A DNA stretch of 64,000 bases from Minisyncoccia bacterium. Lineage in GTDB: Bacteria > Patescibacteriota > Minisyncoccia > Phycocordibacterales > UBA9973. Below the pieces are notes generated by a model, which saw nothing but the letters and a program-made list of their open reading frames with translations, did not search any database and was not told the origin of the DNA. Positions 1 to 64,000 of this stretch are shown piece after piece. Position 1 is the stretch's first letter. The number at the start of each line of letters is the position of its first letter. Location of the stretch: positions 8,232 to 72,231 of the forward strand of contig JBGATK010000006.1 of NCBI GenBank assembly GCA_044229265.1, written 5' to 3'. The position numbers were made by a program, and so were the translations under genes.

Positions 1-367
1 ATTACAACATGGCTACGATACACTAGTTGGTGAGCGCGGAGTAAAGCTATCTGGCGGTGAAAGGCAACGTGTAGCTATAGCCCGGGCTATGCTAAAAGAT
101 GCTCCGATACTAGTGCTCGACGAAGCTACAAGTTCGCTCGATAGTATAAGTGAAAGTTATATTCAAGAAGCTTTTGTAAAGCTCATGGAAGGGCGTACTA
201 CTATTGTTATTGCTCACAGGCTTTCAACTATACAAAAAATGGATAGAATTTTAGTTTTAGATAAAGGTGAAATTATAGAACAGGGAACTCATAAGGAATT
301 GCTCGAAAAAAGAGGCCAATATGCAAAACTCTGGGAATCTCAAACTGGTGGATTTTTGCAAGATTAA
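1..367 (+). CDS. ABC transporter ATP-binding protein, C-terminal fragment (5' end outside window)
   Basis: ABC signature [14 protein letters not shown], Walker [13 protein letters not shown] and H-loop AHRLST in the frame that is open from base 1. Confidence 0.85.
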
Positions 368-386
368 ATAAGCTGGCAATTTTTAT

Positions 387-415
387 TTGCATTTATTATG
401 CTACCCTGGTATAAT
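387..415 (+). promoter_or_regulatory. sigma70-like promoter TTGCAT-17nt-TATAAT driving the RRM protein gene, with a long structured leader
   Basis: -35 at 387-392, 17-nt spacer, -10 at 410-415. About 150-nt 5' leader contains hairpin gggctttcggccc. Confidence 0.5.
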
Positions 416-567
416 ACTCTATGTATATCTAAGTGCGTTTTTTGGTTGTGTGTAGACATGTTCTGCATAAGAAACATTGAGCGATTAGGATTATACGCTA
501 CGGGCTTTCGGCCCTAGCATTATAATTATTTGTTTGCCTGATTTTTGAAAAACAGGAGAAAAGCAAA

Positions 568-870
568 ATGGCTACAAAGCTATATGTAGGGGGATTACCT
601 TACTCAACAAACGAAAATGCTCTACGTGAGTATTTCGCAGCTGCTGGAAATGTATCTTCAGCAACTATTATCATGGACAAAATGTCTGGTCGCTCAAAGG
701 GTTTCGGTTTCGTAGAAATGTCTACAGATGAAGAAGCTCAAAACGCAATCTCAATGTTTAACGACAAAGAGTTCGAAGGACGTAAGCTTACAGTCAATGA
801 AGCTCGCCCTATGGAAGCTCGCCCACCAAGAACTGGTGGAAGTTTCGGTGGTGGTCGCCGAGAATACTAA
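568..870 (+). CDS. RRM-type glycine-rich RNA-binding protein
   Basis: RNP1 KGFGFVEM and RNP2 LYVGGL motifs, C-terminal RGG/Gly-rich tail. Confidence 0.85.
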   Translation: MATKLYVGGLPYSTNENALREYFAAAGNVSSATIIMDKMSGRSKGFGFVEMSTDEEAQNAISMFNDKEFEGRKLTVNEARPMEARPPRTGGSFGGGRREY

Positions 871-895
871 TTTTTAAAATTAGTTTCTAAATCAA

Positions 896-929
896 AAAAT
901 CACTCTATTTATTTAGGGTGATTTTTTGT
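896..929 (+). terminator. putative intrinsic terminator after the RRM gene
   Basis: imperfect stem atcactc/gggtgat followed by a T-tract. Confidence 0.4.
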
Positions 930-1012
930 TTGCGTATTTTATGTTTTGGGTATATATTGAGAATAAATAACTAAGTAGGGTGTTCCTACAAGTAACTTGA
1001 AAAATAAAAATC

Positions 1013-2119
1013 ATGAAAAATATATTGAATTTTCAAACTTTACCAAAAAGAGAACAGGTAAGAAAATGCGCTGAAATTTTCGGAATTGAAGCAAAATACG
1101 CTCTTGATTATGTAGAAAAATTACCAAATTTCTCTACTTTTATACCTGAAGACATTAGACCATTTGTAAAATGGTGTGCAGTTCCTAATACTTCAGCCAA
1201 TTTAAATGCTTACGAAAAGTCAATTACTTGTTTAGTTAAAAAAAGATGTGATTCGGAATATGGGTATCGAATTGAAGCTATTAAACAGAATCAAGCATAC
1301 GTAGATATGTTAGATAAAATATCATCACATCAAGCAGGTGATATATTATTACTGCCAGTAATTATCATAAAACATGATAATGTTTTTCCAGAACAAATTC
1401 AAAATAATTTATTAGTAAATGAATTTCCTTTAGGTCTACAATCTGTAATTACAATTTGTGCGATAAATGACCTTAAAGATTTTAACTTTGCATGCTTGGG
1501 TGATAATTGCATGCATAATGGACAGAGATTAATTGATAATTACTTTGATTTATGTGATGGTTTCATTGATGATATAGACACTACTGCTTTCGTATATCAG
1601 AACAGGTATGATGATGTTCCAATTTACTCTCTTAATACTAAGGAAAAAACATTTGATCATTATATTCGCAAAGATCTACTTAAAAATATTTATTCAATTC
1701 ACGTTTTTTGCCCTTATGAAAATTGGGGCAGTGTAAATTCTTGTGAAATCTTAAATCGACCAACAAATTATTTTGAATTATTGGAACTTTATATTCAAAA
1801 ATTTCCTTTGAGTTCTGATAAAGTATGGTTCCATCATTTTAGTGATCTTGCAGAATGTGTATTTGGTAAAAATTTGAGATATCAAATGGATTTTGATGAT
1901 TTTGAAAATTGGTTTGAGAAAAATGTAAATTCGAGTGAAGTTCAAGCAGTATTTTTAAAGCATCAAAAGATTATGAAGAAATTGTCAAAAGAAGACAATG
2001 AGAGGAGAAAAGCAAGGAAATGGACAATAGAAAAAGAAATTGCTTTTCAAATGACAGCAATTAATCATCCAGAGAGATTAGTATTTGGGACACCGCAAGG
2101 TCTCTTTGATAATGATTAG
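1013..2119 (+). CDS. hypothetical protein (368 aa), AT-rich, no recognisable motif
   Basis: long ORF with its own terminator. No domain recognised from sequence alone. Confidence 0.55.
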   Translation: MKNILNFQTLPKREQVRKCAEIFGIEAKYALDYVEKLPNFSTFIPEDIRPFVKWCAVPNTSANLNAYEKSITCLVKKRCDSEYGYRIEAIKQNQAYVDMLDKISSHQAGDILLLPVIIIKHDNVFPEQIQNNLLVNEFPLGLQSVITICAINDLKDFNFACLGDNCMHNGQRLIDNYFDLCDGFIDDIDTTAFVYQNRYDDVPIYSLNTKEKTFDHYIRKDLLKNIYSIHVFCPYENWGSVNSCEILNRPTNYFELLELYIQKFPLSSDKVWFHHFSDLAECVFGKNLRYQMDFDDFENWFEKNVNSSEVQAVFLKHQKIMKKLSKEDNERRKARKWTIEKEIAFQMTAINHPERLVFGTPQGLFDND

Positions 2120-2138
2120 TTTATTTAATGACCCTAGA

Positions 2139-2166
2139 AGCACTGTTGTATTGCAGTGCTTTTTTA
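2139..2166 (+). terminator. intrinsic terminator
   Basis: stem agcactg/cagtgct followed by tttttt. Confidence 0.7.
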
Positions 2167-2195
2167 TTGCCTAAAATACTTATTTTTGTTATATT
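2167..2195 (+). promoter_or_regulatory. sigma70-like promoter TTGCCT-17nt-TATATT upstream of tRNA-Ile and the atp operon
   Basis: -35 at 2167-2172, 17-nt spacer, -10 at 2190-2195. Confidence 0.45.
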
Positions 2196-2232
2196 ATTTA
2201 TAAGGGCATAGCCCTATTGTTTTTATTTGAGT

Positions 2233-2296
2233 GCCCGCCCGAACGTACCCCGCCAGAATGACATTCATGTCGGGCTGGCGTTCGGTACGGGCGGGT
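2233..2296. repeat. GC-rich (about 60% GC) 64-nt quasi-palindromic element in the tRNA/atp leader
   Basis: outer arms cccgccc/gggcggg, inner arms cgaacg/cgttcg, ccag/ctgg and gacat/atgtc. Both strands read almost the same. Confidence 0.5.
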
Positions 2297-2326
2297 GTAG
2301 TTCAGTGGAATTTTAATTTAATAAAT

Positions 2327-2398
2327 GAGCGTGTAGTTCAGTGGTAGAACGCTGTCCTGATAAGACAGAGGTCGATGGTCCGATTCCATCCACGCTCA
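2327..2398 (+). tRNA. tRNA-Ile (anticodon GAU)
   Basis: hand-folded cloverleaf: acceptor GAGCGTG/CACGCTC, D-stem GTTC/GAAC, anticodon loop CTGATAA, T-stem GATGG/CCATC. The T-loop reads TCCGATT (C at position 55 is non-canonical). No encoded CCA. Confidence 0.8.
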
Positions 2399-2399
2399 C

Positions 2400-2681
2400 A
2401 TGGATTTAAATAAAGAAAATCCGAATACAAATATATATAAACCAGTGCTTATTTTTTACGGCAAAGCTACTGGTTGGATTTGTGGATCAGCAATTATTGC
2501 AGTTTTTATCGGAAAATATTTAGACAAGATTGCGGGTAAAAATTTTTATACTATTATTTGTATAATTTTAGGTTTTATTTTATCGATATACGGTATTTAC
2601 AGAGAGATAAATATATATAAAAAGAATTTGGAAAAACAGGAAAATTTAAAACAAGAAAAGATTCAAAATGTCAATAAATAA
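2400..2681 (+). CDS. small membrane protein, AtpZ/AtpI-like ATP synthase protein I
   Basis: two predicted TM helices, sits immediately upstream of atpB. Confidence 0.5.
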   Translation: MDLNKENPNTNIYKPVLIFYGKATGWICGSAIIAVFIGKYLDKIAGKNFYTIICIILGFILSIYGIYREINIYKKNLEKQENLKQEKIQNVNK

Positions 2682-3588
2682 TTTAGAAAATATAAACGAG
2701 GAGCATGTAGAAGAAACAAGTCATGAGATCACGATATATGCTGAGCCGATTTTTCATATAGGTAAATTTGAGATCACAAATTCACTCTTAACTAGCTGGC
2801 TAGCTGTATTGGTGATATTGTTTTTTGGACTTGCTATAAGGTTAAAATTAAAAAAAGTTCCTGGTGCACTTCAAAATATTTTTGAAGTTATATTGCTCGG
2901 GGCTATGTCTCTAGTTGATCAAGTGACCAATAATAGAAAAATCACTGAGAAGATTTTTCCATTTGTATTTTGTTTATTTTTCTTTATTTTAATAAATAAT
3001 TGGATAGGCCTTTTGCCTTTTGTGCCGGCACTTGGTTTTTATGAAGTCCACGAAGGGGCAAAGACTTTTGTGCCACTTTTTAGAGCTGGTACAGCGGACC
3101 TCAATTTTACTCTGGCCTTCGCTATCCTTATGGTTATCGGCTCTAATGTGTTCGGTGTAGTTATTTTGGGCTTCTGGAAACTTATAAACAAATATGTTAA
3201 TATGAAGGCACTCGGAAGTATAATAACAGAGATAAAAAACGATAAATCAGTTTTGATTGTCGCGCCTATCAAAATCTTCGTAGGTTTCCTTGAGCTTATA
3301 GGAGAGATGGCAAAAATAGCTTCTCTTTCTTTCCGTTTATTCGGCAATGTTTTTGCCGGAGAAGTATTGCTTGCTTCTATGGCAACAATATTTATGTATG
3401 TTCTACCTGGACCATTTCTTTTCCTTGAAGTTTTCGTGGGACTGATCCAAGCATTGATTTTTTCTTTGCTGACGACAGTTTACTTTACTATAGCTTCCGA
3501 AGATCATGACAGTCATGACGAGGGGCATACAGAAAGTATGGATTTTGAAAATCACGGAAATGAGAAAAAAGATTTGGCACATGTTTAA
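2668..3588 (+). CDS. atpB: F0F1 ATP synthase subunit a
   Basis: conserved LSFRLFGNVFAGEVLL motif with the essential Arg, multiple TM helices. Confidence 0.9.
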   Translation: MSINNLENINEEHVEETSHEITIYAEPIFHIGKFEITNSLLTSWLAVLVILFFGLAIRLKLKKVPGALQNIFEVILLGAMSLVDQVTNNRKITEKIFPFVFCLFFFILINNWIGLLPFVPALGFYEVHEGAKTFVPLFRAGTADLNFTLAFAILMVIGSNVFGVVILGFWKLINKYVNMKALGSIITEIKNDKSVLIVAPIKIFVGFLELIGEMAKIASLSFRLFGNVFAGEVLLASMATIFMYVLPGPFLFLEVFVGLIQALIFSLLTTVYFTIASEDHDSHDEGHTESMDFENHGNEKKDLAHV

Positions 3589-3599
3589 TTTGTCAAAAA

Positions 3600-3622
3600 T
3601 CTCGATAGTCGTTGAATCGAGA
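3600..3622 (+). other. intergenic stem-loop between atpB and atpE
   Basis: tctcgat/atcgaga 7-bp stem, no T-tract. Possible mRNA processing or stability element. Confidence 0.3.
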
Positions 3623-3661
3623 ATATTAAAAGTTTATTAATTAATTTATCCTCTTTAGTAA

Positions 3662-3919
<258 letters not shown>

Positions 3920-3933
3920 TAAAAAAATAAAAT

Positions 3934-4383
3934 ATGGAAGATTTTATAAATACATTTCATGTAGATTGGAAGATAATGCTTGCCCAAATACTAAACTTTG
4001 GTTTAGTATTTTTGGCGCTTTATGCTTTGGCAGCAAAACCTCTTCGCAAGGTTATCAAAGAACGTGGAGAAGAAATAAGTAGAGGTTTAGAAGATGCAAA
4101 AACAAATGCAGAAACTCTAAAAGCTACTAAGGAAGAATATGAAAAAGCTTTGGCTAAAGCACGAATGGAAGCAAATGCATTATTTGAAGCTGGCAAAAAA
4201 GAAGCAAATGAACAAAGAGAAAAGCTGATTTCTGGCGCTCACGCTGAAGTCGCCCAAATGATAGAGAATGGCAAGAAAACTCTCGAAGCAGAGAAAATAA
4301 AAATGGTAAATGATGCCAAGAATGAAGTAGCAAGTCTAATCATTTCTGCTACAGAAAAAATTCTACAAGAAAAGAATAAATAA
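3934..4383 (+). CDS. atpF: F0F1 ATP synthase subunit b
   Basis: N-terminal TM helix then a long charged coiled-coil, operon position. Confidence 0.85.
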   Translation: MEDFINTFHVDWKIMLAQILNFGLVFLALYALAAKPLRKVIKERGEEISRGLEDAKTNAETLKATKEEYEKALAKARMEANALFEAGKKEANEQREKLISGAHAEVAQMIENGKKTLEAEKIKMVNDAKNEVASLIISATEKILQEKNK

Positions 4384-4397
4384 AAATATAAATTAAT

Positions 4398-4802
4398 ATG
4401 TCCAAAATTTCCCCGAAAAATTTAGCGCAAAGTATTTTTGAAGCAAGCCACGGTAAGGCTGGTGCAGAGCTATCGCAAGTGCTCAAAAATTCTGCCAAGA
4501 TGCTCGCGGATAAGAGACTCCTCGGGAAATCAAAAGATATATTAAAAAATTTACAAGAAATTATAGACAAGAGTGAGGGCACAGTCAGGATGAAAGTAAT
4601 AAGTGCAAAAATTTTGTCACCAGAAGAGAAAAAAAAGCTAGAGCACGAAGTCAAAGAAAAATATAAAGCCAAAAATATAGTCAGTGAATTTTTTGAAAAA
4701 AAAGAAGTGTTGGGCGGGATGCGGGTCGAAGTCGGAGATGAAGTTCTAGACAGTACATGGAGAACAGGACTCAAGAAATTAGAAAAAGTTTTAATAAAGT
4801 AG
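4398..4802 (+). CDS. atpH: F0F1 ATP synthase subunit delta (short, 134 aa)
   Basis: operon position between atpF and atpA. Shorter than the usual 175-180 aa. Confidence 0.75.
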   Translation: MSKISPKNLAQSIFEASHGKAGAELSQVLKNSAKMLADKRLLGKSKDILKNLQEIIDKSEGTVRMKVISAKILSPEEKKKLEHEVKEKYKAKNIVSEFFEKKEVLGGMRVEVGDEVLDSTWRTGLKKLEKVLIK

Positions 4803-4808
4803 AAAATT

Positions 4809-6308
4809 ATGACAAATAATATTGTAGAAAATTTAAGAAAAGAAATAGAAGGCTTTAAGAATGATGTTCACACAGAGAAGGTGGGCAAGGTTATTGAAGT
4901 TTTCGACGGTATTGCCAAAGTCTCTGGACTCTCTCAAATAAAGTCTTCAGAAATGGTCACATTTGCGGGAGGCGAATCAGGCGTTGCCTTAAACCTCGAA
5001 GAAGATGCGGTGGGTGTGATAATTCTTGGCGACTTTTCCAAAATCAAAGAAGGGGATGAAGTCAAAGCTACTGGCCGTATCCTTGAAATCCCAGTCTCAG
5101 CTAGCCTCCTTGGCCGTGTGGTAAACCCTCTAGGTATACCAGTTGATGGTAAGGGTTCCCTTAAAGCTGAGAAATCATACCCGATAGAGCGAGTAGCTTC
5201 TGGCGTAATGAGTCGCCAATCTGTAGACCAGCCGGTGCAAACTGGTATTAAATCTATTGATGCTCTTATACCTATCGGCCGTGGCCAGCGTGAGCTCATC
5301 ATCGGCGACCGTCAAACAGGTAAGACAGCTATCGCTATTGACGCTATTTTAAATCAAAAAGGGCAGAACATGATCTGCGTGTATGTCTCCATTGGACAAA
5401 AAGATTCCAAGCTCCGTAAACTCCAAACTCGCCTCGAGGAAGGTGGTGCTATGGAATACACAGTTATAGTCTCTGCATCTGCATCCGACTCTGCACCACT
5501 TTCATATATCGCTCCATACTCTGGCGTCTCTATTGCAGAATTTTTTATGGACCAAGGTAAAGATGTTTTAATAATTTATGATGACCTCTCAAAGCACGCT
5601 GTCGCTTACCGCGAAATCTCACTTCTACTTCGCCGTCCACCAGGCCGTGAAGCGTACCCTGGTGATGTGTTTTATTTACACTCTCGTCTACTCGAGCGTG
5701 CTTGTAGGAAGAATGAAAAATATGGCGGAGGAAGTATCACTGCACTCCCTATCATCGAGACTCAAGCTGGCGACATCTCTGCCTACATTCCGACCAACGT
5801 TATTTCTATCACCGACGGACAAATCTTCCTTGAAACTGACCTCTTTTACAAAGGCGTGCGCCCAGCGGTAAACGTAGGCTTCTCTGTGTCTCGTGTGGGA
5901 GGTTCAGCACAAATCAAAGCTATGAAAAAAGTTGCGGGTACTTTGAAGCTAGACCTCGCTCAATACCGCGAACTCGAAGCTTTCTCACAATTCGGCTCTG
6001 ACCTCGACGAGGCAACAAAGCGCCAGCTCGAGCGTGGCAAGCGCGCCGTAGAGCTCTTGAAACAACCTCAATATTCTCCAGTAGCTGTAGAGCATCAAAT
6101 AATTTCTCTTTATGCTTTAACAAAAGGCTATATGGACGAGGTGCCAGTAGAGCGTATTGGTGAATTTGAAAAGGGGCTGACAGACTACGCAGAGCGCAAT
6201 GCCAAGAAATTCCTATCTCAAGTGCGCGAAAAGAAAATGTGGGAAGATAGTGGCGAAGAGGAACTTAAAAAAGCAATCACAGACTTTAAAACAAGTTTTG
6301 TAAAATAA
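4809..6308 (+). CDS. atpA: F0F1 ATP synthase subunit alpha
   Basis: P-loop GDRQTGKT, 499 aa. Confidence 0.95.
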
Positions 6309-6314
6309 TTTTAA

Positions 6315-7229
6315 ATGGCAAATAGTAAAGAAATTAAAAACCGAATAAAGAGTGTGAAGAATACCAAGAAAATCACAAAAGCGATGGAGCTCGTAGCTGC
6401 CAGCAAAATGAAGCGCGCAGTTTCTTCGACTTTGGCTTCTAGACTGTATGCCGAATATTCTTGGGAAGTGCTCACTTCTATTGCAAATAGCGGGGGAGAA
6501 ATTTCGCACCCACTTTTTGACGCTCGTAAGGAAACTAAAAATATTTTATTAGTACTCATCACTTCAAACCGTGGCCTCTGCGGAGCCTATAATGCGCAGG
6601 TCATAAAGAAAGCATTAGTATATTTAAAAAATGAAAATAATAAAGTAGATATTTTAACTATAGGCAAAAAAGGGGACGGAGCGATGCGAAGAATTGGGAG
6701 GAATGTCATCGCGAGCTTCACTGAGCTAGGAGACCACATCACTCTGCGCGACATTATGCCTATTTCTAAATTGATGATAGATGAATATACTAAAGGCACT
6801 TATGACAAAGTAGTCGTGGCTTACACAGACTTCGTTTCTGCTCTTACCCAAAAGCCAAATATTAAGCAAGTTCTTCCGGTTTCTAAAAATGATTTGAAAG
6901 AAATGCTCGACTCTGTTGGCGATTCTTCCCCTCGCCTTTCAGGAGAGGGGTCAGGGGTGAGGTTAAGTGGAGTAAATTACCTCTTTGAAGGCAATATGCA
7001 GATATTGCTCGGAAGCTTGGCAGAAAAGTTGACTCGCATGCAGATTTATCAGATGATGCTAGAGAGCAATGCCAGTGAGCAATCAAGTAGAATGGTGGCG
7101 ATGAAGAATGCTAGTGAAGCCTCTGGTGAAATGATTTCCGACCTGACATTAGTATTTAACAAAGCCCGCCAAGCCTCCATTACGCAAGAAATTTCAGAAA
7201 TAAGTGCAGGTATGGTTTCAGTAAGTTAA
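6315..7229 (+). CDS. atpG: F0F1 ATP synthase subunit gamma
   Basis: N-terminal IKxRIxSVxNTxKITKAMELVAASK. Contains the GC-rich in-frame insert described in findings. Confidence 0.9.
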   Translation: MANSKEIKNRIKSVKNTKKITKAMELVAASKMKRAVSSTLASRLYAEYSWEVLTSIANSGGEISHPLFDARKETKNILLVLITSNRGLCGAYNAQVIKKALVYLKNENNKVDILTIGKKGDGAMRRIGRNVIASFTELGDHITLRDIMPISKLMIDEYTKGTYDKVVVAYTDFVSALTQKPNIKQVLPVSKNDLKEMLDSVGDSSPRLSGEGSGVRLSGVNYLFEGNMQILLGSLAEKLTRMQIYQMMLESNASEQSSRMVAMKNASEASGEMISDLTLVFNKARQASITQEISEISAGMVSVS

Positions 7230-8654
<1,425 letters not shown>

Positions 8655-8660
8655 AAATTT

Positions 8661-9107
8661 ATGTCTAAACAGTTTAAATTGAAAATCATAACACCAGAGA
8701 AATTGATCCTAGAAGATATGGTAGATCAAGTCACTTTACCTACAATGGAAGGCGAGATAACTATTTTGGCGGATCATATTCCGATAATCGCAGCTCTGAA
8801 ATCCGGTGATATCGTGGCTAGTGCTTTTGGTGAATATATTCCTATGGCTGTGTCTGGCGGATTTGTGGAAGTTAAAATTGGCGAAAATAATATGACGGAA
8901 GTCGCGGTGCTCGCAGACTTTGCTGAGCATGTGGCAGATATGACAGATGAAAAAATAGCACAAGCAAAAGCCAAGGCCGAAGAATTAAAGAAACAAATGG
9001 AAAACAAAGACCATGTGGACTTTGAGCATTTCGAATCCGAACTCGAACGCTCCCTCACCAGAGTTAAGATAGCGGATAAGTGGAAAACTAAAAAATACAG
9101 AAGATAA
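8661..9107 (+). CDS. atpC: F0F1 ATP synthase subunit epsilon with a charged C-terminal extension
   Basis: beta-sandwich N-domain motifs, operon position, 148 aa. Confidence 0.85.
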   Translation: MSKQFKLKIITPEKLILEDMVDQVTLPTMEGEITILADHIPIIAALKSGDIVASAFGEYIPMAVSGGFVEVKIGENNMTEVAVLADFAEHVADMTDEKIAQAKAKAEELKKQMENKDHVDFEHFESELERSLTRVKIADKWKTKKYRR

Positions 9108-9128
9108 AATTTCTGGTATAATTATTTT

Positions 9129-9563
9129 ATGGAAAATTTAATTATTTCTAAATTTAGAAAATGGTCTCTACCTTTTTCACGTTTCGCTATATTTTTAATA
9201 TATTTTTGGTTTGGTATTTTGAAAGTTTTAGGTTACAGCCCTGCAAACCCACTAGTAGATGCATTATTACAACAAACAATGCCGTGGATGACGTTTGCTA
9301 CTTTTATATTATTCTTCGGATGGTTTGAAGTTTTGATAGGTATTTTGTTTTTATTTCCGCGTTTTACAAGAATCTCTGTAGTATTAATTACACTTCATTT
9401 AATAACTACAATTATGCCACTTTTTTTGTTAACAGAATCTTCTTGGCAATCATTTCTAATTCCTACTCTGGAAGGGCAATACATAATTAAAAATGTTTTG
9501 ATTATTTCTGCTGTTATGGGCATTTTTGCTCATACGCATATTCTTAAAAAATATAATAAATAA
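9129..9563 (+). CDS. DoxX-like integral membrane protein
   Basis: four predicted TM helices, no catalytic motif. Confidence 0.5.
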   Translation: MENLIISKFRKWSLPFSRFAIFLIYFWFGILKVLGYSPANPLVDALLQQTMPWMTFATFILFFGWFEVLIGILFLFPRFTRISVVLITLHLITTIMPLFLLTESSWQSFLIPTLEGQYIIKNVLIISAVMGIFAHTHILKKYNK

Positions 9564-9672
9564 TCAAGTGTTATTATTTTTTCTATGCTAGTATATTTTT
9601 ATGAGTAAACCCACACACTTATTTTAAAATGATATTTACAAATGATTATTAATATAATAAAAAAATAAGTGT

Positions 9673-10404
9673 ATGGGTAAATTTTTTGTAATTGCGACCC
9701 CGATAGGAAATATGGGTGACATAACATATAGGGCAATAGAGACGCTAAAAATAGTGGATTTGATACTATGTGAAGATACACGCGAAACTGGAAAACTTTT
9801 GCATAAATATGATATTAAAAAGCCGACTATGTCATACCATGCACAGAGCAAACTCGCAAAGACAGATAAGATTTTTGCATTACTTGAGGAAGGGAAAGAT
9901 CTCGCCCTTGTTTCCGACGCTGGCACTCCTGGAATATCAGACCCAGGAGCAATGCTTGTCTCTCAGATCAAAGAGAGATATAACCTCACCCCTAACCACT
10001 CTCCTGACAGGAGAGGGGTCGAGACGCAGTCCGGGGGCGAGGTGATTGTGCAAGTTATTCCAATCCCTGGTGCTTCAGCTGTTATTACTGCGCTCTCTGC
10101 ATCAGGATTGCCGACTCATGAATTTACATTTCTTGGATTTTTACCACACAAAAAGGGCAGAGAAACATTGTTTAAAGAAATAGCCGAGGCAAAGAGAACA
10201 ATGGTATTTTACGAATCACCACATAGAATTTTAAAAACTCTAGAATCATTAAATAAATTTTGCCCAGGAAAAAAAGTCTGCATAGCTCGTGAAATTACTA
10301 AAATCTATGAAGAATTTAAAATTGGTTCTGCTAACGAGCTATTAGAATATCTAACAAAAAATCCAGTAAAACAAAAAGGGGAATTCACTGTAATCGTTTC
10401 TTAA
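9673..10404 (+). CDS. rsmI: 16S rRNA (cytidine1402-2'-O)-methyltransferase
   Basis: tetrapyrrole-methylase fold motifs IATPIGNxGDIT, LCEDTRxT, VSDAGTPGISDPG, IPGASA. About 20-aa GC-rich insert (see findings). Confidence 0.85.
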   Translation: MGKFFVIATPIGNMGDITYRAIETLKIVDLILCEDTRETGKLLHKYDIKKPTMSYHAQSKLAKTDKIFALLEEGKDLALVSDAGTPGISDPGAMLVSQIKERYNLTPNHSPDRRGVETQSGGEVIVQVIPIPGASAVITALSASGLPTHEFTFLGFLPHKKGRETLFKEIAEAKRTMVFYESPHRILKTLESLNKFCPGKKVCIAREITKIYEEFKIGSANELLEYLTKNPVKQKGEFTVIVS

Positions 10405-12356
10405 AGTAAATCCTCAGGGTCAATTTGAATTGTAAAATTCGGAGTTAAAGATAAAATTTTATTTAGCAAAACAAGATCAATTTTACTGGAGGGAGTTAAA
10501 GCAGGCAAAGACCAATTTTCTGTTTCTATTTTTAATATCATATTTGTAGTGTATTTATTTTTTTGTTTAGCTATATATCCAGTAAAAATTTCTGGATTGT
10601 ATTCTTTGAAAGTTTCTTCTAAAAATTTTTTTACAATAGTTGTTTTAATTTTGTCACCAATATGAATAATTTTTATGAATCTTGAATATGGAGGATAAGA
10701 AAGTATTTTGCGATCAGCCAGCTCTTCTCTTACAAATTGTGTCATTAAACCTGTTTTTATATTTTGCAAAAGAGAATCTGTAGTCTTTTTTGTTTGAATA
10801 ATAATTTTATCTTCTGTTTTTGAAATTATACCAATCATAAGCTGTAGTATTCTCTCATTTATTTTATAATTCGGTATACTCCAAAAAGCATCAAAAGAAG
10901 CCATAAATGTCATCGGTACTTTTTCTTTCATATAAAAAAGAGCAATCTCTGTGCCAACGAGTATTCCATATTTAGCATTTTCAAAATCTTCTATTATCTT
11001 TTCGGCATCTTTTTTATTTTTTGCTACATCTTTATCAAGTTTAAAGATTTTTACTTTTTCTTCATCAAAAACTTCCTTTATTTCTTTATGAATTGTATCT
11101 ACACCAATACCAAGAGGGAGCAGGTTCCAGCTATTACAGTTACTGCAGCGAGTATCCGGTGATTTTTCAGTCTTGCATTTATTACAAACAAACATTCTTT
11201 TTTGAGCATCTTTAGAAAGATAAAGAACCAGTGGAGAAGAGCAAGATTCGCAAACAATAGTATCGGCGCAATCACGACATATAGTATATGTAGCTAATCC
11301 TCGACGTAAGGAAAATATAAAAACCTTTTTCTTTTTTGCTAACATGTTTTTAATTTCTTCAATATTTTTTTCACTAAATATACTCCAAGTTTTTTTATTT
11401 TGTTTATTATTTTTGTTTTGAATTTCTATTTCACCAGAGAAACCTAAGCGATACGATAAAGGTGTAAAATTTGTAAAACCATCGCGCTCCCTGCGCCCTA
11501 AAGTTTCAAAGCGAAGCATAGTATCGGCGAGTATAAATTGCACCCCCATTTTACTTGCAAAAATTTCAGCAAAAGTGCGCATATCTATATAAGGCCTCAT
11601 TTGTGTTTTGTATGCACTAGAACTTTCGTGTTCCAATATAATAGTAGCTATATCGTTTCTAGGTATAGATAAAAAAGGTGCGGTTGCCAAAATCAAAACT
11701 GGGTGAGAGGTGGTAAAAATTTCTTTTAATTTCTCGTTTAATTTCTTTTTAGGTAAATTACTGTGCAATTCGTAAGTGAATGATTCTATACCTTTAGATA
11801 AAGTTTCGTAAAAAATATCTAGGTCGTGTTCTGTAGGAACTACAATGAATACAGAATTCTTTTTCGCAAATGAAGATCTGATTAAAGTTTTGTATATAGA
11901 AATCCTGTTTTCAAGTGAAGTCTGTAAAAGTAATTTTTCGTTTTTTATATTTAAATTTCTTTTTCTTATTCCTGTTTTATTTTCTGTGTCTTTTGATTGA
12001 TGAATTTTTAAATATTGGTCATATTCTTCTTTGAAAATATTTGGTATTAGACTTGCCAGGACATCGCTCGCTTGCGTCGCAAAATACATACTAGTTTCAA
12101 GTCCAGCTTCTATAAAACCACTTTCAAAGAAAGATGGTCCTTTATTTTCAATAATTTTACGAAGCCCAAATTCTAAATTTTTTACTTCTGTTTTTGATTC
12201 TGAAAGCTCTTCGATTTTTATCACTAAACCAAGTACTTTTTTGCTCCTTATTGGGACGAGTGTAATATCACCCAACTCTACTTCTTTCGATGTAAAATAA
12301 GTTAAATCACCTTTAAATATGGCTTTTTGGAGCGGTATTACTGTCAGAATTTTCAT
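10401..12356 (-). CDS. priA: primosomal protein N' (PriA), with degenerate ATPase motifs
   Basis: N-terminal 3'-DNA-binding domain, helicase core homology, two CxxC pairs (CRDC..CESC, CNKC..CSNC). Walker A GxGKT is absent (QTSLENRISIYK in its place) and DEEH reads LEHE. Confidence 0.8.
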   Translation of the reverse strand: MKILTVIPLQKAIFKGDLTYFTSKEVELGDITLVPIRSKKVLGLVIKIEELSESKTEVKNLEFGLRKIIENKGPSFFESGFIEAGLETSMYFATQASDVLASLIPNIFKEEYDQYLKIHQSKDTENKTGIRKRNLNIKNEKLLLQTSLENRISIYKTLIRSSFAKKNSVFIVVPTEHDLDIFYETLSKGIESFTYELHSNLPKKKLNEKLKEIFTTSHPVLILATAPFLSIPRNDIATIILEHESSSAYKTQMRPYIDMRTFAEIFASKMGVQFILADTMLRFETLGRRERDGFTNFTPLSYRLGFSGEIEIQNKNNKQNKKTWSIFSEKNIEEIKNMLAKKKKVFIFSLRRGLATYTICRDCADTIVCESCSSPLVLYLSKDAQKRMFVCNKCKTEKSPDTRCSNCNSWNLLPLGIGVDTIHKEIKEVFDEEKVKIFKLDKDVAKNKKDAEKIIEDFENAKYGILVGTEIALFYMKEKVPMTFMASFDAFWSIPNYKINERILQLMIGIISKTEDKIIIQTKKTTDSLLQNIKTGLMTQFVREELADRKILSYPPYSRFIKIIHIGDKIKTTIVKKFLEETFKEYNPEIFTGYIAKQKNKYTTNMILKIETENWSLPALTPSSKIDLVLLNKILSLTPNFTIQIDPEDLL

Positions 12357-12366
12357 ATTTTTATTC

Positions 12367-12383
12367 TAGCATAATTTATGCTA
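12367..12383. promoter_or_regulatory. 17-nt palindrome in the divergent priA/mreB promoter region
   Basis: tagcataa-t-ttatgcta, 8-nt perfect arms. Confidence 0.35.
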
Positions 12384-12393
12384 TATTAGCTCT

Positions 12394-13407
12394 ATGGGAT
12401 TTTTTTCTAAAAAACTAGGCATAGACTTAGGCACTGCAAATACTCTTGTATTCGTGCCACGTGTAGGCATTGTGCTTTCTGAGCCTACTGTTGTAGCTGT
12501 GTCTGAAATAGATAATAAAATTCTCGCTATAGGGCAAGAAGCTAAAGATATGATAGGTAAAACTCCAGATGCTATTCGGACTTATTGTCCAATGCGTGAT
12601 GGTGTCATAGCGGATTATCGAGTCACCGAAGCTATGCTGCGATACTTTATAAATAAAGCCTCTGGCAAATGGAGTTTTTGGAAACCAGATGTCATGATAT
12701 CAGTTCCTGCTGGAGTTACGAGTACAGAACGTAGGGCTGTAGTAGAAGCTGCTATTCGTGCTGGTGCAAAAAATGCTTATGTGGTCAAAGAACCAATTTT
12801 AGCTGCTATTGGCGCAGGAATTCCAATTTACGAACCCAAAGGACATATGGTGGTGGATATAGGTGGTGGCACTACTGATGTAGCAGTGATATCACTCGGT
12901 GGTATTGTGGCTTCTACTTCTGTAAAATGTGCTGGTAATAAGATTGATCAAGCTATAGCTGAATATATTAAAAAAACTTTTAATTTAGCTATCGGTGACA
13001 AAACTGCTGAAGAAGTAAAAATAAAAATTGGTGCCGCTGTACCGCTTGAAGAAGAATTAAAGGTTACAATTAAAGGACGTGATTTTATTCAAGGTCTCCC
13101 GCGCTCGGCTCAAGTTTCTACAAATGAAATAGTAAAAGCTATAGATAATGAATTAAAACAAATTATAAAAGCTATTAAAGATGTTTTACAAGAAATTCCA
13201 CCAGAATTAGCTAGTGATATTATTGATCACGGTATTATTATGACTGGAGGTTCATCACTTCTTCGTAATTTAGCGGATTTGGTTTATAGAAAAACAGGCG
13301 TTAAAGCTACGATAGCTGAAGATGCACTTTATTGCGTAGCTAAAGGCACTGGTATTGCTCTTGAACACCTCGATGTTTACAAAAAAGCAGTTTTAACTAA
13401 AAAATAA
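12394..13407 (+). CDS. mreB: rod shape-determining protein MreB
   Basis: actin-fold motifs GIDLGTANT, VVDIGGGTTD, 337 aa. Confidence 0.95.
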   Translation: MGFFSKKLGIDLGTANTLVFVPRVGIVLSEPTVVAVSEIDNKILAIGQEAKDMIGKTPDAIRTYCPMRDGVIADYRVTEAMLRYFINKASGKWSFWKPDVMISVPAGVTSTERRAVVEAAIRAGAKNAYVVKEPILAAIGAGIPIYEPKGHMVVDIGGGTTDVAVISLGGIVASTSVKCAGNKIDQAIAEYIKKTFNLAIGDKTAEEVKIKIGAAVPLEEELKVTIKGRDFIQGLPRSAQVSTNEIVKAIDNELKQIIKAIKDVLQEIPPELASDIIDHGIIMTGGSSLLRNLADLVYRKTGVKATIAEDALYCVAKGTGIALEHLDVYKKAVLTKK

Positions 13408-13418
13408 AATCAAATAAA

Positions 13419-14108
13419 ATGTTGCAAAAACATATTCAAAAAGAAAATTTACACCATGCTTATTTGTTGTCAGGGGATATGAAAAATATTTTGGAGAATT
13501 TATTTTCTCTACTTAGTGATTTTGGCATTAAAATACAAAAAAATCCTGATTTTCATTTACTTTCATACGATACTCTAAAAATAGATGATGCTCGGCATGT
13601 AAAGAGTTTGGCAGAAAATAGAAGCTTTGACGGTAGTAAAAAAGTATTTGTAATCTCAGTTAATAATTTTTTACCAGAATCACAAAATACTTTGCTCAAA
13701 ATTTTTGAAGAACCAAAAGAAAATATGCATTTTTTTATAATTTCCAAAAATGCGGATTCATTTTTATCTACACTTCGTTCGCGCTGTTATTTGATAAACT
13801 TAGAGCAAGACAAAAATACAAATGAAGAGATTGAGAAATTTTTAAATACATCTTTGCAAAACAAAATCGACCACGTAAAAAATTTACTCGATACTGATGA
13901 AGATAAAGGTGAAGCCTCTTCTCGCACCTTGGCTTTGGAATTTTTAGATCAAATAGAATCTGCTCTCCATAATCGAATGTCAAAGATGCCCTTTGACACA
14001 GATATTTTCCACAAAATTTTCACTGCCCGTAAATATATCCGTGGAGCGGGGAGTAGTCCAAAAAATATTCTAGAAGCTATTGTCTTAAATTTACCAGAAA
14101 AAGTATAG
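13419..14108 (+). CDS. holB: DNA polymerase III delta' subunit (short form)
   Basis: HAYLLSG N-terminus, SRC-like LRSRC motif, P-loop not conserved as expected for delta'. Confidence 0.7.
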   Translation: MLQKHIQKENLHHAYLLSGDMKNILENLFSLLSDFGIKIQKNPDFHLLSYDTLKIDDARHVKSLAENRSFDGSKKVFVISVNNFLPESQNTLLKIFEEPKENMHFFIISKNADSFLSTLRSRCYLINLEQDKNTNEEIEKFLNTSLQNKIDHVKNLLDTDEDKGEASSRTLALEFLDQIESALHNRMSKMPFDTDIFHKIFTARKYIRGAGSSPKNILEAIVLNLPEKV

Positions 14109-14145
14109 TTTCTAATTTATAGTTAATTTGTTATAATACCCACAT

Positions 14146-14697
14146 ATGCAATACAATTTCAATGATTTAAAAACAGAATTAAAAAAGGCTGAAGGGCATT
14201 TGGAAAAAACCTATCGTGAGCTCAATATTGGCAGGGCGAGTCCCATGGTACTCGATGGCGTTTCTGTTGAAGTTTATGGTCAGTATCAACCTATAAAAAA
14301 TATAGCTTCTATAAATATCGAAGATCCTAAAACTTTACGTCTAGCACCTTGGGATAAAACTCAAATAAAATCTATAGAAAAGGCGATAATGCTAGCTGAC
14401 TTGGGGCTTTCTCTTGCTGTTGATGATGCAGGTATTCGTGTTATATTTCCTCAGCTTACCACAGAAACTCGCGGTAAATTAGCTAAAGTATTGAAAGACA
14501 AATTAGAAGATGCTCGTATATCAGTTCGTAAAATTCGTGGCGATGTTTGGGAAGAAATTCAGGAAAAACAAAAGGAGGGTGTCATGACCGAGGATGAAAG
14601 AAAATGGGCTAAAGATGAACTTGAAAAAATAGTAAGCGAGGTAAATAAAAATTTGGAAGAAATGTTTAATAAGAAAGAAATGGAAGTAATGAATTAA
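14146..14697 (+). CDS. frr: ribosome recycling factor
   Basis: 183 aa, conserved RRF three-helix-bundle pattern. Confidence 0.9.
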   Translation: MQYNFNDLKTELKKAEGHLEKTYRELNIGRASPMVLDGVSVEVYGQYQPIKNIASINIEDPKTLRLAPWDKTQIKSIEKAIMLADLGLSLAVDDAGIRVIFPQLTTETRGKLAKVLKDKLEDARISVRKIRGDVWEEIQEKQKEGVMTEDERKWAKDELEKIVSEVNKNLEEMFNKKEMEVMN

Positions 14698-14710
14698 ATA
14701 AAAAATAAAT

Positions 14711-15808
14711 ATGAATGTACTAATTTTTATAGTTATCTTGCTGGTACTAGTAATCGTTCATGAATTTGGGCATTTTTTTACTGCGAAAAAGTTTGGTATA
14801 CGAGTAGATGAATTTGGTTTTGGTTTTCCGCCAAAAATTTTTGGCATTAAAAGAGGGGAAACAGAGTATACTTTTAACGCACTTCCGATTGGTGGTTTTG
14901 TGAAAATTTTCGGTGAGAATCCGGATGAGGATAGTATAAATGGTCCTGACGCAAAACGTAGTTTTGTAAATAAGCCAAGGTGGCAGCAAGCTATAGTGCT
15001 TTTTGCAGGAGTATTTGCTAATTTTTTACTAGCATGGATACTTTTTTCTTTCGCTTTTTTCTCGGGCATGCCTACATCGGTGCGAAGTGAAATGCGTGAT
15101 TATATAGTGGGCGGAACGAATCTGGTAATTATTTCTGTTTTGCCTGATTCGCCAGCAGAATTAGCAGGGCTCTCTTCTGGAGATAAGATACTAGGTGTTT
15201 CGTCTGTAAAACATAAATTAGAAACAATTACATCAGAAAGTTTTAGTAATTTTGTTTCTAGCCATGGCGGAGAAAGTTTGAATATTACTTACACAAATAA
15301 AAATAATGAAGAAAAAAATATTGAAATTATTCCTAAAATAAAAGAAGGTGAGAGTAAAGCTTTAATTGGGATTTCTATGGATGAAATTGGAGTAGTGAAA
15401 TTCCCTATAGGGCGTGCATTTTATGAAGGTTTTAAAATGAACTTTTTTGTTATTAAAGCTACTGCTGTAGGATTGTATCAATTCATAATACAGAGTGTTC
15501 AAGGCAAAGCAAATTTTGATGCTGTGGCAGGGCCTGTAGGTATGGCCGGCATAGTGGGGGATGCTTATAAATTTGGTTTCGCTTATTTAGTATCTTTTAT
15601 GGCTATACTTTCTGTGAATTTAGGAGTATTAAACCTAGTGCCATTTCCAGCTCTCGACGGTGGGCGATTACTATTTTTACTTATAGAAAAGATAAAAGGT
15701 TCACGCCTCTCACCAAAATTTGCGAATACAGCAAATGCTATAGGATTCTTTATCCTAATAGGGCTTATGATTCTAGTTACTTATCACGACATTGCAAAAT
15801 TATTTTAA
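14711..15808 (+). CDS. rseP: RIP site-2 zinc metalloprotease RseP (M50) with PDZ domain
   Basis: HEFGH zinc motif at the N-terminus, PDZ segment, NLVPFPALDGG motif. Confidence 0.9.
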   Translation: MNVLIFIVILLVLVIVHEFGHFFTAKKFGIRVDEFGFGFPPKIFGIKRGETEYTFNALPIGGFVKIFGENPDEDSINGPDAKRSFVNKPRWQQAIVLFAGVFANFLLAWILFSFAFFSGMPTSVRSEMRDYIVGGTNLVIISVLPDSPAELAGLSSGDKILGVSSVKHKLETITSESFSNFVSSHGGESLNITYTNKNNEEKNIEIIPKIKEGESKALIGISMDEIGVVKFPIGRAFYEGFKMNFFVIKATAVGLYQFIIQSVQGKANFDAVAGPVGMAGIVGDAYKFGFAYLVSFMAILSVNLGVLNLVPFPALDGGRLLFLLIEKIKGSRLSPKFANTANAIGFFILIGLMILVTYHDIAKLF

Positions 15809-17555
15809 ATGGAAAACAGGAATTGCCACCCCGAACGAAAGCAAAGCTTCATACGGGGCAGGAAATTGTAAAAGTATGGAATATAAACCACAAAATGTAA
15901 TATGCCAGAATTGTAGTGGTGAATTCATAATCGAACCAGACGATTTTTCTTTTTATGAAAAGATGAAAGTTCCAGCGCCGCATGTCTGCCCAGACTGTCG
16001 TTTTAAAATGCGCGCAATTTTTAGAAATGAAAACAAATTATATTCAGGAAGAAAATGTGATTTATGCCAAAAAAGTATAATTGCAATGTATAACCCAAAA
16101 TCTCCTTACAAGGTATATTGTCCCGAGTGTTATGCAAGCGATAACTGGGACCGCTCTTCATACGCCAAAGATTATGATTTTTCTAAATCATTTTTTGAGC
16201 AACTAAAAGAGCTAACATTATCTGTGCCCAAAATGAATTTGTATGTTACTTATTTAAATGGACCTGTAATAAATAGCCCTTTTAACAATGGTTTTGGCGG
16301 GGCCAAGAATTGCTATTATCTATTTAATGGAGGTCCTGCGGAAAATACTCAGTATTCTCGAGGGGTAAAAGATGTAAAAGATATTTCGGATTGTTATTTT
16401 TCCACTAAAATAGAAAATTCTTACGAAGCTATAAATGTACACAACTCTAACAAGATATTTTTTAGTCAGAATGTTACAAATTCCATAGAGTCAGCTTTTC
16501 TTATTAATTGCAATAACTGTATAAATTGTATTGGTTGTGTAAATTTAAACAATAAAAGTAATTGTATTTTAAATGAACAGTATACAAAAGAAGGGTACAT
16601 AGAAAAAGTAAATGAAATATTTGGTAGTTATGAAAAGATAGAAGATTTTAAAAAATCATTTTATGAGTTTTCTTTAACTTTTCCGCATAGAGAAAACAAT
16701 AATATTAAAACAGTAGATTCTACAGGAGATTATCTGAGTGAATGTAAAAATGTTAAAAATAGCATGGAAATTACTCAGAGCGAAAATGTTAAAGACGCTT
16801 TCTCTTCTAAGCAACTCAAAGATTCTATAGGAGTTTTTGGTTATGGGTTCAGTTCTGAATCTTTACTCGAAGTCGTAGCTACAGGTCATTCAAGTAATAT
16901 TATAGGTTCGTATGGCATAGATGAATCTATGAATATAGAATATAGTTTTTGTTGTTTTCCAAATAATGCCTATTTAATTGGCTGTGATTCCTTGAAAAAT
17001 TCTAAATACTGCATTTTAAATAAACAATACACAAAAGAAGAGTACGAGAAAATTAGAGAACATATTGTAAAAGAATTAACAGACCTTGGTATTTATGGCC
17101 TCATGATGCCACCATCCATCGCACCTTTTGCTTACAATGAAACTATCGCGCAAGATAACATGCCCCTGACCAAAGAAGAAGCCATTGCGCAAGGGTTTAG
17201 ATGGGAAGATGATATTCAGAAAACTGAAGGCAAGGAGACTATAAAACCAGAGCAAATTCCAGACCATATTCGTGATGTAGAGGACAGTATTACAAAAGAA
17301 ATTTTGTGTTGCATAGAGTGCAATAGGAATTATAAAATTACCGAACAAGAATTACTATTTTACCGAAAAATGATTTTGCCTATTCCAAGGAAATGTTTCT
17401 ATTGTCGCCACAAGAGCCGTATAGAAAAACGTGGCCCATACAAATTTTGGAACAGAAATTGTGCCAAGTGCGAAAAAGAAATTATCACAAATTATTCTCC
17501 GGAAAGGCCAGAGATAGTGTACTGTGAGCGTTGTTATCAAAGTGAAGTCTATTAA
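15792..17555 (+). CDS. cysteine-rich repeat protein with duplicated N- and C-terminal tandem zinc-ribbon modules (start may be 15877)
   Basis: CxxC..FYxKM..PxPxxCxxCR..RN..C..C..Y.P..P..VYC..CY occurs at both termini. Internal repeats NxxCILNxQYTKEEY. No catalytic motif recognised. Confidence 0.6.
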   Translation: MQNYFKWKTGIATPNESKASYGAGNCKSMEYKPQNVICQNCSGEFIIEPDDFSFYEKMKVPAPHVCPDCRFKMRAIFRNENKLYSGRKCDLCQKSIIAMYNPKSPYKVYCPECYASDNWDRSSYAKDYDFSKSFFEQLKELTLSVPKMNLYVTYLNGPVINSPFNNGFGGAKNCYYLFNGGPAENTQYSRGVKDVKDISDCYFSTKIENSYEAINVHNSNKIFFSQNVTNSIESAFLINCNNCINCIGCVNLNNKSNCILNEQYTKEGYIEKVNEIFGSYEKIEDFKKSFYEFSLTFPHRENNNIKTVDSTGDYLSECKNVKNSMEITQSENVKDAFSSKQLKDSIGVFGYGFSSESLLEVVATGHSSNIIGSYGIDESMNIEYSFCCFPNNAYLIGCDSLKNSKYCILNKQYTKEEYEKIREHIVKELTDLGIYGLMMPPSIAPFAYNETIAQDNMPLTKEEAIAQGFRWEDDIQKTEGKETIKPEQIPDHIRDVEDSITKEILCCIECNRNYKITEQELLFYRKMILPIPRKCFYCRHKSRIEKRGPYKFWNRNCAKCEKEIITNYSPERPEIVYCERCYQSEVY

Positions 17556-17615
17556 ATGCTACTGTGCCCTTCGTAGCTTTTGCGAAGTAGGGTCAACAGG
17601 AAGTTTATTAAATAT

Positions 17616-18197
17616 ATGAAAAAAATTATTGAATTAAATACAAAAAAAGAAATAGCCTTTGTAAGGTCAGATTTACCGATGATGGTGCATGGGGTAGAGC
17701 ATTCTGGTGCATCACTCCTCTCTATAACCATAGCAACCATTTTGCATGCAGGTGGTGAAAAGCTTTGTATTTTTACTGCTTATCCTATGGCAAAAGATGA
17801 ATTCTTGGCCGAAGTATCAAACCCTGAAGATGTATTTTATTTAGAGAATTTTGAGGATTTAACTAAGGCTAATAATTTCCAGACGATAATTGTAGAAAGT
17901 GGTAATATTGAATTGTTCAAAAAAGTTATAGCTGAAAAGGAATTATTAGGGAATAGAATTGTATTTATTAAAAATATTGAAACAATAAATCAGCCTACTT
18001 TAGAAAAATTGCAGGATTATGATTTTATGGTTTCTGGTGATTTTAGTACAAATATTTTGCAGAAAGATTTTAATGATTTAGAATACAAGACAAAAATTTT
18101 CCTTTCTCCACTTTCTCCGTTTATCGTTCCTGTTTTGGCGAAGTATCAAGCTTTTTTACAAAAAGGAACAGAAGAAAAAATTATTATTATTTCTTAA
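17616..18197 (+). CDS. hypothetical protein (193 aa), possibly co-transcribed with the upstream Cys-rich gene
   Basis: ORF with a leader hairpin related to the atpD/dnaK leaders. Alternative start at 17580. Confidence 0.5.
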   Translation: MKKIIELNTKKEIAFVRSDLPMMVHGVEHSGASLLSITIATILHAGGEKLCIFTAYPMAKDEFLAEVSNPEDVFYLENFEDLTKANNFQTIIVESGNIELFKKVIAEKELLGNRIVFIKNIETINQPTLEKLQDYDFMVSGDFSTNILQKDFNDLEYKTKIFLSPLSPFIVPVLAKYQAFLQKGTEEKIIIIS

Positions 18198-18705
18198 AAT
18201 TCTCGAAAAATAATTTCTCAGAAATACTATCTATTTTATTTGTTGTAATTATTACGAGCTCGGTGGTAAGGCCCAAATCTTTTTTAATATTTTCAAAAAG
18301 ATATTCATATGGAAAAGGGGAGATCCAAGCAGAATTTTTGAGGCACACAAAGCCAGCTTTTTTGAGGAGGTATCTTAGGCTCTCCCGCTCGGCTTTTCTA
18401 CTCTCTGGTAAATCAAGAAGTATAATACGCCAAAACCCATCCCAATTTGGGTTTACTAGAGCTTCTTCGCCAGAGACAAGTAGGCTATTTAAGCGTTTTT
18501 TACCCTCTTTAGTGAGGCGGGCATAGCTTTGGTGTTCTGACTCATGTAGCTCTGCCAAACCTCCTTCTACGAGGTTTTTGAGGCTTCTAGCGAGGGCGTA
18601 TTTGGATTTAGTATTATCTTTTTCTTTTAAAAATTCTAAAGCTACGGCTTGCTTTTCGCCTAGTTTTTTAAGGATTTTTTTGGAAAAGTCGTTTTTACTT
18701 GACAT
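18187..18705 (-). CDS. PaaX-like winged-helix transcriptional regulator, divergent from dnaK
   Basis: N-terminal wHTH, C-terminal WDGFWRIILLDLPE..R..LRYLLKKAGF..LKNSAWISPFP pattern typical of PaaX-family C-domains. Confidence 0.55.
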   Translation of the reverse strand: MSSKNDFSKKILKKLGEKQAVALEFLKEKDNTKSKYALARSLKNLVEGGLAELHESEHQSYARLTKEGKKRLNSLLVSGEEALVNPNWDGFWRIILLDLPESRKAERESLRYLLKKAGFVCLKNSAWISPFPYEYLFENIKKDLGLTTELVIITTNKIDSISEKLFFENFKK

Positions 18706-18770
18706 GTGGATATCGTATCATATATACTCTATTTATACAAGTATTTCGCGAACGCGAAAAAAGAGTAAAA

Positions 18771-18814
18771 TGTCAAAGGGCATCTTTGACACATAAAATT
18801 ATTAACCATTATAA
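18771..18814 (+). promoter_or_regulatory. dnaK promoter (TTGACA-17-TTATAA) with inverted-repeat operator TGTCAAAG-N5-CTTTGACA overlapping the -35
   Basis: IR at 18771-18791, -35 at 18786-18791, -10 at 18809-18814. Second palindrome TTTCGCG-AA-CGCGAAA at 18744-18759. Confidence 0.5.
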
Positions 18815-18860
18815 ACTAATTTATCCTTCGTCGCTAAAGCTATGAAGGACAAGAAAACAT

Positions 18861-20756
18861 ATGTCAAAAATAATAGGTATAGACTTAGGTACAACAAATA
18901 GTGCGGTGGCTATCATCGAAGGAGGACAGCCAAAAATTATAGAAAATATAGAAGGAGTACGAACTACACCTTCTGTGGTGAGTATTGCTAAAAATGGTGA
19001 TAGACTGGTAGGCTTGCTTGCAAAACGTCAAGCTGTCACAAATCCTGAAAATACCGTTTATGGTATCAAGCGTTTTATGGGCCATAATTTTGAAGATCCA
19101 GAAGTGCAAAAGGATTTGAAGAATGCATCATTCAAAATTCAAAAAGGATCAACTGGTGGAGTGGAAGTTAAGATTGGCGATAAATGGATGCGTCCAGAAG
19201 AAATCTCTGCCATGATTTTAACTAAAATTAAAACTGATGTTGAAGCAAAATTAGGAACTAAAATTACCGAAGCAGTGATCACCGTGCCAGCATACTTTAA
19301 CGATGCACAAAGAAAAGCTACCAAAGATGCAGGAGCTATCGCTGGGCTTGATGTAAAAAGAATTATCAACGAGCCTACAGCTGCAGCCCTTGCCTATGGT
19401 TTCGATAAAAAGAAAAATGAAAAGGTAGTGGTGTATGACTTTGGAGGAGGAACATTCGATGTGTCAGTTCTCGAAATCGGTGATGATGTTATAGAGGTGA
19501 AATCAACTGATGGAGACTCCCATTTAGGAGGTCGTGATATTGATCACAAGATTATAGCTTGGATCGCAGAAGAATTTAAAAAGACCTCTGGTGTGGATGT
19601 TCGTTCTGATAAGCTTGCTCTTCAGCGTCTTGATGAAGCTGCAGAAAAAGCAAAGATAGAGCTCTCTACTGCTATTGAAACAGAGATAAATATTCCTTTC
19701 ATTACGAGTACCGAAGCTGGACCTCAACACCTCTTACTCAAGATGACTCGTGCACAATTAGAAAGTATTGCTGATGAGTACATAACTCGTTCAATTGAAA
19801 TCACAAAGAAAGCTTTAGCTGCTTCTGGTTTCAGTATGAATGATATAAATGAAATCATTATGGTTGGAGGTCAAACTCGTATGCCAAAGATTGTAGAAGA
19901 AGTTAAAAAAGTTTTTGGTAAAACTCCAAACCTCTCTATTAATCCAGATGAAGTTGTAGCACTTGGAGCTGCTGTGCAAGCTGGAGTTCTCGCAGGAGAT
20001 GTTAGAGATGTACTTCTTCTTGATGTCATACCACTTTCCCTTGGTATTGAAACTTTGGGTGGTGTAGCTACAAAATTAATTGAAAGAAACACTACAATCC
20101 CTGCAAATAAATCTCAAGTATTCTCTACAGCAGCTGATAATCAAACCAGTGTAGAAATTCATATAGTACAAGGTGAACGTCCTATGGCGAGCGACAACAA
20201 ATCTCTAGGTCGTTTTATTCTAGATGGAGTTCCACCTGCACCTCGTGGCATGCCACAGATAGAAGTCTCCTTTGATGTCGACGCAAATGGTATATTAAAT
20301 GTTACAGCTAAAGACAAAGCTTCAGGTAAAGCAAATTCTATAAAAATAGAAGCAAGCTCAGGTCTTAAAGATGAAGACATTAAAAAAATGCAGGCTGATG
20401 CGGAAATGCATGCCGAAGAAGATGCAAAGAAAAAAGAAATGGTTGATGTGAAAAATACTGCCGAGATGATACTCTATACAGCTGAGAAAGCAGTAAAAGA
20501 TGCTGGTGATAAAGTTTCTACTGAAATTAAAGCTGGTGTCGAAGGTAAAATTACAGCCCTCAAATCTGCAAAAGATGGTAGTGATATGGAAGCAATTAAA
20601 AAAGCTACCGAAGAACTCTCAAATGAAATGCAAAAGATAGGTGAGGCTATGGCGAAAAGTTCACCCGAGTCCGATGGAGGCGGACAGGCGAATCAAACAC
20701 CCGAACCTCAACCAGAAGAAATTAAAAACGAAAATCCTGAAGAGCCAAAAAATTAA
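18861..20756 (+). CDS. dnaK: molecular chaperone DnaK (Hsp70)
   Basis: [18 protein letters not shown], 631 aa. Confidence 0.97.
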
Positions 20757-20770
20757 TATTAAAAAAACAA

Positions 20771-20796
20771 AAAAACCCGAATTCGGGTTTTTTTGT
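20771..20796. terminator. intrinsic terminator after dnaK (bidirectional-looking)
   Basis: aaaaaaa-cccgaattcggg-ttttttt. Confidence 0.85.
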
Positions 20797-20797
20797 T

Positions 20798-20826
20798 TTG
20801 CTTTGCTCCTCTCTAGTTGTTATAAT
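20798..20826 (+). promoter_or_regulatory. sigma70-like promoter TTGCTT-17nt-TATAAT. The downstream gene would be nearly leaderless
   Basis: -10 ends 8 nt before the ATG at 20835. Confidence 0.45.
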
Positions 20827-20834
20827 TTAAGTAT

Positions 20835-23075
20835 ATGCATGGAGGGGAAGAAGATAAAAAAAGTAATGGCGATTTACCTGTAAATCGTGATTTAACCTAT
20901 ATCGGTAAAACAACGTATCGTGATAAAAACACGCTTTTTGGAATTAAAAGAAAAGATAGGCGTCAACATGTATATGTGCTCGGTAAATCTGGTACTGGTA
21001 AATCTGTTCTTCTTTCAAATATGATTGTGCAAAATATTCAAAATGGCGACGGTGTCGCTGTGGTGGATCCGCACGGAGAATTAGTCGAAGGAATACTTCA
21101 GTCTATCCCCGAAAATCGTCTAAAAGATGTAGTGTATTTTAATCCTGCAGATGTAGACTTTCATATTGGTTTTAATGTCTTAGAATTAGTGGATTTAAAA
21201 TACAAACACTTAGTTGCTTCTGGGCTCATGGGTATATTTACCAAAATTTGGGCTAATGCTTGGAGTGCGCGTATGGAATACATTCTGAACAATACAATCT
21301 TGGCTCTGCTCGATACTCCAGGCACCACACTTCTCGGTGTTCCTCGTATGCTTGTAGACAAAGATTATCGTCAACAAATAATAAATAATTTAAAAGACCC
21401 TGTTATTAAAGCTTTTTGGGTGCACGAATATGAAGCTTGGCAAGAAAAATTTCGTAATGAAGCGATCGCTCCTATTCAAAATAAAGTTGGGCAATTTCTC
21501 TCTACTTCTGTTATTCGCAATATTGTTGGACAAAGTAAAAGTACTATAAATATTTTTGATATGATGAATCAAGGGAAAATTTTCCTCGTGAACGTTTCTA
21601 AAGGACGTATTGGTGAAGATAACTCAAAACTTATCGGTGGTATGATTATTACCAAAATTCAGCTGGCTGCCATGGAGCGTGTGCGTATACCAGAAGACGA
21701 GCGTAAAGATTTTTATCTATATGTCGACGAATTCCAAAATTTCGTTACTGATTCTTTTGCTTCAATTTTATCTGAAGCTCGTAAATACCGCCTGAATTTG
21801 ACTGTGGCCCACCAATATACTGCTCAGCTTGTAACCAAAGAGAGTTCAAATGTTCGTGATGCTATTTTCGGCAACGTAGGAACTATGATAGTTTTTAGAG
21901 TTGGTGCGGATGATGCTGATTTTCTAGAAAAAGAATTTGCACCAGAATTCACACCAGAAGATTTAGTGAATTTGCCTAACTTTAAAATTTACCTAAAACT
22001 TATGATAGATGGCATAACCTCAAGGCCATTTTCTGCAAAAACATTACCTCCGATAATTAAAAAGCTTGATCATACTATAGAAGAACAAGTTATTAAAATG
22101 TCTCGAGAGCTTTATTGTCGCCCTCGTGATACTGTCGAAAATGAAATAAATCAGTGGAGTGGTATGTCTATAGACGATGGAGCTTCTGGCGGGGGAAATA
22201 CTGGTGAAAAATTCAAAGCAATTTGTTCGAATTGCGGTAAAGAAACTTTTGTGCCTTTTGAACCTACACCAGGCAGGCCTGTGTATTGCAAAGAGTGTGT
22301 AGCAAAAATAAAATCTGGCGAAGTAAAGCCAATACGAGGCGTTACGGGTCAAGAATTTCGTGACGATAGTAAATACTTTAAACCACTTGCTGATTTAGGT
22401 ATAGAATTTGAAAGTGGGGGTAGTGTTCAAAAAGAAAAACCAAAAGTTTTTCAAAATAATATTCCTAAACCTCCAGCTATGCCGTATATACCAAGAGTAA
22501 ACAATACTGCTCCCATGCAACAGCCACAAAAAACTTTTACACAAAATGTAAAGAAAGTATTAAATACAAATTTAACAGCACCATTTCATAAAAATAACGC
22601 TAATAATAGTGCTGGTAAACCCAGTGTGCCTAATAAAAATTTCGCAGATAAACCGAAAGAAAATTTAGCTCTTAAAGAAATTTTGAATAAAACCTTAAAT
22701 GAACAAAAAATTATTGAACTAAAAAAAGAAGAAAAAATAATAGAAGACAAGAAACCGACTCCAGCACCAATTTCCTTAAATACTTTACAAAGCAAACCCG
22801 TGAGTAATGATATAAAACCGACAAATGATCGCTCCGCCGGAGCCGATAAAATGAATTCTTTGAAAGATTTGCTTGCTAAAGTAGAGGGTGAGAGAAAAGA
22901 AAACGAAAAACCAATAGAAAATAAACCTCCAGAAATTCCTATTCCACAAAAAAATACACCACCCCGTTTTGATCAAGCTCAAAACACCCCTCCTTTAAAA
23001 GGTGGGGAAGAAAAAATACAACCCAAAGAAGTACCAGAAGAAGTCCTGAAGAAAATTCTAGAAGATGAAAATTAA
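20835..23075 (+). CDS. soluble TraD/TraG/VirD4-like (type IV coupling protein family) P-loop ATPase with C-terminal zinc ribbon and Pro/Lys-rich tail
   Basis: Walker A GKSGTGKS, DPHGE, Walker B YVDEFQNF, RKYRLNLTVAHQ, no N-terminal TM helices. CSNCGK..RPVYCKEC ribbon. Confidence 0.7.
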   Translation: MHGGEEDKKSNGDLPVNRDLTYIGKTTYRDKNTLFGIKRKDRRQHVYVLGKSGTGKSVLLSNMIVQNIQNGDGVAVVDPHGELVEGILQSIPENRLKDVVYFNPADVDFHIGFNVLELVDLKYKHLVASGLMGIFTKIWANAWSARMEYILNNTILALLDTPGTTLLGVPRMLVDKDYRQQIINNLKDPVIKAFWVHEYEAWQEKFRNEAIAPIQNKVGQFLSTSVIRNIVGQSKSTINIFDMMNQGKIFLVNVSKGRIGEDNSKLIGGMIITKIQLAAMERVRIPEDERKDFYLYVDEFQNFVTDSFASILSEARKYRLNLTVAHQYTAQLVTKESSNVRDAIFGNVGTMIVFRVGADDADFLEKEFAPEFTPEDLVNLPNFKIYLKLMIDGITSRPFSAKTLPPIIKKLDHTIEEQVIKMSRELYCRPRDTVENEINQWSGMSIDDGASGGGNTGEKFKAICSNCGKETFVPFEPTPGRPVYCKECVAKIKSGEVKPIRGVTGQEFRDDSKYFKPLADLGIEFESGGSVQKEKPKVFQNNIPKPPAMPYIPRVNNTAPMQQPQKTFTQNVKKVLNTNLTAPFHKNNANNSAGKPSVPNKNFADKPKENLALKEILNKTLNEQKIIELKKEEKIIEDKKPTPAPISLNTLQSKPVSNDIKPTNDRSAGADKMNSLKDLLAKVEGERKENEKPIENKPPEIPIPQKNTPPRFDQAQNTPPLKGGEEKIQPKEVPEEVLKKILEDEN

Positions 23076-24451
23076 ATTTTCTCTAGTTTTTGACCTGCAT
23101 TTGTATCTTTTACTTCAAAACCTAAAAGATTTATTTTTTTACGAATTTCATCAGCAAGAGTGAAGTTTTTTTCTACGCGAGCTTTTTCTCTTTCTGTAAG
23201 TAAACTAGCAACTTCGGTTGGTATTTCTAGATTCTGATTTTCAAGATTAATACCCAGAACAGATATTAACTCTTTAATAGTAGTTTTTTTATCAGCTTGT
23301 GAAAGTTTTTCATCTTTTATGATTTCCCAAATCAAAGCAAGAGCTCTCGGTGTATCTAAATCATTTTGCAAGAAATTTAAGAATTTCTCTTTATATTCTT
23401 TATTTATTTCACCCTCATTTTCACCTAAATCATTGTATAGATTTTGCAGGCGATTTAATGCATTTTGAGCACCCAAAACAGCTTCGAAATTAAAATTCAT
23501 CTTAGTTTTGTAATGAGCCATTAATAACCAAAAACGGTAGGCAGTGGGGGAGATACCTTTTTCTTCTAAAGATTTCAAAGTTAAAAAATTATTTTCTGAT
23601 TTTGCCATTTTTTCTCCACTAGTATCTATGAATTCATGATGAAGCCAGAAATTTACAAAAGGAACTTTTCCTGTAGCAGATTCGCTCTGGGCTATTTCAT
23701 TTGTATGGTGCACTGATATGTGGTCTATGCCACCAGTGTGAATATCAAATTGTTCACCTAAAAATTTTATTCCAATTGTTGAGCATTCTATATGCCAACC
23801 AGGGAAACCTATTCCAAAAGGTGATTCGAACCCCAAGTTAGTATCACTCTTTTTCCAAAGAGCAAAATCTTCAGGATTTTTTTTCTCAGAATTTTCAGCA
23901 ATACGAGCGTGACCCATATCTATTTTTCTATTTCCACCCCAAAGCACGCCGTAATTAGGCATTTTTTCTGTATCAAAATAGATACCACTTGAAATAGAAT
24001 AAGCATAACCCCTCTCTTGTAATTTTTCTATAAGCTCTATATTTTCTTTTATATAATCAGAAGCAAAATAAGGTCCTTCTGGCGCTAATATATTTAAATC
24101 TTTTAAATCATTCATAAAAGCTTTAGTGTAAAATTCTGCGAGTTCGCGCATATTTTTCAAGGTGAGTTCTTTGCCAACACGTAGTAAGCCTTTTGTCATT
24201 TTATCTTCACCAGTATCAGCATCACTAACTAAGTGACCAATATCAGTGATATTCATTACTTGCTTTACATTATAACCTCCATAAAGTAATGCCCGGCGGA
24301 GTGTATCAGCGAAAACATAAGATCGTAGATTTCCAATATGTGCATAATTGTAAACTGTCGGTCCGCAAGTATACATCAAAACCTGTGCCTCATTTATCGG
24401 CTTAAAATTTTGAATATCGTGAGTTCTAGTGTTGTAAAATTTAAATGACAT
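23072..24451 (-). CDS. cysS: cysteine--tRNA ligase
   Basis: HIGN (HIGH) and KMAKS motifs, CGPTVY zinc site, 459 aa. Confidence 0.95.
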   Translation of the reverse strand: MSFKFYNTRTHDIQNFKPINEAQVLMYTCGPTVYNYAHIGNLRSYVFADTLRRALLYGGYNVKQVMNITDIGHLVSDADTGEDKMTKGLLRVGKELTLKNMRELAEFYTKAFMNDLKDLNILAPEGPYFASDYIKENIELIEKLQERGYAYSISSGIYFDTEKMPNYGVLWGGNRKIDMGHARIAENSEKKNPEDFALWKKSDTNLGFESPFGIGFPGWHIECSTIGIKFLGEQFDIHTGGIDHISVHHTNEIAQSESATGKVPFVNFWLHHEFIDTSGEKMAKSENNFLTLKSLEEKGISPTAYRFWLLMAHYKTKMNFNFEAVLGAQNALNRLQNLYNDLGENEGEINKEYKEKFLNFLQNDLDTPRALALIWEIIKDEKLSQADKKTTIKELISVLGINLENQNLEIPTEVASLLTEREKARVEKNFTLADEIRKKINLLGFEVKDTNAGQKLEKI

Positions 24452-25466
24452 TTTCTTTACTGTCGCTGTATTCTATTTTATATATAGATATTAATGCATA
24501 AAGCAAAGCCAGTGTAAGAGGCCCCATAAGTATACCAATAGGTCCAAGTAGAGATATGCCACCTAGAACAGAGATAAGTATGAGTAATGGCGGAATATTT
24601 ATTTTTCCAGATACAACATAAGGTGACAATAGATTGTCCACAATACCAACTATAGCTACAGACCAAATTAGAAGTCCCAGTGCTCCAGCACTATTGCCTC
24701 CAAGAAGTAAAAATATTATAGCGGGTCCTGAGATGAAACCAGTTCCTACCATAGGTATAAGTGATGCAATACCAGCTACAACTCCCCAAAGTGCAGAGTG
24801 AGGAACACCGAAAATCCAAAGTCCTACAGAAGAAAGTATTCCTTGCACTACAGCTATTAGTAGATATCCTTTAACTACACCATTTACTGCTATTTTTAAT
24901 TTATTTATGATTTTTTCATCGTCTTTATCATTAAGAGGAGAGAGATCAATTAAATATTTTTTCCAACGCGCTCCATCTTTTAAGAAATAATACATAGCGA
25001 GAAGCATTAAAGTGAAATCAAAAAATGCAGCTAAGGTTGAAGTAAATATTTTTGCTGTATTTTCTGATATAAAGAATACAATATCTGTAACTTTTTCTTG
25101 TGCATTAAAATCTACTCCTTCTGGCAAAAGCTTATTGATACTTGTATTTATAGTGTCTAAATACACAGCAGAATCACCACTACTAAAACTAGAATATAAA
25201 TCTTGGCTTTGATTGAAGACTATCACTCCTATACCAAGAATAGGTCCGAGGAGGACAATCATAAATATCATAACAGTAAAAAAACTTGCCATACCAGGAT
25301 TCATGTGTTTTTTACTAAACCATTCTTTCAGAGGCTTCAGGATAATGGCAAAAGAAACACCAAGGATTATTACTATCCAAAAACGACTAAAAATAAAGGC
25401 TGTGAATACAAAAGTGGCGAGTAATAGCCCAAAAAAGAAGTATCTTTCTATTATTTTTGTTTGCAT
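24441..25466 (-). CDS. AI-2E family (UPF0118, PerM-like) membrane transporter
   Basis: eight TM helices. ORF trimmed to Met at 25466 because the upstream extension is antisense to rplU. Confidence 0.7.
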   Translation of the reverse strand: MQTKIIERYFFFGLLLATFVFTAFIFSRFWIVIILGVSFAIILKPLKEWFSKKHMNPGMASFFTVMIFMIVLLGPILGIGVIVFNQSQDLYSSFSSGDSAVYLDTINTSINKLLPEGVDFNAQEKVTDIVFFISENTAKIFTSTLAAFFDFTLMLLAMYYFLKDGARWKKYLIDLSPLNDKDDEKIINKLKIAVNGVVKGYLLIAVVQGILSSVGLWIFGVPHSALWGVVAGIASLIPMVGTGFISGPAIIFLLLGGNSAGALGLLIWSVAIVGIVDNLLSPYVVSGKINIPPLLILISVLGGISLLGPIGILMGPLTLALLYALISIYKIEYSDSKENVI

Positions 25467-25533
25467 GCCGTATATTATACCAATAAATGGTATAGACTTG
25501 CAATTTAATTTAAAATCGTATATTATAGAATTT

Positions 25534-25851
25534 ATGGAATTTGCAGTAATACAAACAGGCGGAAAACAATACAAGGCGTCAAAAGGCGTAGTTTTGACTA
25601 TCGAAAAAATACTTGGCGAATATAAAAAAGGCGATAAAATAGCTTTTGATAAAGTACTTTTGGTAGACAACGGCACTGACACTACTATTGGCACACCTTT
25701 TATAGATGGAGCAAAAGTAGAGGCTGAAATCACTGAAATAGGCAGAGCAAAAAAGGTTTTAGTTATGAAATATAAACAAAAATCTCGCTACTTAAAACGT
25801 AATGGTCACCGTCAACCATTCTTTAAAGTCAAAATCACTGATATAAAATAA
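25534..25851 (+). CDS. rplU: 50S ribosomal protein L21
   Basis: MEFAVIQTGGKQYK start, 105 aa. Confidence 0.92.
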   Translation: MEFAVIQTGGKQYKASKGVVLTIEKILGEYKKGDKIAFDKVLLVDNGTDTTIGTPFIDGAKVEAEITEIGRAKKVLVMKYKQKSRYLKRNGHRQPFFKVKITDIK

Positions 25852-25859
25852 AACTCAAA

Positions 25860-25895
25860 AGAGCCCGACCATAATGGTCGGGCTCTTTACTTTTG
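25860..25895 (+). terminator. intrinsic terminator after rplU
   Basis: agagcccgacc/ggtcgggctct stem plus T-rich tail. Confidence 0.8.
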
Positions 25896-25930
25896 TATAT
25901 TTTTATTGTATTGTAAAGAAAAAAGTATAT

Positions 25931-26236
25931 ATGTTAAATACAAAATTGTTTCATTTTATAATAAATAAAATGACTGACAACACGAATAATCTTGCAAATT
26001 TCATTTGTATAAGTATCAATGACTCATCTATGAGTTTTGAATCAGAAAAGATTCAAGATTTAGCTAAACAAATTAATGAGATCCATTCCGGAAGGAAACA
26101 GCAAGATAGAGGCAGTGAACTTTTATTTTTGTTTTCTTTTAAGGGTGGAATATTGCTTGGAAGTGGAGAAAAGAAATTTTTAAAAGAATTAAATGAGGAA
26201 GAGCAATGTATTTTTTTTCAAAATTTAAAAATTTAG
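25931..26236 (+). CDS. hypothetical protein (101 aa)
   Basis: ORF following the rplU terminator. Start chosen downstream of the terminator. Confidence 0.4.
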   Translation: MLNTKLFHFIINKMTDNTNNLANFICISINDSSMSFESEKIQDLAKQINEIHSGRKQQDRGSELLFLFSFKGGILLGSGEKKFLKELNEEEQCIFFQNLKI

Positions 26237-26240
26237 TTCT

Positions 26241-26675
26241 ATGAAAAGAAAGTTGATTTATCTTTTGTATCAACACTTTGATGACAAAAGGCTTTTATTT
26301 GGATTCGGATTTCTAATTTCAACCTTAATGTTTCTTTTTATGTATTTATTAAAAAGAGAAGGATTAGAAGTTATGCAGTTATTATTTTTCATTTTTTCAA
26401 TAACTTTTGTTATTATATTTTTCTTTACTTTAGGTCAAAAAGGTTTTGAGATATCAAGACAAAAAAAGATGTTTGAATATTATTTAAATATCTTAAATAA
26501 TGACTTAAGTACAATTGAACAAAAAGAAAAAGCCAGTTTATTTTTAATAGATCATCCAGATATTACTGAAGAAGTAATCTGGCTAATTATTGAAGAGAAC
26601 GAAAATAACGAAAAAGTTCGAGATCTTGCTCTCGATAAATATAACTCTATGAAACAAAAAAATAATAGCTCTTAG
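26241..26675 (+). CDS. hypothetical membrane protein (144 aa)
   Basis: two TM helices then an acidic tail. Confidence 0.45.
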   Translation: MKRKLIYLLYQHFDDKRLLFGFGFLISTLMFLFMYLLKREGLEVMQLLFFIFSITFVIIFFFTLGQKGFEISRQKKMFEYYLNILNNDLSTIEQKEKASLFLIDHPDITEEVIWLIIEENENNEKVRDLALDKYNSMKQKNNSS

Positions 26676-26690
26676 AAATAAGGGCTATTT

Positions 26691-27311
26691 TTATTGCCTA
26701 TTTTTTAGGGCGTTTTTTAGTGTATCGTTGTCTGAATATTCGAGCTCGGTTCCGGTGGAGAGGCCTCGTCCGAGAGAAGAGATTTTTATATTATTTTTTT
26801 CACAAATTTGCCTCAGTTCGCTACGTATATAAAAATCTGTATGATCACCTTGAGGCGACAGTGAAAAGGCTAGAATTATCTCAGTAAATTTGTCTGAGGT
26901 ATTTTTTGTTAATAGATTTTTGAGTTCATCTATCCGAATTTTTTTATTAGTATTTTTCTCTACTATTGGCACAAGTCCACCGAGAATAAAATATTTACCA
27001 TGATACTCTTTTGATTTATGCATACTTTCTAAATCAGAATCTTTTTCTAAAATCATCAGTAGGGAATTGTCAGTATTTGGCGAAGAACAAATATCACAAA
27101 TCTCGTTCTGACCATTTTGATTGAAATGAAAAAAGCGAAAACAATCCTTGCACTGAGCCACTTCTTTTTTTAGTTCGTTTACGAGGCGAGACAGATTTTG
27201 ATTGTAATCGTTATTTTTAGACATTAAAAAATACACAAAACGTCTAGCTTGACGTTCGCCTATACCAGGGAATTCTTTAAATATTTCGGTAAGTTTTTCT
27301 ACGCTATTCAC
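26691..27311 (-). CDS. recR: recombination protein RecR
   Basis: HhH N-terminus FPGIGERQARR, C4 zinc finger, Toprim. Confidence 0.93.
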   Translation of the reverse strand: MNSVEKLTEIFKEFPGIGERQARRFVYFLMSKNNDYNQNLSRLVNELKKEVAQCKDCFRFFHFNQNGQNEICDICSSPNTDNSLLMILEKDSDLESMHKSKEYHGKYFILGGLVPIVEKNTNKKIRIDELKNLLTKNTSDKFTEIILAFSLSPQGDHTDFYIRSELRQICEKNNIKISSLGRGLSTGTELEYSDNDTLKNALKNRQ

Positions 27312-27336
27312 AGGACTATTTTAACATATTTTTATT

Positions 27337-28728
27337 TTAAAAATCTTCAAAATCACCAGCGGTTTTATTTTGCGAAAATTCGTTTATGCTATTTTTTTCA
27401 ATACTAAGGAACGTTGTGCTTTTTTCATCAAAATAAAGTTCTACTTTACCTACAGGGCCATTGCGGTGTTTTTCGACAAGAATTTCAGCTATATTGGTGC
27501 GCTCGTGCTCTTCTTTTCCTTTGTCTTCGCGGTGAATAAACATCACCACATCAGCATCTTGTTCGATAGATCCTGAATCACGCAAATCAGAAAGGCGAGG
27601 CTTGCCACCACGAGTCTCCACAGCACGGGAAAGCTGAGAAAGTGCGACCACAGGTACATCGAGCTCTTTGGCGAGGGCCTTGAGAGAACGAGATATTTCT
27701 GTAACTTGGTTCACCATCGAATCATAATTTTTACTTGTAGTCATGAGTTGCAAGTAGTCGACGACAATAAGGTCGAGGCCTTTCTCAGCTTTAACTCTAC
27801 GAGCGAGGGCTTTCATATTTACAATCGAATTTCCAGCACGATCATCGATAACGATTTGAGCTTTAGCTAATTTATCCAAAGAATCACGAAGTAAAGCAAA
27901 TTCACGATCAGAAGAAAGTTTGCCTGTGCGTAAGTGAAAAGCATTTACATTGGATTGGGCGCCAAGCAATCTATCGACTAATTGTTGAGAAGACATTTCG
28001 AGTGAAAATATCAATACAGATTTATTGTGATTTACTGCACTCATGCGAGCCATATCGAGGGCAAAAGTAGTTTTACCAACGGAAGGACGAGCAGCAAGTA
28101 TGACTAGGTCAGTCTTTTGAAGTCCAGAAAGTAGGGTATCGAGATCACGAAAGCCAGTAGGTATACCTCGAAGTTCTCCTTTATTGGCATGTAATTTTTC
28201 TAAACGTTCCCAAGCTTCGGGTAGGGCATCCTTGAGCTCTACGAATTGCTGATTTTTAGGACTAGAAACAATATTAAAAATTCTTTTTTCGGCTTCATCT
28301 AAAACTTCTTCTATTTTGTCATCACCTTCAGAAAATGCTTTTTCAGAAATAAAATCTGCAGCATCTATCAGAGAGCGCAAGATAAATTTCTTTTCGACAA
28401 TTTGCGCATAATATTTTACATTGGCAGATGATGGCACAGAATTCGCTAGGTCGGCCAAGTATTTATTACCACCGATAGAATCAAGCAAACCTTTCTCATT
28501 TAATTTTGTGGAAAGTGAAAGCATATCAATAGGTTCATGCTTGCCAAATAGTTCGAGCATGGCATTGAAAATAATTTTATGTTTTTCGCTATAAAAAGTT
28601 TCTGGTAATAAAATATCTTCCACTTCATGTATAGCGTCTTTACGTAACATAATAGAGCCGAGTACTGCTTGCTCAGCATCGATATTTTGTGGGGGGATTC
28701 TAATACCATTTTTGTTTCCTTTTGACAT
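27337..28728 (-). CDS. dnaB: replicative DNA helicase DnaB
   Basis: Walker A GARPSVGKTTFAL, RecA-like C-domain, 463 aa. Confidence 0.95.
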   Translation of the reverse strand: MSKGNKNGIRIPPQNIDAEQAVLGSIMLRKDAIHEVEDILLPETFYSEKHKIIFNAMLELFGKHEPIDMLSLSTKLNEKGLLDSIGGNKYLADLANSVPSSANVKYYAQIVEKKFILRSLIDAADFISEKAFSEGDDKIEEVLDEAEKRIFNIVSSPKNQQFVELKDALPEAWERLEKLHANKGELRGIPTGFRDLDTLLSGLQKTDLVILAARPSVGKTTFALDMARMSAVNHNKSVLIFSLEMSSQQLVDRLLGAQSNVNAFHLRTGKLSSDREFALLRDSLDKLAKAQIVIDDRAGNSIVNMKALARRVKAEKGLDLIVVDYLQLMTTSKNYDSMVNQVTEISRSLKALAKELDVPVVALSQLSRAVETRGGKPRLSDLRDSGSIEQDADVVMFIHREDKGKEEHERTNIAEILVEKHRNGPVGKVELYFDEKSTTFLSIEKNSINEFSQNKTAGDFEDF

Positions 28729-28783
28729 ATGTTTTATTCTAGCAATAGGGAAGTAATAATCAAAATAAAAAAGTGCCTAAACC

Positions 28784-28803
28784 TGTGGTTAAAATGTGGA
28801 TAG
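28784..28803. promoter_or_regulatory. two adjacent DnaA-box-like 9-mers upstream of dnaB
   Basis: TGTGGTTAA (7 of 9) and TGTGGATAG (8 of 9) against TGTGGATAA, in the dnaB/trpS divergent region. Confidence 0.3.
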
Positions 28804-28834
28804 TAAAATAGTAAATTTATGCTAATATATAGCT

Positions 28835-29785
28835 ATGTCTAAAAAAATACTTTTGTCGGGAATTCAGCCATCTGGCAAGCCACATATAGGCAATTATTTT
28901 GGCGCGATGAAGCAATTTGTAGATTTGCAAGACGAATATGAATGTTTTATTTTTATCGCTGATTATCATGCACTGCATACCTTGCGAGACCCAAAGCAAA
29001 TGTCTGAAAATATTAAATCTGTAATTTTGGATTATCTAGCCATCGGCCTTGATCCCGAAAAGGTGACATTATACAAACAAAGTGATATTAGCGAGCACAC
29101 AGAATTGTGCTGGATTTTCGATACACTCATCACTATGCCTTACCTTATGCGAGCGCATGCTTTCAAAGATGCAGAAGCGAAAAATAAAGAAGTATCTGTT
29201 GGTACTTTTAATTATCCAGTCCTTCAATCTGCAGATATACTCATGTATGACCCAGATATAGTGCCAGTAGGGCAAGATCAAAAGCAACACATAGAAATAG
29301 CCCGTGACATAGCTCAAAAGTTTAACAATACATATGGAGAAATTTTCAAAATGCCAAAAGAAATGATTCCAGAATCTGTGGCTATAGTTCCTGGCACAGA
29401 TGGTCAAAAAATGAGTAAAAGCTATGGCAACACTATTCCGCTTTTTGCTGAGTATGAAGAAATTAAAAAAGCTGTTATGAGTATCGTCACAGATTCTAGT
29501 GCAGATAAACCAATGAATGTTTACAATATTCACAAACTTCTTCGCTCCGAAAATGAGCTCGAGCAAATTTATATCGAAAATGCTGGCAAATATAAAATCT
29601 TGAAAGAATTACTTATAGAAGACTTAGAAAAATTCATCGCCCCAATGCGTGAGAAAAGGAAAGTCTGGGAAAGTAAACTCCCAGAAGCACTCGCTATACT
29701 AAAAGCTGGCGGAGAAAAAATGAAAAAGAAAGCTGAAGCCAAAATGGAGGAAGTTCGAGAGAAATTAGGTGTGAGTGTTTATTAA
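28835..29785 (+). CDS. trpS: tryptophan--tRNA ligase
   Basis: class I HIGH-like GxPHIGNY and KMSKS. Confidence 0.93.
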   Translation: MSKKILLSGIQPSGKPHIGNYFGAMKQFVDLQDEYECFIFIADYHALHTLRDPKQMSENIKSVILDYLAIGLDPEKVTLYKQSDISEHTELCWIFDTLITMPYLMRAHAFKDAEAKNKEVSVGTFNYPVLQSADILMYDPDIVPVGQDQKQHIEIARDIAQKFNNTYGEIFKMPKEMIPESVAIVPGTDGQKMSKSYGNTIPLFAEYEEIKKAVMSIVTDSSADKPMNVYNIHKLLRSENELEQIYIENAGKYKILKELLIEDLEKFIAPMREKRKVWESKLPEALAILKAGGEKMKKKAEAKMEEVREKLGVSVY

Positions 29786-29788
29786 AAT

Positions 29789-30400
29789 ATGAAAAAACAA
29801 ATTTTACATATTCACGGAGGTGAAACCTTCAGTACAAATGAAGAGTATTTAAAATTTTTAAAAGATTTAAATATTGAAAGTTTAGACTATTTTAAAAAAA
29901 TCAAATGGATAGATACTTTAGAAAAAAAACTAGGTGAGGATTTCGAAGTTATTTCTCCGAGAATGCCAAATAATTTAAACGCAAAATACATAGAATGGAA
30001 AATCTATTTTGAGAAATTATTACCATTATTAAATAACGAAATTATTTTAATAGGCCATTCTTTAGGGGGTATTTTTTTGGTGAAATATTTATCTGAAAAT
30101 ACTCTAAATAAGGATATACTAGGATTATTCATTATTGGTGCTCCGTTTGATGATAAAGATTCTGAGTATAAATTAGCTGATTTTGTTTTAAAAACTAATT
30201 TAGAAAATATCAGAAATCAAATAGAAAACAGTAGAATTTATTTTTTTCATAGTACAGACGATCAAGTAGTTCTCTTTAATGATTTTTTAAAATATAAAAA
30301 TTTATTGCCTGAAGCAAATTTTATAGAATTTAATAATAGAGGCCACATAAATCAACCAGAATTTCCAGAATTAGTAGAATTACTATTGAAACTTAAGTAA
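29789..30400 (+). CDS. alpha/beta hydrolase, RBBP9/YdeN-like serine hydrolase
   Basis: GHSLGG nucleophile elbow, conserved His near the C-terminus. Confidence 0.6.
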   Translation: MKKQILHIHGGETFSTNEEYLKFLKDLNIESLDYFKKIKWIDTLEKKLGEDFEVISPRMPNNLNAKYIEWKIYFEKLLPLLNNEIILIGHSLGGIFLVKYLSENTLNKDILGLFIIGAPFDDKDSEYKLADFVLKTNLENIRNQIENSRIYFFHSTDDQVVLFNDFLKYKNLLPEANFIEFNNRGHINQPEFPELVELLLKLK

Positions 30401-30403
30401 TAT

Positions 30404-31165
30404 ATGAAAATTATAGCAATTGGAGGTGGAACTATAAAAAAAGTAGTTGAGAATAAGCAAATTATATACGGGACTTTATCTATAGATAAAGAAATATTAA
30501 AATTTTCAGATAAGAAAAATCCTAAAATTTTATTTATACCTACTGCAAGTATGGATGATGAGAGTTATATAAAAGTTTTTGAGGAATATTTTGGTAAAAA
30601 ATTAAAGTGTGAAGTTGAAATATTAAAACTTTACAAAAGCAATATTACGATAAAAGAAATAAAGAATAAAATTTTAAATACAAATATTATTTATGTTGGT
30701 GGTGGTAATACTTTAATGATGATGAATCTTTGGAAAAAGCTCGGGATTCTACCTATCTTAAAAGAAGTAATAAAAAAAGATATTGTACTTTGTGGAACAA
30801 GCGCAGGAGGTATTTGTTGGTTTAAATATGGGAATTCGGATTCAAGAAAATTTAAAAATTCAAATGCAAAATTAATAAAAGTTTCAGGTTTAGATTTATT
30901 CCCTTTATTATTTTGCCCACATTATAGTAAAGAAAAGGACAGAAAACAGAGTTTAAAAAATATGACTAAAAATATGAAAGAAGTTGCAATTGCAGTAGAT
31001 GATTATTGTGCTATACAAATACAAGATGAAAAATTTAGAATAATAAGTTCAAAGATAGACGCAAATGCATACAAGGTGTACTGGAAAAATGGAGTTTTTT
31101 ATCACAAAAAAATTGAGAAAAATAAAAAATTTATGCCAATTGATGCTTTATCGAAAAAGATTTAG
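30404..31165 (+). CDS. peptidase S51 (dipeptidase E / cyanophycinase-like)
   Basis: GGGNT and GTSAG motifs. Confidence 0.65.
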   Translation: MKIIAIGGGTIKKVVENKQIIYGTLSIDKEILKFSDKKNPKILFIPTASMDDESYIKVFEEYFGKKLKCEVEILKLYKSNITIKEIKNKILNTNIIYVGGGNTLMMMNLWKKLGILPILKEVIKKDIVLCGTSAGGICWFKYGNSDSRKFKNSNAKLIKVSGLDLFPLLFCPHYSKEKDRKQSLKNMTKNMKEVAIAVDDYCAIQIQDEKFRIISSKIDANAYKVYWKNGVFYHKKIEKNKKFMPIDALSKKI

Positions 31166-31202
31166 ATTAGAAATCCATTCTATTTTATGTTAATATATTT
31201 AT

Positions 31203-32543
31203 ATGCAAAACAGAATTTATATTAAAGATTTGAATACAAAAATAGGGGAGGAAGTTGTCATCGCTGGGTGGGTGAATATTCGCAGAGATCAAGGCAAGAT
31301 GGTTTTTTTTGATATGAGGGACATGACTGGCATTGTGCAGTGCATCACGCTTCCGGCAAGCTTAGCAATAGAAACAGCAAAAGAAATCCGCCCAGAATGG
31401 GTCTTAAAAATCACTGGCAAAGTGAATGCCCGCCCAGAGAAGAATATAAAAGCTGGGGTACTAAATGGCGAACTTGAGCTCGAAGTCCTAGGCATTGAAA
31501 TACTTGCAAAGGCAGAGACTCTGCCTTTTGATATGTCGCTAGATGGTTATAATTTGGATTTGGTGACAGAACTAGATAATAGAGCCCTCGTAATTCGCCA
31601 CCCGAAAGTGCAAGCAATATTTAAAATACAGGAAACTGTGATAGATAGCTTTCGTGAATTCATGAAGCAAAATATGTTTTTTGAATTTCAAGCACCTTCT
31701 ATTGTGCCAGCTACAGCCGAGGGCGGGGCAGAAGTATTTCAAGTAGATTATTTTGATAAAAAAGCGTATCTCTCGCAATCACCACAACTTTACAAACAAA
31801 TCGTGATGACAGGTTTTGAGCGATGTTTTTCTGTAAACAAAGTATTTCGTGCTGAGCCATCTACAACTACTCGCCACTTGACCGAGATAGTTTCTTTAGA
31901 TGCAGAAATGGCATTTATAGATAGCTGGAAAGATATTCGTGATATGGCTGAAGATACTATTCGATATATTTTAGAGCAGATAAAAATAAAAAATGCTCTG
32001 CATTTGAAATTGCTTGAGGTAGAATTGCCGACCATGATAGACAAAACTCCGACATATTCACTGACCGAAGTGCACGAAATGATTTTAAAAGAATATGGTA
32101 GAGACAATAGGGGCGACAAAGATTTGAGTTCAGAAGATGAAGTGCAGATTTCAGAAATTGTAAAAAAACAAACTGGTTCAGATTTTGTATTCGTGTATGG
32201 ATACCCCACACGGGCAAAGCCATTTTATGTTTTCCCGAGCGTTGAGACTCCAGAGTTCAACGAAGGAGTAGACCTTATTTGTCGTGGACGCGAATTACTT
32301 TCTGGTGGACGCAGAATAAATGATTATAAACAACTGATGGAGCATGTGAAGATTTGGGGTATGGATCCTGCCAAGATCAAAATGTTCCTTGATGCATTTA
32401 AATATGGAGTAGCTCCCGAAGGTGGTTTTGCTTTTGGTGCAGAACGTATCACAATGCAATTTCTAAACCTGCCAAACATCCGCCAAGCGACCATGTTCCC
32501 AAGAGACATGAATAGAATAGATGAAAGTTTATCTAATGAATAA
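31203..32543 (+). CDS. aspS: aspartate--tRNA ligase, archaeal/eukaryal type (possibly non-discriminating)
   Basis: class II motifs FRAEPSTTTRHLTE, GGFAFGAER, 446 aa. Confidence 0.8.
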   Translation: MQNRIYIKDLNTKIGEEVVIAGWVNIRRDQGKMVFFDMRDMTGIVQCITLPASLAIETAKEIRPEWVLKITGKVNARPEKNIKAGVLNGELELEVLGIEILAKAETLPFDMSLDGYNLDLVTELDNRALVIRHPKVQAIFKIQETVIDSFREFMKQNMFFEFQAPSIVPATAEGGAEVFQVDYFDKKAYLSQSPQLYKQIVMTGFERCFSVNKVFRAEPSTTTRHLTEIVSLDAEMAFIDSWKDIRDMAEDTIRYILEQIKIKNALHLKLLEVELPTMIDKTPTYSLTEVHEMILKEYGRDNRGDKDLSSEDEVQISEIVKKQTGSDFVFVYGYPTRAKPFYVFPSVETPEFNEGVDLICRGRELLSGGRRINDYKQLMEHVKIWGMDPAKIKMFLDAFKYGVAPEGGFAFGAERITMQFLNLPNIRQATMFPRDMNRIDESLSNE

Positions 32544-33195
32544 AGAATATACTCAAAAACTCGAAAATGTAATTGAACAAATGCTAAAACCTGTAAAAGG
32601 CATTCCTTTTAATTTAGTCATAAAATCTCTTTCTGGATATAAAATTATTCCTTTTAATAAAAAAGACCAAAGAGATGTTAAAACTTTAAAAGATTTATCT
32701 TTAGTAGCGGAACAAGTTTGTTTAAATGTAAATAAAAAAGGAATAAAAAGACCTAGGCCGAATGAGGTAGGTAATGATATAGAAATTTTTGTAAAAGAAT
32801 CTTTAAATAAAATAGGGTTCGAAGCAGGTATTCCGAAAACAAAAAATGGCAATAAAAAATCTACGGGTTATCCAGATATTGAATTTGTAGATAAATTTGG
32901 TAGAAAAAATTATTTAGAATGTAAAACTTATAATATTAATAATATAAATTCTACCCAACGTTCTTTTTACATATCACCAGCAGAAGAATTTAAAGTCTCA
33001 TCTAATGCGCATCATTTTTTGTTGTCTTTTGAAGTAGCTATTACTGGAAAATCAGGGAAAATGTCTATTTTTAGATGTAAAAGTTGGAAGATTTTATCTT
33101 TGGAGGGATTAGAAGTTGATGTTAAATATGAATTTAATTCAGATAATATTCGTTTATATAATTCAAAATTAGTTTTAGCTGAGGGAAAAATATAG
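32521..33195 (+). CDS. PD-(D/E)xK nuclease, putative Type II restriction endonuclease (start may be 32536)
   Basis: YPDIEF..YLECK catalytic pattern, AT-rich, immediately upstream of a DNA MTase. Confidence 0.55.
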   Translation: MKVYLMNKEYTQKLENVIEQMLKPVKGIPFNLVIKSLSGYKIIPFNKKDQRDVKTLKDLSLVAEQVCLNVNKKGIKRPRPNEVGNDIEIFVKESLNKIGFEAGIPKTKNGNKKSTGYPDIEFVDKFGRKNYLECKTYNINNINSTQRSFYISPAEEFKVSSNAHHFLLSFEVAITGKSGKMSIFRCKSWKILSLEGLEVDVKYEFNSDNIRLYNSKLVLAEGKI

Positions 33196-33209
33196 TATAA
33201 TGTTTAAAT

Positions 33210-34463
33210 ATGCAGACTAAACCTGGGAATATTAAAAAAAAAATAACTAAAAAAAGTCTTTTTCTTAGCCATTTAGAAAATTTTAATTTATCTAGGCCAA
33301 CAAAAATTGAGTACTTAAATATTAATGGTAATTTGTACCCGAAATACATTAATGAATTTTGGACAGCAAAACAAAGACAATCAAATAGTATACATGAAGT
33401 CTCTTACCGTGCGTGTTTTAAGCCGGAACTAGTAAATTTCTTCTTACAAAAATTAACTATTGAAGGCGATGTCGTCTACGATCCGTTTGCAGGTAGAGGG
33501 ACTACTTTAATTGAAGCAGCTTTAAATAATAGAAATATCATTTCTAATGATATTAATCCACTTAGTAAGATTTTATGTAAATCCAGAATAAACCCTCCGA
33601 AAATTTCAGAATTAATTGAAAGATTACTTAGTATACCAATTAATAATAATAAATTAGATATTGATTTGACTATGTTTTACCACCCAGATACAGAAAAAGA
33701 AATTCTATCTATTAGGAAATATTTACTAAATAAAGAAAAAAATAAGACAGAAGACAAATTAGATTTATGGATTAAAATGGTTATGACTAATCGACTCACT
33801 GGTCATTCGAAAGGTTTTTTTTCTGTATATACATTACCTCCAAATCAAGCAGTGTCGCAAAAAAGACAAATTGAAATAAACAAAAAATTAAAACAAATTC
33901 CAGAGTACAGAAGTGTTATAGATATTGTAATAAAAAAAACTAAAAATTTAACTTCAGATTTAACTGATATAGATTATAATAATTTATATAATATCTCAAA
34001 TAATGCTCTTTTTTTAACAAAAGATAGTAGAGAGACTAGTGAAATAAAAGATAATTCAGTTTCTTTAATTGTGACCTCTCCTCCTTTTTTAGATGTAGTG
34101 CAATATGCACAAGACAATTGGTTGCGTTGTTGGTTTAATGGAATTAATGCAGAAAAAATTGAGAAAGGAATTACAATACCCAAAAAGGTAGAAATTTGGA
34201 ATGAGATTATGTTTCAAACTCTGAAAGAATTATTTAGGGTTGTGAAAAATGACGGATTTGTTATTTTTGAAGTTGGAGAAGTAAAAAATGGCAAAATAAG
34301 ATTAGACGAACAAATAGTTCCATTAGCAATTATGGCTGGATTTGAATGCTTGGGTGTTATGATTAATGATCAGATTTTTTCTAAAACTGCAAATATTTGG
34401 GGAATTTCAAATAATAGTAAAGGCACAAATACTAATAGATTAGTTTTATTATATAAGAAATAA
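33210..34463 (+). CDS. site-specific DNA methyltransferase (alpha class, N4-cytosine or N6-adenine)
   Basis: motif I DPFAGRGTT then about 200 aa then motif IV SPPF. Confidence 0.8.
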   Translation: MQTKPGNIKKKITKKSLFLSHLENFNLSRPTKIEYLNINGNLYPKYINEFWTAKQRQSNSIHEVSYRACFKPELVNFFLQKLTIEGDVVYDPFAGRGTTLIEAALNNRNIISNDINPLSKILCKSRINPPKISELIERLLSIPINNNKLDIDLTMFYHPDTEKEILSIRKYLLNKEKNKTEDKLDLWIKMVMTNRLTGHSKGFFSVYTLPPNQAVSQKRQIEINKKLKQIPEYRSVIDIVIKKTKNLTSDLTDIDYNNLYNISNNALFLTKDSRETSEIKDNSVSLIVTSPPFLDVVQYAQDNWLRCWFNGINAEKIEKGITIPKKVEIWNEIMFQTLKELFRVVKNDGFVIFEVGEVKNGKIRLDEQIVPLAIMAGFECLGVMINDQIFSKTANIWGISNNSKGTNTNRLVLLYKK

Positions 34464-34802
34464 ATGAATAATTTACTTAATAAAAAATGCATACCGTGTG
34501 AGGGTGGTGATGTGAAGCCTTTTGATCGTGAGCGAGCGGAGGAATATATGGTAGATGTAAAAGGTTGGACTTTGTCCGATGATGCAAAAAGTATTACTAG
34601 AGAATATAAATTTGTGGACTTTATTGGAGCAGTGAATTTCGTGAACTTAGTGGCTGACATTGCCGAGGAAGAAGGTCATCACCCAGACATAAAAATAAAT
34701 TATAATAAAGTAAGTCTCACACTCTCGACTCACGCTATAGTAGGACTTTCTGAAAACGACTTCATCGTCGCTGCCAAAATCGACGCACATACTATGAAAT
34801 AA
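34464..34802 (+). CDS. 4a-hydroxytetrahydrobiopterin dehydratase (PCD/DCoH)
   Basis: EEGHHPDI..Y..V.L.LSTHA motif, 112 aa. Confidence 0.85.
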   Translation: MNNLLNKKCIPCEGGDVKPFDRERAEEYMVDVKGWTLSDDAKSITREYKFVDFIGAVNFVNLVADIAEEEGHHPDIKINYNKVSLTLSTHAIVGLSENDFIVAAKIDAHTMK

Positions 34803-34829
34803 GCTTGCGCTAGGCAAGACCTAACGCAG

Positions 34830-34870
34830 TACAAATAAAAATACCTCAATCTATGGGAAAGATTGAGGTA
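34830..34870 (-). terminator. stem-loop terminator for the minus-strand small gene
   Basis: tacctcaatc/gattgaggta stem with a T-rich tract on the minus strand. Confidence 0.5.
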
Positions 34871-35102
34871 TCAGGTTATAACCTATAATTTTCTTCTGGC
34901 CTATTTTCATTAAACCATCAGAGTTCATTTTAATTCTTTTACCGAAAGGTATTGAAGTTAAGATTTCAGATCTATGCTTATTAGCAAATCTACGCTCGAT
35001 TAACTTGAGTTTTGGCGACTCCAAAGCTATTCTCATCCTTTCTTGTGAATAAGGGACAAATTCAAATTTATCACCTTCGAGATTTAGAATTATAGTTTTC
35101 AT
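34851..35102 (-). CDS. hypothetical small protein (83 aa)
   Basis: ORF only. Confidence 0.4.
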   Translation of the reverse strand: MKTIILNLEGDKFEFVPYSQERMRIALESPKLKLIERRFANKHRSEILTSIPFGKRIKMNSDGLMKIGQKKIIGYNLIPQSFP

Positions 35103-35179
35103 GTTCAGTTTATTTAAAACGTTTACAAATAGATATTCTAAAACCTAATTATACTTTAGGTCTCAAAATCAAGCAAATC

Positions 35180-37696
35180 TTATTTTCCCCAGTCTTTTAG
35201 GAATTTTTTGATATTTGGTAATTCGCGATAGAGGTATATGACATTTGCTTCCATTTTTTCTATGGTTTGCTCGATAGAGCGTTTTGCTCCCGGAGCTTCG
35301 TTTTTCATAAAGAATTTTTTGTATTCTTCGAGGTGCTTTTTCTCGGGAGAATACTGCATGTCTTTGACTACTCGAGAGAGAGCCATGCCACCATCGCCAT
35401 AACGATTTAGGAATGTTTGCCAATTTGATTTAAGATTTTTCATAAAGATACTTCGGCCGAGGGGGTTGCCACCGACCCCTGCAAGTATACCTACAGTATC
35501 TTGAATACGAACATCGCTAGATAATGCAAAATGCACTACATCACAAAGTATTTTGTCGTCATTAAATTGCCCGAGTGCTCCGCCAATGCGATTTTTCTCT
35601 TCATGTAGATTTTCTTTTGTATAGTGAGAAATTAATTTTTTATATTCTTTCTCTCCACCCATTTTTGCATAAGCAGAGTAAGCGAGAGTTCGCAGGTCGG
35701 GATCTATTTTTTTACCATTTTCCATATCTTTATATCGTTTTAATAGTTCTTTTACTACACCCGCATGATTTGATGAAAGCATCCGCCTTAAAACTACAGA
35801 ACGAAGCAGTGGTGTGGTATGGTCTTCGCCAGACTTTTTATCAAAACCAACTTTCAGAAAAATATTTTCAAATAAATTTAACACATAATTATCGAACTCT
35901 GGTTTCAATTTTGTGTGATAAAGCATTTGATTTATATAAGCTAGGCCACCTGAAATTTCCGCCCAGACTGTGTAATTATCCTCATCCTTGTATGCAGATA
36001 AGAATTCTAATACATAATTTGTAGGAATTATCCCAGCTTCGGATAGGGCAAAGAGGTCGCGCACAAGCCCCAAGCGGTCAAGTGGCGGTAAGGTTTTATT
36101 TGCTACAGGTTGTTTAAGTAATTCTAAAAGTTCATGGCTGTATGCTGTGCGGAAAAAACCAGTTTCATTTGAATTTATTTTAATAAAATTTTCTGTTTCT
36201 ATATAAGGCACAGGCACTGTCCACTTTGTTTTTGTTCTGTTTTTTTCTTTGGAAATAGGACTAGAAAAAAATCTCTCTTGAGAAAGTGCAAGCTCGCCAT
36301 TTTTAATGGATGCTTTTACTACAGGATAACCAGACTGACTAGTCCAACCATGCATCATTTTCTTTACTTCTTTTCTGCTTATTTTTTCAAATGCTTCCCA
36401 TAGGTGGACTGTCTCGGTATTTTTATAGCTGTGTTTTTTAAGGTAATATCTAAGGCCATTTTTAAAATTTTCTTCACCCAAATAATTTGCCAACATGCGA
36501 ATTACTGATGCTCCTTTGCTATAAGACACAGCATCAAAGATTTCGCCGATTTCATCTGGGTGGTGAACTTTCACTTCGATCGGGTGGGTATTTGCGAGAG
36601 CATCAAGCGATAGAGCTATAGACAAATCATGAGTTGCAAATTGTGTCCAAATATCCCAATCCGGGAAAAGTTTATCTACGGCTAAGTATTCTATATAAGA
36701 AGCAAATCCTTCATTGAGCCACAAATCTGTCCACCATTCCATCGTCACCAAATTCCCAAACCATTGGTGAGCGAGTTCATGAGCTATGACGAGTGCTACC
36801 CATTGTTTGTTTGCAATAGAAGATTTTTCTTCATCAAAAAGAAGGGCAGTTTCCCGATAAGTAATAGCGCCCCAATTCTCCATAGCTCCTGAGGAAAAGT
36901 CTGGTATGGCTATCATGTCTAATGTGTTTAGTGGATAGGGAATATCGAAATACTCTTCATAAAAGTCAAGGCATTTGACTGTGGTGTCGAGGGCAAAGCC
37001 GGCTTGGTGAATTTTGCCAGGAGTTGTGTACACGCGTACTATCACTCCACGTTTTGATTTCTTTTCTATGTATTCAAAATCGCCGACAATAAATGCGAGT
37101 AGATAAGTAGACATTTTGGGTGAGGGCGCAAATTTTATAACTTCAAAGCCAGCTTCATGTTCTATTTTTGAAACAGGAAGTGTATTTGAAATAGCAGTTT
37201 TACCTTTAGGTACCACGAGCGATACATGGAATATTGCTTTGTGCGCTGGCTCATCAAAACAAGGGAAAGCCCTACGCGCATCAGTCGCTTCGAATTGGGT
37301 GGTAGCTATGTTGCGTACTTTGGCTTCGTAAATATAACTCGAACGATAAAAACCACGCATTTTGTCATTCAGAATTCCTTTAAATGAAATCGTGAGTTTT
37401 ATTTTGCCAGTTTTTATTTTTTCTTTAAAAGTAAAAGTAGCAGTTTCCGATTTTTGATCATAAGAAATATTAGCAAAAACTTTTTCTTTGTTTACTATTA
37501 CACTTGCAGTTTCGATATCTATTTCTTTTGAGTGTAGAGTAAGAGTTTTCGTCGATTTTAATATATCTAAAGTAATTGTTTCAACTCCCGAAAAAGTAAA
37601 ATTCTCTAGATCTGGATGAAGCTGTATGTCATATTCTACAGGTAGTACATAAGTCGTAAGTCGAGTATTCATTTTTTTAGTATTTTTCTTTTGCAT
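35180..37696 (-). CDS. pepN: aminopeptidase N (M1 family)
   Basis: HELAHQWFG zinc motif, GAMEN, 838 aa. Confidence 0.95.
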   Translation of the reverse strand: MQKKNTKKMNTRLTTYVLPVEYDIQLHPDLENFTFSGVETITLDILKSTKTLTLHSKEIDIETASVIVNKEKVFANISYDQKSETATFTFKEKIKTGKIKLTISFKGILNDKMRGFYRSSYIYEAKVRNIATTQFEATDARRAFPCFDEPAHKAIFHVSLVVPKGKTAISNTLPVSKIEHEAGFEVIKFAPSPKMSTYLLAFIVGDFEYIEKKSKRGVIVRVYTTPGKIHQAGFALDTTVKCLDFYEEYFDIPYPLNTLDMIAIPDFSSGAMENWGAITYRETALLFDEEKSSIANKQWVALVIAHELAHQWFGNLVTMEWWTDLWLNEGFASYIEYLAVDKLFPDWDIWTQFATHDLSIALSLDALANTHPIEVKVHHPDEIGEIFDAVSYSKGASVIRMLANYLGEENFKNGLRYYLKKHSYKNTETVHLWEAFEKISRKEVKKMMHGWTSQSGYPVVKASIKNGELALSQERFFSSPISKEKNRTKTKWTVPVPYIETENFIKINSNETGFFRTAYSHELLELLKQPVANKTLPPLDRLGLVRDLFALSEAGIIPTNYVLEFLSAYKDEDNYTVWAEISGGLAYINQMLYHTKLKPEFDNYVLNLFENIFLKVGFDKKSGEDHTTPLLRSVVLRRMLSSNHAGVVKELLKRYKDMENGKKIDPDLRTLAYSAYAKMGGEKEYKKLISHYTKENLHEEKNRIGGALGQFNDDKILCDVVHFALSSDVRIQDTVGILAGVGGNPLGRSIFMKNLKSNWQTFLNRYGDGGMALSRVVKDMQYSPEKKHLEEYKKFFMKNEAPGAKRSIEQTIEKMEANVIYLYRELPNIKKFLKDWGK

Positions 37697-37718
37697 AGAG
37701 AAATGTTAGCATATAATA

Positions 37719-38492
37719 ATGGAAACTGAAAATTCTGACCTTACTTATAATATAAAAACCCCAGTTTTTGAAGGGCCTTTTGGTTTACTGCTTTCACTGG
37801 TAGAAAAGCGTAAACTTTTCATAAATGATGTTTCTTTGGCAAGCGTCACCGAAGATTATTTGAATTATGTTAATGGCTTAGAAAATAAAGATCCAATGCA
37901 TATGTCATCTTTTATTGTAGTTGCTTCGACACTGCTTTTAATTAAATCAAAATCATTACTTCCTAATTTAGTATTTACAGAAGAAGAAGAGGTTAGTATT
38001 AAAGATTTAGAGGATAGATTAGCTTTATATGAATTGTATAGTAATTTGACTCAAAACATAAAAGAAAAGTTTGGTAAAAAAATAATATTTATGCCGATAG
38101 AACATAAAGTAGAAACAGTCGTTTTTTTGCCAGATGAGAGAATTACAAAATATAATATGATGATTTTAGCACAAGATATTGTAAATAAATTACCTAAAAA
38201 AGTAATTTTACCAAAAGTAGAAATAAGAAAAGTAATAAGTATTGAGGAAATGATAGGTCGGCTAACGGAGAGGATAAATGATGCACTCAAAATGAGTTTT
38301 AAAGAATTTTCCCGTAGTAGCAATGCTTCATATTCTAAAGAAGAAAAAGTGAATATAATAGTTTCTTTTTTGGCTGTGTTGGAACTCGCTCGGCAAGGCG
38401 TGCTTTCTTTAGTGCAGGAAAATAATTTTGACGATATCATGATACAAAAACAGGAGATTTTAATAGAAGAAAACAATATAATTAATTTATAA
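37719..38492 (+). CDS. scpA: segregation and condensation protein A
   Basis: FEGPFGLLLSLVEKRKL N-terminal motif. Confidence 0.85.
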   Translation: METENSDLTYNIKTPVFEGPFGLLLSLVEKRKLFINDVSLASVTEDYLNYVNGLENKDPMHMSSFIVVASTLLLIKSKSLLPNLVFTEEEEVSIKDLEDRLALYELYSNLTQNIKEKFGKKIIFMPIEHKVETVVFLPDERITKYNMMILAQDIVNKLPKKVILPKVEIRKVISIEEMIGRLTERINDALKMSFKEFSRSSNASYSKEEKVNIIVSFLAVLELARQGVLSLVQENNFDDIMIQKQEILIEENNIINL

Positions 38493-38495
38493 AAA

Positions 38496-39062
38496 ATGGA
38501 AAATTTAGAACAAAAAATTGAAAGTGTGCTTTTCTTTAAAGGAGAACCAGTAGAAAGGAAACGCTTGTTAGAAATTTTGCAAGTTAGCTCTGAAGAATTA
38601 ACAAATGCTATTTTGAATTTGCGAAAATCCTTAGAGGGCAGAGGTATAGTTTTACAAGAAAATGAAGAAAAGTTATCTCTTGGCACTAATCCAGAGTTTA
38701 GTGTTTTAATAGAAACTTTGCAGAAAGAAGAATTACAAAAAGATTTATCTAAAGCTACGATGGATACATTGTCGATTATTTTATACAAAAATGGAGCAAC
38801 TAGAAATGAGATAGATTATATTCGCGGAGTTAATTCTAGTTTTATTTTACGTGCACTTTCAATCAGAGGTTTGGTTGAGAAAATTACAGACAAAGAGGAT
38901 TCTAGACGTTTTGTATATAAACCGACTTTTGCTTTGCTTGGTTTTATGGGTTTAGAACGTATTGAAGATTTACCAAATTACGATATCATTCAGAAAAAAT
39001 TGCAAGATTCTGCTCTAGAATTAAAAGAGGTAGAGAATAATAATGAATCTTCTGAAATATAA
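38496..39062 (+). CDS. scpB: segregation and condensation protein B
   Basis: IESVLF..GEP motif, tandem wHTH. Confidence 0.85.
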   Translation: MENLEQKIESVLFFKGEPVERKRLLEILQVSSEELTNAILNLRKSLEGRGIVLQENEEKLSLGTNPEFSVLIETLQKEELQKDLSKATMDTLSIILYKNGATRNEIDYIRGVNSSFILRALSIRGLVEKITDKEDSRRFVYKPTFALLGFMGLERIEDLPNYDIIQKKLQDSALELKEVENNNESSEI

Positions 39063-39942
39063 AAATATAATAATAATTTGCATTTCAGCTGTTTTTTTTA
39101 TTTTATTTCTAAATTATTCTCGTAATTTAATACGAGAAGAAAAAATTAGAAAAGAGGAATCTATAAAAATTCAAAAATTAGAAAATACAAAAAAAATACT
39201 AAATAGTTTAGCACTTGAAGCAAAAGCTGTATCTGTTTACGATGCCACTTCAGCTAATTTTATTTACGGTAGAAATGAGAATCAGGTTTTACCCATAGCT
39301 TCACTTGCAAAAATTGCTACAGCGATGATTGTATTGGAAGATACATCTTTAAACGAGGTAGAGATTAGGGAGCAAGATCTAAAACAATTTGGAGATAACA
39401 CTTTAAAACTTGGTGAGAAATGGCAAAAAAGAGAACTATTGTCGTACGGATTAATATCATCTTCTAATGATGCAATTCACGCCCTCGGATCTGGTGAAGA
39501 ATTTGTAAAAAAATTAAATATTTATGTAAAAAGTATTAATTTAAAAAATACATATTTTCGAAATTCTACCGGGCTCGATATGTGGGGACAAGAACAAGTA
39601 GGTGCAGAAAGCACCGCAAAAGAGATTAATCTTTTGGCTACTCGTGCATGGAAAATTTATCCGGATATATTTTCAAAAACAACATACACTTCGGCTGTTT
39701 TTGAATCAATTTCAGGTTCAAAATATGAAGCAATAAACACAAACTTGATTTTATCATCTATTCCTAATATGGTTTTTTCAAAAACTGGCTACACTACAAT
39801 CAGTGGTGGTAGTTTGGTAATCATATTTAAAAATCAAGACCAGCATTATATAGCTGTATCCATATTAGGTTCAACTCGCGAGGGTAGATTTGTAGATATG
39901 CAAAAAATTGTAAATGTATTGTATAATGAAAATTATGAGTAA
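39043..39942 (+). CDS. D-alanyl-D-alanine carboxypeptidase (S11, PBP5-like)
   Basis: SLAK (SxxK), SSND (SxN), KTGYT (KTG). Confidence 0.85.
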   Translation: MNLLKYKNIIIICISAVFFILFLNYSRNLIREEKIRKEESIKIQKLENTKKILNSLALEAKAVSVYDATSANFIYGRNENQVLPIASLAKIATAMIVLEDTSLNEVEIREQDLKQFGDNTLKLGEKWQKRELLSYGLISSSNDAIHALGSGEEFVKKLNIYVKSINLKNTYFRNSTGLDMWGQEQVGAESTAKEINLLATRAWKIYPDIFSKTTYTSAVFESISGSKYEAINTNLILSSIPNMVFSKTGYTTISGGSLVIIFKNQDQHYIAVSILGSTREGRFVDMQKIVNVLYNENYE

Positions 39943-40408
39943 TACAAATACAAATATAAAAAATATTTTTGTTTTTATATTCGTTTTTATATTTATATTT
40001 TATCCGCAAATTTCTTTAGCTGAAAATTCTACAGATAAAGACAAAGGTACCGTCTCAATAGAAAAAGCCACTAATTCTATTTTTAATAAAATTCCAAAAA
40101 ACTTCTATAAACCTTTTCACTCGGGCATAGAATGGGTAGAAAACCATCGCAAAAATTTAAATATATATGGAGAAAAAGAAATTTCAAAAATAAAAAATTT
40201 AGCCAATGATCAAAACAATAATATTCATAAAGAAACTACAACCTTTAATAATAATTCTCTAGGAGATTCCAAAGAAGTGTTTAAACAAGTAAAATACTAT
40301 ATATTTTTTATACTGGTATTTATAGCTTCGCATCAATTGTTATTTTGGTCTATACTTTTTTTAATATTTTTTGCTCTAGTCCGCAGTATTTTACGAATAG
40401 TATTTTAA
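39935..40408 (+). CDS. hypothetical membrane-anchored protein
   Basis: N-terminal hydrophobic FVFIFVFIFIF, C-terminal TM helix. Confidence 0.45.
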   Translation: MSNTNTNIKNIFVFIFVFIFIFYPQISLAENSTDKDKGTVSIEKATNSIFNKIPKNFYKPFHSGIEWVENHRKNLNIYGEKEISKIKNLANDQNNNIHKETTTFNNNSLGDSKEVFKQVKYYIFFILVFIASHQLLFWSILFLIFFALVRSILRIVF

Positions 40409-40443
40409 TTTGTTTTTTGCCAAATAGAGTGTAGAATAGCTTT

Positions 40444-40719
40444 ATGTGGCAAAGAATAATCTTTACAGTATTACTTATATTAGCAGTTATCTTTTTACCA
40501 TTTTGGGTTTATTTTTTATTTGCTTTATTTGGTATTTTTTATTTTAAATTTTATTTAGAAGCTTTTTTTATTTTCCTCGTTAGTGACTTATTATATGGAG
40601 TAAATATAGACAAAACTTTTAATATAACATTTTTTCAAAGCCTAATTATATTTATAATGTTATTACTTGCAGAATTTATTAAGGAAAACTCAAAGTTTTA
40701 TAAAAAAGAAAATGATTAG
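40444..40719 (+). CDS. small membrane protein (91 aa)
   Basis: three hydrophobic segments, precedes PBP2. Confidence 0.45.
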   Translation: MWQRIIFTVLLILAVIFLPFWVYFLFALFGIFYFKFYLEAFFIFLVSDLLYGVNIDKTFNITFFQSLIIFIMLLLAEFIKENSKFYKKEND

Positions 40720-42457
40720 AAGAATTCTTATTCGTCAAAAACTGCGTCGTGCAAATGTTTTCGTTGAACCTGACGAAATTTTTTTAGATTCAAAAAATTT
40801 AGCGAATTTCGATAGTCAACAATTTGAAGGGCGTATAGAGAAGCCGATAACACGTAGTGCCATATATTTCTTAGGCGGATTTTTTATTTTACTTTCACTA
40901 ATTTTTATCTCTAGATTAATTTATTTACAGATTGTAAAAGGAGAAGTGTATTTTAAACGCAGTGAATCCAACAAATTAGAAAAGGTAATAATTTTTGCCG
41001 ATAGGGGTATTATCTATGATAGAAATAAATTTGAATTGGCTTGGAATACAGAAATAGAGACTGAAACAGAAATTTCTCTTATTGAAAAAGACAAATCAGA
41101 TAAAGCTTTAAAAACAATGAAAAGATCCTATCTTTCTCCTGGATTTTCGCATATTTTGGGTTATGTTTCTTCTCCTGCTCAAGATAAAAAAGGTAAATAT
41201 TGGCAAACAGATTTTGTAGGTAAAGATGGATTAGAAAAAATTTATAGTGATCGTCTAAAAGGTGAGAATGGTGCCAAAGTAATCGAAGTAGATGCACTGG
41301 GTAGAGTTCATAGTGAAAATATAATAAATACTCCAAAACGTGGAGCAGAACTTATCACAACCTTAGATTCTCGTCTTCAGAAAGAAGTTTATTCGGAAAT
41401 AAAAACTTTAGCAGATACTTATGGATTTAAAGGTGGGGCAGGAGTAATGATGGATGTTACAAATGGCGAAGTAATTTTCTCAACTAGTTTTCCAGAGTAT
41501 GATGGAGAAGTTTTGTCAGCAGGACAAGATCAAGAAAAAATCAGTGCTTATTTTACTGATAAACGAAAAGTTTTCTTGGATCGCGCTATTTCAGGACTTT
41601 ATACACCAGGTTCTATAGTAAAGCCATTTTTAGCATTAGCTGCTTTAAATGAAGAAATAATTAGTCCGCAAAAAGAAATACTTTCTACAGGTTCTATTTC
41701 TGTGCCTAATCCTTTTAATAAAGGAGAAAAGACTGTATTTAAAGACTGGAAAGCTCATGGTTTTACTGACATGGAGAGAGCGATAGCCGTTTCTTCTGAC
41801 GTTTATTTTTATACAATTGGTGGAGGTTTTGGTGGACAAAAAGGGCTAGGTATTTCAAATATTGAAAAATACACTAGAGCTTTTGGTATTGGTGAAAAAA
41901 CAGGGGTGGATTTACCGGATGAAATTAGTGGAGTTATTCCTAATCCAGAATGGAAAATAAAAAATTTCAAAGGCGATATTTGGCGTATTGGAGATACATA
42001 CCATACTGCTATTGGGCAATATGGTTTTCAAGTGACTCCTATGGAGATGGTCAGGGCCACAGCTGCTATAGCAAACAGAGGAACACTTCTTACTCCGCAT
42101 TTTATTTTAGGTGATAAAGAAAAAGAATTACAAACAAAAAAAGTGCCAATAGAATTTAAAGAAAAAGATTATGATGTTATTCACAGAGGTATGCGCAAAA
42201 CGGTTACTGAAGGCATAGCGAGTAATATGAATATAAAAGATACTGAAATTTCAGCAAAAACAGGTACAGCTCAACTAGGTGTAGCTAGAGACAGGGTGAA
42301 TTCTTGGGTTATAGGATTTTTTCCGTCTGATAAACCAAAATACGCTTTTGCTATGATGATGGAATCAGGCCCTTCCACAAATGGTGTAGGAGCGTCATTT
42401 ATGATGCGTCAAGTCTTAAATTATATGTCTGTAAATACGCCAGAATATTTTAAATAG
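40712..42457 (+). CDS. mrdA: penicillin-binding protein 2 (elongasome transpeptidase)
   Basis: SIVKP (SxxK), SSD, KTGTAQ, N-terminal TM anchor. Confidence 0.9.
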   Translation: MIRRILIRQKLRRANVFVEPDEIFLDSKNLANFDSQQFEGRIEKPITRSAIYFLGGFFILLSLIFISRLIYLQIVKGEVYFKRSESNKLEKVIIFADRGIIYDRNKFELAWNTEIETETEISLIEKDKSDKALKTMKRSYLSPGFSHILGYVSSPAQDKKGKYWQTDFVGKDGLEKIYSDRLKGENGAKVIEVDALGRVHSENIINTPKRGAELITTLDSRLQKEVYSEIKTLADTYGFKGGAGVMMDVTNGEVIFSTSFPEYDGEVLSAGQDQEKISAYFTDKRKVFLDRAISGLYTPGSIVKPFLALAALNEEIISPQKEILSTGSISVPNPFNKGEKTVFKDWKAHGFTDMERAIAVSSDVYFYTIGGGFGGQKGLGISNIEKYTRAFGIGEKTGVDLPDEISGVIPNPEWKIKNFKGDIWRIGDTYHTAIGQYGFQVTPMEMVRATAAIANRGTLLTPHFILGDKEKELQTKKVPIEFKEKDYDVIHRGMRKTVTEGIASNMNIKDTEISAKTGTAQLGVARDRVNSWVIGFFPSDKPKYAFAMMMESGPSTNGVGASFMMRQVLNYMSVNTPEYFK

Positions 42458-42529
42458 TCAAATTTGATTTTTTATATAAAAATGATATTGTGTAAATATT
42501 AACACATTAATAAATTTTACTATTTTTAT

Positions 42530-45301
42530 ATGAAGAAAATAATTTTAGGTTTAGGTCTTTTTGTTTTTGGTTTATTTTTTATAACTAACTCAGTCTTTGC
42601 TGCAAGTGTAGGTCCCAATAATCCAAGCTCAGGTGTTAATACCACTGGATTTGGTTCAACTGCTTGGTCTAACTCAAGTAATATAACTTCAGTAGGTTCT
42701 CCTTATGCTACTGTTACATTAACTCCTGGATCAAGTTCAAATTACTTAAAGGCAACTAGCTACGGATTTAATATACCTTTGTCGGCAACAATTGATGGTA
42801 TTGAAGTTAAAATTGATAGAAAAGGAGAACAAAATTTAGGTTTTGGTTTTAGAGATGATGTATTAAAATTAGTTAAAGGAGGAGTTATTAGTGGTGACGA
42901 TAAGAGTTCTTCTAATACATACCCTACAACACTTTCAACAAAAACTTATGGTGCAAATAATGATAAGTGGGGTTTATCTTGGACTGCAGCAGATATTAAT
43001 GCAAGTAATTTCGGTGTAGTGTTGTCAACAAAAAGTAATTTAATTATTTCTACTTTGACAGCTTCAGTTAACTCTATTCAAGTTATTGTGCACTACACTA
43101 TAACTACTGGCGATTTACAAATCACAAAAACAGCAATTGGAGGCAATAGCACCTTTAGTTTTACTGGCGGCGCTGGAAGTTTTAATATTTCAACTACAGC
43201 TGGCACAGGAAATACTACTCGCACAAATTTAACTCCTGGCACTTATTCTGTAACTGAAACAGCACAATCTGGTTGGGATATGAATTCCAATACTTGTACT
43301 GACGTAGTAATTACTGCAGGCAATACAAGTAATTGTACTATTACGAATACAAAACGAGGTTCTATTACAGTATACAAAGATGTAAAAAATCCAGATGAAG
43401 GTGCCGTAGTAGATGGCCATTGGTTTGGCATAAAATTAAATGATGCAAACCCACAAAATATTTCTGAATTTAATTCTTATACTTATACAAATTTAGTCCC
43501 TGGCACATATACTATCACTGAAGACGTAGATCCTGATTATGATTTTATGACTTTTTCAGCTGACAATGATCCTGAAAATTCTGGTGCGCAAATTACAGTT
43601 TCAGCTGGTGCAAATACAAACCTAACTATTGTAAATAAACAAAAAAAGGGAAGTATCATCGTAAATAAAACCGTTACCAATCCAAATGGTGGGAAAGCTG
43701 TAGCTGGTAATTTCTACTTCTCATTAAACGGTGGTGAGGCAATACAATTTATTCAAGATGAAATGAATTCATTATTCGGTTCATTTACTCTTCCTTCTGT
43801 AAACCCTGGCGCATTTTCTATCGCTGAAGTTATGATTCCATCTGGAAATTACGCTATCTCATATTCTGGAAATTGTAGTGGACTGCTAGAAAGTAATGGT
43901 TCTAAAACTTGCAATATTACAAATAGTGATATTCCAGAAGGCAAAGGTGCTATTACTGTAGTAAAAAATGTAATCAATGATGATGGAGGAATGATGGTAG
44001 CTAGTGATTTTCCTTTATATATTAATCCTACAGAAGGTGAAGGAATGATGGCAGAAAATGGCGTATCTTATTTCCTAGATCCAGGCACATACAACGTAAG
44101 TGAAATGATGAGTGAATCTTTAGCTTCAAAATACATGCAAACTTCACTTGTTTGTATAAATGGCAAAACAGAAACTTCTGGACAAGTAGTTTTATCTGCG
44201 CAAGCTTCATGGGTTTGTACTATTACAAATAACGATAAGCCTGCAAATTTAACTATAGTAAAAAATGTTGTAAACGATGCTTGGAATGCTACTACACATG
44301 ATGGTACTTTCACTATAAATATTTCAGGTATGAAAGAAGGCTTAATGCTCACTACTACTGAAAGCACTGCACAAACTACAATCGAAATGAATAAAGGCTC
44401 TTATGCTTTGTCTGAACCAATTTCAAATGATTGGTATATCGAATCTATTTCTTGCGGAGAAAATTATTATTCAGAAGAAGAAATTCTTTCTGGAACTCAA
44501 ATTACTTTAGAAAATGGCCAGAACATGACTTGCACTTTTGTAAATAAAAGAAAAACAGGAACTTTAATTGTAAATAAAACTGTATCAAATGATGATGGTA
44601 AAACTCTGACCTTGAACGATTTCCCTGGCTTCACAGTAGCTGGCAGTGAACCTGTTCCTTTCGAAGCAAATGAAGAACAAGAAGGTCCTATTATGGCTGG
44701 TTCAAAAACTTTGACCTTAGAACTAGGAACTTACACAATTTCAGAACCTATCACAGAAGGATACTTTAAAGTTCCAGAAAATTGTGATCCGGTTTACATT
44801 ACTTGGAATCAAACATCTACATGTTCTTTCCGAAATGAAGACATAGGATTCTATATTCACTCTGGTGGAGGTGAAGGTGGTGGCGGTTCTGTAGCAGGTG
44901 CATTTACTGAAAATACAGAAAATACAAATACAACTCCCGCTGAAACACCAAAAGAAGAAATAAAAGGTGAGGTTTTAGGTGCGACTTCTTGCAATACAAA
45001 ATACTTAGAGAATTTCTTATTCTTTGGTAAAAAGAATCCAAAACTGGATGTAGAAAAATTACAAGTATTTCTAAATGATGATTTAGGCTTAAACTTAAAA
45101 ATCGACGGACATTATGGAATTTCTACTAGAAATGCTGTATCAGCTTTTCAAGAGAAAAATAAAAAAGAAGTTCTTGATCCTTGGATTCCATTTGGAAAGA
45201 AAGATGGAAAGGGTACAGGTAATGTATATAAAACTACACTACGCTGGATAAATATGACCAAATGTCCAGATTTAAATCTGCCAATGCCAGAATTACCTTA
45301 A
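42530..45301 (+). CDS. large secreted surface protein with tandem Cna-B/prealbumin-like repeats and a C-terminal peptidoglycan-binding domain
   Basis: signal peptide, at least six repeats containing PGTYxxTE..GY, C-terminal LQxFLN..G..L.IDGHYG..T..AV..FQ. Confidence 0.8.
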   Translation: MKKIILGLGLFVFGLFFITNSVFAASVGPNNPSSGVNTTGFGSTAWSNSSNITSVGSPYATVTLTPGSSSNYLKATSYGFNIPLSATIDGIEVKIDRKGEQNLGFGFRDDVLKLVKGGVISGDDKSSSNTYPTTLSTKTYGANNDKWGLSWTAADINASNFGVVLSTKSNLIISTLTASVNSIQVIVHYTITTGDLQITKTAIGGNSTFSFTGGAGSFNISTTAGTGNTTRTNLTPGTYSVTETAQSGWDMNSNTCTDVVITAGNTSNCTITNTKRGSITVYKDVKNPDEGAVVDGHWFGIKLNDANPQNISEFNSYTYTNLVPGTYTITEDVDPDYDFMTFSADNDPENSGAQITVSAGANTNLTIVNKQKKGSIIVNKTVTNPNGGKAVAGNFYFSLNGGEAIQFIQDEMNSLFGSFTLPSVNPGAFSIAEVMIPSGNYAISYSGNCSGLLESNGSKTCNITNSDIPEGKGAITVVKNVINDDGGMMVASDFPLYINPTEGEGMMAENGVSYFLDPGTYNVSEMMSESLASKYMQTSLVCINGKTETSGQVVLSAQASWVCTITNNDKPANLTIVKNVVNDAWNATTHDGTFTINISGMKEGLMLTTTESTAQTTIEMNKGSYALSEPISNDWYIESISCGENYYSEEEILSGTQITLENGQNMTCTFVNKRKTGTLIVNKTVSNDDGKTLTLNDFPGFTVAGSEPVPFEANEEQEGPIMAGSKTLTLELGTYTISEPITEGYFKVPENCDPVYITWNQTSTCSFRNEDIGFYIHSGGGEGGGGSVAGAFTENTENTNTTPAETPKEEIKGEVLGATSCNTKYLENFLFFGKKNPKLDVEKLQVFLNDDLGLNLKIDGHYGISTRNAVSAFQEKNKKEVLDPWIPFGKKDGKGTGNVYKTTLRWINMTKCPDLNLPMPELP

Positions 45302-45357
45302 ACTAAATTAAAACTTTATTAAGTTGCAAAAAACACTGCATTGACGGTGTTTTTTGT

Positions 45358-46413
45358 TTGTTATATAATAATTTTATGCGAAAAATAGGCACTAAGCTCA
45401 AGAATCATTTCATTCCTCATAAAGGAAATAATCATGAGCCACATTTTCTACGACATAAATCCCTAACTATAATTCTAGTTTTAATTATTGTAATTGAACT
45501 CGGTTTTTTATTTGATATTTTTGTTGTATTTAAAAAAGATTCTTTCTTGGCAAGTGTTTTACCGAGTATTTTAACAACTCTTACTAATCAAGCCCGCAAT
45601 GAAAACGGCCTTAGTGACCTAGCTATAAATGACTTATTAGTAAAATCAGCAAAATTAAAAGCAGAAGATATGGCTCAAAAAAGTTATTTTGCTCATACTT
45701 CTCCTGAGGGAATTACACCATGGTATTGGTTAAACAAAACTGGTTATAAATATAGCTATGCTGGGGAGAATTTGGCAGTCAATTTTTTTGAATCATCCGA
45801 TGTGGCTCGGGCTTGGATGGCTTCACCTACTCACCGTGCAAATATCGTAAGAAAAGAATTTACCGAGATAGGTATAGCTACTGCAAGTGGCATATATCAA
45901 GGCCATGAAGCGGTTTTTGTAGTTCAATTTTTTGGTAAACCAGCAGTAGAAAAAACAAAACCAATTTTAACCACATCTGAAACTAAAATTAAAGAAAATA
46001 AAGTTATTGCTGAAATACCTAAACCTGCACAAATAAATGCCCCTGTAGTCTTGGGTGAAGAAATACAAATAAATCCCATTAAAGAAGAAAAAATTGAACA
46101 GGCAATAGAGCCAGTAAAAAGTATTGAGACAGAGTTAGTCGTAAATACAAGAGACCAATATTCAAATGAGGCATACAAACTAGTTAGTTCACCTAGAAAA
46201 ACAGCAAATAATATTTTTACAGGAATTTTAGCCTTAATTCTTATTGTATTATCTATCTTTATTTTAAAATCTGAAAAGAAGCACCCAGAGGTTGTTTTAC
46301 GATCTTTAGCTATTATTGTCATAATAATAATACTATTAGTACTCAATCAAAAAACACTATATATTGACACAAAGCTTCCTGATAGTTCTACCGCAAACTC
46401 AATTGCATCTTAA
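45358..46413 (+). CDS. CAP/SCP (YkwD-like) domain protein with N- and C-terminal TM segments
   Basis: CAP motifs AHTSPEG..GENLA..W..SP.HRANI. Confidence 0.75.
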   Translation: MLYNNFMRKIGTKLKNHFIPHKGNNHEPHFLRHKSLTIILVLIIVIELGFLFDIFVVFKKDSFLASVLPSILTTLTNQARNENGLSDLAINDLLVKSAKLKAEDMAQKSYFAHTSPEGITPWYWLNKTGYKYSYAGENLAVNFFESSDVARAWMASPTHRANIVRKEFTEIGIATASGIYQGHEAVFVVQFFGKPAVEKTKPILTTSETKIKENKVIAEIPKPAQINAPVVLGEEIQINPIKEEKIEQAIEPVKSIETELVVNTRDQYSNEAYKLVSSPRKTANNIFTGILALILIVLSIFILKSEKKHPEVVLRSLAIIVIIIILLVLNQKTLYIDTKLPDSSTANSIAS

Positions 46414-46439
46414 TTATTTCTTCTATATAATGTATTCAC

Positions 46440-46661
46440 ATGTTGCAAGCTAGAATACTTTTTACGATAGGTTTATGGGTGGCGATATTGCCATTTTTAG
46501 GTTTTCCAAAAAACATAAAAAATATTTTATTCATCCTTACTGGATTATTTATCATATACATAGGACTTGTAGTTTATAAAAAAATTAAACTTTCCAAAGA
46601 ATCCACAAAGAAAAATTCTTCTGAAACTTTCATGGAAAATCGTGATTTTATAGAAAAATAA
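46440..46661 (+). CDS. small membrane protein (73 aa)
   Basis: two TM helices. Confidence 0.4.
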   Translation: MLQARILFTIGLWVAILPFLGFPKNIKNILFILTGLFIIYIGLVVYKKIKLSKESTKKNSSETFMENRDFIEK

Positions 46662-47894
46662 ATGGAAATAGAAAATAAAAACAAATTTAAATACGCATCA
46701 TCTATACTTCTAGTCGGGGTTATTTTTTTTGGTTTAGGATACTATCTTGGTTTAGCCAAAGAAACAGAATTATCTAAAATAAATACTTTAACTAATACTA
46801 CAAATACAGAGCTGACTACTACTGATTTTTCTCCATTTTGGAAAACCTGGAATCTGATAAATGAAAAACATCCGAATGCAAGTAAGGTAAATGACGAGGA
46901 CAGACTCTATGGTGCCATTGCTGGCCTTGTGCAATCTTTAGATGACCCTTATAGTGTATTTTTTGACCCACAAGAAACTAAGTCTTTTGAGGAAGATATA
47001 GCTGGTAATTTCTCTGGAGTAGGTATGGAAGTTGGTATAAAAGACAAAATTTTGACTGTAATTTCACCTCTTAAAAATACACCGGCTTATCGAGCTGGCA
47101 TGAAAGCTGGAGACAAAATACTAAAAATTGACGATAAAATTACCTCAGATATGAAAATAGATGAGGCTATTAAAAGAATAAGAGGCGAGAAGGGAACTAC
47201 TGTTACTTTATCAATATTTAGAGAAGGAGAAAAAGAGGCGAGGGAAATAAAAATCGTCCGAGATATTATTGATATCCCTACTCTAGAAACAGAGATTTTG
47301 CCTGATGGAATTTTTGTAATTAGATTATTTACATTTTCGGCAAATTCTACAGATTTATTCCGTAATGCAATTATAGAATTTGAACAATCGAAGGCAGATA
47401 AACTTATCTTTGATTTGCGTGGTAATCCTGGTGGATACTTGGAAGCCGCTAACGAGATGGCTAGTTATTTCTTACCGAAAGGAAAAACTGTCGTAATCGA
47501 AGACTATGGTGGAAATAAAGAACAAGAAGTTTATCGAAGTCTAGGATATGATGTATTTAACGATACTTTAAAATTTGTAGTATTGATTGATCACGGCTCA
47601 GCATCAGCTTCAGAAATATTTGCTGGTGCTATGCAAGATTATAAAAAAGCACTTTTAGTAGGTGAGCAAAGTTATGGTAAAGGTAGTGTTCAAGAAGTAG
47701 TAAATGTAACCAAAGACACTATTTTAAAAGTAACAGTAGCAAAATGGCTAACTCCAAATGGCACTTCTATTTCAGACAAAGGCTTAACTCCTGATGTGGA
47801 AGTAGAATTTACGAATAAAGACGTAGAAAATAAAAATGATCCGCAAATGAAAAAAGCTATTGAGCTTTTAAAAAACTGGAAACCAATAAAATAA
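46662..47894 (+). CDS. ctpA: carboxyl-terminal processing protease (S41)
   Basis: PDZ domain, GNPGGYL and S/K dyad region. Confidence 0.9.
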   Translation: MEIENKNKFKYASSILLVGVIFFGLGYYLGLAKETELSKINTLTNTTNTELTTTDFSPFWKTWNLINEKHPNASKVNDEDRLYGAIAGLVQSLDDPYSVFFDPQETKSFEEDIAGNFSGVGMEVGIKDKILTVISPLKNTPAYRAGMKAGDKILKIDDKITSDMKIDEAIKRIRGEKGTTVTLSIFREGEKEAREIKIVRDIIDIPTLETEILPDGIFVIRLFTFSANSTDLFRNAIIEFEQSKADKLIFDLRGNPGGYLEAANEMASYFLPKGKTVVIEDYGGNKEQEVYRSLGYDVFNDTLKFVVLIDHGSASASEIFAGAMQDYKKALLVGEQSYGKGSVQEVVNVTKDTILKVTVAKWLTPNGTSISDKGLTPDVEVEFTNKDVENKNDPQMKKAIELLKNWKPIK

Positions 47895-47922
47895 TTAAAA
47901 GTTTAATAAATTTAAAAAGAGC

Positions 47923-48366
47923 ATGAAAGTAATATTCTTAAAAGATGTACCACGAGTCGGCAATAAAAATGAAATCAAAGAAGTAAATGACGGTTATGCT
48001 AGTAATTTTCTCTTACCCAAAGGACTAGCAAAAATAGCTACAGGTAATGCAATAAAAGAACACGAAATAAAAATGCAGGAAATTTTAGTTGAGCGTAAGG
48101 TTCAAAAAAATTTATTAGAAAAAAGTTTAGAAGAAATTAAACAAAAAACTATCACGCTTTATGGTAAGGCAAATGAAAAAGGCCATCTATTCCAAGCTAT
48201 CCATAAAAAAGAGATTATAGATGCTCTTTTCAAAGAACATCGTGCTCAAATTTCTGAAGAATTTATAATTCTAGAAAAACCTATCAAAGAAGTAGGGGAG
48301 TTTCAAATTCCTATAAAAATAGGCTCTCAAAGCTCGTATTTTACCCTCAAAATAGAGGCAAAATAA
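47923..48366 (+). CDS. rplI: 50S ribosomal protein L9
   Basis: [21 protein letters not shown] start. Confidence 0.92.
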
Positions 48367-48370
48367 GTAA

Positions 48371-48400
48371 AAACACTAGGCAAAAGACCTAGTGTTTTTG
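48371..48400 (+). terminator. intrinsic terminator after rplI
   Basis: aaacactagg/cctagtgttt stem plus tttttg. Confidence 0.8.
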
Positions 48401-48458
48401 TATTTGCTCCTTTCTGAAATATTTGCTTTAATAAAGGTAAATAAAAATCTTTGAAATT

Positions 48459-48947
48459 ATGCATAAAAATCTAATTAATAAAGTCTTAGAACTTGAATTT
48501 TTTTTATACAAGGATTTGCCGGGACCTAAACATCATAGATTACAAAAAGCCCACAAGGGAGAGACCTCAAAAGAAAATATCTCTTACGTAGATCCTGTAG
48601 ATCATAAAAGCTGGACACATTTAACCGGGGATGCCAACCCAGTGCAAATCAAAAATTTATTGAATAAGGATTGTAAAACTTTTAGAAGCGCAGAAATGCG
48701 TAATAAAAAAATTGTAATAAAGTACAGATCCCCTGAAGACAAGGAGAAGGTACTCAATTTGAAAAATAAAAATAGTTTTTTGCCTATGAATTTAAGGCGT
48801 AAAATTGTTTTTGAGAAATTCATTGGCAGAAAAAGCATATCTAAATTTTTAGATATAGTTAACCTCAAATATTTTTGTCCCGAATGCAAATTAATTTTAG
48901 TAGAAGATCAAAACTCCTCAAATACAAAACACAAAAATATAAAATAA
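48459..48947 (+). CDS. hypothetical basic protein (162 aa)
   Basis: ORF, tightly coupled to the next gene (1-nt gap). Confidence 0.5.
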   Translation: MHKNLINKVLELEFFLYKDLPGPKHHRLQKAHKGETSKENISYVDPVDHKSWTHLTGDANPVQIKNLLNKDCKTFRSAEMRNKKIVIKYRSPEDKEKVLNLKNKNSFLPMNLRRKIVFEKFIGRKSISKFLDIVNLKYFCPECKLILVEDQNSSNTKHKNIK

Positions 48948-48948
48948 T

Positions 48949-49440
48949 ATGGAAACTTACACTGAAATTTTTGTGATAAAAGAAAAAGATCACAACTTAA
49001 GGGGTAACTTTAGTTTAATTCTTTACTTGGGAGAAAGGGAAATACGTAGAAAAGAATTTACCTTCTTCACTAAAATTTTGCTCGAAGAACAAAAAGTAGA
49101 ATTCCATATCAGGTATAAAAATCTGACAGAAGATTTTATTTTTTGTAAAACTCCTTACAACTCTGATGGTGTAGTAGATACATCTAATTACTCTAAAAAT
49201 CAATTAGTTGTTTTAACTACATTTTTCCCAACTATTAGTTTTGCAATCAAAGCACTAGATGAAGAGGAAAAAAATAGAACTACTAATTTTGATTCTACGA
49301 TTTCTAATTCAACTTTCATGAGTAGAAAGCTAGAGAATCATGCTAAGTATGTATTTTCTGAAGATGCATTAGTTAGTGATTTTGAAAGGTTAGTATTCAA
49401 TTTACCCGACGATATGATAAATCAAATTAGATTACTTTGA
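48949..49440 (+). CDS. hypothetical protein (163 aa)
   Basis: ORF, translationally coupled to the previous gene. Confidence 0.5.
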   Translation: METYTEIFVIKEKDHNLRGNFSLILYLGEREIRRKEFTFFTKILLEEQKVEFHIRYKNLTEDFIFCKTPYNSDGVVDTSNYSKNQLVVLTTFFPTISFAIKALDEEEKNRTTNFDSTISNSTFMSRKLENHAKYVFSEDALVSDFERLVFNLPDDMINQIRLL

Positions 49441-49456
49441 TATTATTTTCAAAGTA

Positions 49457-49490
49457 AAATCCCCTCTGGTTAAAGAGGGGATTTTTTATT
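49457..49490. terminator. bidirectional intrinsic terminator between the cassette and rpmA
   Basis: aaaatcccctc/gaggggatttt with A and T tracts on both sides. Confidence 0.8.
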
Positions 49491-49496
49491 TGTCTT

Positions 49497-49769
49497 TTAT
49501 TTTACGTTAGCAGTTTTCTTTATTACTGTTTTGCCGTTAAATGAAGTTTTGCGTTTAGTGCCAAATGATACTATACCTGGTTTAAGGGCAAATAAAGTAT
49601 GATCTTTACCTAAGCCTACATTTACTCCTGGCATAATACGAGTTCCGCGTTGGCGCACTATTACAGAGCCAGCTTGTGCTTTTTCTCCAGCATAAAGTTT
49701 AGTACCTAGATACTTTGGATTCGAATCTCTTAAGTTTTTGGCGGTTCCGCCGGCTTTCCTATGTGCCAT
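49497..49769 (-). CDS. rpmA: 50S ribosomal protein L27
   Basis: [17 protein letters not shown]-terminus. Confidence 0.92.
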
Positions 49770-49827
49770 ATTGTTATTATGTTAAATATAATGTTAAAAT
49801 TTACGTATAAAGAGTATAGCTTACTTT

Positions 49828-50193
49828 ATGGAAAAAATCAAGTCTTTTTTAAATAGTGAAAAAGGGCAAAATCTACTAATCATTTTGATAATAATTTTTG
49901 TAGGAATTGGGGCTTTTTTATTGGGTAGACTATCAAAATTAAATGACTCTAAGTCCATAAAAATAGAATATAAGGGCGGGGAAGAGGCAAGTGGTATAAA
50001 AGCCCTAGCCATAGATGCTTTGCCTAATTTAGCCTCCCCTAGCGGTGATTTTTTTGCTTCAAAGAATGGTAAAAAATATTATCCTACAAACTGCAGTGCT
50101 GGCGCAAATATCAAAGTCTCAAATAGAGTTTACTTTAAGACAAGGGAACAGGCAGAAAATGCAGGTTATGAGCTATCGGCTTCGTGCAGATAA
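49828..50193 (+). CDS. membrane-anchored small protein with Ada-metal-binding-like C-terminal segment
   Basis: TM helix then YYPTNC....NRVYF.TREQAENAGYELSASC resembling the YHxPxC..N.v.F.s.eeAeaaGyrpC pattern. Confidence 0.45.
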   Translation: MEKIKSFLNSEKGQNLLIILIIIFVGIGAFLLGRLSKLNDSKSIKIEYKGGEEASGIKALAIDALPNLASPSGDFFASKNGKKYYPTNCSAGANIKVSNRVYFKTREQAENAGYELSASCR

Positions 50194-50311
50194 TTAATAG
50201 AATAGTGTCGCACAATATACCTTTGCGGTAGGTAGTATTTTAAATCTACTTAAAACAAAAGGCTGAATTGATATTACTCAAAACAGCCCTTCCCTATATT
50301 AAAATTATTTT

Positions 50312-50464
50312 TTACCAAACACTTAGGAATAAATCACGAAGCCAATACCATACTCCCCGAACTGTAATACCATAATGTTGCATTATAAAAAATGCTATAA
50401 CCAGTAGTATTATGATTTGAATAAATCCACCACTATTTTTACGATTTTTGAATAAATTCTTCAT
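50312..50464 (-). CDS. possible small membrane protein (50 aa)
   Basis: unannotated ORF MKNLFKNRKNSGGFIQIIILLVIAFFIM.. next to gltX. Below the 60-aa track cutoff. Confidence 0.2.
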   Translation of the reverse strand: MKNLFKNRKNSGGFIQIIILLVIAFFIMQHYGITVRGVWYWLRDLFLSVW

Positions 50465-50474
50465 AAGAGCTATT

Positions 50475-51818
50475 TTAGCATATTTTATGGTCTATAGCAC
50501 TCTTAAGCCTAGCTAAAGCCTCATCTTGGCCTAGTGTATAAGCCAAAATAAATGGATCTGGACTTTTATCCATACCAGATAGTGCTATACGCACAGGATG
50601 CAAAGTTTGACCTACACTACCACCAGCTTTAGCAATCATAGTTAGAACTTCTTTAATTTTTTCTAAATTATAATCCTCACTTTTTATACTTTTTAATGCC
50701 TCGAAAGCACTCATAAGTCTAACTTTAACATCAGCAAGTGTCATGTTCTTAAAAATTAATTTTTGGGTAGGGTAGTCATTGGCAGAAAAAATGAAATTAA
50801 GCTCCCCCATTTCTATCATTTTTTTTACATCAGACCATTTGGAAATTCTGTCAAAAATAATAGGAATAATTTTTGTTATAACTTCCCTATTTAAATTTTT
50901 AAAATTCTCGGGTAAAAATTCCAAAATATTTTTTTCAATTTCTTCAATGCTCAAATTCTTCATATGCATTTTATTGAACCATTCTAATTTTTCTTCATTA
51001 AAAACTGCCGGGCTTTTTTGTACTCGTTCTAAATCAAATTCTGTTATCAATTCATCATGAGTGAATATTTCTTTTTCAGTACCAGGATTCCATCCTACAA
51101 AAGCAGTTCCGTTTAAAATAGCTTGTGGTAAAAAACCCAAGTTTTTATATTCGCTAGCAGATCTAGCTCCGCGACGCTTTGAAAGCTTTTGTTTATCTAT
51201 ACCAAGGACTAGCGGCAAATGCGCATATATTGGCGTAGGTGCGCCTATAGCACGTTGGATTAGGATTTGCCTAGGTGTATTTGATACGTGGTCTTCTCCA
51301 CGAATTACGTGAGTTATACCTTCTTCGAAATCATCCACAACTACAGCTAGGTGAAAAAGTGGTTCATTTAAATTTTTAGCAATTACGAAATCACCTAAAT
51401 CCTCGGTATGAATTTTTACCTCACCTTTTATTAAATCAAAAAAAGTAATATCTATTTTAGGATTTTTAAAACGCACGATTTCTTTTATAACTCCCGAACC
51501 ATCTTTTGCTTCTTCTTTTGAGATATAAGCAGTGCCATCAGCTATCATTTTTTCTAGATATTTTTTATGGGTATCTACGTGTTCACTTTGACGGTAAAAT
51601 TCATCATAAGGTAGATCAAGCCATTTTAAGCTCTCTAATATATCCTCTTCATATTCTTTTTTACTACGTTCTTTGTCTGTATCTTCGATGCGCAAAATAA
51701 ATTTGCCGTTATTCTTTTTAGCAAAAAGATAAGAAAAAATAGCAGTACGGAATACACCCAAATGCAGTAATCCTGTAGGACTCGGAGCAAAACGCGTAAT
51801 TACTGGTTTTTCATTCAT
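50475..51818 (-). CDS. gltX: glutamate--tRNA ligase
   Basis: PSPTGLLHLG (HIGH) and KLSKR (KMSKS). Confidence 0.95.
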   Translation of the reverse strand: MNEKPVITRFAPSPTGLLHLGVFRTAIFSYLFAKKNNGKFILRIEDTDKERSKKEYEEDILESLKWLDLPYDEFYRQSEHVDTHKKYLEKMIADGTAYISKEEAKDGSGVIKEIVRFKNPKIDITFFDLIKGEVKIHTEDLGDFVIAKNLNEPLFHLAVVVDDFEEGITHVIRGEDHVSNTPRQILIQRAIGAPTPIYAHLPLVLGIDKQKLSKRRGARSASEYKNLGFLPQAILNGTAFVGWNPGTEKEIFTHDELITEFDLERVQKSPAVFNEEKLEWFNKMHMKNLSIEEIEKNILEFLPENFKNLNREVITKIIPIIFDRISKWSDVKKMIEMGELNFIFSANDYPTQKLIFKNMTLADVKVRLMSAFEALKSIKSEDYNLEKIKEVLTMIAKAGGSVGQTLHPVRIALSGMDKSPDPFILAYTLGQDEALARLKSAIDHKIC

Positions 51819-51855
51819 ATGGGCATTTTAGCACGAAATAATGGCTTTTGGAAGG

Positions 51856-52986
51856 CTATTTCTCGTGCGATAGAGCTATGTTTACGAGTTCTTGAGCTAT
51901 TTTTTCGCCTGCGTCTTTTTTAGCAAAGGTACTAGTAGCGTGAGACATTTTTAAATATAAATTTCTATCATTCATAATTCTGTCCACTTCTTCTATTAAA
52001 ACACTTTTAGTCATATTTAATTCTTCTATTACACTACAAGAACCACTGTGAGCATAAGCGTAAGCATTCTTTCTTTGATGATCACCATTAGAATTTGTAA
52101 TTGGAATTATTATAGATGGTAAACCCCAAGATGCTATTTCAAATATAGTTGATCCGGCGCGAGAAATTACAATATCAGCAGCGCCAGTTGCCATTTTAAG
52201 CTGAAGTGAATTTAAAAAAGGTAGTGGTAGATAGCGATTTTTGTTTTGATTATTTTCAAGCACAATACTAGCGCGACCACGGGTACTTTCTAAATTTTTA
52301 ATACCAGTTTGATGAATTATTTGATATTTTTCTAAAAGTTCAGGCAGAGCATCTAATAAAACATTATTAATTAATTCAGCGCCTTGCGAACCTCCTAGAA
52401 TTAAAATTGTGGGCAAATTAGCTTCTAGTTTAAAATGTTCTAGACCTTTTTCGTGCACTCCTCGCATAGATATTTCGTGGCGAAGTGGGTGTCCGGTCCA
52501 AGCTGTTTTATTGTATGGAAAAAAAGCACTAGCTTCTTTGAATGATACTGCTATTTTCTTTGCAAATTTTCCAGTAAAAATATTAACTCTGCCTGGTGAA
52601 GTGTCGGACTCGTGCATAACAATAGGTATATTTAGAATTTTACCAGCAACTACAGTAGGAAAAGCTGAATACCCACCTTTAGAAAAAATTACGTCTGGAT
52701 ATATATTAAAAACTTTAATTAAAGCACTAATTATGCCAAAACCAACTTTAAAAATATCTAGGAAATTATGAATAGAAAAATACAAGCGCAACTTCCCTGC
52801 TCCTATTTTTTCAAAAATTAGACGATTTTCAAAAAGAATTTCTTTGTCAAAAGGTGAATCAGAAAAAAAATACATTTTAGCATCAACTATATTTTGCTCA
52901 TCTATTATTTTATTTACTTCCTCTACTACAGCGATAATGGGATAAAAATGTCCTCCCGTACCACCACCTGTAAAAATTATTTTCAT
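51856..52986 (-). CDS. murG: undecaprenyldiphospho-muramoylpentapeptide beta-N-acetylglucosaminyltransferase
   Basis: GGTGGHFYP N-terminus, GT28 C-domain. Confidence 0.9.
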   Translation of the reverse strand: MKIIFTGGGTGGHFYPIIAVVEEVNKIIDEQNIVDAKMYFFSDSPFDKEILFENRLIFEKIGAGKLRLYFSIHNFLDIFKVGFGIISALIKVFNIYPDVIFSKGGYSAFPTVVAGKILNIPIVMHESDTSPGRVNIFTGKFAKKIAVSFKEASAFFPYNKTAWTGHPLRHEISMRGVHEKGLEHFKLEANLPTILILGGSQGAELINNVLLDALPELLEKYQIIHQTGIKNLESTRGRASIVLENNQNKNRYLPLPFLNSLQLKMATGAADIVISRAGSTIFEIASWGLPSIIIPITNSNGDHQRKNAYAYAHSGSCSVIEELNMTKSVLIEEVDRIMNDRNLYLKMSHATSTFAKKDAGEKIAQELVNIALSHEK

Positions 52987-54095
52987 GATATTTCTTTTTT
53001 ATGATGTTTTGAAATTTGTAATACTATACCGACTGCCATCATGTATATCGTAAGCGCTGTTCCTCCATGACTCATAAATACAAGAGGAACTCCAGTCAGT
53101 GGAAAAACTCCTATAACCGAAGCGATATGCAGAAACGATTGTAATACTATCAGTATAACAATACCTGAAACTAAAAGTCTACTAAATTGATCCGGGCTTT
53201 GGCTGGCTATTTTCATTCCACGCAAGAAAAAAATAATAAATAAAAGTATAACCATAACGCTACCTATAAAACCAAATTCCTCGCCTATTACAGCATATAT
53301 AGAATCACCCTGAGCTTCAGGTAGGTAGCTAAATTTTTGTATACTTTGACCATAGCCTCGACCAAAAATTCCACCACTCCCAACAGCTATTAAAGATTGT
53401 TGAATTTGATAAGAGGAGCCCTTGGCATCGACACTAGGATTCAAAAAAGTATTTACTCTGGCTTGTAAATAAGGCGTAAAATAAATAAGTACACCGGCTA
53501 ATATACCAACTAAAATTCCAACTCCTAGAATATGTTTGAGGGGAACATTTGCCAAAAAAAGCATAGCGATGCCTGTGGCTGTAATTAAAATAAAGCTTTT
53601 GTGGTCTGGCTGATTTAAGAGCAATAAGCCCATAATTCCTAGCATTACTACAAATGGCAATATTCCGTATTTAAATTGTTTAACTTTATCTTTCATACCA
53701 GAAAGATAAGCAGAAAGATAAATAATGAAAGCGAATTTTAAAATTTCAGCAGGTTGAAAAGAAATACCTAGCAATGATATCCAACGCCTAGCTCCCCCAT
53801 GGCTCCAACCGAGGCCAGGCACATATACTAAAGCAGTTAAAATTAAAGCGAAAATAAAAATATAAAAAGCTAATTTCCTTAAATTTTTATAAGGAACCTT
53901 TAGCATGATATACATACCCACAAGACCAAAACCAAAACCAAAACCTAGCTGACTAATTAAAATTTCATAAAAGTTTTTTTCATTTTTAGCGAGTACTCCT
54001 AGCGAAGCAGAAACAAAAAATGCGAGTCCTGATAAAATCAGAATCATCACAACACTCAAAAAAAGTTTGTCTGATTTTTTTGCAGTATTATTCAT
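52983..54095 (-). CDS. ftsW: peptidoglycan glycosyltransferase FtsW (SEDS family)
   Basis: SEDS TM topology. Start set at the ATGA overlap with the mraY stop, position in the mraY-ftsW-murG cluster. Confidence 0.85.
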   Translation of the reverse strand: MNNTAKKSDKLFLSVVMILILSGLAFFVSASLGVLAKNEKNFYEILISQLGFGFGFGLVGMYIMLKVPYKNLRKLAFYIFIFALILTALVYVPGLGWSHGGARRWISLLGISFQPAEILKFAFIIYLSAYLSGMKDKVKQFKYGILPFVVMLGIMGLLLLNQPDHKSFILITATGIAMLFLANVPLKHILGVGILVGILAGVLIYFTPYLQARVNTFLNPSVDAKGSSYQIQQSLIAVGSGGIFGRGYGQSIQKFSYLPEAQGDSIYAVIGEEFGFIGSVMVILLFIIFFLRGMKIASQSPDQFSRLLVSGIVILIVLQSFLHIASVIGVFPLTGVPLVFMSHGGTALTIYMMAVGIVLQISKHHKKEIS

Positions 54096-55171
54096 TGGCT
54101 CATTACATGTATTATGACTCCTAAAATCGCAAATACAAAAGACAATATCCAATAACGCATTACCACTTTGCTAGAACTCCAACCTATACTTTCAAAATGA
54201 TGATGCAGTGGTGCGACGCGAAAAACTTTTTTTCCATTTCGAAATTTTTTCGACAATCTTTGAATTATCACAGAGAGTGATGTAGCTACCAGAGGAAAAG
54301 CAATTATCGGAAGTAATAATACTGTGTCAGTCAGAAATGCTAGTGTGGTAAGTATTATAGTCAGTGCCATCATACCAGTTTCCCCCATATAAAACCGAGC
54401 TGGAGGTATATTGAACCATAAAAATGCAAGTATAGAGCCTGTAATGACTCCAGAAAATGCTGCGAGGTCATACTGCGCATTTACCAAAGCTATACCAGTA
54501 TATGCACTAAAAATCGCAGCCAGAACTCCACCAGAGAGTCCGTCGAGCCCATCTATAACTCCTCCAGAAAAAGTAGCAAGCATTACCAAAACCACAAATG
54601 GCACAAATAATACTCCTAAATACAAAAATCCGTCGAAAGGTATACTTATACCAGTAATACCTAATTTTTGATAAAACCAAAATCCTGCTATAACTCCACA
54701 AAATGCAACTAAAGCTATTTTTGTATAAGTATAAAGTTTGGAATGTCTAGTAATATTTGATAAACCAATTATTTCTAAAACATCGTCAGAGAGTCCAGCA
54801 AGTGCTCCGAGTAAAAGCAGTCCGAGTGGTAATAGTGTTTGTGCTCTCGAATAAAAATTTAACTCTGCTATAAAATAATCATCACTATAAATTGAAATTA
54901 CATAGAAAATAAAAGTAGTAAGAATTATTGAAACCCAAATTATAATTCCACCCACACAAGGCACAGATATTTCGCTTTTTTCTTTTTCGGCATGAATAGC
55001 GCTAAACTTTGGATCAAGGACGTCGGCTGAGCGAGTGCGTTTTTTCCACATTTTATATTTATAAAAAAAATGCGTCGCTATTGGCGTGATTAAAATGCCT
55101 ATAAAAAAGGCGCTCATTGTAGGCACGAGAATTTTCAGTAATCCTAAAACCATCGTTTGATTATAACACAA
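54092..55171 (-). CDS. mraY: phospho-N-acetylmuramoyl-pentapeptide transferase
   Basis: ten TM helices, MraY-like Asp-rich and His-rich loops. Confidence 0.85.
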   Translation of the reverse strand: MCYNQTMVLGLLKILVPTMSAFFIGILITPIATHFFYKYKMWKKRTRSADVLDPKFSAIHAEKEKSEISVPCVGGIIIWVSIILTTFIFYVISIYSDDYFIAELNFYSRAQTLLPLGLLLLGALAGLSDDVLEIIGLSNITRHSKLYTYTKIALVAFCGVIAGFWFYQKLGITGISIPFDGFLYLGVLFVPFVVLVMLATFSGGVIDGLDGLSGGVLAAIFSAYTGIALVNAQYDLAAFSGVITGSILAFLWFNIPPARFYMGETGMMALTIILTTLAFLTDTVLLLPIIAFPLVATSLSVIIQRLSKKFRNGKKVFRVAPLHHHFESIGWSSSKVVMRYWILSFVFAILGVIIHVMSQ

Positions 55172-55230
55172 ATAAATGCTAAGCTTAAGACCAATATAAA
55201 TTTGTTCATTTCAAAATAAAACCTATACTC

Positions 55231-55764
55231 ATGAATCTATTTCAACGTTTTGATTTATTTCTAGTTAGGAGAATGCATAAATTTTGCATCTTTTATGAAG
55301 AAAAATATCGTGTAGAAATGCGCGACTCACTAATCTTACTTTTAATAATTTTAATAATGTATTATTGGAAAAAAGTAAATAATATACCCCCGAACTTTAT
55401 TTTTCTAGAGGATTCAGAGCAGAGAGAATTTATTATAAAATACATAATTAGTGCTCTAATTGCATGTTTTTATACCCATAAATTATTTTCTGTATATATG
55501 CCCAAAATGCTAAAATTAATTCAAATCCAAGCAAATAGTATTCGGGTTTTTCTTTACAAACTCATTATCGCATCTGCGGGGATTTATCTTTTTGCTATGT
55601 TTTATTTCAAAACATTTGATCAAGGATACAGAATTAGTAATGCGGAAATGCTATTAATCGGCGCGCCTTGGGTAATAAGTGATATTATTTTATCGAGAAC
55701 TTTAGATATTATTTTAATGATATTAACTTATCTAACCCTATCTGTAATTAAAATCAAGAAATAG
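55231..55764 (+). CDS. hypothetical membrane protein (177 aa)
   Basis: four hydrophobic segments. Confidence 0.45.
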   Translation: MNLFQRFDLFLVRRMHKFCIFYEEKYRVEMRDSLILLLIILIMYYWKKVNNIPPNFIFLEDSEQREFIIKYIISALIACFYTHKLFSVYMPKMLKLIQIQANSIRVFLYKLIIASAGIYLFAMFYFKTFDQGYRISNAEMLLIGAPWVISDIILSRTLDIILMILTYLTLSVIKIKK

Positions 55765-55789
55765 AGTAGGTTCTATTATATATTCTCAG

Positions 55790-56383
55790 TTAATTAAAGT
55801 AACCCTTAATGAAAGCATTAGGGGTTCTTTTTTTTGCTGGGGTCTTTGAGCTAGAACGGTTATTTGTATATATCAAGTTAGCTGGGTCTTGTGTAATTGG
55901 TTTCGTGAGATTCGTAATCTTAAAACTACCTCCAAATGATTCTTCTCCTGTTTGCCCAAACCAGATTATCTTTATTTTCTCATTAACAATCAAAGGAGTG
56001 TCTGCATATATCTGTGAGAGATACATTTCAAAAGGAAATTTATTGTCAGGAGACTCGTAAATCGTTGTTGTGAATTTGTACTCTTTTAGAAACTTTTGGA
56101 ACTCTTCATGGAAAGTTTTAAATTGCACAACCAAATCTGCACCAGCTTTTACTTTTCGAGCAATTATTCCATCAAGTATATCTCGCACCGAACCAACATT
56201 ATTGATCTTGGAATGCAACGCCCAATTGCAGTAGAATTTCAACTTGTTGTATTCTGTTTCTTTTTCTTTGCCGTCTATCTCAAGCATCTTGCGAACTCGA
56301 GAGAGTATGTAAACAACCTGAGGTTCTCCTTCAATTTTCCTATTCAACTCTGTTTGTAGCTTCTCTCGGATATTGTTTCTCAT
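55790..56383 (-). CDS. hypothetical protein (197 aa)
   Basis: ORF, no recognisable domain. Confidence 0.5.
   Translation of the reverse strand: MRNNIREKLQTELNRKIEGEPQVVYILSRVRKMLEIDGKEKETEYNKLKFYCNWALHSKINNVGSVRDILDGIIARKVKAGADLVVQFKTFHEEFQKFLKEYKFTTTIYESPDNKFPFEMYLSQIYADTPLIVNEKIKIIWFGQTGEESFGGSFKITNLTKPITQDPANLIYTNNRSSSKTPAKKRTPNAFIKGYFN
55801..55835 (+). terminator. intrinsic terminator (plus strand) embedded in the 3' end of the minus-strand gene
   Basis: aacccttaatg/cattaggggtt stem plus cttttttttg. Confidence 0.6.
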
Positions 56384-56583
56384 AAATATATTATAACTTA
56401 AAAAATGACAAAAGTGACATTACTTACGATCTCTAAATTACACTCAACTGTCCTAAATAGTAGCAAGAAAAAGTGTCACTGAATATAGATGTGCGAAATT
56501 ATACAAAGTACTTACTTAAAGATGGAACAATGATGGAGAAAAGAGAACTGTTATCGTGTATGAAAAGCAAACTAGTTCTTAAA

Positions 56584-56605
56584 GAAAAAAAACTTATCCT
56601 AAGTT
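56584..56605 (-). terminator. intrinsic terminator after dinD
   Basis: minus strand aactta-gga-taagtt followed by tttttttt. Confidence 0.55.
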
Positions 56606-56620
56606 AGTTATATTTATTTA

Positions 56621-57421
56621 CTAATCAGAATCATCTTTATCAAATTTTCTTTTAATTTTTTTAATTTCAGTTTCCACCTTTGGTAGATTTGTTTCCACTG
56701 GTAACTCTTCAGGAGCTTTTCCCGTATTACTTTTTACTAAACGGCGAACTTCTGTCGCAACTCTTTTATGAACATTCTCCAAAGATTTCTGTCCACTGAC
56801 CTTATTTCTTTTTATATTTTCTTCAGTTTGTGTTACCCTAAATAAATTTGCGGCAAGTTCAGTTCTACCCATATGATCCATTAATTTTCCCTTATTTAAA
56901 CCTCTTAACTTTTCAAGTTCAGATGCACGCATATTATACATACCCATATATCCAGCATCATGAAATAAGGCGTACCCAAACTCATTTAGACCAGCTTTTT
57001 TCGCAGTTTCCATTAAAGATTTATTGCCCTCAGTCAATTCACTTCGATATACAATTCTTCTTATTTCTTCTGGTTGATTGCTTATAAGCAACTCGAGTTT
57101 TTGAGTTTGAGTAGCAAAATATGCTTGAGCTTTAGCTACTTTTTCTAAATTAACATCACCGTTCATTGCTATTAAATAGCACGCGAACCTTGTTAACTTA
57201 TAATCTTCTTTTCCATCATTAATAGTTTTACTTATGTGGTCAAAAGGTGAAAATTTTAATTTCGAAAAAACTACGATAGTCTTTTGGATAATCTTTTCGA
57301 ATTCTTGAAAATTTTGGTAGCCTAAAAATTGAGAGAAGGAAGATGCCCAGAAATAAACCTGTTTATCGTTTACAACTTCTAGCTTGCTAAACTCCTGTTC
57401 TGTTTTTGTAATATCATTCAT
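56621..57421 (-). CDS. dinD: DNA-damage-inducible protein D homologue
   Basis: close match over the length to E. coli DinD: RFACYLIAMNGD, MDHMGRTELAANLFRVTQTEENIKRNKV, APEELP. Confidence 0.85.
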   Translation of the reverse strand: MNDITKTEQEFSKLEVVNDKQVYFWASSFSQFLGYQNFQEFEKIIQKTIVVFSKLKFSPFDHISKTINDGKEDYKLTRFACYLIAMNGDVNLEKVAKAQAYFATQTQKLELLISNQPEEIRRIVYRSELTEGNKSLMETAKKAGLNEFGYALFHDAGYMGMYNMRASELEKLRGLNKGKLMDHMGRTELAANLFRVTQTEENIKRNKVSGQKSLENVHKRVATEVRRLVKSNTGKAPEELPVETNLPKVETEIKKIKRKFDKDDSD

Positions 57422-57486
57422 GTGTTAAAGGATTATAACATAATTATAAAACACGATGCGTCTCAGTCACCTGACTTAGTATACGC

Positions 57487-57560
57487 TGGCTGGGGTACAT
57501 GGATTCGAACCACGATTAAAGGCTTCAAAGGCCTCTGTCCTACCATTAGACGATACCCCA
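57487..57560 (-). tRNA. tRNA-Gln (anticodon UUG) with encoded CCA
   Basis: hand-folded: U1-A72 acceptor TGGGGTA/TACCCCA, D-stem GTCT/GGAC, anticodon loop CTTTGAA, T-arm CGTGG-TTCGAAT-CCATG, discriminator G, CCA. Confidence 0.85.
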
Positions 57561-57674
57561 ATACAAAAAACATAATAACACTTTACACTTTAAATTTCAA
57601 TTAAAATACTCTTCTATTGCGTATAATTTTGGTAAGTATATAATATGGGTATTAATAAATAAACGAAAAACATT

Positions 57675-57851
57675 ATGGCAAATCAATGGGAAAGTATGGG
57701 CTCAGCAAATCACAAGCTTAAACCAGAAGATAAAAATGATGAGATTATGTATACTGGTCACCAAGACATAACACATATCCCTGATGGCACAATTTCTAAC
57801 GAAACAAATCCAGAAGAAATACAAAAATCAATCGAAGAAGGTCTAAACTAA
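57675..57851 (+). CDS. possible small acidic protein (58 aa)
   Basis: unannotated ORF MANQWESMGSANHKLKPEDK..., followed by a perfect hairpin terminator. Confidence 0.25.
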   Translation: MANQWESMGSANHKLKPEDKNDEIMYTGHQDITHIPDGTISNETNPEEIQKSIEEGLN

Positions 57852-57872
57852 AAAAATACCAAATAAAAATAT

Positions 57873-57900
57873 CTAGAGAAATCTAGATATTTTTATTTTC
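57873..57900. terminator. bidirectional hairpin aaatatctag-agaa-ctagatattt with flanking A and T runs
   Basis: 10-bp perfect stem. Overlaps the stop codon of dnaX. Confidence 0.6.
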
Positions 57901-58935
57901 TCCAAGCAATTCTATAATTGCCATTTCGAGTGGAAGCTCAGAAATAAAGCTTAAATTTTGATTACTATATGCATCTAGTATTTTTGCAAGTGTGCTCGAG
58001 CGGAGCATATTGTGCTCGTCTTTTTTAATCAAATCTTTTAGAAAATCTTTATCATTTAGCGAAATGTTTATTTCCTCCCCTTCTAATTTCGGCGCATATT
58101 TTAAAAGAATTGCATGGCGAAGTTTTTGAATTAGCAGTTTTATAAAAAGCTTAATTTCTAAATTTTCACTAGAAGTTTTAGCCACTACTTTTAAGGCACT
58201 TTCTAAGTCTTTTTCAGAAATAGCTAAAAGTAAATTATTCACAAGAATATTTTTTGGTGCACCGGTAATTTCTTCTATATTTTCAAGTGATATTTTTTTA
58301 TTCTGGGAGAAACTAAGAACTTTTTGAAGTGCGCCCAACGTGTCTCGAAAGGACCCATCACCCATTATTGCTAATAATTCTGCTCCTTCATCATCTATAG
58401 TGTATTTTTCTTGTTTAGCTACCTTTTGTATTAATTCTTTTAAAATATGTTCTGTTGGTTTTTTGAAATTAAATATTTGGCAACGAGAAATTATAGTATC
58501 AGGCACTTTAGAAAGTTCAGTTGTAGCTAGTATAAATATCACATGCTTTGGAGGCTCTTCGAGAGTTTTGAGGAGAGTATTCCAAGCCTCTTTGGTGAAC
58601 ATATGCACTTCATCTAAAATATAAACTTTATATTTAGAATCAAATGGTAAAACTCGAACTCCATCGCGCAGTTCGCGAACATCATCTATACCTCTATTTG
58701 ATGCAGCATCTATCTCTAAAATATCATTTGGTTTTACGCCCAAACTACTAGCAAAAATACGAGCAAAAGTTGTTTTACCTGTGCCTCTAGAACCGACAAA
58801 AAGATAAGCATGAGATGGAGCCCCATCTAAAATGGATTTTTCTAAAACTTTGACTATGTGTTCTTGACCTAAAACTTCACCAAAATCACTTGGTCTGTAT
58901 TTTCGATATAGGACTAAATTTTCATTATTAGACAT
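57883..58935 (-). CDS. dnaX: DNA polymerase III subunit gamma/tau, short form (350 aa, domains I-III only)
   Basis: YRPSDFGEVLGQ, Walker A GSRGTGKTT, SRC-like motif. Tau-specific C-terminal domains absent. Confidence 0.9.
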   Translation of the reverse strand: MSNNENLVLYRKYRPSDFGEVLGQEHIVKVLEKSILDGAPSHAYLFVGSRGTGKTTFARIFASSLGVKPNDILEIDAASNRGIDDVRELRDGVRVLPFDSKYKVYILDEVHMFTKEAWNTLLKTLEEPPKHVIFILATTELSKVPDTIISRCQIFNFKKPTEHILKELIQKVAKQEKYTIDDEGAELLAIMGDGSFRDTLGALQKVLSFSQNKKISLENIEEITGAPKNILVNNLLLAISEKDLESALKVVAKTSSENLEIKLFIKLLIQKLRHAILLKYAPKLEGEEINISLNDKDFLKDLIKKDEHNMLRSSTLAKILDAYSNQNLSFISELPLEMAIIELLGENKNI

Positions 58936-59032
58936 GTTTTCATTTTAACCTATTTTCATAAATAAAAAAACTCCTAACTTTTGCATTTATATTGCATTAG
59001 TTTTGGAGTTTATATAGACATTTTACTACCGC

Positions 59033-59536
59033 TTAATTATTTGAAAAAAGAATTGGAGCTCGAAGTCTCCTTATTTGCAAGTGAGTGTTCCACTCACCGT
59101 CGAATTTTTCTACAACGCGTTTAAATTGTATGGAAGTATGAAGAGAATCTATCTCTTGCATCAAGAAAAAATTATACGGCACCCCATATCTCTTTTCATT
59201 CTGATAAGAAGATACTGGTATGTTCTTAGGTTTTTCTTTAAAACCATTTCTATGAATTATAGAATAAGAGAAATTCCTCTCTTCCACGGCTATCACAAAT
59301 ACAGCAAAACATCTCTCGAATGCATCCCTGTTTTCTAAAAAAATCTGGAATTGATCAAAAGATGGAATTATCAGGTGATTTAATTTTGTTTTAAAACAAG
59401 CCTCAGTTATATAATCCGAGCCTGGTTCTTCTGTTTGAAGTTTTGTATCAAACATTATGTCTGTATTCAAAAAATTTTTGGCGAAATTTTCCAATAGGTT
59501 GAAACCAATAGGTTGAAATAACAATTCTGGTTGCAT
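59033..59536 (-). CDS. hypothetical protein (167 aa)
   Basis: ORF only. Confidence 0.45.
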   Translation of the reverse strand: MQPELLFQPIGFNLLENFAKNFLNTDIMFDTKLQTEEPGSDYITEACFKTKLNHLIIPSFDQFQIFLENRDAFERCFAVFVIAVEERNFSYSIIHRNGFKEKPKNIPVSSYQNEKRYGVPYNFFLMQEIDSLHTSIQFKRVVEKFDGEWNTHLQIRRLRAPILFSNN

Positions 59537-59579
59537 AATTAAAAGATTTTTAAAGTTCGAAAATTATATCAATTACAGA

Positions 59580-60590
59580 TTACTCTTGTTTTAGGAACTC
59601 GTCAACTATGTTTTTTACTTCAATATAACTATTAGAATCCATGAGCTTTACTCGCAGTTCTTTGGCTCTATCAAAACCATTTACATAAGCTTTGTAATGT
59701 TTTTTCATAATTGCGAAATTTTTGATACCAGAAAAAGTATCTTCAAAAAGTTTTGTATGTTCTAGCATTACTTTAAGTTTCTCTTTTATATTTGGTTTAG
59801 CTTCATTTGAAAACAACCAAGGGTTTCCAAATATAGCTCTGCCAAACATCACACCATCACAACCAGTTTCTTTACATTTCTTTTTTGCATCATCTATGTC
59901 TACGACATCGCCATTACCTATGATTAAAGTTTCAGGAGAAATTTCGTCGCGAAGTTTTATAATAGATGGCATTAGCTCCCAGTGCGCAGGCACATCCGAC
60001 ATTTCTTTGCGTGTGCGCAAATGCACAGTTAAAACTGGTAATTTTAGTTCCAGTAGTGAACGAATCCAAGTATCTATTTCATTCTTGTTATAACCAATTC
60101 TAGTTTTGACTGAGACAGGAATTTCCCCTGCTCCAATGCGAGCGCCCTCTATCACCAATCTAGCCTTTTCAAAATCTTTTATCATGCTCGCTCCTGCTCC
60201 TTGTTTCTCTACACTTTTATCAGGGCAACCCATATTTATATCTATACCATTAAAACCAAGTTCTCTGCACAGGGCTGAAGCAGTCTTTATATTCTCCGGA
60301 TTACTACCAAATATCTGCGCCACTATTGGGTGCTCAGCTTTATCGAATTTTAAATCTATCATGAGTTTCTTCATCGCCACAGGGTGAGCAAGGCCATCGG
60401 CAGACACAAATTCAGTCCACAAAACATCGGGTTTACCGTATTTGTTTATAATATTCCGAAAAGCATAATCAGTAACATCGGCCATTGGTGCCATGACAAA
60501 AAATCCTCCTTCTTTTTTCTTTAATTTTTGCCAAATATTTTCTTTATTCACTGAATTTGAAATATACCTTATTACCAAAGCGTAGGTCAA
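59580..60590 (-). CDS. dus: tRNA-dihydrouridine synthase (start uncertain; Met at 60494 avoids overlap with the ftsQ-like gene)
   Basis: APMADVTDYAFR, GIDINMGCP, catalytic Cys and Lys region. Confidence 0.85.
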   Translation of the reverse strand: MTYALVIRYISNSVNKENIWQKLKKKEGGFFVMAPMADVTDYAFRNIINKYGKPDVLWTEFVSADGLAHPVAMKKLMIDLKFDKAEHPIVAQIFGSNPENIKTASALCRELGFNGIDINMGCPDKSVEKQGAGASMIKDFEKARLVIEGARIGAGEIPVSVKTRIGYNKNEIDTWIRSLLELKLPVLTVHLRTRKEMSDVPAHWELMPSIIKLRDEISPETLIIGNGDVVDIDDAKKKCKETGCDGVMFGRAIFGNPWLFSNEAKPNIKEKLKVMLEHTKLFEDTFSGIKNFAIMKKHYKAYVNGFDRAKELRVKLMDSNSYIEVKNIVDEFLKQE

Positions 60591-61413
60591 TATATAAAAG
60601 TTTTTGATATTTTTCTTTAATTTCTGTTTTTAATGGTTCAGCAACAAGAGCACTTTTCAAATTCTCTATTAATTTTTGAGCATTATCTACTTGATTAAAA
60701 ATAATTTTTGGAGCATTTGGAGGTTCAGTATTATCTTTTAAATAAAATTCTGTTTCTCCATCAGCTTTATGGAAAAGAGCCACAGGCCGTAAACCTAAAC
60801 TCTCAAGTTCTTTTTTAAAGAAAATATAATTCTCAAAATTTTCTTTAGCAAAATATCCATTTATTTTTCCTATTTCACCTAAAACTCCAAAAAATCTAAA
60901 ATATATATCCCCAGCAAAATACGGAGCTTCATCAAAAACAAAACCAGCATTGTCAGCAAAATAACATTTTGTATCTGCCAAAGAAACGCCTTCGGTAAAA
61001 CCCTCACCACACCAAGTATAACTACCACTACGTTCAACCATATTTACATAAAGTATATTACCTGTTTTTAATTCTATTTTTATATTAGTCAATCTAGGAA
61101 ACTCATTTTCTAAATTTTTAATTATTAGATTTTCAGGAATTAAAGCTATGTTATTTTTTGGAAATACAAAAAAATTATATCCACTAATAGATGAAGAAAT
61201 ATTTTCTAAAATATCTGTTTTATCTATAACACTATTGCCTTTGATATCTATACTTGAAATACGTAGTTTAGAATACCGTGAAAGAGCTACTAGTGTAGCC
61301 AAGAATACAAAAAAACATACTAAAATAATCACAAGATTTTTCTTATGTTTCTTTTTCCTAGCGTTTTTATTTTCTAAAACACGAGGAGAATTTAATATGT
61401 GTTTCTTTTCCAT
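60544..61413 (-). CDS. ftsQ: cell division protein FtsQ/DivIB-like (POTRA domain)
   Basis: N-terminal basic segment plus single TM, POTRA-like I.SIDIKGN region, 289 aa. Confidence 0.55.
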   Translation of the reverse strand: MEKKHILNSPRVLENKNARKKKHKKNLVIILVCFFVFLATLVALSRYSKLRISSIDIKGNSVIDKTDILENISSSISGYNFFVFPKNNIALIPENLIIKNLENEFPRLTNIKIELKTGNILYVNMVERSGSYTWCGEGFTEGVSLADTKCYFADNAGFVFDEAPYFAGDIYFRFFGVLGEIGKINGYFAKENFENYIFFKKELESLGLRPVALFHKADGETEFYLKDNTEPPNAPKIIFNQVDNAQKLIENLKSALVAEPLKTEIKEKYQKLLYIDLRFGNKVYFKFSE

Positions 61414-61433
61414 TTAAAGAAAATTACAAAAAA

Positions 61434-62744
61434 TTATCTGATAAATTCTTTGCCTCCCATGTATCCTCGCAAAACTTCAGGGATTTTCACAGAGCCGTCA
61501 GCTTGCTGATAATTTTCTATTATAGCGATCAATATTCTACCCAGAGCACAAGCAGTAGCATCATTCATATGCACGAGTTCGTTTTCACCATTTTCCCTTT
61601 TTACTTTTGTATTTAAACGACGAGATTGAAAACTAGTCATGAGATCAGCAGTATGAGTTTCCCTGAAAGTATCTTGCCCTGGCATCCATGTATTTATATC
61701 TATCTGCCTTGAATCAGGTTTACCCATATCACCTGTGCAAACTATCATAACTTCGTGAGGTAATTTTAAAGATTGGAGTAAATATTCTTGAATACCTACG
61801 AGAAGCTCTTGTTCTTGAATAGAAGTTTCTGGTAAACAAAAAGTTTCCATTTCCATTTTTTCAAATTGATGCACACGCAGTATGCCTCGAGTATCTTTTC
61901 CATAAGTTCCTGCTTCGCGACGAAAGGCTGGAGAGTATCCTATATAACGCACTGGCATTTCATTTTCCATAAAAGTATGGTTCATATGCATTGGGCCCAT
62001 GGTGTGTTCTGCACTACCTATCAAATACAAATCATCTTCTGCTAAATGATAGCGATCTTCTTTTGGATGAAGCCTGCCCATTTTTAAGAAAGTATTAGGA
62101 TTTATCATAAAAGGAGGAATTACTGGCTTAAAAGGTTTTGGACTTATATTTAAATTTTTACTATCTATTATTTGTTTTAAAGTTTCTTCATTGGTGCAAA
62201 TTTCAAATACAAAATTTATGAGAGCAAATTGTAGTAAAACCAAATCACCTTTCAAATATGTAAAACGACTGCCGACAACTTCTGCTGCAGTTTCATTGTC
62301 GATAATTCCAAGAAAGTTTCCTATTTCAACATGATCTTTTACTTTAAAATCAAAAACTGGTTTTTCACCCCAAGTGCGCAAAACAACATTTCCAGATTCA
62401 TCAGGACCTATTGGGGTATCAGCTGAAGGTAAATTTGGAACGTCCAGCATTATTTTTTGCCAATCTGTCATGACTTCTTTGAGTGCATCTTCTTTAATTT
62501 TTATATCATCTTTTACAAGACGCATTTCTTCAATAGTTTGGACTTTTAAAGAAGGGTCAGTATTGCGACTAATTGCTATAGATACTCGATTCACCTCGGC
62601 ACGCAAGGTTTCAAGAGCGCGCATTATTTCAAGGCGTTTATCATCGAGCTTTATAAGGGCTTCAACATCAATTTCGATATTTTTTTTCTTAGCTCCAGCT
62701 TTTATTAATTCCGCATTTTCACGGATGAATTTTATATCTAACAT
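61434..62744 (-). CDS. serS: serine--tRNA ligase
   Basis: N-terminal coiled coil, class II motifs, 436 aa. Confidence 0.95.
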   Translation of the reverse strand: MLDIKFIRENAELIKAGAKKKNIEIDVEALIKLDDKRLEIMRALETLRAEVNRVSIAISRNTDPSLKVQTIEEMRLVKDDIKIKEDALKEVMTDWQKIMLDVPNLPSADTPIGPDESGNVVLRTWGEKPVFDFKVKDHVEIGNFLGIIDNETAAEVVGSRFTYLKGDLVLLQFALINFVFEICTNEETLKQIIDSKNLNISPKPFKPVIPPFMINPNTFLKMGRLHPKEDRYHLAEDDLYLIGSAEHTMGPMHMNHTFMENEMPVRYIGYSPAFRREAGTYGKDTRGILRVHQFEKMEMETFCLPETSIQEQELLVGIQEYLLQSLKLPHEVMIVCTGDMGKPDSRQIDINTWMPGQDTFRETHTADLMTSFQSRRLNTKVKRENGENELVHMNDATACALGRILIAIIENYQQADGSVKIPEVLRGYMGGKEFIR

Positions 62745-62790
62745 ATTTCTATTATATATTATTATTGATATAATTCAAATATATACTTTT

Positions 62791-63666
62791 ATGAAAATAA
62801 GTAAATTACAAAGGAGTAAATTTCCAAGTAGCTTACTCGAATTACCTCAACCGCCAGAGAATCTATACTATTTAGGAAACATAGAAGAATATCTGGAAAA
62901 TCCAGATCTAATTTATTTATGCATAGTCGGCTCACGAAAATACACTACTTATGGCAAGGATATTTGTGAGAAAATAATTACTGGTTTAAAAGGCTATCCT
63001 ATTGTAATTGTTTCTGGTTTTGCTATGGGTATAGATACTATAGCCCACAGGACTGCTATAAAAAATAATATGAGGACTTTAGTTTTTCCAGGATCAGGAT
63101 TATCCAAAGAAGCAATATTCCCAAAAATTAATGCAAACTTTATGGACGAAATTTTAAACGCTGGTGGATGTTTTATTTCCGAGTGGGAGCCAGAGTTCAA
63201 AGCTCAGCATTGGACCTTCCCTATGCGCAACAGACTCATGGCAGGAATGAGCAGGGCCATACTAGTAATAGAAGCCGAAGAAAAGTCTGGCACACTTATC
63301 ACTGCCAGGCTTGCCATAGAATACAATAAAGATTTGCTTGCAGTTCCAGGATCAGTTTTTTCGAGTTCTTCTAAAGGCACAAATAAATTAATCCGCCAAG
63401 GGGCAGTGCCAATAACATGCGGTGAAGATGTATTGCAAGAGCTTGGTTTTGATTTAAAAAAAGATGAAAATAAGCAATTAGAACTTTTTGAAGAATTAAA
63501 TATTGATGAGAAAAAAGTTTTAGAAATATTACGCGAGCCGATGGATCGTGATGAATTACTTCGCGCAATGAAAATGCCTATAGGAAATGCGAATACCCTA
63601 CTCTCAGTTATGGAAATAAAAGGTTTAATAAAAGAAGAGCTCGGCCAAATCCGCTCGAATTTTTAG
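62791..63666 (+). CDS. dprA: DNA processing protein DprA (Smf)
   Basis: Rossmann-like DprA core GSRKYTTYG, GFAMGID..AH, C-terminal wHTH. Confidence 0.9.
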   Translation: MKISKLQRSKFPSSLLELPQPPENLYYLGNIEEYLENPDLIYLCIVGSRKYTTYGKDICEKIITGLKGYPIVIVSGFAMGIDTIAHRTAIKNNMRTLVFPGSGLSKEAIFPKINANFMDEILNAGGCFISEWEPEFKAQHWTFPMRNRLMAGMSRAILVIEAEEKSGTLITARLAIEYNKDLLAVPGSVFSSSSKGTNKLIRQGAVPITCGEDVLQELGFDLKKDENKQLELFEELNIDEKKVLEILREPMDRDELLRAMKMPIGNANTLLSVMEIKGLIKEELGQIRSNF

Positions 63667-63735
63667 AAATAAAAAAAGCCTCCCCGTATTGCTACGGTTC
63701 GGCTTAACGAATGGCTAAATTCACGTTCAAAATCT

Positions 63736-63987
63736 TTAGGTTTTTGGACTTCGCCCTGAACCTGTTTTTCTTACTCCTGGTAGATAGTAATTGACCCTTG
63801 CAGAATCAAATAAAATTTTTGATCCTTCTCCTTTGTTAAGTTTCCAGAACTTTGGTGTTCCTGAAGACTTTTTTGAATCAAAAGCAATTGAATCAGGATG
63901 ATTTGGCCAAGTGCAAAGATAAAATTCTTTAGTTTCAGATTCCATATCTACGCAATATGTCAGGAATGGATCACCTGAAATACTCAT
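63736..63987 (-). CDS. hypothetical small protein (may extend beyond the window edge)
   Basis: ORF only, 13 nt from the window end. Confidence 0.3.
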   Translation of the reverse strand: MSISGDPFLTYCVDMESETKEFYLCTWPNHPDSIAFDSKKSSGTPKFWKLNKGEGSKILFDSARVNYYLPGVRKTGSGRSPKT

Positions 63988-64000
63988 ATCTGGATCTTTA

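Follow-up and report, generated by a model that had tools for sequence, protein, structure and literature searches.

Xanthomonas XVIPCD effectors carry a conserved VirD4-binding domain, and in HsdS proteins conserved segments flank variable domains. Domains of the HerA/FtsK fold that are catalytically weak or dead, such as EccC D2/D3 and the archaellum protein FlaH/ArlH, act as substrate receptors or regulators. Eukaryotic LIM domains, which bind proteins, contain two consecutive treble-clef-type fingers per module. Patescibacteria are ultra-small bacteria, and they encode 5,713 VirD4 homologues, of which only 148 lie near virB4 and which have no known role (PMC12102498). A further zinc finger type, CxxC-x17-CxxC, binds zinc in vitro in small Methanosarcina proteins, for which a role in transcription was proposed, and the motif was also noted in TFIIB-family factors (PMC12704099).

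Here, we describe the architecture, internal duplications, conservation pattern, tandem arrays, synteny and cassette exchange of a cysteine-rich protein (G1), together with the fold of the protein encoded by the adjoining gene (G2), in a 64,000-nucleotide stretch of DNA from a Minisyncoccia bacterium (hereafter the window). G1 belongs to a very large, uncharacterised family of Patescibacteria and is not part of a local island.

An open reading frame of 587 codons with a TTG start, as originally predicted, is present at 15792-17555 on the forward strand, and starting at this TTG would make the gene overlap the 3' end of rseP. The product is most likely 559 aa rather than 587, with the true start at ATG 15876, because homologues are nearly all 553–558 aa long with a start methionine that aligns with this codon, and because AGGAAA lies 10–15 nt upstream of it. 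G1 is soluble and acidic (pI ~5.7) and lacks a signal peptide as well as any toxin or enzyme domain, and we found no transmembrane segment in its family. No Pfam, NCBIfam, PDB, PADLOC or PHROG family spans the whole protein, and searches of these same collections (PDB by sequence) matched nothing outside the fingers, in agreement with the earlier remark that it shows no enzymatic motif.

Table 1. Features of the locus, in window coordinates.
Feature	Position	Strand	Basis or remark
G1, most likely 559 aa, 30 Cys	15876..17555	+	ORF; start from homologue lengths and alignment
Predicted N-terminal double zinc module, residues 10-85	15903..16130	+	CxxC-x24-CxxC of treble-clef type, basic helix, CxxC-x17-CxxC
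Hypervariable cassette, about residues 42-372, central ~1 kb	16000..16990	+	Sliding nucleotide identity
Predicted beta-solenoid half 1 and helix 1, residues 142-268	16299..16679	+	Motif NCxGCxNLxNK / ILNEQYTKEGY
Predicted beta-solenoid half 2 and helix 2, residues 269-404	16680..17087	+	Motif GCDxLKN / YCILNKQYTKEEY
Acidic linker, residues 405-470, highly conserved	17088..17285	+	Conservation, charge, pLDDT
Predicted C-terminal double zinc module, residues 479-553	17310..17534	+	Layout as N-terminal
Leader hairpin 5' of G2	17562..17599	+	Core CCTTCGTAGCTTTTGCGAAG at 17568-17587
G2, 193 aa, minimal HerA/VirB4/FtsK/TrwB-fold P-loop domain	17616..18197	+	
PaaX-like regulator, divergent from dnaK	18187..18705	-	PF20803, E 1.8e-19
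dnaK (Hsp70)	18861..20756	+	In relatives, anchors the locus with G1 paralogues and ATPases
Soluble VirD4/TrwB/HerA-like ATPase, 746 aa	20835..23075	+	Pfam, TIGR04272

The two ends of G1 carry the same double module, as the original prediction held: BLASTP aligns them across 80 residues at 39% identity (E 9e-20), and as family profiles they align with an hhalign probability of 99% (E 4e-19). Each module consists of CxxC-x24-CxxC, a basic helix and CxxC-x17-CxxC, so that the predicted four CxxC pairs per terminus are indeed present, with eight pairs and four predicted metal sites per protein. None of the 16 module cysteines varies among 59 orthologues, the C-terminal end is a conserved CYQxEVY, and the modules probably bind metal. 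The second fingers have exactly the spacing of zf_Tbcl (PF13451), zf_Tbcl_2 (PF23477) and the NCBIfam 'CxxC-x17-CxxC domain' (TIGR04272). The window's G1 nevertheless scores below both Pfam gathering cut-offs (N-terminal module against zf_Tbcl, 16.1 bits versus 24; C-terminal module against zf_Tbcl_2, 19.4 versus 27), and among the 59 orthologues 44 match zf_Tbcl_2 and 29 match zf_Tbcl at E ≤ 0.01. Models of this type describe single fingers of ~40 residues, about 15% of G1, and leave the solenoid, the linker and the paired layout uncovered. LIM domains are the only PDB sequences touched by the family profile, at non-significant E-values of 0.014–0.9. They resemble the G1 modules in their two consecutive fingers but separate them by 2 residues rather than a helix of ~19, whereas the G1 ligands are all cysteines and the G1 family is bacterial; common descent is unsupported.

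Between the core and the C-terminal module lies a linker with the motif GxYGxxxPxxxxPFAYNETxAQDxxPLTKEEA...W, which carries a net charge of −8 (family mean −5.8) and is poorly ordered in the structural model (pLDDT 46–61). Across the family, the zinc modules carry about +3 and +5 and the linker about −6, with whole-protein values of pI ~6.4 and net charge −5.5.

The imperfect repeats first noticed in the middle of the protein are real, but they are not short repeats: NCILNEQYTKEGY and KYCILNKQYTKEEY are the tails of an internal duplication of ~105 residues, in which residues ~142-248 match ~289-397 (hhalign probability 98%, E 8e-14). In the AlphaFold2 model (pTM 0.80) this region forms a beta-solenoid in two halves, with a helix after each; the model is compact, both solenoid ends are occupied rather than open, and confidence is lower in half 2. 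Known beta-solenoids (curli CsgA-type proteins, phage phi29 gp12, insect and plant antifreeze proteins, LbH acyltransferases) share 4–8% identity with G1 and no profile match. G1 is probably cytoplasmic rather than secreted, and it differs from them in its two-half duplication, inserted helices and flanking zinc modules. Conservation in the family peaks in the fingers and the linker, not in the core.

Comparison with a sister genome revealed that nucleotide identity drops to 47–74% only within the central ~1 kb of G1, with sharp boundaries and flanks at 87–100%; neighbouring proteins are 92–99.7% identical, and G1 is 70.7% identical. The core has therefore been exchanged wholesale as a cassette in the sister strain. 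Among 58 orthologues, none exceeds 54% identity to the sister cassette, and the same mosaic allele class occurs in three assemblies, whose contigs may come from one sample. A second close genome pair (L040/L073) showed no such swap.

The pair of genes had been described as an accessory pocket, a view that the size of the family overturns. At E ≤ 1e-30 it comprises at least 1,354 clusters at 50% identity, all named matches are from Patescibacteria bar one probably mis-binned contig, and base composition is not anomalous. Orthologues are 60–73% identical across species, about as conserved as frr or rseP, a level more in keeping with housekeeping than with an arms race. We counted 233 copies over 83 loci, in tandem runs of up to 12, and array content differs widely between two related single-cell genomes. 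Among paralogues of one genome, zinc modules share 42–59% identity in five of six arrays (37–42%, not above its core, in the sixth, L049), the linker 40–50%, the solenoid 33–41% and helix 1 22–35%. Diversification of the family appears to proceed through tandem duplication and through recombination in which the solenoid cassette is exchanged and the conserved ends stay in place.

G2 starts exactly 60 nt past the G1 stop, with the length and spacing originally given. It was then a gene without assignment; it encodes a degenerate P-loop domain of the HerA/VirB4/FtsK fold, in which Walker A reads G-V-E-H-S-G-A-S with alanine in place of lysine and which has no canonical Walker B Asp-Glu. Profile comparison found no sequence link between G2 and the neighbouring ATPases (E 0.15–0.78). 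EccC D2/D3 and FlaH/ArlH are known degenerate partner domains; G2 lacks the Walker A lysine and has no sequence-level match. G2 directly adjoins a member of the G1 family in seven of eight contexts and lies one gene off in the eighth, and the doubt raised with the original prediction, that the pair might not be conserved in any relative, therefore falls away.

The surroundings are as first described, with rseP upstream and a regulator gene divergent from dnaK downstream. This PaaX-like regulator, whose 3' end overlaps G2 by 11 nt, takes hrcA's place in the chaperone locus, and its position beside dnaK is conserved in relatives. Beyond dnaK, and separated from it by a strong terminator, is a 746-aa ATPase with Walker A near residue 50, which scores above the Pfam thresholds of TrwB_AAD_bind and T4SS-DNA_transf and also matches DUF87. 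The ribbon that it was said to share with G1 is present and passes curated cut-offs (zf_Tbcl_2, 51.3 bits; TIGR04272, 55.2 bits); it lies not at the C-terminus 3 kb away but just past the ATPase domain, at residues 464-488 of 746 (nt 22224-22298) and 4.7 kb from the end of G1, followed by a Lys/Pro/Asn-rich tail. In contrast to true coupling proteins, these ATPases have no N-terminal membrane domain (none of 26 long and 27 short homologues has a transmembrane segment) and do not adjoin virB4; with the queries used, we detected no virB4 or channel genes in the window or the fetched loci. The long ATPase carried the same ribbon type in all homologues examined.

Many relatives place G1 paralogues directly beside one or two such ATPases, which are present at 37 of the 83 G1 loci. 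In a Nomurabacteria-type lineage, G1 arrays interleave with two soluble VirD4/HerA-like ATPases inside grpE-dnaK-dnaJ, with the recurrent order grpE, G1, G1, paaX(-), dnaK, long ATPase, G1(n), rsmE(-), short ATPase, dnaJ. Seen from the ATPase, G1 occurs in 11 of 80 metagenome loci and in 8 of the 37 that are at least 12 kb long; distant ATPase homologues (50–61% identity) have no G1 neighbour and sit behind secD, secF, an HTH protein and a 451-aa membrane protein. Other G1 loci follow rseP, are flanked by mur ligase genes (about 10 loci) or consist of G1 arrays alone, the nearest 10 kb being free of any ATPase. The idea of a shared partner for G1 and the ATPase is thus strengthened by their synteny in many relatives, but the linkage is lineage-specific.

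We tentatively favor a recognition or adaptor role for G1, as a cytoplasmic protein without enzymatic activity that is stabilised by zinc, docks through constant ends and varies in its core, a reading that is possible rather than probable. The two LIM-like double zinc-finger modules, net basic and one per end, would serve as constant handles, and together with the conserved acidic linker would dock on conserved machinery, most plausibly the nearby soluble VirD4/HerA-type ATPase with the same CxxC-x17-CxxC ribbon. The pseudo-dimeric beta-solenoid would form a variable display surface binding changing ligands, and G2, where present, could act as a catalytically dead ATPase-fold receptor or regulatory subunit. 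By analogy, such a protein would follow the logic of XVIPCD effectors and HsdS, a conserved docking part joined to a variable functional part, with multiple paralogues and recombination at conserved segments; the likeness would be one of logic, not of sequence or structure, secretion or DNA-target recognition.

G1 proteins could instead be translocated effectors of orphan VirD4-like coupling ATPases, the end modules and C-terminal tail forming the recognition signal, DnaK/DnaJ/GrpE maintaining transfer competence and the solenoid binding or acting on host-cell targets. Arrays directly beside one or two VirD4-like ATPases within the Hsp70 operon, constant ends around a hypervariable core, strain-level cassette exchange, array differences between the two single-cell genomes and the many patescibacterial VirD4 homologues with no known role, few of them near virB4 (PMC12102498), would all suit this. 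We nevertheless consider it unlikely, given ATPases without a membrane anchor and often absent near G1, the virB4 and channel genes undetected with the queries used, the high conservation of orthologues between species, the lack of a signal peptide or of a toxin or enzyme domain, and four structural zinc sites that make poor cargo for an unfolded-protein pathway. The neighbourhood might also be historical, with G1 acting alone and its link to dnaK, the ATPases and G2 reflecting a tolerated insertion site in one lineage. Several unrelated G1 contexts, distant ATPase homologues without G1 and the strong dnaK terminator agree with this rather unlikely account; gene order and orientation that recur in many species-level genomes, with G1 at two places in the operon, the recurrent adjacency of G2 and the ribbon common to G1 and the long ATPase argue against it.

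The four fingers and inter-finger helices of about +3 and +5 could hold DNA or RNA on either side of a rigid spacer, G1 then partnering FtsK/HerA-type translocases in DNA uptake, segregation or processing. The neighbouring ATPase of the DNA-pumping FtsK/HerA/TrwB superfamily with its Lys/Pro-rich tail, the shared ribbon type and the transcription role proposed for its Methanosarcina counterparts (with the motif also in TFIIB-family factors) are consistent with nucleic-acid binding, but the family is acidic overall with a very acidic conserved linker, matches no known DNA- or RNA-binding family, its sole weak similarity being to protein-binding LIM domains, and has a hypervariable core that would be unexpected in a general binder, making this quite unlikely. 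A structural or cytoskeletal protein, with solenoids polymerising end to end or via the zinc modules as in bactofilins or curli and with different assemblies from different paralogues, is improbable: the pseudo-symmetric build with identical modules at both ends, the high conservation of the orthologue and a cell-envelope context (priA-mreB-holB-frr-rseP in the window and at one other locus, L010, and the mur ligase genes) speak for it, but sequence and profile searches showed nothing resembling bactofilin or curlin, the compact model leaves neither solenoid end free, and a whole-core cassette swap ill suits a self-assembling lattice. Catalysis is probably absent from G1. The core may hold an unrecognised active site, modelled on the inter-subunit sites of left-handed beta-helix acyltransferases and gamma-carbonic anhydrases, or a metal cluster at the CxxCxxCxxC stretch (residues 212-221); C212/C215/C218/C221 are 76–92% conserved, C370 and C379, also outside the fingers, 90–95%, and one homologue (P0304) carries a fused GNAT acetyltransferase. 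Such an enzymatic or metal-cluster role is still highly improbable, as there is no hexapeptide-repeat Pfam match, Foldseek TM-scores are ≤0.13, Ser, Thr, Val or Ala freely substitute for most of the ladder cysteines, in the window's G1 too, and the core is not where conservation peaks. Counting against the recognition or adaptor role are the non-universal ATPase linkage, the G1 loci in other contexts, the dnaK terminator together with the position of G1 across the regulator gene from dnaK and the ATPase, the conservation of orthologues between species, the unswapped L040/L073 pair, the possible single-sample origin of the mosaic contigs, the missing profile link between G2 and the ATPases and a possible unrecognised active or metal site in the core.

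The leader hairpin of the atpD/dnaK type that had been reported upstream of G2 was recovered, at −15.9 kcal/mol (z −2.1); it belongs to no Rfam family and is not conserved in relatives in the window's form. The only other match to its motif CCTTCGTnGCT...GAAG precedes dnaK (2 observed versus 0.01 expected), where the hairpin lies at 18825-18848, and a close variant at 7266-7290 lies 12 nt before atpD.

The open reading frame first reported for gene 1 (G1), at 15792–17555, is present in the window, in a housekeeping stretch of about 33% GC that also carries atp genes, priA, mreB, frr, rseP, dnaK, tRNA synthetase genes and dnaB. Because its TTG start overlaps rseP, and because nearly all homologues are 553–558 aa long and begin at the methionine of a downstream ATG preceded by AGGAAA, we take the protein as 559 aa instead of the 587 aa originally given; homologue lengths indicate that the real start lies 84 nt downstream of the TTG. 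The database entries for the window protein (P0001, 587 aa) and for the allele of a sister genome (586 aa) start at the upstream TTG, which overlaps rseP.

Coordinates of the features discussed, as nucleotide positions in the window
Feature	Position	Strand	Remarks
atpD leader hairpin	7266-7290		near-identical CCTTC-TCGC-TAAAGC-GAAGG type
G1 reading frame as first reported	15792-17555	+	TTG start, overlapping rseP
Upstream extension in database entries	15792-15875	+	TTG start overlaps rseP
G1 as taken here	15876-17555	+	559 aa, ATG start
First CxxC-x17-CxxC of G1	16056-16130	+	residues 61-85
Second CxxC-x17-CxxC of G1	17460-17534	+	residues 529-553
Gene 2 (G2) leader hairpin	17562-17599		copy at 17568-17592; near-identical CCTTC-TCGC-TAAAGC-GAAGG type
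G2	17616-18197	+	193 aa, starts 60 nt past G1
PaaX-like regulator	18187-18705	-	3' end overlaps G2 by 11 nt
dnaK leader hairpin	18825-18848		near-identical CCTTC-TCGC-TAAAGC-GAAGG type
Terminator-like hairpin	20764-20799		between dnaK and the VirD4-like ATPase gene
Soluble VirD4-like ATPase (long)	20835-23075	+	746 aa
SpaA-type protein	42530-45301		923 aa

The duplicated terminal module described in the original prediction is real: the two ends are 39% identical over 80 residues (E 9e-20), and as family profiles they align with an hhalign probability of 99% (E 4e-19). Each module, of basic net charge, runs from a CxxC-x24-CxxC finger through a basic helix to a CxxC-x17-CxxC finger, and all 16 module cysteines are invariant among 59 orthologues. 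Profile matches to the window protein remain below threshold for zf_Tbcl_2 (19.4 bits, Pfam cut-off 27), for TIGR04272 (9.3 bits, NCBIfam cut-off 36) and, at residues 35–75 of the 587-aa frame, for zf_Tbcl (PF13451; 16.1 bits, cut-off 24). At E≤0.01, zf_Tbcl_2 matches 44 of the 59 orthologues and zf_Tbcl 29 of the 59, and one paralogue (P0163, 28.6 bits) lies above the zf_Tbcl_2 cut-off. [quoted passage not shown] LIM domains consist of two contiguous fingers with a two-residue spacer, whereas in G1 a stretch of about 19 residues, including a helix, lies between the fingers; in a profile search of PDB sequences LIM domains were the sole likeness to solved structures, and an insignificant one (best match PDLIM5, E 0.014).

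The short middle repeats reported earlier also exist, but they are merely the ends of a far larger internal duplication, in which residues ~142–248 align with residues ~289–397 (hhalign probability 98%, E 8e-14). An AlphaFold2 model built from the 59 orthologues (mean pLDDT 81.7, pTM 0.80) gave no Foldseek match in the PDB with E<0.027, and Pfam, NCBIfam, PADLOC and PHROGs models leave the protein uncovered outside the fingers. Helix 2 is connected to the C-terminal module by a very acidic linker (net charge −8), which is modelled at low confidence and is among the best-conserved parts of the family (PFAYNET...PLTKEEA...W). Even if the link to ATPases discussed below fails, this order of double finger, two solenoid halves, acidic linker and double finger is without a solved or annotated counterpart.

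An indexed search with G1 listed more than 4,488 matches, and an exhaustive search of representatives clustered at 50% identity returned 3,562 at E≤1e-3 and 1,354 at E≤1e-30; nearly all of the 150 top-ranking representatives listed share a layout of 540–600 aa. All named matches among those listed are annotated as hypothetical and come, with one exception, from Patescibacteria (Nomurabacteria, Paceibacterota, Parcubacteria, Jorgensenbacteria, Staskawiczbacteria and Azambacteria). The exception, a 5.3-kb contig of a 'Bacteroidales' MAG (L048, JBBAAT010000205.1), carries a Patescibacteria-type ATPase together with two G1 genes and is probably a binning error rather than a transfer. Full-text literature searches turned up no account of it. 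The family numbers at least 1,354 clusters at 50% identity, which places it among the larger lineage-specific families seen here in Patescibacteria, a group that accounts for much of bacterial diversity and whose lineage-specific proteins are mostly unexplained. The observations of the original prediction were confirmed, and its interpretation was supported only in part: G1 belongs to an undescribed family, very large and restricted to this lineage, and is not an accessory island gene. An origin in mobile elements was rejected, as no relatives were found in phage genomes or IMG/VR contigs and base composition is normal; neither PADLOC anti-phage defence models nor PHROGs phage proteins matched G1 or G2.

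Conservation is uneven along the protein. Paralogues within a genome share 42–59% identity in the zinc modules (37–42% in locus L049), 40–50% in the linker, 33–41% in the solenoid halves and 22–35% in helix 1. The sister genome (NCBI GCA_964617005.1, ENA ERZ4216102, Logan SRR12487046) is syntenic with the window from priA to cysS, and its proteins are 99.7% (MreB), 99.6% (the VirD4-like ATPase), 98.9% (RseP), 98.9% (DnaK) and 98.4% (G2) identical, as against 70.7% for G1. Nucleotide identity is 94–99% until ~16000, falls to 47–74% from ~16000 to 16990, and is 87–100% beyond; compared with 58 orthologues, the replaced cassette reaches no more than 54% identity. Recombination between the conserved ends has therefore exchanged the solenoid core, as read from three assemblies that may share one sample. 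The family, which shows such exchange at the strain level, may help to explain how these symbionts vary an interaction surface. Among close locus pairs, L040 and L073 showed no second swap, and L011 and L112 proved to be the same genome. In two related marine single-cell genomes, AH-259-L07 (L057, eight copies) and AH-259-L05 (L059, 12 copies), only two array members clearly correspond, at 85–88% nucleotide identity; the remaining matches are short stretches of 65–79% identity, many of them near gene ends, a pattern that suggests rapid turnover of the arrays.

The downstream gene, G2, has only 39 homologues that we could find and no match in Pfam, NCBIfam, PADLOC or PHROGs. Its structural model is very confident (pLDDT 95.2) and has the RecA-like fold of the HerA/FtsK/VirB4/VirD4 P-loop ATPases. 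Canonical Walker motifs (GxxxxGK[ST] and hhhhDE) are absent: the Walker A place reads G-V-E-H-S-G-A-S, with the lysine replaced by a nearly invariant Ala32 followed by an invariant Ser33, and the strand at the expected Walker B place reads F-I-K-N-I-E. We therefore conclude that G2 belongs to the superfamily of the neighbouring ATPases as a catalytically dead domain, and is a putative partner of G1; that it is a sequence-level paralogue of those ATPases was not supported (hhalign E 0.15–0.78). Eight contexts of G2 were examined (the window, the sister genome at L166–L169, L001, L015, L029, L083, L084 and L085), and in seven it directly adjoins a confirmed G1 paralogue, while in L001 it is one gene off, between two G1 paralogues. 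A ninth context, a JGI contig for which gene lengths were available, places G2 after five G1-sized genes of 555–588 aa. The pair is therefore kept wherever G2 exists; G1 itself is mostly found without G2.

Across 83 loci (82 from species-representative genomes and other assemblies, plus the window) we counted 233 G1-family genes, the largest tandem arrays holding 12 copies (L059), nine (L044) and eight (L053 and L057). Orthologues are 60–73% identical to the window protein, comparable to frr and rseP in the same loci; these orthologues are conserved like housekeeping genes, yet the family expands to as many as 12 tandem copies per locus. A recurrent Nomurabacteria-type locus reads rpsI, grpE, G1, G1, paaX-like (−), dnaK, the long VirD4-like ATPase, one to four copies of G1, rsmE (−), a short VirD4-like ATPase, dnaJ, a membrane protein, arginase (−) and cysS (−). 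The arrangement corresponds to the classical grpE-dnaK-dnaJ(-rsmE) operon, into which G1 genes and two ATPase genes have been inserted at two points, so that in one major lineage G1 is woven into the chaperone operon along with VirD4-like ATPases. The window holds a minimal version (rseP, G1, G2, paaX (−), dnaK, long ATPase, cysS (−)), with neither a second G1 nor a second ATPase in its 64 kb. In other contexts G1 is flanked by mur ligase genes (about 10 loci), follows rseP (L010 and the window) or forms pure arrays. The idea that G1 and G2 replace ClpB was rejected, since L085, which holds both, also encodes ClpB. The PaaX-like regulator, with a Cas2-like middle domain (PF20803), lies divergently upstream of dnaK in the usual place of hrcA, and this position is kept in many relatives.

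The 746-aa neighbour scores above the Pfam cut-offs for TrwB_AAD_bind (43.9 bits, cut-off 20.5), T4SS-DNA_transf (42, 20.1) and TraG-D_C (31.5, 22), and has the nucleotide-binding and all-alpha domains of VirD4/TrwB. A true type IV coupling protein, in contrast, has an N-terminal anchor and a locus with a VirB4 channel: across the 53 long and short homologues no 19-residue stretch reaches a hydropathy of 1.6, indicating no transmembrane anchor, with Walker A at residues 39–93, and the queries used detected no virB4, either in the window or among the fetched loci. The long ATPase always carries one CxxC-x15–20-CxxC ribbon after its ATPase domain (x17 in the window), which the short one lacks, and it alone of the three neighbours matches models of the PADLOC and PHROG scans (mad8, HerA). 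A survey of type IV secretion in Patescibacteria found 5,713 VirD4-type homologues in 2,918 genomes, only 148 of them near virB4, and its authors raised exaptation as a possibility (PMC12102498); published work leaves VirD4-like ATPases of these bacteria unassignable to secretion systems, and the G1 family is a concrete and testable candidate partner for them.

In a reverse test, 80 metagenome loci were fetched with the ATPase as query. A G1 neighbour was present in 11 of the 80 (8 of 37 among loci of at least 12 kb), and in all 11 the ATPase is at least 61% identical to that of the window. ATPases at 50–61% identity, presumably from more distant lineages, follow secD, secF, an HTH protein and a 451-aa membrane protein (L107, L121, L127, L131, L143, L147, L149 and L153), with no G1 within 10 kb. 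Universal linkage is thereby rejected; the linkage between G1 and the ATPase is real but lineage-specific. The HTH protein beside the 50–61% ATPases is sigma-70-region-4-like, and the 451-aa protein, which has a membrane segment at its N-terminus, could supply the anchor that the 'orphan' coupling proteins lack.

Taken together, the reading that fits best, which we put forward tentatively, is that G1 is a non-enzymatic modular binding protein whose most plausible partners are G2 and the co-encoded soluble VirD4/HerA-like ATPases. Docking to conserved machinery would fall to the constant zinc-finger ends and the acidic linker, and recognition of variable ligands to the variable solenoid; G1 could then be an intracellular adaptor or sensor, or alternatively a transferred substrate of the ATPases. 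A simple arms-race picture is countered by the high cross-species conservation of orthologues and by the several unrelated genomic contexts. These same contexts and the lineage-specific linkage speak for the rival view that the neighbourhood is merely historical, and the retention of G1 beside G2 speaks against it. A further reading, which we consider unlikely, is that G1 proteins form a repertoire of hypervariable, zinc-capped solenoids and supply the partner that thousands of orphan, membrane-less VirD4-like ATPases in Patescibacteria lack. Helped by Hsp70 and G2, the ATPases would recognise them through the shared zinc modules and then export them to a host cell or remodel them; if true, such a scheme would amount to a novel kind of ATPase-coupled recognition or delivery behind symbiont-host specificity.

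Other rivals take G1 to be a nucleic-acid-binding protein, a structural polymer, or a cryptic enzyme or metal cluster. The net-basic zinc modules speak for nucleic-acid binding, and the acidic linker speaks against it. As to a polymer, G1 lacks the signal peptide and curlin repeats of curli and functional amyloid subunits. As to an enzyme, neither a hexapeptide-repeat profile nor a close fold match ties G1 to left-handed beta-helix acyltransferases or gamma-carbonic anhydrases. The solenoid interior does carry a ladder at 9–12-residue spacing that is Cys in many paralogues and Ser, Thr, Val or Ala in others, including the window protein; since most positions swap in this way, the ladder is taken as structural, and a role as metal ligands was mostly rejected. 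In one family member (P0304, 731 aa) a GNAT acetyltransferase domain lies N-terminal to a complete G1 body, which may reflect either a genuine fusion or two genes merged during gene calling.

Leader hairpins precede atpD, G2 and dnaK, each 12–25 nt before the start codon. The core CCTTCGTnGCT...GAAG is common to the G2 and dnaK leaders (2 matches against 0.01 expected), and a close variant lies 12 nt 5' of atpD; the description of the G2 hairpin as of the atpD/dnaK type was therefore correct. The hairpins before G2 and dnaK matched no Rfam family, and in the form seen in the window the hairpin is not conserved in relatives. Both results, and above all the presence of the same type before atpD, weaken the idea of a heat-shock operator for the PaaX-like regulator; the hairpins could instead stabilise the mRNA of highly expressed genes or act in its translation. 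The hairpin downstream of dnaK is a perfect 16-bp palindrome, bidirectional and terminator-like (−20.1 kcal/mol, z −5.4), that draws several spurious sub-threshold Rfam leader matches. Further along the window, preceded by a penicillin-binding protein gene, the 923-aa protein contains prealbumin-fold domains of the SpaA type, like those of Gram-positive pilus or adhesin proteins, and may be a surface adhesin of the symbiont.

Follow-up and report, generated by a model that had tools for sequence, protein, structure and literature searches.

Two described systems of chaperone control, HspR/HAIR and HrcA/CIRCE, share a plan in which a dedicated repressor gene is linked to a chaperone operon and an inverted-repeat operator lies by the promoter, the operator being CTTGAGT-N7-ACTCAAG (HAIR) for HspR, a MerR-type protein, and TTAGCACTC-N9-GAGTGCTAA (CIRCE) for HrcA. 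A second point of comparison is PaaX (TIGR02277; PDB 8a39, 3l09), which consists of a winged helix at the N-terminus, a Cas2-like middle domain and a C-terminal helical inducer-binding domain, and which has the paa genes as its partners. The E. coli PaaX site is TGATTC-N27-GAATCA, PaaX auto-represses by hindering RNA polymerase, and its relatives sense metabolites (PMC9493321). A third comparison is offered by REP/REPIN elements and RAYT transposases (PMC2817692, PMC3116915, PMC3337134, PMC3733652); REPs measure ~20-40 nt, and one of their ends bears a conserved tag, GTAG or CGTC, that stays unpaired (PMC3733652).

Here we analyse a dnaK locus within a 64-kb stretch of DNA (the window, 64,000 nt) from a Minisyncoccia bacterium. 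The dnaK gene (18861..20756, forward strand; Pfam HSP70, E=1.8e-245) is apparently monocistronic here, with a terminator-like hairpin 3' of it in a terminator scan (20764-20799), and in some relatives dnaJ lies 3' of dnaK. Divergent from it is a regulator gene (18187..18705, reverse strand) encoding 172 amino acids. As with HspR and HrcA, a regulator gene is thus linked to a chaperone gene and an inverted repeat, in this case a candidate operator, lies by the promoter; by analogy, autoregulation and a chaperone-feedback logic would be plausible here too. In contrast to both systems, the regulator belongs to an unrelated family that combines a winged helix-turn-helix (wHTH) with a Cas2-like domain, it is divergent from dnaK rather than co-transcribed, its candidate operator has a different sequence, and grpE carries no candidate site. 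A reading of this DNA made from the sequence alone (the sequence-only reading) had held that neither CIRCE nor HAIR is present, and our searches agree, with no CIRCE match at up to three mismatches and three HAIR-like matches, which is chance level, none of them near dnaK. No other chaperone gene was found in the window, either among ten open reading frames (ORFs) by Pfam or by tblastn with GroEL, GroES, the DnaJ J-domain and GrpE, and tblastn with E. coli GroEL and GroES sequences found no groEL or groES in 1.47 Mb of relatives' loci.

The synteny of regulator and dnaK, which the sequence-only reading had proposed to check, holds for 77 of the 80 related genomes compared at species level, the other three contigs being truncated, and the divergent arrangement occurs in five further loci. 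Linkage to dnaK is almost invariant, whereas the other neighbours of the regulator vary among relatives. Paralogues with the same wHTH and Cas2-like architecture in two distant loci (L111 and L142) are not linked to dnaK, and the linkage is therefore confined to the regulator's own subfamily. We consider it likely that the two genes together form a control module conserved in Paceibacteria/Nomurabacteria-type Patescibacteria; a REP-like repeat and a leader hairpin, both described below, would be separate additions to it.

The regulator had been described as a winged-helix protein with a PaaX-like C-domain. The divergent 172-aa ORF and, at the level of fold, the winged helix were borne out, but the Pfam match (PaaX_M, PF20803; residues 86-160, E=1.8e-19 in a profile search) is to the central, Cas2-like domain of PaaX. 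Residues ~1-77 are winged-helix-like, and the PaaX C-terminal domain is absent. For the N-terminal half a Pfam search gave no match, and the winged helix is suggested at fold level only, by an AlphaFold model (overall pLDDT 77; 67-79 in the N-terminal half and 84-92 in the PaaX_M part) whose N-terminal topology is H-H-H-E-E-H, and by Foldseek, which ranks E. coli PaaX (8a39) first among PDB entries and MarR and RosR wHTH proteins next. Thus PaaX is the best fold match and has the same domain order, but the regulator is only 172 aa long, ends without the inducer-binding domain, has dnaK rather than paa genes as its partner and is accompanied by a candidate operator whose half-sites are 2 bp apart instead of being separated by N27. 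Against the PaaX equivalog profile TIGR02277 it reaches 29 bits where the cut-off is 264.55, matching profile positions 40-136 of 279. Among 1897 homologues the Cas2-like half is almost invariant, and in the predicted recognition helix Y36, R40 and K43 are invariant, which is consistent with a conserved operator.

A comparison of 83 distinct related loci revealed a shared module consisting of TTGACA-18 nt-TATACT, followed by a ATACAAGT box and then by a palindrome of the form TTmGyG-N2-CrCrAA. In many genomes the intergenic region is exactly 87 nt long and contains this module alone. The first element is a dnaK promoter, P1, whose -35 TTGACA (18699..18704, forward strand) overlaps the Met-Ser-Ser codons of the regulator, including its start codon, and whose -10 TATACT (18723..18728, forward strand) lies within the near-invariant block TATCATATATACT. 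In a promoter scan this TTGACA(18699)-18 nt-TATACT(18728) was the best promoter-like site in 13500-21000, with 11 of 12 matches. The TTGACA is kept in 79 of the 83 loci, in some of them without an overlapping start codon, and TTGACA-18 nt-TATAyT in 77. From this arrangement dnaK transcription would start near 18735. Relatives that are further removed carry an additional promoter, TTGCwA-17 nt-TATAAT, just 3' of the palindrome.

On the opposite strand we read a putative promoter for the regulator, with the extended -10 TGaTACGAT (18712..18720, reverse strand) followed after 6 nt by the ATG, a spacing which implies a leaderless regulator mRNA; both promoter and leaderless transcript are what we infer from the sequence. 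The TG-N-TA part of this element corresponds to a TATCA block that is invariant across the 83 loci, and the layout TGnTAnnnT-5..9 nt-ATG recurs at many of the window's genes and, among relatives, at grpE in 19 of 22 cases. Some of the constraint on TATCATATATACT may serve the regulator promoter instead of P1. The ATACAAGT box (18735..18742; consensus TTatACAAgt across the 83 loci) forms, in many relatives, the left outer arm of a longer palindrome; it might also serve the regulator promoter as a TTGTAT -35.

The palindrome of the module is TTTCGCG-AA-CGCGAAA (TTTCGCGAACGCGAAA, 18744..18759), with the family consensus TTmGyG-rN-CrCrAA. The sequence-only reading gave its sequence and position correctly but ranked it second to a 21-nt repeat nearby, and it is the 16-nt palindrome that is kept upstream of dnaK in relatives. 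Its distance from the regulator ATG is 38-39 nt in almost every one of them, and across the 83 loci three of its six symmetric pairs are invariant and its distance to the promoter elements is fixed. Positions 5/10 are C/G in 26 loci, T/A in 11, T/G in 32 and C/A in 14, so that the half-sites vary independently, and positions 3/12 are mismatched in 36 of the 83; this pattern favours a DNA site over an RNA stem. The 64-kb window contains no further copy of the 16-mer at up to two mismatches, and a scan of 1.47 Mb of relatives' loci gave convincing sites only in linkage with dnaK, the others being non-palindromic or within coding sequence. Upstream of grpE, where a copy had been sought as a proposed check, the palindrome is missing from all 22 regions of relatives. 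By its conservation and position we regard the 16-nt palindrome as the best operator candidate.

Our interpretation is that the regulator probably controls dnaK through the conserved 16-base palindrome. The mechanism that we infer, from DNA binding and transcription starts to repression and a stress signal, would run as follows. The regulator, comprising a wHTH and a Cas2-like dimerisation domain but no ligand-binding C-domain, would most likely bind as a dimer to TTTCGCG-AA-CGCGAAA, which would lie at about +9 to +25 of P1. Counted from the leaderless promoter of the regulator itself, which overlaps P1 on the other strand, the position would be about -39 to -54. Once bound, the regulator would prevent transcription of dnaK and at the same time determine its own level, although an operator at -39 to -54 could mean activation of the regulator promoter rather than auto-repression. 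Release of the regulator under proteotoxic stress would de-repress dnaK, and the signal for release could, as in HspR and HrcA, be chaperone titration.

A broader proposal can be put forward only tentatively, since we rate it at somewhat less than even: that 172-aa mini-PaaX proteins are the dedicated, hitherto overlooked proteostasis (heat-shock) repressors of Paceibacteria/Nomurabacteria, binding TTmGyG-N2-CrCrAA between fully overlapping divergent promoters, with dnaK and the regulator competing for RNA polymerase and the nearly invariant Cas2-like domain acting as the sensor, for example via DnaK-binding feedback. It is unlikely, in our judgement, that the regulator binds the palindrome without being a heat-shock repressor, whether as an activator or autoregulator responding to some other signal or in a linkage that reflects promoter sharing only. 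Such a role would suit an operator centred at about -46 of the regulator promoter, which is compatible with activation, as well as the grpE genes without a site and the sensing of metabolites by PaaX relatives (PMC9493321). However, a site at +9 to +25 of P1 has classic repressor geometry, the ligand domain of PaaX is the part that the regulator lacks, and it is dnaK that stays beside the regulator while its other neighbours change.

The 21-nt repeat to which the sequence-only reading had given first place is a different kind of sequence. As described there, a perfect inverted repeat, TGTCAAAGGGCATCTTTGACA (TGTCAAAG-GGCAT-CTTTGACA; 18771..18791), lies in the dnaK leader and contains TTGACA at 18786-18791, but it is a REP-like mobile palindrome and not a conserved operator, and the TTGACA is an incidental by-product of the repeat sequence. 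It is absent upstream of dnaK in all 83 related loci (L001-L083), in which the regulator is 58-97% identical, including those at 97%, 92% and 85%. The sequence-only reading had named such an absence from relatives as a refutation; it applies to the 21-mer but not to the 16-mer. Among the loci compared, only the window and one other (L204) have the 21-mer in the dnaK leader, with identical surroundings. The 21-mer lies far outside what chance would produce. A second copy, at 13978..13998, is the exact reverse complement of the first, spacer included, and lies in frame within holB (DNA polymerase III delta', Pfam), where it encodes SKMPFDT. The holB orthologue of L205 keeps the 21-mer exactly, and that of L204 has a degenerate version (15/21). 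As regards a possible net insertion into genes, holB orthologues with and without the repeat are of equal length.

Beyond these loci the 21-mer recurs without change at least 145 times in metagenome contigs, of which at least 120 contain it, in at least 133 distinct flank contexts that are unrelated to each other. Among the matches listed, copies occur in both orientations, at times as close inverted doublets, at a density of up to three per 8-kb contig, compared with two in the 64 kb of the window. Copies of the 21-mer in metagenome contigs often bracket an IS200-like tyrosine transposase (RAYT), and a RAYT homologue adjoins the repeat in 22 of the 120 contigs among the matches listed. Repeat pairs 640-670 nt apart enclose ORFs of 206-217 aa that carry an HUH motif (PNHFHLL) and a YIHxNP motif and match Pfam Y1_Tnp (4.5e-11) and NCBIfam REP_Tyr_transpos (8.2e-20; 71 bits, just under the 80-bit cut-off). 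The window itself contains no RAYT gene. The 21-mer folds into an 8-bp stem with a 5-nt loop (MFE -8.6 kcal/mol, z=-4.8), and the only signals in its flank logos are R at -1 and Y at +1; a GTAG or CGTC tetranucleotide tag is missing. TAAAA stands on both sides of the dnaK copy (18766-18770 and 18794-18798), which in A+T-rich DNA may be chance.

Like REP/REPIN elements, the 21-mer is thus a short, dispersed stem-loop palindrome with unrelated flanks whose copies bracket a single Y1/HUH gene of RAYT type. It differs from them in that the unit is only 21-23 nt long, a perfect palindrome and untagged, that one identical sequence goes with RAYTs which, among the matches listed, are only 30-46% identical to one another on contigs of 28-65% G+C, and that its density in the window is low. 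Furthermore, classical REPs are extragenic, whereas 68 of 128 evaluable copies among the matches listed, atypically about half, lie inside a frame open for at least 90 nt on both sides, and the holB copy too is in frame; 21 nt make seven codons, and on either strand two of the three frames of the 21-mer are open. In recR, a second gene considered for net insertion, the repeat is located in a variable linker. Tolerance in frame within protein genes is also a trait of the Rickettsia palindromic elements, which are ~100-150 bp long and for which we know of no RAYT partner. We found no earlier report of the 21-mer in the literature and none in a plasmid search, and our literature search found no paper placing RAYTs in CPR bacteria or connecting PaaX-like proteins with dnaK. 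In the proposed scheme the REP would have entered the dnaK leader of this sub-lineage, a long stretch prone to insertions, outside the control module.

The dnaK promoter had been placed at the TTGACA of the repeat. The conserved promoter P1 lies upstream of the 16-mer instead, its -35 beginning 87 nt before the one in the repeat, and the alternative, P2 (18786..18815, forward strand; TTGACA as part of the REP, 18 nt, TATAAA, or TTATAA at 17 nt), was not listed by the promoter scan because its -10 lacks T at position 6; it would be at best a weak secondary promoter. As a portable -35 in general the 21-mer was rejected, since elsewhere among the matches listed -10 hexamers are not over-represented at 16-18 nt from its ends. 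The REP copy might nevertheless have been co-opted in the sub-lineage, as an operator-independent basal P2 or as a 5'-UTR hairpin affecting stability of, or pausing on, the dnaK mRNA. The TTGACA-18 nt-TATAAA geometry, the stability of the repeat hairpin, the identity of REP and downstream leader in L204 and the second promoter of distant relatives, which makes an additional promoter a recurrent feature, speak for this; but the -10 is weak, REP copies elsewhere show no such excess of -10 hexamers and the closest relatives manage without the REP, and we give co-option little credence.

RNA structure has to be weighed at two further places in the leader. We think it quite improbable that the conserved 16-nt palindrome works at the RNA level, as a hairpin of the leader made from P1 that serves, for example, stability or thermosensing, rather than as a DNA operator. 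A transcript from P1 would include it, and it is able to fold (MFE -6.2 kcal/mol), but it folds no better than shuffled sequences (z=-1.9), there is no covariation between its independent half-sites, with positions 3/12 left unpaired in more than a third of the loci (36/83), a centre of 2 nt is usual in dimer operators but not in RNA loops, and the palindrome keeps a constant place with respect to the promoter elements of both strands. A genuine structure is found closer to dnaK, where a UCCUUC...GAAGGA stem (18824-18849; RNA MFE -11.6 kcal/mol, z=-3.5) and a CAAGAAAACAU tail together occupy 18824..18860 on the forward strand and end at the dnaK AUG. Homologous hairpins with compensatory stem changes occur in six other loci (L013, L017, L020, L032, L036 and L204), and the hairpin is absent in L081-L083. 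A second hairpin-plus-tail copy (7265..7301, forward strand) lies directly upstream of atpD (ATG at 7302), where the preceding cistron is an atp gene (from Pfam and the atp gene order in L204), and the same module stands upstream of a SWIB-domain gene elsewhere.

ROSE and fourU are RNA thermometers in the leaders of heat-shock genes. The dnaK hairpin resembles them in lying near the start codon and in bearing a Shine-Dalgarno-like tract in its 3' arm, where GAAGGA is the only such purine tract. It differs in that it has no Rfam match (the window matches only two tRNAs, with nothing credible in 18650-18900), is predicted to retain -8.3 kcal/mol at 50 C, leaves the AUG unpaired and is found at atpD as well. 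Shine-Dalgarno sequences are rare in this organism (4 of 57 genes). The hairpin noted in the sequence-only reading is therefore real, but its presence at atpD and at a SWIB-domain gene means that the module is not heat-shock specific and weakens the idea of an RNA layer of heat-shock control; we would see it as a separate, recurring 5'-UTR module.

The reading of TGTCAAAG-N5-CTTTGACA as the regulator's operator, laid over the real dnaK -35 so that bound repressor occludes RNA polymerase, has in its favour that the 8+8 palindrome is perfect and includes TTGACA, that TATAAA follows after 18 nt, and that repeat and flanks are conserved in L204, but it is close to refuted by the absence of the repeat from 83 loci whose regulators conserve the predicted recognition helix, by its recurrence in unrelated, about half of the time intragenic contexts and beside transposase genes, by an exactly kept spacer that a dimeric wHTH operator does not need, and by a paired -10 without T at position 6. 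This outcome carries a warning for motif searches, since the perfect palindrome that stands out most at the locus, and that includes a flawless -35, is a mobile element of REP-like type. The 21-mer is also of interest in itself, being identical beside very divergent RAYTs, on contigs of widely differing G+C content and, among the matches listed, in genes about half of the time.

To our knowledge, very few recognisable transcription factors exist in Patescibacteria (CPR), and the regulation of their stress genes is almost wholly uncharted. The hosts of the dnaK-linked regulator are tiny groundwater bacteria. What the comparison of loci suggests as new is a lineage-wide, dnaK-linked mini-PaaX regulator together with its candidate operator. 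The presence of this pair beside dnaK in every evaluable locus offers a concrete hypothesis for stress-gene regulation in these bacteria, and the regulator would represent a new protein architecture for the control of chaperones.

A small winged-helix regulator is paired with dnaK throughout the close relatives of this bacterium, which are metagenome-assembled Nomurabacteria/Paceibacterota genomes (Patescibacteria); the pairing is real and conserved, and is apparently undescribed so far. In the A+T-rich window (33.7% G+C) the 172-aa regulator ORF occupies 18187-18705 on the minus strand, divergent from dnaK (18861-20756, plus strand; HSP70, E=1.8e-245), just where the sequence-only reading had placed it. 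One genome per species was scanned, and dnaK lies directly upstream of the regulator on the opposite strand in 77 of the 80 loci examined (from 229 that encode the regulator), the remaining three contigs ending too early. The same divergent order is found in the closest relatives L081, L082 and L204 and in the metagenome contig L132, and the contig end of L083 coincides with the dnaK start; the predicted synteny in relatives is therefore strongly borne out. The other neighbour of the regulator differs among relatives and is often grpE, convergent with it. In the window, the place held by grpE in many relatives is occupied by a 205-aa ORF without a match (17580-18197), whose 3' end overlaps that of the regulator by 11 nt, and by a 587-aa ORF (15792-17555) with treble-clef zinc-finger matches at both ends and no clear family.

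By structure, the regulator is a truncated PaaX relative. It had been credited with a PaaX-like C-domain, but the Pfam match is instead to PaaX_M, the Cas2-like domain in the middle of PaaX (E=1.8e-19). In the AlphaFold model (pLDDT 77) the N-terminal half reads helix-helix-helix-strand-strand-helix and the second domain beta-alpha-beta-beta-alpha-beta; among solved structures E. coli PaaX (8a39) matches best, ahead of PaaX-like proteins, with MarR/RosR winged-helix regulators next. Identity as a PaaX equivalog was rejected (29 bits, below the cut-off of 264, and no C-terminal domain). PaaX binds TGATTC-N27-GAATCA and senses phenylacetyl-CoA through its C-domain, whereas neither that site nor that domain has a counterpart here (PMC9493321). 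A large protein collection holds 1897 homologues, the best 120 of which share 63-97% identity; the Cas2-like half is near-invariant, and Y36, R40 and K43 of the predicted recognition helix are kept in all 31 aligned homologues. Distant paralogues of the same wHTH plus Cas2-like build (26-30% identity), with a hydrophobic N-terminal segment, are encoded in L111 (11489-12031, minus strand) and L142 (1806-2408, minus strand), with secA and mur ligase genes or a HIT-like gene as neighbours and no dnaK linkage.

Alignment of the intergenic regions, exactly 87 nt long in many relatives, from 83 distinct loci anchored on the palindrome TTTCGCG-AA-CGCGAAA yielded a single module: cTTGACAt, 18 nt with TATCATA, TATACT, ~6 nt, TTATACAAGT and TTmGyG-rN-CrCrAA. 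TTGACA occurs in 79 of the 83 loci and TTGACA-18 nt-TATAyT in 77. The corresponding window promoter, P1, has its -35 TTGACA at 18699-18704 and, 18 nt away, its -10 TATACT at 18723-18728, and is the top sigma-70-like site of a promoter scan within 13500-21000 (11/12 matches). The Met-Ser-Ser codons of the regulator form this TTGACA, which persists even in loci whose start codon lies clear of it, or that carry an inserted G+C-rich hairpin beside it. Such hairpins (23-70 nt) lie between duplicated TTGAC motifs at the extreme 5' end of the regulator gene in L010, L011, L014, L019, L053, L057, L065, L076 and L204 (12282-12330), with the TTGACA adjoining the P1 spacer always preserved. From this alignment we conclude that the conserved dnaK promoter is most probably P1, and not the one previously proposed, with its -35 inside a 21-nt inverted repeat.

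That repeat, TGTCAAAG-GGCAT-CTTTGACA, is indeed present at 18771-18791 with the sequence claimed for it; the operator role assigned to it did not hold. None of the 83 related loci has it upstream of dnaK, not even those with regulators 97%, 92% and 85% identical, and among the dnaK-linked loci examined it is common only to the window and L204 (DnaK 98.9% identical). Its distribution points instead to a mobile REP-like palindrome. A second copy, reverse-complemented and exact even in its 5-nt spacer, sits in frame within holB (13978-13998), and a search for the exact 21-mer in metagenome contigs matched at least 120 contigs, with at least 145 copies in both orientations and at least 133 distinct flank contexts. 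Close variants, such as GTCAAGGATGCCCCTTGAC, co-occur. Among the matches listed, flank conservation is limited to R at -1 and Y at +1, pairs 640-670 nt apart flank 206-217-aa ORFs, and a gene of the REP-associated tyrosine transposase (RAYT) type adjoins the repeat in 22 of 120 contigs. The bracketed ORFs start MxNRDYKxF, carry the motifs PNHFHLL and YIHMNPVK, and match Pfam Y1_Tnp (4.5e-11) and the NCBIfam REP-associated tyrosine transposase model (8.2e-20; 71 bits, just below the 80-bit cut-off). Repeats flanking RAYT genes are a hallmark of REP/REPIN elements (PMC2817692, PMC3116915, PMC3337134). In the metagenome contigs (L084-L203) RAYT ORFs terminate within the downstream REP (...VKGHL-stop, ...VKDAL-stop, ...SKGIFDT), and the REP loop stands in either orientation relative to the RAYT.

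Unlike classical REPs, the unit is only 21-23 nt long, is perfectly palindromic and lacks the GTAG or CGTC tag (PMC3733652); moreover, among the matches listed, 68 of 128 evaluable copies lie within open frames, and the identical 21-mer accompanies RAYTs 30-46% identical to one another in contigs of 28-65% G+C. The repeat equals seven codons and is open in two of three frames per strand, which may explain its tolerance in coding regions. The holB copy is exact, with different flanks, in L205 (7560-7580) and degenerate (TGTCGGGGGCGGTCTTTGACA) in L204 (7560-7580); REP-free holB orthologues (SKSVFDP, SGAVFDT) encode proteins just as long, so this copy would be old or have arisen without net insertion. 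Neither a paper tying CPR bacteria to RAYT/REP elements nor one with this 21-mer was found. The TTGACA of the repeat faces outward and belongs to the element itself. In the window it is paired with TATAAA, without the conserved final T, and -10 hexamers 16-18 nt from the copies are not in excess among the matches listed; the occurrence of a perfect -35 within a perfect palindrome is therefore most plausibly a coincidence. In this sub-lineage the repeat may still act as a weak secondary promoter or through a hairpin in the mRNA.

The operator candidate, we conclude, is probably the other palindrome that had been described, TTTCGCG-AA-CGCGAAA, found exactly as claimed at 18744-18759. In nearly every locus it is 38-39 nt away from the regulator ATG, which places it at roughly +9 to +25 relative to P1 and -39 to -54 relative to the inferred regulator promoter. 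Across the 83 loci positions 1/14, 4/11 and 6/9 are invariant, 3/12 is non-complementary in 36, and positions 5 and 10 change without regard to each other (C/G 26, T/A 11, T/G 32, C/A 14). An RNA stem is disfavoured by this independent half-site variation, by the mismatches at 3/12 and by a fold no better than shuffles (z=-1.9); a DNA site bound by protein accounts better for the pattern. A more distant genome group has a second near-consensus promoter (TTGCwA-17 nt-TATAAT), and there an extended palindrome, ACAAGT...ACTTGY, reaches with its right outer arm into the -35 of that promoter; in these genomes the palindrome stands between two -35 elements.

The opposite strand of the invariant TATCA reads TG-A-TA, the start of an extended -10, and in the window this element (TGaTACGAT, 18720-18712, minus strand) ends 6 nt before the regulator ATG. 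The same TGnTAnnnT-ATG layout recurs at many window genes and, in relatives, at 19 of 22 grpE genes, which leads us to infer that the regulator mRNA is leaderless and that its promoter would overlap P1 completely. Most window genes have no Shine-Dalgarno sequence, and in many of them TGnTAnnnT stops 5-9 nt short of the ATG (for example 14146, 10401-12356 on the minus strand, 28835, and 50475-51818 on the minus strand), implying that leaderless mRNAs are probably widespread in the window. In relatives (L005-L082) grpE lies behind rpsI and a terminator, and its promoter, TGCTAAAAT, is of the TGnTAnnnT kind.

The hairpin in the dnaK leader (18824-18849; -11.6 kcal/mol, z=-3.5) is real, but any RNA layer that it provides appears not to be heat-shock specific. 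Homologous hairpins precede dnaK in L013, L017, L020/L132, L032, L036 and L204, with compensatory changes in the lower stem (UCCUUC/GAAGGA versus GCCGCC/GGCG(A)GC, plus others) and a common upper part, GC-UAAA-GC, and tail, CAAGAAAA...AUG; none was found in the nearest relatives L081-L083. The module (6-bp stem, 3x3 internal loop, GC-UAAA-GC top, CAAGAAAA, ATG) also occurs upstream of atpD (7265-7291, with tail to 7301; ATG 7302), before a SWIB-domain gene in L190 (~1145-1185) and after the regulator in L032 (4544-4570). A dnaK-specific thermometer is disfavoured by a predicted stem still at -8.3 kcal/mol at 50 C, an unpaired dnaK AUG, the lack of an Rfam match, and Shine-Dalgarno-like tracts in only 4 of 57 window genes, two of them the dnaK and atpD modules. 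The hairpin seems to be a 5'-UTR module in general use among some highly expressed genes. Between operator and dnaK start, the insertions differ from relative to relative: some are G+C-rich hairpins, others stems resembling terminators, others again an element of ~100 nt with inverted repeats at its ends. This MITE-like element (AAATTAATCTTCTAAAAATGC...GCATTTTTAAAAGATTAATTT) occurs in L082 (1978-2190), L083 (55-230), L010, L076, L039, L019 and L057, and in opposite orientation in L037 and L073. The dnaK leader is an insertion hot spot, and the REP copy fits as one more insertion.

The interpretation offered by the sequence-only reading is thus partly supported, the observation itself being confirmed. 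The system resembles HspR/HAIR or HrcA/CIRCE in function, as control of dnaK, but differs in protein family, and neither operator was found here, in keeping with the earlier remark on the motifs. No paper was found tying PaaX-like proteins to dnaK. The palindrome was also sought upstream of grpE, where none was found in 22 relatives; dnaJ follows dnaK in a few relatives, and groEL/groES were not found in the 1.47 Mb examined (tblastn, with E. coli GroEL/GroES as queries). The regulator-dnaK linkage is invariant, the operator is conserved with its geometry, and the protein has a wHTH plus Cas2-like architecture. A regulator dimer would bind the palindrome and block P1, repressing dnaK, and the regulator would also control its own synthesis, up or down, because the promoters overlap and the site abuts its own promoter. 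HspR and HrcA work in feedback loops and, by analogy, stress might relieve binding, perhaps, more speculatively, through the invariant Cas2-like domain and DnaK.

What the first reader, a model, noticed from the sequence alone, without database searches (positions are those of the whole stretch)
20798..23075. Standalone, soluble type-IV-coupling-protein-like ATPase with C-terminal zinc ribbon, apparently leaderless
The 746-aa protein has the TraD/TraG/VirD4-family core (GKSGTGKS, DPHGE, YVDEFQNF, RKYRLNLTVAHQ) but lacks the N-terminal TM helices that anchor coupling proteins. No relaxase, VirB4, pilin or other T4SS genes are nearby, since it lies between dnaK and cysS. It ends in a CSNCGK..PFEPTPGRPVYCKEC zinc ribbon matching the ribbons of the 587-aa protein at 15792, followed by about 250 residues of Pro/Lys/Asn-rich low complexity. 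A consensus promoter -10 ends 8 nt before the ATG, implying a leaderless mRNA. A cytoplasmic DNA-translocase-like ATPase in a genome that also encodes DprA could relate to DNA uptake or processing rather than conjugation.
Basis: partly seen in the sequence, partly recalled or inferred. Interest (0 to 1): 0.55.

Follow-up and report, generated by a model that had tools for sequence, protein, structure and literature searches.

The report
Soluble coupling-protein-like ATPase beside dnaK
This gene encodes a membrane-anchor-less relative of the conjugation "coupling" motor. It is vertically inherited, as well conserved as DnaK across a large group of ultra-small (Patescibacteria) bacteria, and never lies next to secretion or conjugation genes, so it is a core motor of unknown cargo rather than a plasmid leftover.

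Summary
ORF 20835..23075 encodes a 746-aa VirD4/TrwB-like P-loop ATPase with no TM helix. It has a CxxC-x17-CxxC zinc ribbon, a 251-aa K/P/E/N-rich tail, and a TGnTATAAT box 8 nt before the ATG.

"Standalone" is wrong at family level. In Nomurabacteria-type genomes the usual order is grpE-(ZnBH)n-paaX-like(<)-dnaK-ATP1-(ZnBH)n-ATP2-dnaJ. ATP2 is a 45%-identical paralog. ZnBH is the family of the 587-aa zinc-ribbon protein, with 0-6 copies per locus. In sister lineages the ortholog follows a gene for a membrane protein (DUF8128), or is fused to it.

The core is 83% identical across species whose DnaK is 80% and CysS 50% identical. No VirB4 or relaxase lies within 10 kb in 86 loci. The tail carries five conserved short motifs, including an invariant C-terminal peptide.

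The leaderless layout is real (73/78 orthologs) but is the norm in this genome.

Best reading (about 0.4): a T4SS-independent ring translocase, probably for DNA, that recruits partners through its ribbon and tail. Rivals are a coupling protein acting in trans for the chromosomal T4SS, and an Hsp70/Sec-linked protein handler.

A 2025 paper already noted orphan T4CP homologues in Patescibacteria. The anatomy described here appears new.

The parts
20764..20799 (+). dnaK intrinsic terminator hairpin (AAAACAAAAAAACCCGAA/TTCGGGTTTTTTTGTTTT) that separates dnaK from the ATPase gene
   Evidence: An 18-nt perfect inverted repeat, also listed as terminator-like. A GGGCTTTTT-type terminator tail is seen upstream of many orthologs.
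20818..20826 (+). Extended -10 promoter TGtTATAAT, with 8 nt between the hexamer and the ATG (leaderless layout)
   Evidence: Read from the sequence. 73/78 orthologous upstream regions have TATAAT (<=1 mismatch) starting at -16..-11, and 44 of them carry TGn. The two-hexamer scan did not list it because the -35 is poor.
20835..23075 (+). CDS of the 746-aa soluble T4CP-like ATPase ('ATP1')
   Evidence: ORF and translation. Pfam and NCBIfam matches. A 100% identical protein, P0001, is in NCBI.
20982..21005 (+). Walker A motif, GKSGTGKS (aa 50-57)
   Evidence: Position. G50, K51, S52, G53, G55, K56 and S57 are invariant in 56 orthologs. The motif is also kept in ATP2.
21195..21500 (+). All-alpha insertion (about aa 121-222), the T4CP-type AAD, with extremely conserved sequence (GLMGIFTKIWANAWSARMEYILNN...)
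   Evidence: The Pfam TrwB_AAD_bind match spans aa 39-357. The AF2 model has helices at 121-222, though with low pLDDT there. The invariant columns are listed.
21720..21743 (+). Walker B motif, YVDEFQNF (aa 296-303)
   Evidence: Position. The motif is invariant or nearly so in orthologs and is kept in ATP2.
21780..21815 (+). RKYRLNLTVAHQ (aa 316-327), the T4CP-type arginine/sensor motif
   Evidence: Position. It aligns with TrwB RKAGLRVVAGLQ and is invariant in orthologs.
22209..22307 (+). Treble-clef zinc ribbon of CxxC-x17-CxxC type (aa 459-491; Cys 464, 467, 485, 488)
   Evidence: Pfam zf_Tbcl_2 scores 9.1e-14 and TIGR04272 scores 4e-15. The ribbon is present in 84/84 ATP1 orthologs and 0/57 ATP2. 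Zinc binding by this domain type was shown in Methanosarcina mazei small proteins (PMC12704099).
22320..23072 (+). K/P/E/N-rich, presumably disordered tail (251 aa). It carries five conserved islands: KPLADLGIEF (22380-22409), LALKEILNK (22665-22691), PISLNTL (22767-22787), MNSLKDLLAKV (22851-22883) and the C-terminal EVLKKILEDEN (23040-23072).
   Evidence: Composition and coordinates. The nearly invariant tail columns are listed. PISLxxL, an LxxLL-type motif and the C-terminal ...KVLE motif recur in orthologs with 52-60% core identity. The C-terminus KEVPEDVLRKILE is the commonest ending, with only conservative variants elsewhere.
15876..17555 (+). 'ZnBH': the 587-aa ORF (likely true start ATG 15876, 559 aa). 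It has two zinc ribbons at each end and a repeat-rich centre. The family accompanies ATP1/ATP2 in relatives.
   Evidence: Ribbons found by regex. At least 6,542 homologs, all unnamed or hypothetical and from Paceibacteria. Paralogs flank dnaK, ATP1 and ATP2 in relatives. No Pfam, NCBIfam, PDB or fold match beyond the zinc fingers.
18187..18705 (-). PaaX_M-domain regulator-like gene, divergent from dnaK and conserved in the cluster
   Evidence: Pfam PaaX_M scores 1.8e-19. The gene is in the same position in nearly all related loci.
18861..20756 (+). dnaK, immediately upstream
   Evidence: Pfam HSP70 scores 1.8e-245.

Best explanation
ATP1 is the soluble motor subunit of a chromosomal, vertically inherited ATPase system found in almost all Patescibacteria. 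The system belongs to the coupling-protein (VirD4/TrwB) clade of FtsK-HerA ATPases. It is not a conjugation remnant, and it most likely does not depend on a T4SS.

**Shown**
- The catalytic motifs are intact and invariant.
- It has a T4CP-type nucleotide-binding domain with an all-alpha insertion.
- It has no TM helix.
- Its conservation equals that of DnaK.
- No T4SS or relaxase gene is linked to it.
- A zinc ribbon is followed by a low-complexity tail that carries five conserved short motifs and a highly conserved C-terminal peptide.
- In sister lineages the same motor follows, or is fused to, a membrane protein (TM + DUF8128).

**Inferred**
- It assembles into a hexameric ring. In relatives the ring may be mixed with, or work beside, the paralog ATP2.
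- It burns ATP to thread a polymer through the ring. The polymer is most probably DNA. The reasons are that its closest solved folds are DNA motors, that phage relatives sit beside a nicking/relaxase-type protein or a VirB4-like ATPase, and that the CPR orthologs follow a sigma-r4/HARE-HTH DNA-binding protein.
- The zinc ribbon and the tail motifs act as docking sites for partners or clients, as the C-terminal tail of F-plasmid TraD docks TraM.
- In this lineage the membrane tether gene is not adjacent, and the gene has come to lie directly behind dnaK.
- It has its own promoter and a leaderless mRNA.
For: **Family and fold**
- Pfam T4CP families score above gathering.
- TrwB is the best PDB match by sequence (2e-6) and by fold (Foldseek 6e-8). 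HerA, DotL, Cag-beta and VirB4 follow.

**Active enzyme**
- Walker A, Walker B and the RKY...HQ motif are invariant in 56 orthologs. They are also kept in ATP2.

**Core gene, not mobile**
- All 8,000 scored candidates pass E<=1e-5, and the best 120 share its domain architecture.
- 6,535 50%-identity clusters reach E<=1e-30.
- 492 GTDB species genomes matched.
- Median identity to the window: ATP1 core 83%, DnaK 80%, CysS 50%. Against a Terrybacteria genome: ATPase 57%, DnaK 62%, DnaJ 40%, CysS 35%.
- GC content is like that of its surroundings.

**No T4SS link**
- No VirB4-like or relaxase-like ORF lies in the window or in 86 loci of +/-10 kb.
- In 3,026 Patescibacteria assemblies, T4CP homologues occur in 2,918 and the VirB4 clade in 2,407. 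Only 148 of 5,713 T4CP genes lie near virB4 (PMC12102498).

**Membrane tether in relatives**
- 63 of the 150 nearest cluster representatives carry an N-terminal DUF8128 domain.
- In L088, L091, L092 and L093 a separate DUF8128 gene directly precedes the Zn-ribbon ortholog.
- phrog_5156 and Bacillus phage G gp156 have the fused form.

**DNA hints**
- SPO1 gp27.4 lies between a Replic_Relax protein and an Alp7A-like partition protein. Phage G gp156 follows a TraG/VirB4-like ATPase.
- A sigma70_r4/HARE-HTH gene precedes DUF8128 or the fused gene in all 5 non-Nomurabacteria loci that carry DUF8128.

**Docking tail**
- The conserved islands and the C-terminal peptide are shown.

**Own promoter, leaderless**
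Against: - No experiment or computation here shows DNA binding, oligomerisation or ATP hydrolysis.
- The structure model is mediocre (pLDDT 63.7, TM about 0.4-0.47 to TrwB). It cannot separate T4CP from HerA.
- The neighbours in CPR genomes are protein-handling genes (grpE/dnaK/dnaJ here; SecA/SecDF in L088, L091, L092). This fits a protein client as well as a DNA client.
- No DUF8128 gene was found in the window or in the 86 dnaK-type loci. How, or whether, this lineage's motor reaches the membrane is therefore unknown.
- The phage contexts involve relatives with only 23-30% identity.
- PMC12102498 reports that the T4CP homologue of Southlakia epibionticum was not essential. That sits oddly with DnaK-level conservation, although it comes from another class and a laboratory co-culture.
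Confidence: 0.4

Rival explanations
1. It is a genuine type IV coupling protein that works in trans with the chromosomal Patescibacteria T4SS, which the literature places near dnaA/dnaN. It would deliver substrates to that machine although it is encoded elsewhere and lacks its own TM anchor.
For: - The domain content is T4CP-like.
- T4CP genes are often encoded away from virB4, and a T4SS of monoderm type is widespread in Patescibacteria, including Paceibacteria (PMC12102498).
- The Southlakia T4SS cluster itself lacks a recognisable coupling protein (PMC10633639), so a distant one could serve it.
- The conserved C-terminal docking peptides resemble T4CP substrate-receptor tails.
Against: - T4CP homologues occur in more assemblies (2,918) than the VirB4 clade (2,407) out of 3,026.
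- The Southlakia homologue was not essential although the T4SS genes were.
- Relaxases are almost absent in the phylum (109 in 103 genomes).
- The protein has no TM anchor.
- Conservation at DnaK level is unlike the coupling proteins of mobile elements. The closest plasmid homologue is only 35% identical.
- Every NCBIfam T4CP equivalog model scores far below its cut-off, for example SXT_TraD 50.9 against 366.
Confidence: 0.25
2. It is a protein-handling ring ATPase tied to the Hsp70 system and/or the Sec pathway. It would thread or present polypeptides, for example the ZnBH paralogs as clients or adaptors, for remodelling or export. This would be analogous to the FtsK-family EssC/EccC motors of type VII secretion.
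For: - The gene order grpE-...-dnaK-ATP1-(ZnBH)n-ATP2-dnaJ recurs: dnaK lies upstream in 49/52 loci, ATP2 downstream in 49/53 and dnaJ in 50/53.
- SecA/SecDF lie close to the ortholog in L088, L091 and L092.
- ZnBH copy number varies (0-6) and the family evolves fast (about 41% identity against 83% for the ATPase), as substrate families do.
- ZnBH shares the ribbon type with ATP1.
- The tail holds Leu-rich motifs flanked by basic residues.
- EccC appears among the weaker fold matches.
Against: - A terminator and a dedicated promoter separate dnaK from ATP1.
- Whole-region synteny, from ribosomal proteins to cysS and the AI-2E transporter, is conserved in this clade. Adjacency is therefore weak evidence.
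- In Terrybacteria the complete hrcA-grpE-dnaK-dnaJ operon lies 2.5 kb away from the sigma/HARE-DUF8128-ATPase triad. The dnaK link therefore looks like inherited neighbourhood tightened by deletions.
- Eleven of 43 loci have no ZnBH copy within +/-10 kb.
- ZnBH proteins carry four cytoplasmic-type zinc sites and no signal peptide was noted.
- The best fold and sequence matches are DNA motors.
Confidence: 0.2
3. It is the ATPase of an anti-phage defence system of the HerA/MADS type.
For: PADLOC mad8 scores 9.7e-17, with weak HerA hits. Fold matches include the Sir2-HerA and DUF4297-HerA complexes. A Bradyrhizobium plasmid homologue sits among CHAT/TPR genes.
Against: - The gene is near-universal, single-locus and vertically inherited, with DnaK-level conservation. 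Defence genes are patchy and fast-evolving.
- No nuclease, Sir2, methylase or other effector partner is present in 86 loci.
- The PADLOC match is what any T4CP/HerA P-loop would give.
Confidence: 0.03
4. It is a decaying remnant of an integrated conjugative element.
For: It is an orphan T4CP-like gene without a TM anchor and without T4SS neighbours.
Against: The reading frame is intact and the catalytic residues are invariant. There are thousands of orthologs at conserved chromosomal positions. Its conservation is higher than that of cysS or dnaJ. No integrase, relaxase or compositional anomaly is present.
Confidence: 0.01

Closest known systems
Type IV coupling proteins (TrwB of R388, VirD4, TraD/TraG, DotL, Cag-beta)
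   Same: It has an FtsK-HerA-type P-loop domain with an inserted all-alpha domain. The Walker A, Walker B and RK...Q motifs align with TrwB. These proteins are the top sequence and fold matches. It also has a C-terminal extension with a conserved terminal peptide, like the TraM-binding tail of TraD.
   Different: - It has no N-terminal TM domain.
- It has no T4SS or relaxase neighbours.
- It is chromosomal, vertically inherited and extremely conserved.
- It carries a zinc ribbon.
- It scores far below every NCBIfam T4CP equivalog cut-off.
- Sequence identity to TrwB is limited to the motifs.
'T4CP homologues' of Patescibacteria reported by Quinonero-Coronel et al. 2025 (PMC12102498)
   Same: This is almost certainly the same protein population. 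The paper reports 5,713 VirD4-like proteins in 2,918 of 3,026 assemblies, about two per genome. Only 148 lie near virB4, and the authors raise possible exaptation.
   Different: The paper's main text does not mention dnaK or zinc (0 occurrences of either term). It therefore does not describe the zinc ribbon, the dnaK-cluster position, the DUF8128 partner, the ATP1/ATP2 split, the ZnBH family or the degree of conservation.
DUF8128-fused ATPases (phrog_5156; Bacillus phage G gp156; CPR proteins such as P0292)
   Same: The ATPase core is 50-57% identical in the CPR members and 30% identical in phage G. ATP1 matches phrog_5156 at 4e-67.
   Different: Those proteins carry 1-2 TM helices and a roughly 350-aa DUF8128 domain at the N-terminus. 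ATP1 has neither, and no DUF8128 gene lies near it. None of them has a known function.
SftA of Bacillus subtilis (soluble FtsK-like DNA translocase) and FtsK/SpoIIIE
   Same: This is an analogy from my own knowledge, not a tested link. SftA is a soluble member of the same ATPase superfamily that acts on chromosomal DNA without a TM anchor of its own. FtsK also combines a motor with a long low-complexity linker.
   Different: The Pfam FtsK_SpoIIIE match is below cut-off (17.4 against 24 bits). ATP1 has no gamma/KOPS-type domain. Its domain order is motor, then ribbon, then tail, not anchor, linker, motor.
HerA (archaeal/bacterial HerA-NurA, Sir2-HerA)
   Same: It has comparable fold-search scores (1.4e-7) and a DUF87 match above cut-off.
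   Different: The NCBIfam HerA model scores E 0.05 and 12 bits against a 970-bit cut-off. No HerA N-terminal (HAS-barrel) region was matched, and no nuclease or Sir2 partner is present. The all-alpha insertion is T4CP-like.

Membership tests
Type IV coupling protein (VirD4/TraD/TraG/TrwB) | FtsK-HerA-type nucleotide-binding domain with Walker A, Walker B and the arginine/sensor motif | tested here: met
   Motifs lie at aa 50-57, 296-303 and 316-327. They align with TrwB and are invariant in orthologs.
Type IV coupling protein (VirD4/TraD/TraG/TrwB) | All-alpha domain inserted in the nucleotide-binding domain | tested here: met
   Pfam TrwB_AAD_bind scores 43.9 bits against a 20.5-bit cut-off over aa 39-357. 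The model shows a helical block at 121-222, but with low confidence there.
Type IV coupling protein (VirD4/TraD/TraG/TrwB) | N-terminal transmembrane anchor | tested here: not met
   The maximum 19-residue hydropathy is 1.11, and the P-loop starts at residue 50. Related proteins carry the TM segment in a separate or fused DUF8128 module.
Type IV coupling protein (VirD4/TraD/TraG/TrwB) | Genetic linkage to a T4SS (VirB4 and others) and/or a relaxase | tested here: not met
   No such ORF lies in the window or in 86 loci of +/-10 kb. The literature finds 148 of 5,713 genes near virB4.
Type IV coupling protein (VirD4/TraD/TraG/TrwB) | Curated equivalog score (NCBIfam TraD/VirD4-like models) | tested here: not met
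   The best are SXT_TraD at 50.9 bits against 366 and CD1115 at 47.2 bits against 250.
Type IV coupling protein (VirD4/TraD/TraG/TrwB) | Recruits substrates to a T4SS channel | not testable with these tools
   This needs interaction or transfer assays.
CxxC-x17-CxxC / zf_Tbcl_2 treble-clef zinc ribbon | Two CxxC pairs 17 residues apart that match the curated models | tested here: met
   PF23477 scores 51.3 bits against 27, and TIGR04272 scores 55.2 bits against 36. All four Cys are invariant in orthologs. Zinc binding by this domain type was shown experimentally in M. mazei.
FtsK/SpoIIIE DNA translocases | Match to the FtsK_SpoIIIE motor model | tested here: not met
   PF01580 scores 17.4 bits against a 24-bit cut-off, over aa 8-65 only.
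HerA helicase | Match to the HerA equivalog, plus a nuclease or other partner | tested here: not met
   NF040819 scores 12.1 bits against 970. No NurA, Sir2 or DUF4297-like neighbour is present.
Leaderless mRNA gene | -10 box placed about 6-8 nt before an AUG start, no Shine-Dalgarno sequence, conserved in orthologs | tested here: met
   The layout holds in 73/78 orthologous upstream regions. The start codon picked at that position was ATG, which was the search criterion. The actual 5' end of the transcript was not measured. The same layout is seen at most operon-first genes in the window.
DUF8128-associated ATPase system (uncharacterised) | DUF8128 membrane module fused to the ATPase or encoded directly upstream | tested here: not met
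   No DUF8128 homolog was found in the window or in the 86 dnaK-type loci (positive control). The feature is met in orthologs of other Parcubacteria. The rest of this genome could not be searched.

The most novel reading that the evidence does not exclude
ATP1, with ATP2 and in other lineages the DUF8128 membrane module, forms a Patescibacteria-wide housekeeping translocase that has nothing to do with type IV secretion. It could be the cytoplasmic motor that pulls scavenged DNA into these nucleotide-auxotrophic cells. It could instead be a chaperone-coupled polymer-threading machine, with the ZnBH zinc-ribbon proteins as lineage-specific adaptors docking on LxxLL-type motifs of the tail.
Probability: 0.35. 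Interest if true: 0.8.

Novelty: new variant of a known kind. Interest (0 to 1): 0.6.

Why it matters
Patescibacteria make up a large share of bacterial diversity, yet few of their phylum-specific core genes have a known function. This ATPase is present in nearly every genome and is as conserved as DnaK, but it is annotated only as a "type IV secretion DNA-binding domain" or "CxxC-x17-CxxC" protein.

If it is a T4SS-independent motor, two things follow:
- Counts of T4CP homologues must not be read as evidence of conjugation or secretion capacity in these organisms.
- A well-defined, testable module becomes available for asking how ultra-small epibionts move DNA or proteins. The module comprises the motor, its paralog, a DUF8128 tether, a zinc ribbon and invariant docking peptides.

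The gene is also a clean, comparatively supported example of promoter-adjacent (leaderless) starts as the genome-wide rule in a CPR lineage.

Tried and rejected
- **Decayed conjugative element.** Rejected on conservation, invariant catalytic residues and fixed chromosomal position.
- **Defence ATPase.** The PADLOC mad8 hit is generic P-loop similarity, and no effector partner is present.
- **ZnBH structure and function.** The AF2 model was poor in the centre (pLDDT 67). Foldseek against the PDB gave nothing below E 0.5. A profile against PDB sequences found only LIM-like zinc fingers at E>0.02. NCBIfam, PHROGs and PADLOC gave nothing.
- **ZnBH as a divergent DUF8128.** hhalign probability was 0.2%.
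- **DUF8128 against the PDB.** No match up to E 10. This Pfam copy lacks PF26449.
- **w205 (17580-18197) as a degenerate ATPase or GrpE.** No similarity was detected.
- **Shared operator linking dnaK with ATP1, ATP2 and ZnBH.** A 21-bp palindrome occurs twice in the window and sporadically upstream of those genes in three other loci. A per-locus test found no general pattern.
- **The consensus promoter scanner** did not list the TGnTATAAT promoter.
- **Literature on FtsK or ClpB absence in Paceibacteria.** The searches were uninformative.
- **Limit on scope.** I could not search whole Nomurabacteria genomes for DUF8128, VirB4, FtsK or ClpB.

Full report
**1. What is in the sequence**

A single long ORF runs 20835..23075 on the + strand and encodes 746 aa.

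All quoted motifs are present:
- Walker A, GKSGTGKS, aa 50-57
- DPHGE, aa 78-82
- Walker B, YVDEFQNF, aa 296-303
- RKYRLNLTVAHQ, aa 316-327
- a C464-x2-C467-x17-C485-x2-C488 ribbon

Pfam places the N-terminal 440 residues in the coupling-protein families, all above gathering score: TrwB_AAD_bind, T4SS-DNA_transf, TraG-D_C and DUF87. It places residues 459-491 in zf_Tbcl_2. NCBIfam recognises the CxxC-x17-CxxC domain above cut-off. Every curated TraD/VirD4 model scores far below cut-off.

The best solved relative by sequence is TrwB (2e-6), aligned over the P-loop and the Walker B/RK..Q block. An AlphaFold2 model of residues 1-500 is only moderate (pLDDT 63.7). Foldseek nevertheless puts TrwB first (6e-8), followed by HerA, DotL, Cag-beta and VirB4.

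There is no hydrophobic segment. The best 19-residue Kyte-Doolittle window scores 1.11, against 1.6-3.1 for the TM helices of fused relatives. The last 251 residues are rich in K, P, E and N.

The window is a housekeeping region. It encodes ATP synthase, PriA, MreB, HolB, Frr, RseP, DnaK, CysS, RecR, DnaB, several aminoacyl-tRNA synthetases, ScpA, PBP2, MurG, FtsW, MraY and DnaX. DprA lies near the right end. GC content around the gene is unremarkable.

**2. The promoter and leaderless claim**

TGtTATAAT occupies 20818-20826 and the ATG starts at 20835. The dnaK terminator hairpin lies at 20764-20799.

In 78 distinct orthologous upstream regions, an ATG sits 10-14 codons (usually 11) before the conserved LTYIG anchor. 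In 73 of them a TATAAT-like hexamer starts at -16..-11, and 44 of those carry the TGn extension. Other positions have at most 3 hits each, apart from a small peak of 6 at -6.

The layout is therefore real and conserved, but it is not special to this gene. Most operon-first genes in the window have the same arrangement, and Shine-Dalgarno-like motifs are nearly absent.

**3. It is a core gene of a large bacterial group**

All 8,000 scored candidates in the 90%-identity database were significant. The best 120 are 60-100% identical over 83-100% of the query and share its Pfam domain set. Where they are named, they come from Paceibacterota or Patescibacteria MAGs. The 50%-identity representative library holds 6,535 clusters at E<=1e-30. 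A pattern scan of one genome per GTDB species confirmed 492 genomes.

In an alignment of 56 orthologs the first 500 residues are 80-98% identical to the window protein, with about 260 invariant columns.

Within the same loci, median identity to the window proteins is:
- ATP1 core, 83%
- DnaK, 80%
- PaaX-like regulator, 60%
- CysS, 50%

Against a Terrybacteria genome the figures are ATPase 57%, DnaK 62%, DnaJ 40%, CysS 35% and GrpE 29%. A T4CP homologue conserved like Hsp70 is not a decaying mobile-element gene.

**4. It is not standalone**

Loci around close homologs and 80 species-level loci were annotated by homology. They show the recurring order grpE-(ZnBH)n-paaX-like(<)-dnaK-ATP1-(ZnBH)n-ATP2-dnaJ, followed in many loci by an arginase-family gene, cysS(<) and an AI-2E transporter gene(<).

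Linkage counts:
- dnaK lies within 8 kb upstream in 49/52 loci.
- ATP2 lies downstream in 49/53.
- dnaJ lies downstream in 50/53.

ATP2 is a roughly 500-aa paralog, 45% identical to the ATP1 core. Its Walker A, Walker B and RKY..HQ motifs are intact. It has no zinc ribbon (0/57) and no TM helix.

ZnBH is the family of the window's 587-aa ORF, whose true start is probably ATG 15876. It has more than 6,500 members, all hypothetical proteins of this group. Each member has two zinc ribbons at each end. There are 0-6 copies per locus, and they diverge much faster than the ATPase (about 41% identity).

No other gene is universal in the cluster. The window itself, like its nearest relative L009, has a reduced version: one ZnBH, an unknown 205-aa ORF, the regulator, dnaK and ATP1, then cysS directly. 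It has no ATP2, dnaJ or grpE nearby.

**5. The deeper partner is a membrane protein**

Among the 150 nearest 50%-cluster representatives, 63 carry an N-terminal extension of about 400 aa. It consists of 1-2 TM helices plus the DUF8128 domain. Another 84 are soluble, and 15 of those have the ribbon.

In four loci from other Parcubacteria lineages (L088, L091, L092, L093; L093 is Terrybacteria, and the DUF8128 protein of L092 is named Candidatus Parcubacteria), the Zn-ribbon ortholog directly follows a separate DUF8128 gene. Its core is 53-60% identical to ATP1 and it carries the same tail motifs. The DUF8128 gene in turn follows a sigma70_r4/HARE-HTH gene. SecA or SecDF lie nearby in three of the four. 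In L087 the DUF8128 module and the ATPase are one protein, and a second ATPase lies upstream.

A neighbour-joining tree places ATP1 in the mostly soluble clade and ATP2 inside the DUF8128-fused clade. The N-terminus of ATP2 matches the linker that follows DUF8128.

In Terrybacteria a complete hrcA-grpE-dnaK-dnaJ operon lies 2.5 kb upstream of the triad. Proximity to dnaK is therefore ancestral neighbourhood. In the Nomurabacteria-type lineage it became direct adjacency, while the sigma/HARE and DUF8128 genes left the locus. No DUF8128 homolog occurs in the window or in the 86 dnaK-type loci (the search method is validated). Standalone DUF8128 proteins found with the last database search carry Pacebacteria, Terrybacteria or Parcubacteria names, and none is named Nomurabacteria.

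**6. The tail is a docking device**

Five islands are conserved within an otherwise variable, low-complexity tail:
- KPLADLGIEF
- LALKEILNK
- PISLNTL
- MNSLKDLLAKV, which is LxxLL-type
- the C-terminal KEVPE(D/E)VL(R/K)KILE

PISLxxL, an LxxLL-type motif (DIEGLRELL, DVEGLRSLL) and a ...RKVLE terminus recur in orthologs whose cores are only 52-60% identical. ATP1 orthologs almost always end in PEDVLRKILE or a close variant, and ATP2 nearly always ends in (S)QEAEPMI.

A disordered linker followed by an invariant terminal peptide is the logic by which F-plasmid TraD binds TraM. That comparison rests on my own knowledge. It is consistent with the Pfam TraG-D_C match.

**7. No T4SS link**

Seeds for a VirB4/TraG-type ATPase and for a relaxase-type protein found nothing in the window or in the 86 loci. 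The window's annotated genes include none.

The literature agrees. In 3,026 Patescibacteria assemblies, VirD4-like proteins occur in 2,918 (5,713 copies), and the Patescibacteria VirB4 clade occurs in 2,407. Only 148 t4cp genes lie near virB4. Relaxases are rare. The Southlakia homologue was not essential although the T4SS genes were, and the authors raise exaptation (PMC12102498). The Southlakia T4SS cluster lacks a recognisable coupling protein (PMC10633639).

**8. Relatives outside the phylum**

tblastn finds homologs of at most 35-38% identity in 694 plasmids, 508 of them non-mobilizable. Two that I inspected (Sulfitobacter and Bradyrhizobium) have no T4SS around them.

Large Bacillus phages also carry relatives:
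- Phage G gp156 has a DUF8128-like N-terminus (hhalign probability 97%). It follows a TraG/VirB4-like ATPase.
- SPO1 gp27.4 lies between a Replic_Relax protein and an Alp7A-like actin.
- phrog_5156 has the fused architecture.

These contexts are DNA-related, but the identities are low (23-30%).

**9. How it most likely works**

*Shown.* It is an intact, strongly constrained T4CP-type ATPase without an anchor. It has a zinc ribbon and a motif-bearing tail, its own promoter, a paralog and a zinc-ribbon protein family as companions in relatives, and a membrane module as the fused or adjacent partner in sister lineages. It has no T4SS link.

*Inferred.* It forms a ring, like all characterised members of this fold. 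It threads a polymer using ATP. The ribbon and tail recruit partners.

I favour DNA as the cargo, for three reasons. The nearest folds are DNA motors. The phage relatives have relaxase, VirB4 or partition neighbours. The CPR orthologs have a sigma-r4/HARE-HTH DNA-binding neighbour. I hold this at only about 0.4, because the CPR neighbourhoods (Hsp70 system, Sec components) would fit a polypeptide cargo equally well and nothing here tests binding.

The main rivals are a coupling protein serving the chromosomal T4SS in trans (0.25) and an Hsp70/Sec-linked protein handler (0.2). A defence role or a decayed element is very unlikely.

**10. Novelty and verdict**

The existence of orphan T4CP homologues in Patescibacteria is published. 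I did not find the following in the searchable literature:
- the soluble Zn-ribbon subfamily
- its DnaK-level conservation
- the ATP1/ATP2 pair inside the grpE-dnaK-dnaJ cluster
- the DUF8128 split or fused partner
- the conserved docking peptides
- the ZnBH family

I rate this a new variant of a known kind, with interest 0.6. It is a real, ordinary-looking gene that marks a conserved but functionally blank machine in a major bacterial radiation.

Noticed in passing
window, genome-wide (e.g. 12394, 14146, 27337-28728(-), 28835, 31203, 33210, 50475-51818(-)): Most operon-first genes have a TGnTAnAAT box ending 6-8 nt before the ATG, and almost no gene has a Shine-Dalgarno motif. Leaderless initiation seems to be the rule in this genome.
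   Followed up: partly
window 7262-7301 and 18821-18860: dnaK and atpD (ATP synthase beta, 7302-8654) are the only genes with an SD-like GAAGGA. Both have the same 5' leader, a hairpin CCTTC-N13-GAAGG followed by ACAAGAAAA and the ATG. This could be an expression or thermosensor element for highly expressed genes. Rfam has no match there.
   Followed up: partly
window 13978-13998 and 18771-18791: An identical 21-bp palindrome, TGTCAAAG-N5-CTTTGACA, occurs twice in opposite orientation. One copy overlaps a TTGACA -35 upstream of dnaK. The other lies inside the end of holB, 150 nt before frr-rseP-ZnBH. The same palindrome sits 5-61 nt upstream of ZnBH, ATP1 or ATP2 in L032, L034 and L056, but a general regulon could not be shown.
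   Followed up: partly
window 18187-18705 (-): A PaaX_M-domain (Cas2-like) protein is divergently encoded next to dnaK in nearly all Nomurabacteria-type loci, where hrcA would be expected. Terrybacteria (L093) still have hrcA. This may be a replacement heat-shock regulator.
   Followed up: no
window 17580-18197 (+): An unknown 205-aa ORF lies between ZnBH and the regulator. It has no family match. Its only two homologs in 86 loci (L041, L046) also lie inside the cluster, L046's next to ATP2 and L041's after dnaJ.
   Followed up: partly
window 15876-17555; paralogs in L001-L086: The ZnBH family has two zinc ribbons at each end (a C-x2-C...CPxCR type plus a CxxC-x17-CxxC type) and two central blocks of about 6-residue periodic repeats ending in C.GC..L.N..YCILN.QY.KEEY. 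It has 0-6 copies per locus, is restricted to this lineage, and has no detectable relatives of known structure.
   Followed up: partly
L054-L072 etc. (ATP2 genes, e.g. L001:15941-17446): The paralog ATP2 ends in a nearly invariant octapeptide, (S)QEAEPMI-COOH, after a variable acidic linker. This suggests a docking peptide.
   Followed up: no
L087:2857-3852, L088:4753-5820, L091:5406-6548, L092:8771-9838, L093:8862-9923: A roughly 355-380-aa protein with an N-terminal sigma-70 region 4 and a central HARE-HTH domain always precedes DUF8128 (or the fused gene) in non-Nomurabacteria Parcubacteria. It is absent from the window and the dnaK-type loci.
   Followed up: partly
L005:9590-9958, L006:3212-3580, L045:8877-9212: A TfoX_N-domain gene (competence-regulator family) lies upstream of ATP1, between dnaK and ATP1, in a few loci. 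In L005/L006 it is the immediately preceding gene.
   Followed up: no
L096 (SPO1 92636-95356) and L097 (phage G 90859-93336): Large Bacillus phages encode relatives with a DUF8128-like N-terminus. SPO1 gp27.4 sits between a Replic_Relax protein and an Alp7A-like actin. Phage G gp156 sits after a TraG/VirB4-like ATPase. Neither has an annotated function.
   Followed up: partly
L044, L050, L057, L080 (e.g. L080:12000-12631): A pair of small overlapping ORFs (114 and 96 aa), which looks like a toxin-antitoxin pair, is inserted within the cluster downstream of ATP1 in four loci. Other sporadic inserts lie between dnaK and ATP1.
   Followed up: no
record titles of L007, L009, L011, L039 etc.: Many of these Paceibacteria/Nomurabacteria-type contigs are deposited as 'uncultured Candidatus Saccharibacteria bacterium', and one as 'Burkholderiales bacterium' (L039). 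These are probably taxonomic mislabels or bin contamination.
   Followed up: no
window 62374-63666 (+): DprA is present (1.3e-37 to S. pneumoniae DprA). The listed ORF overlaps serS on the other strand, so the true start is probably later.
   Followed up: partly
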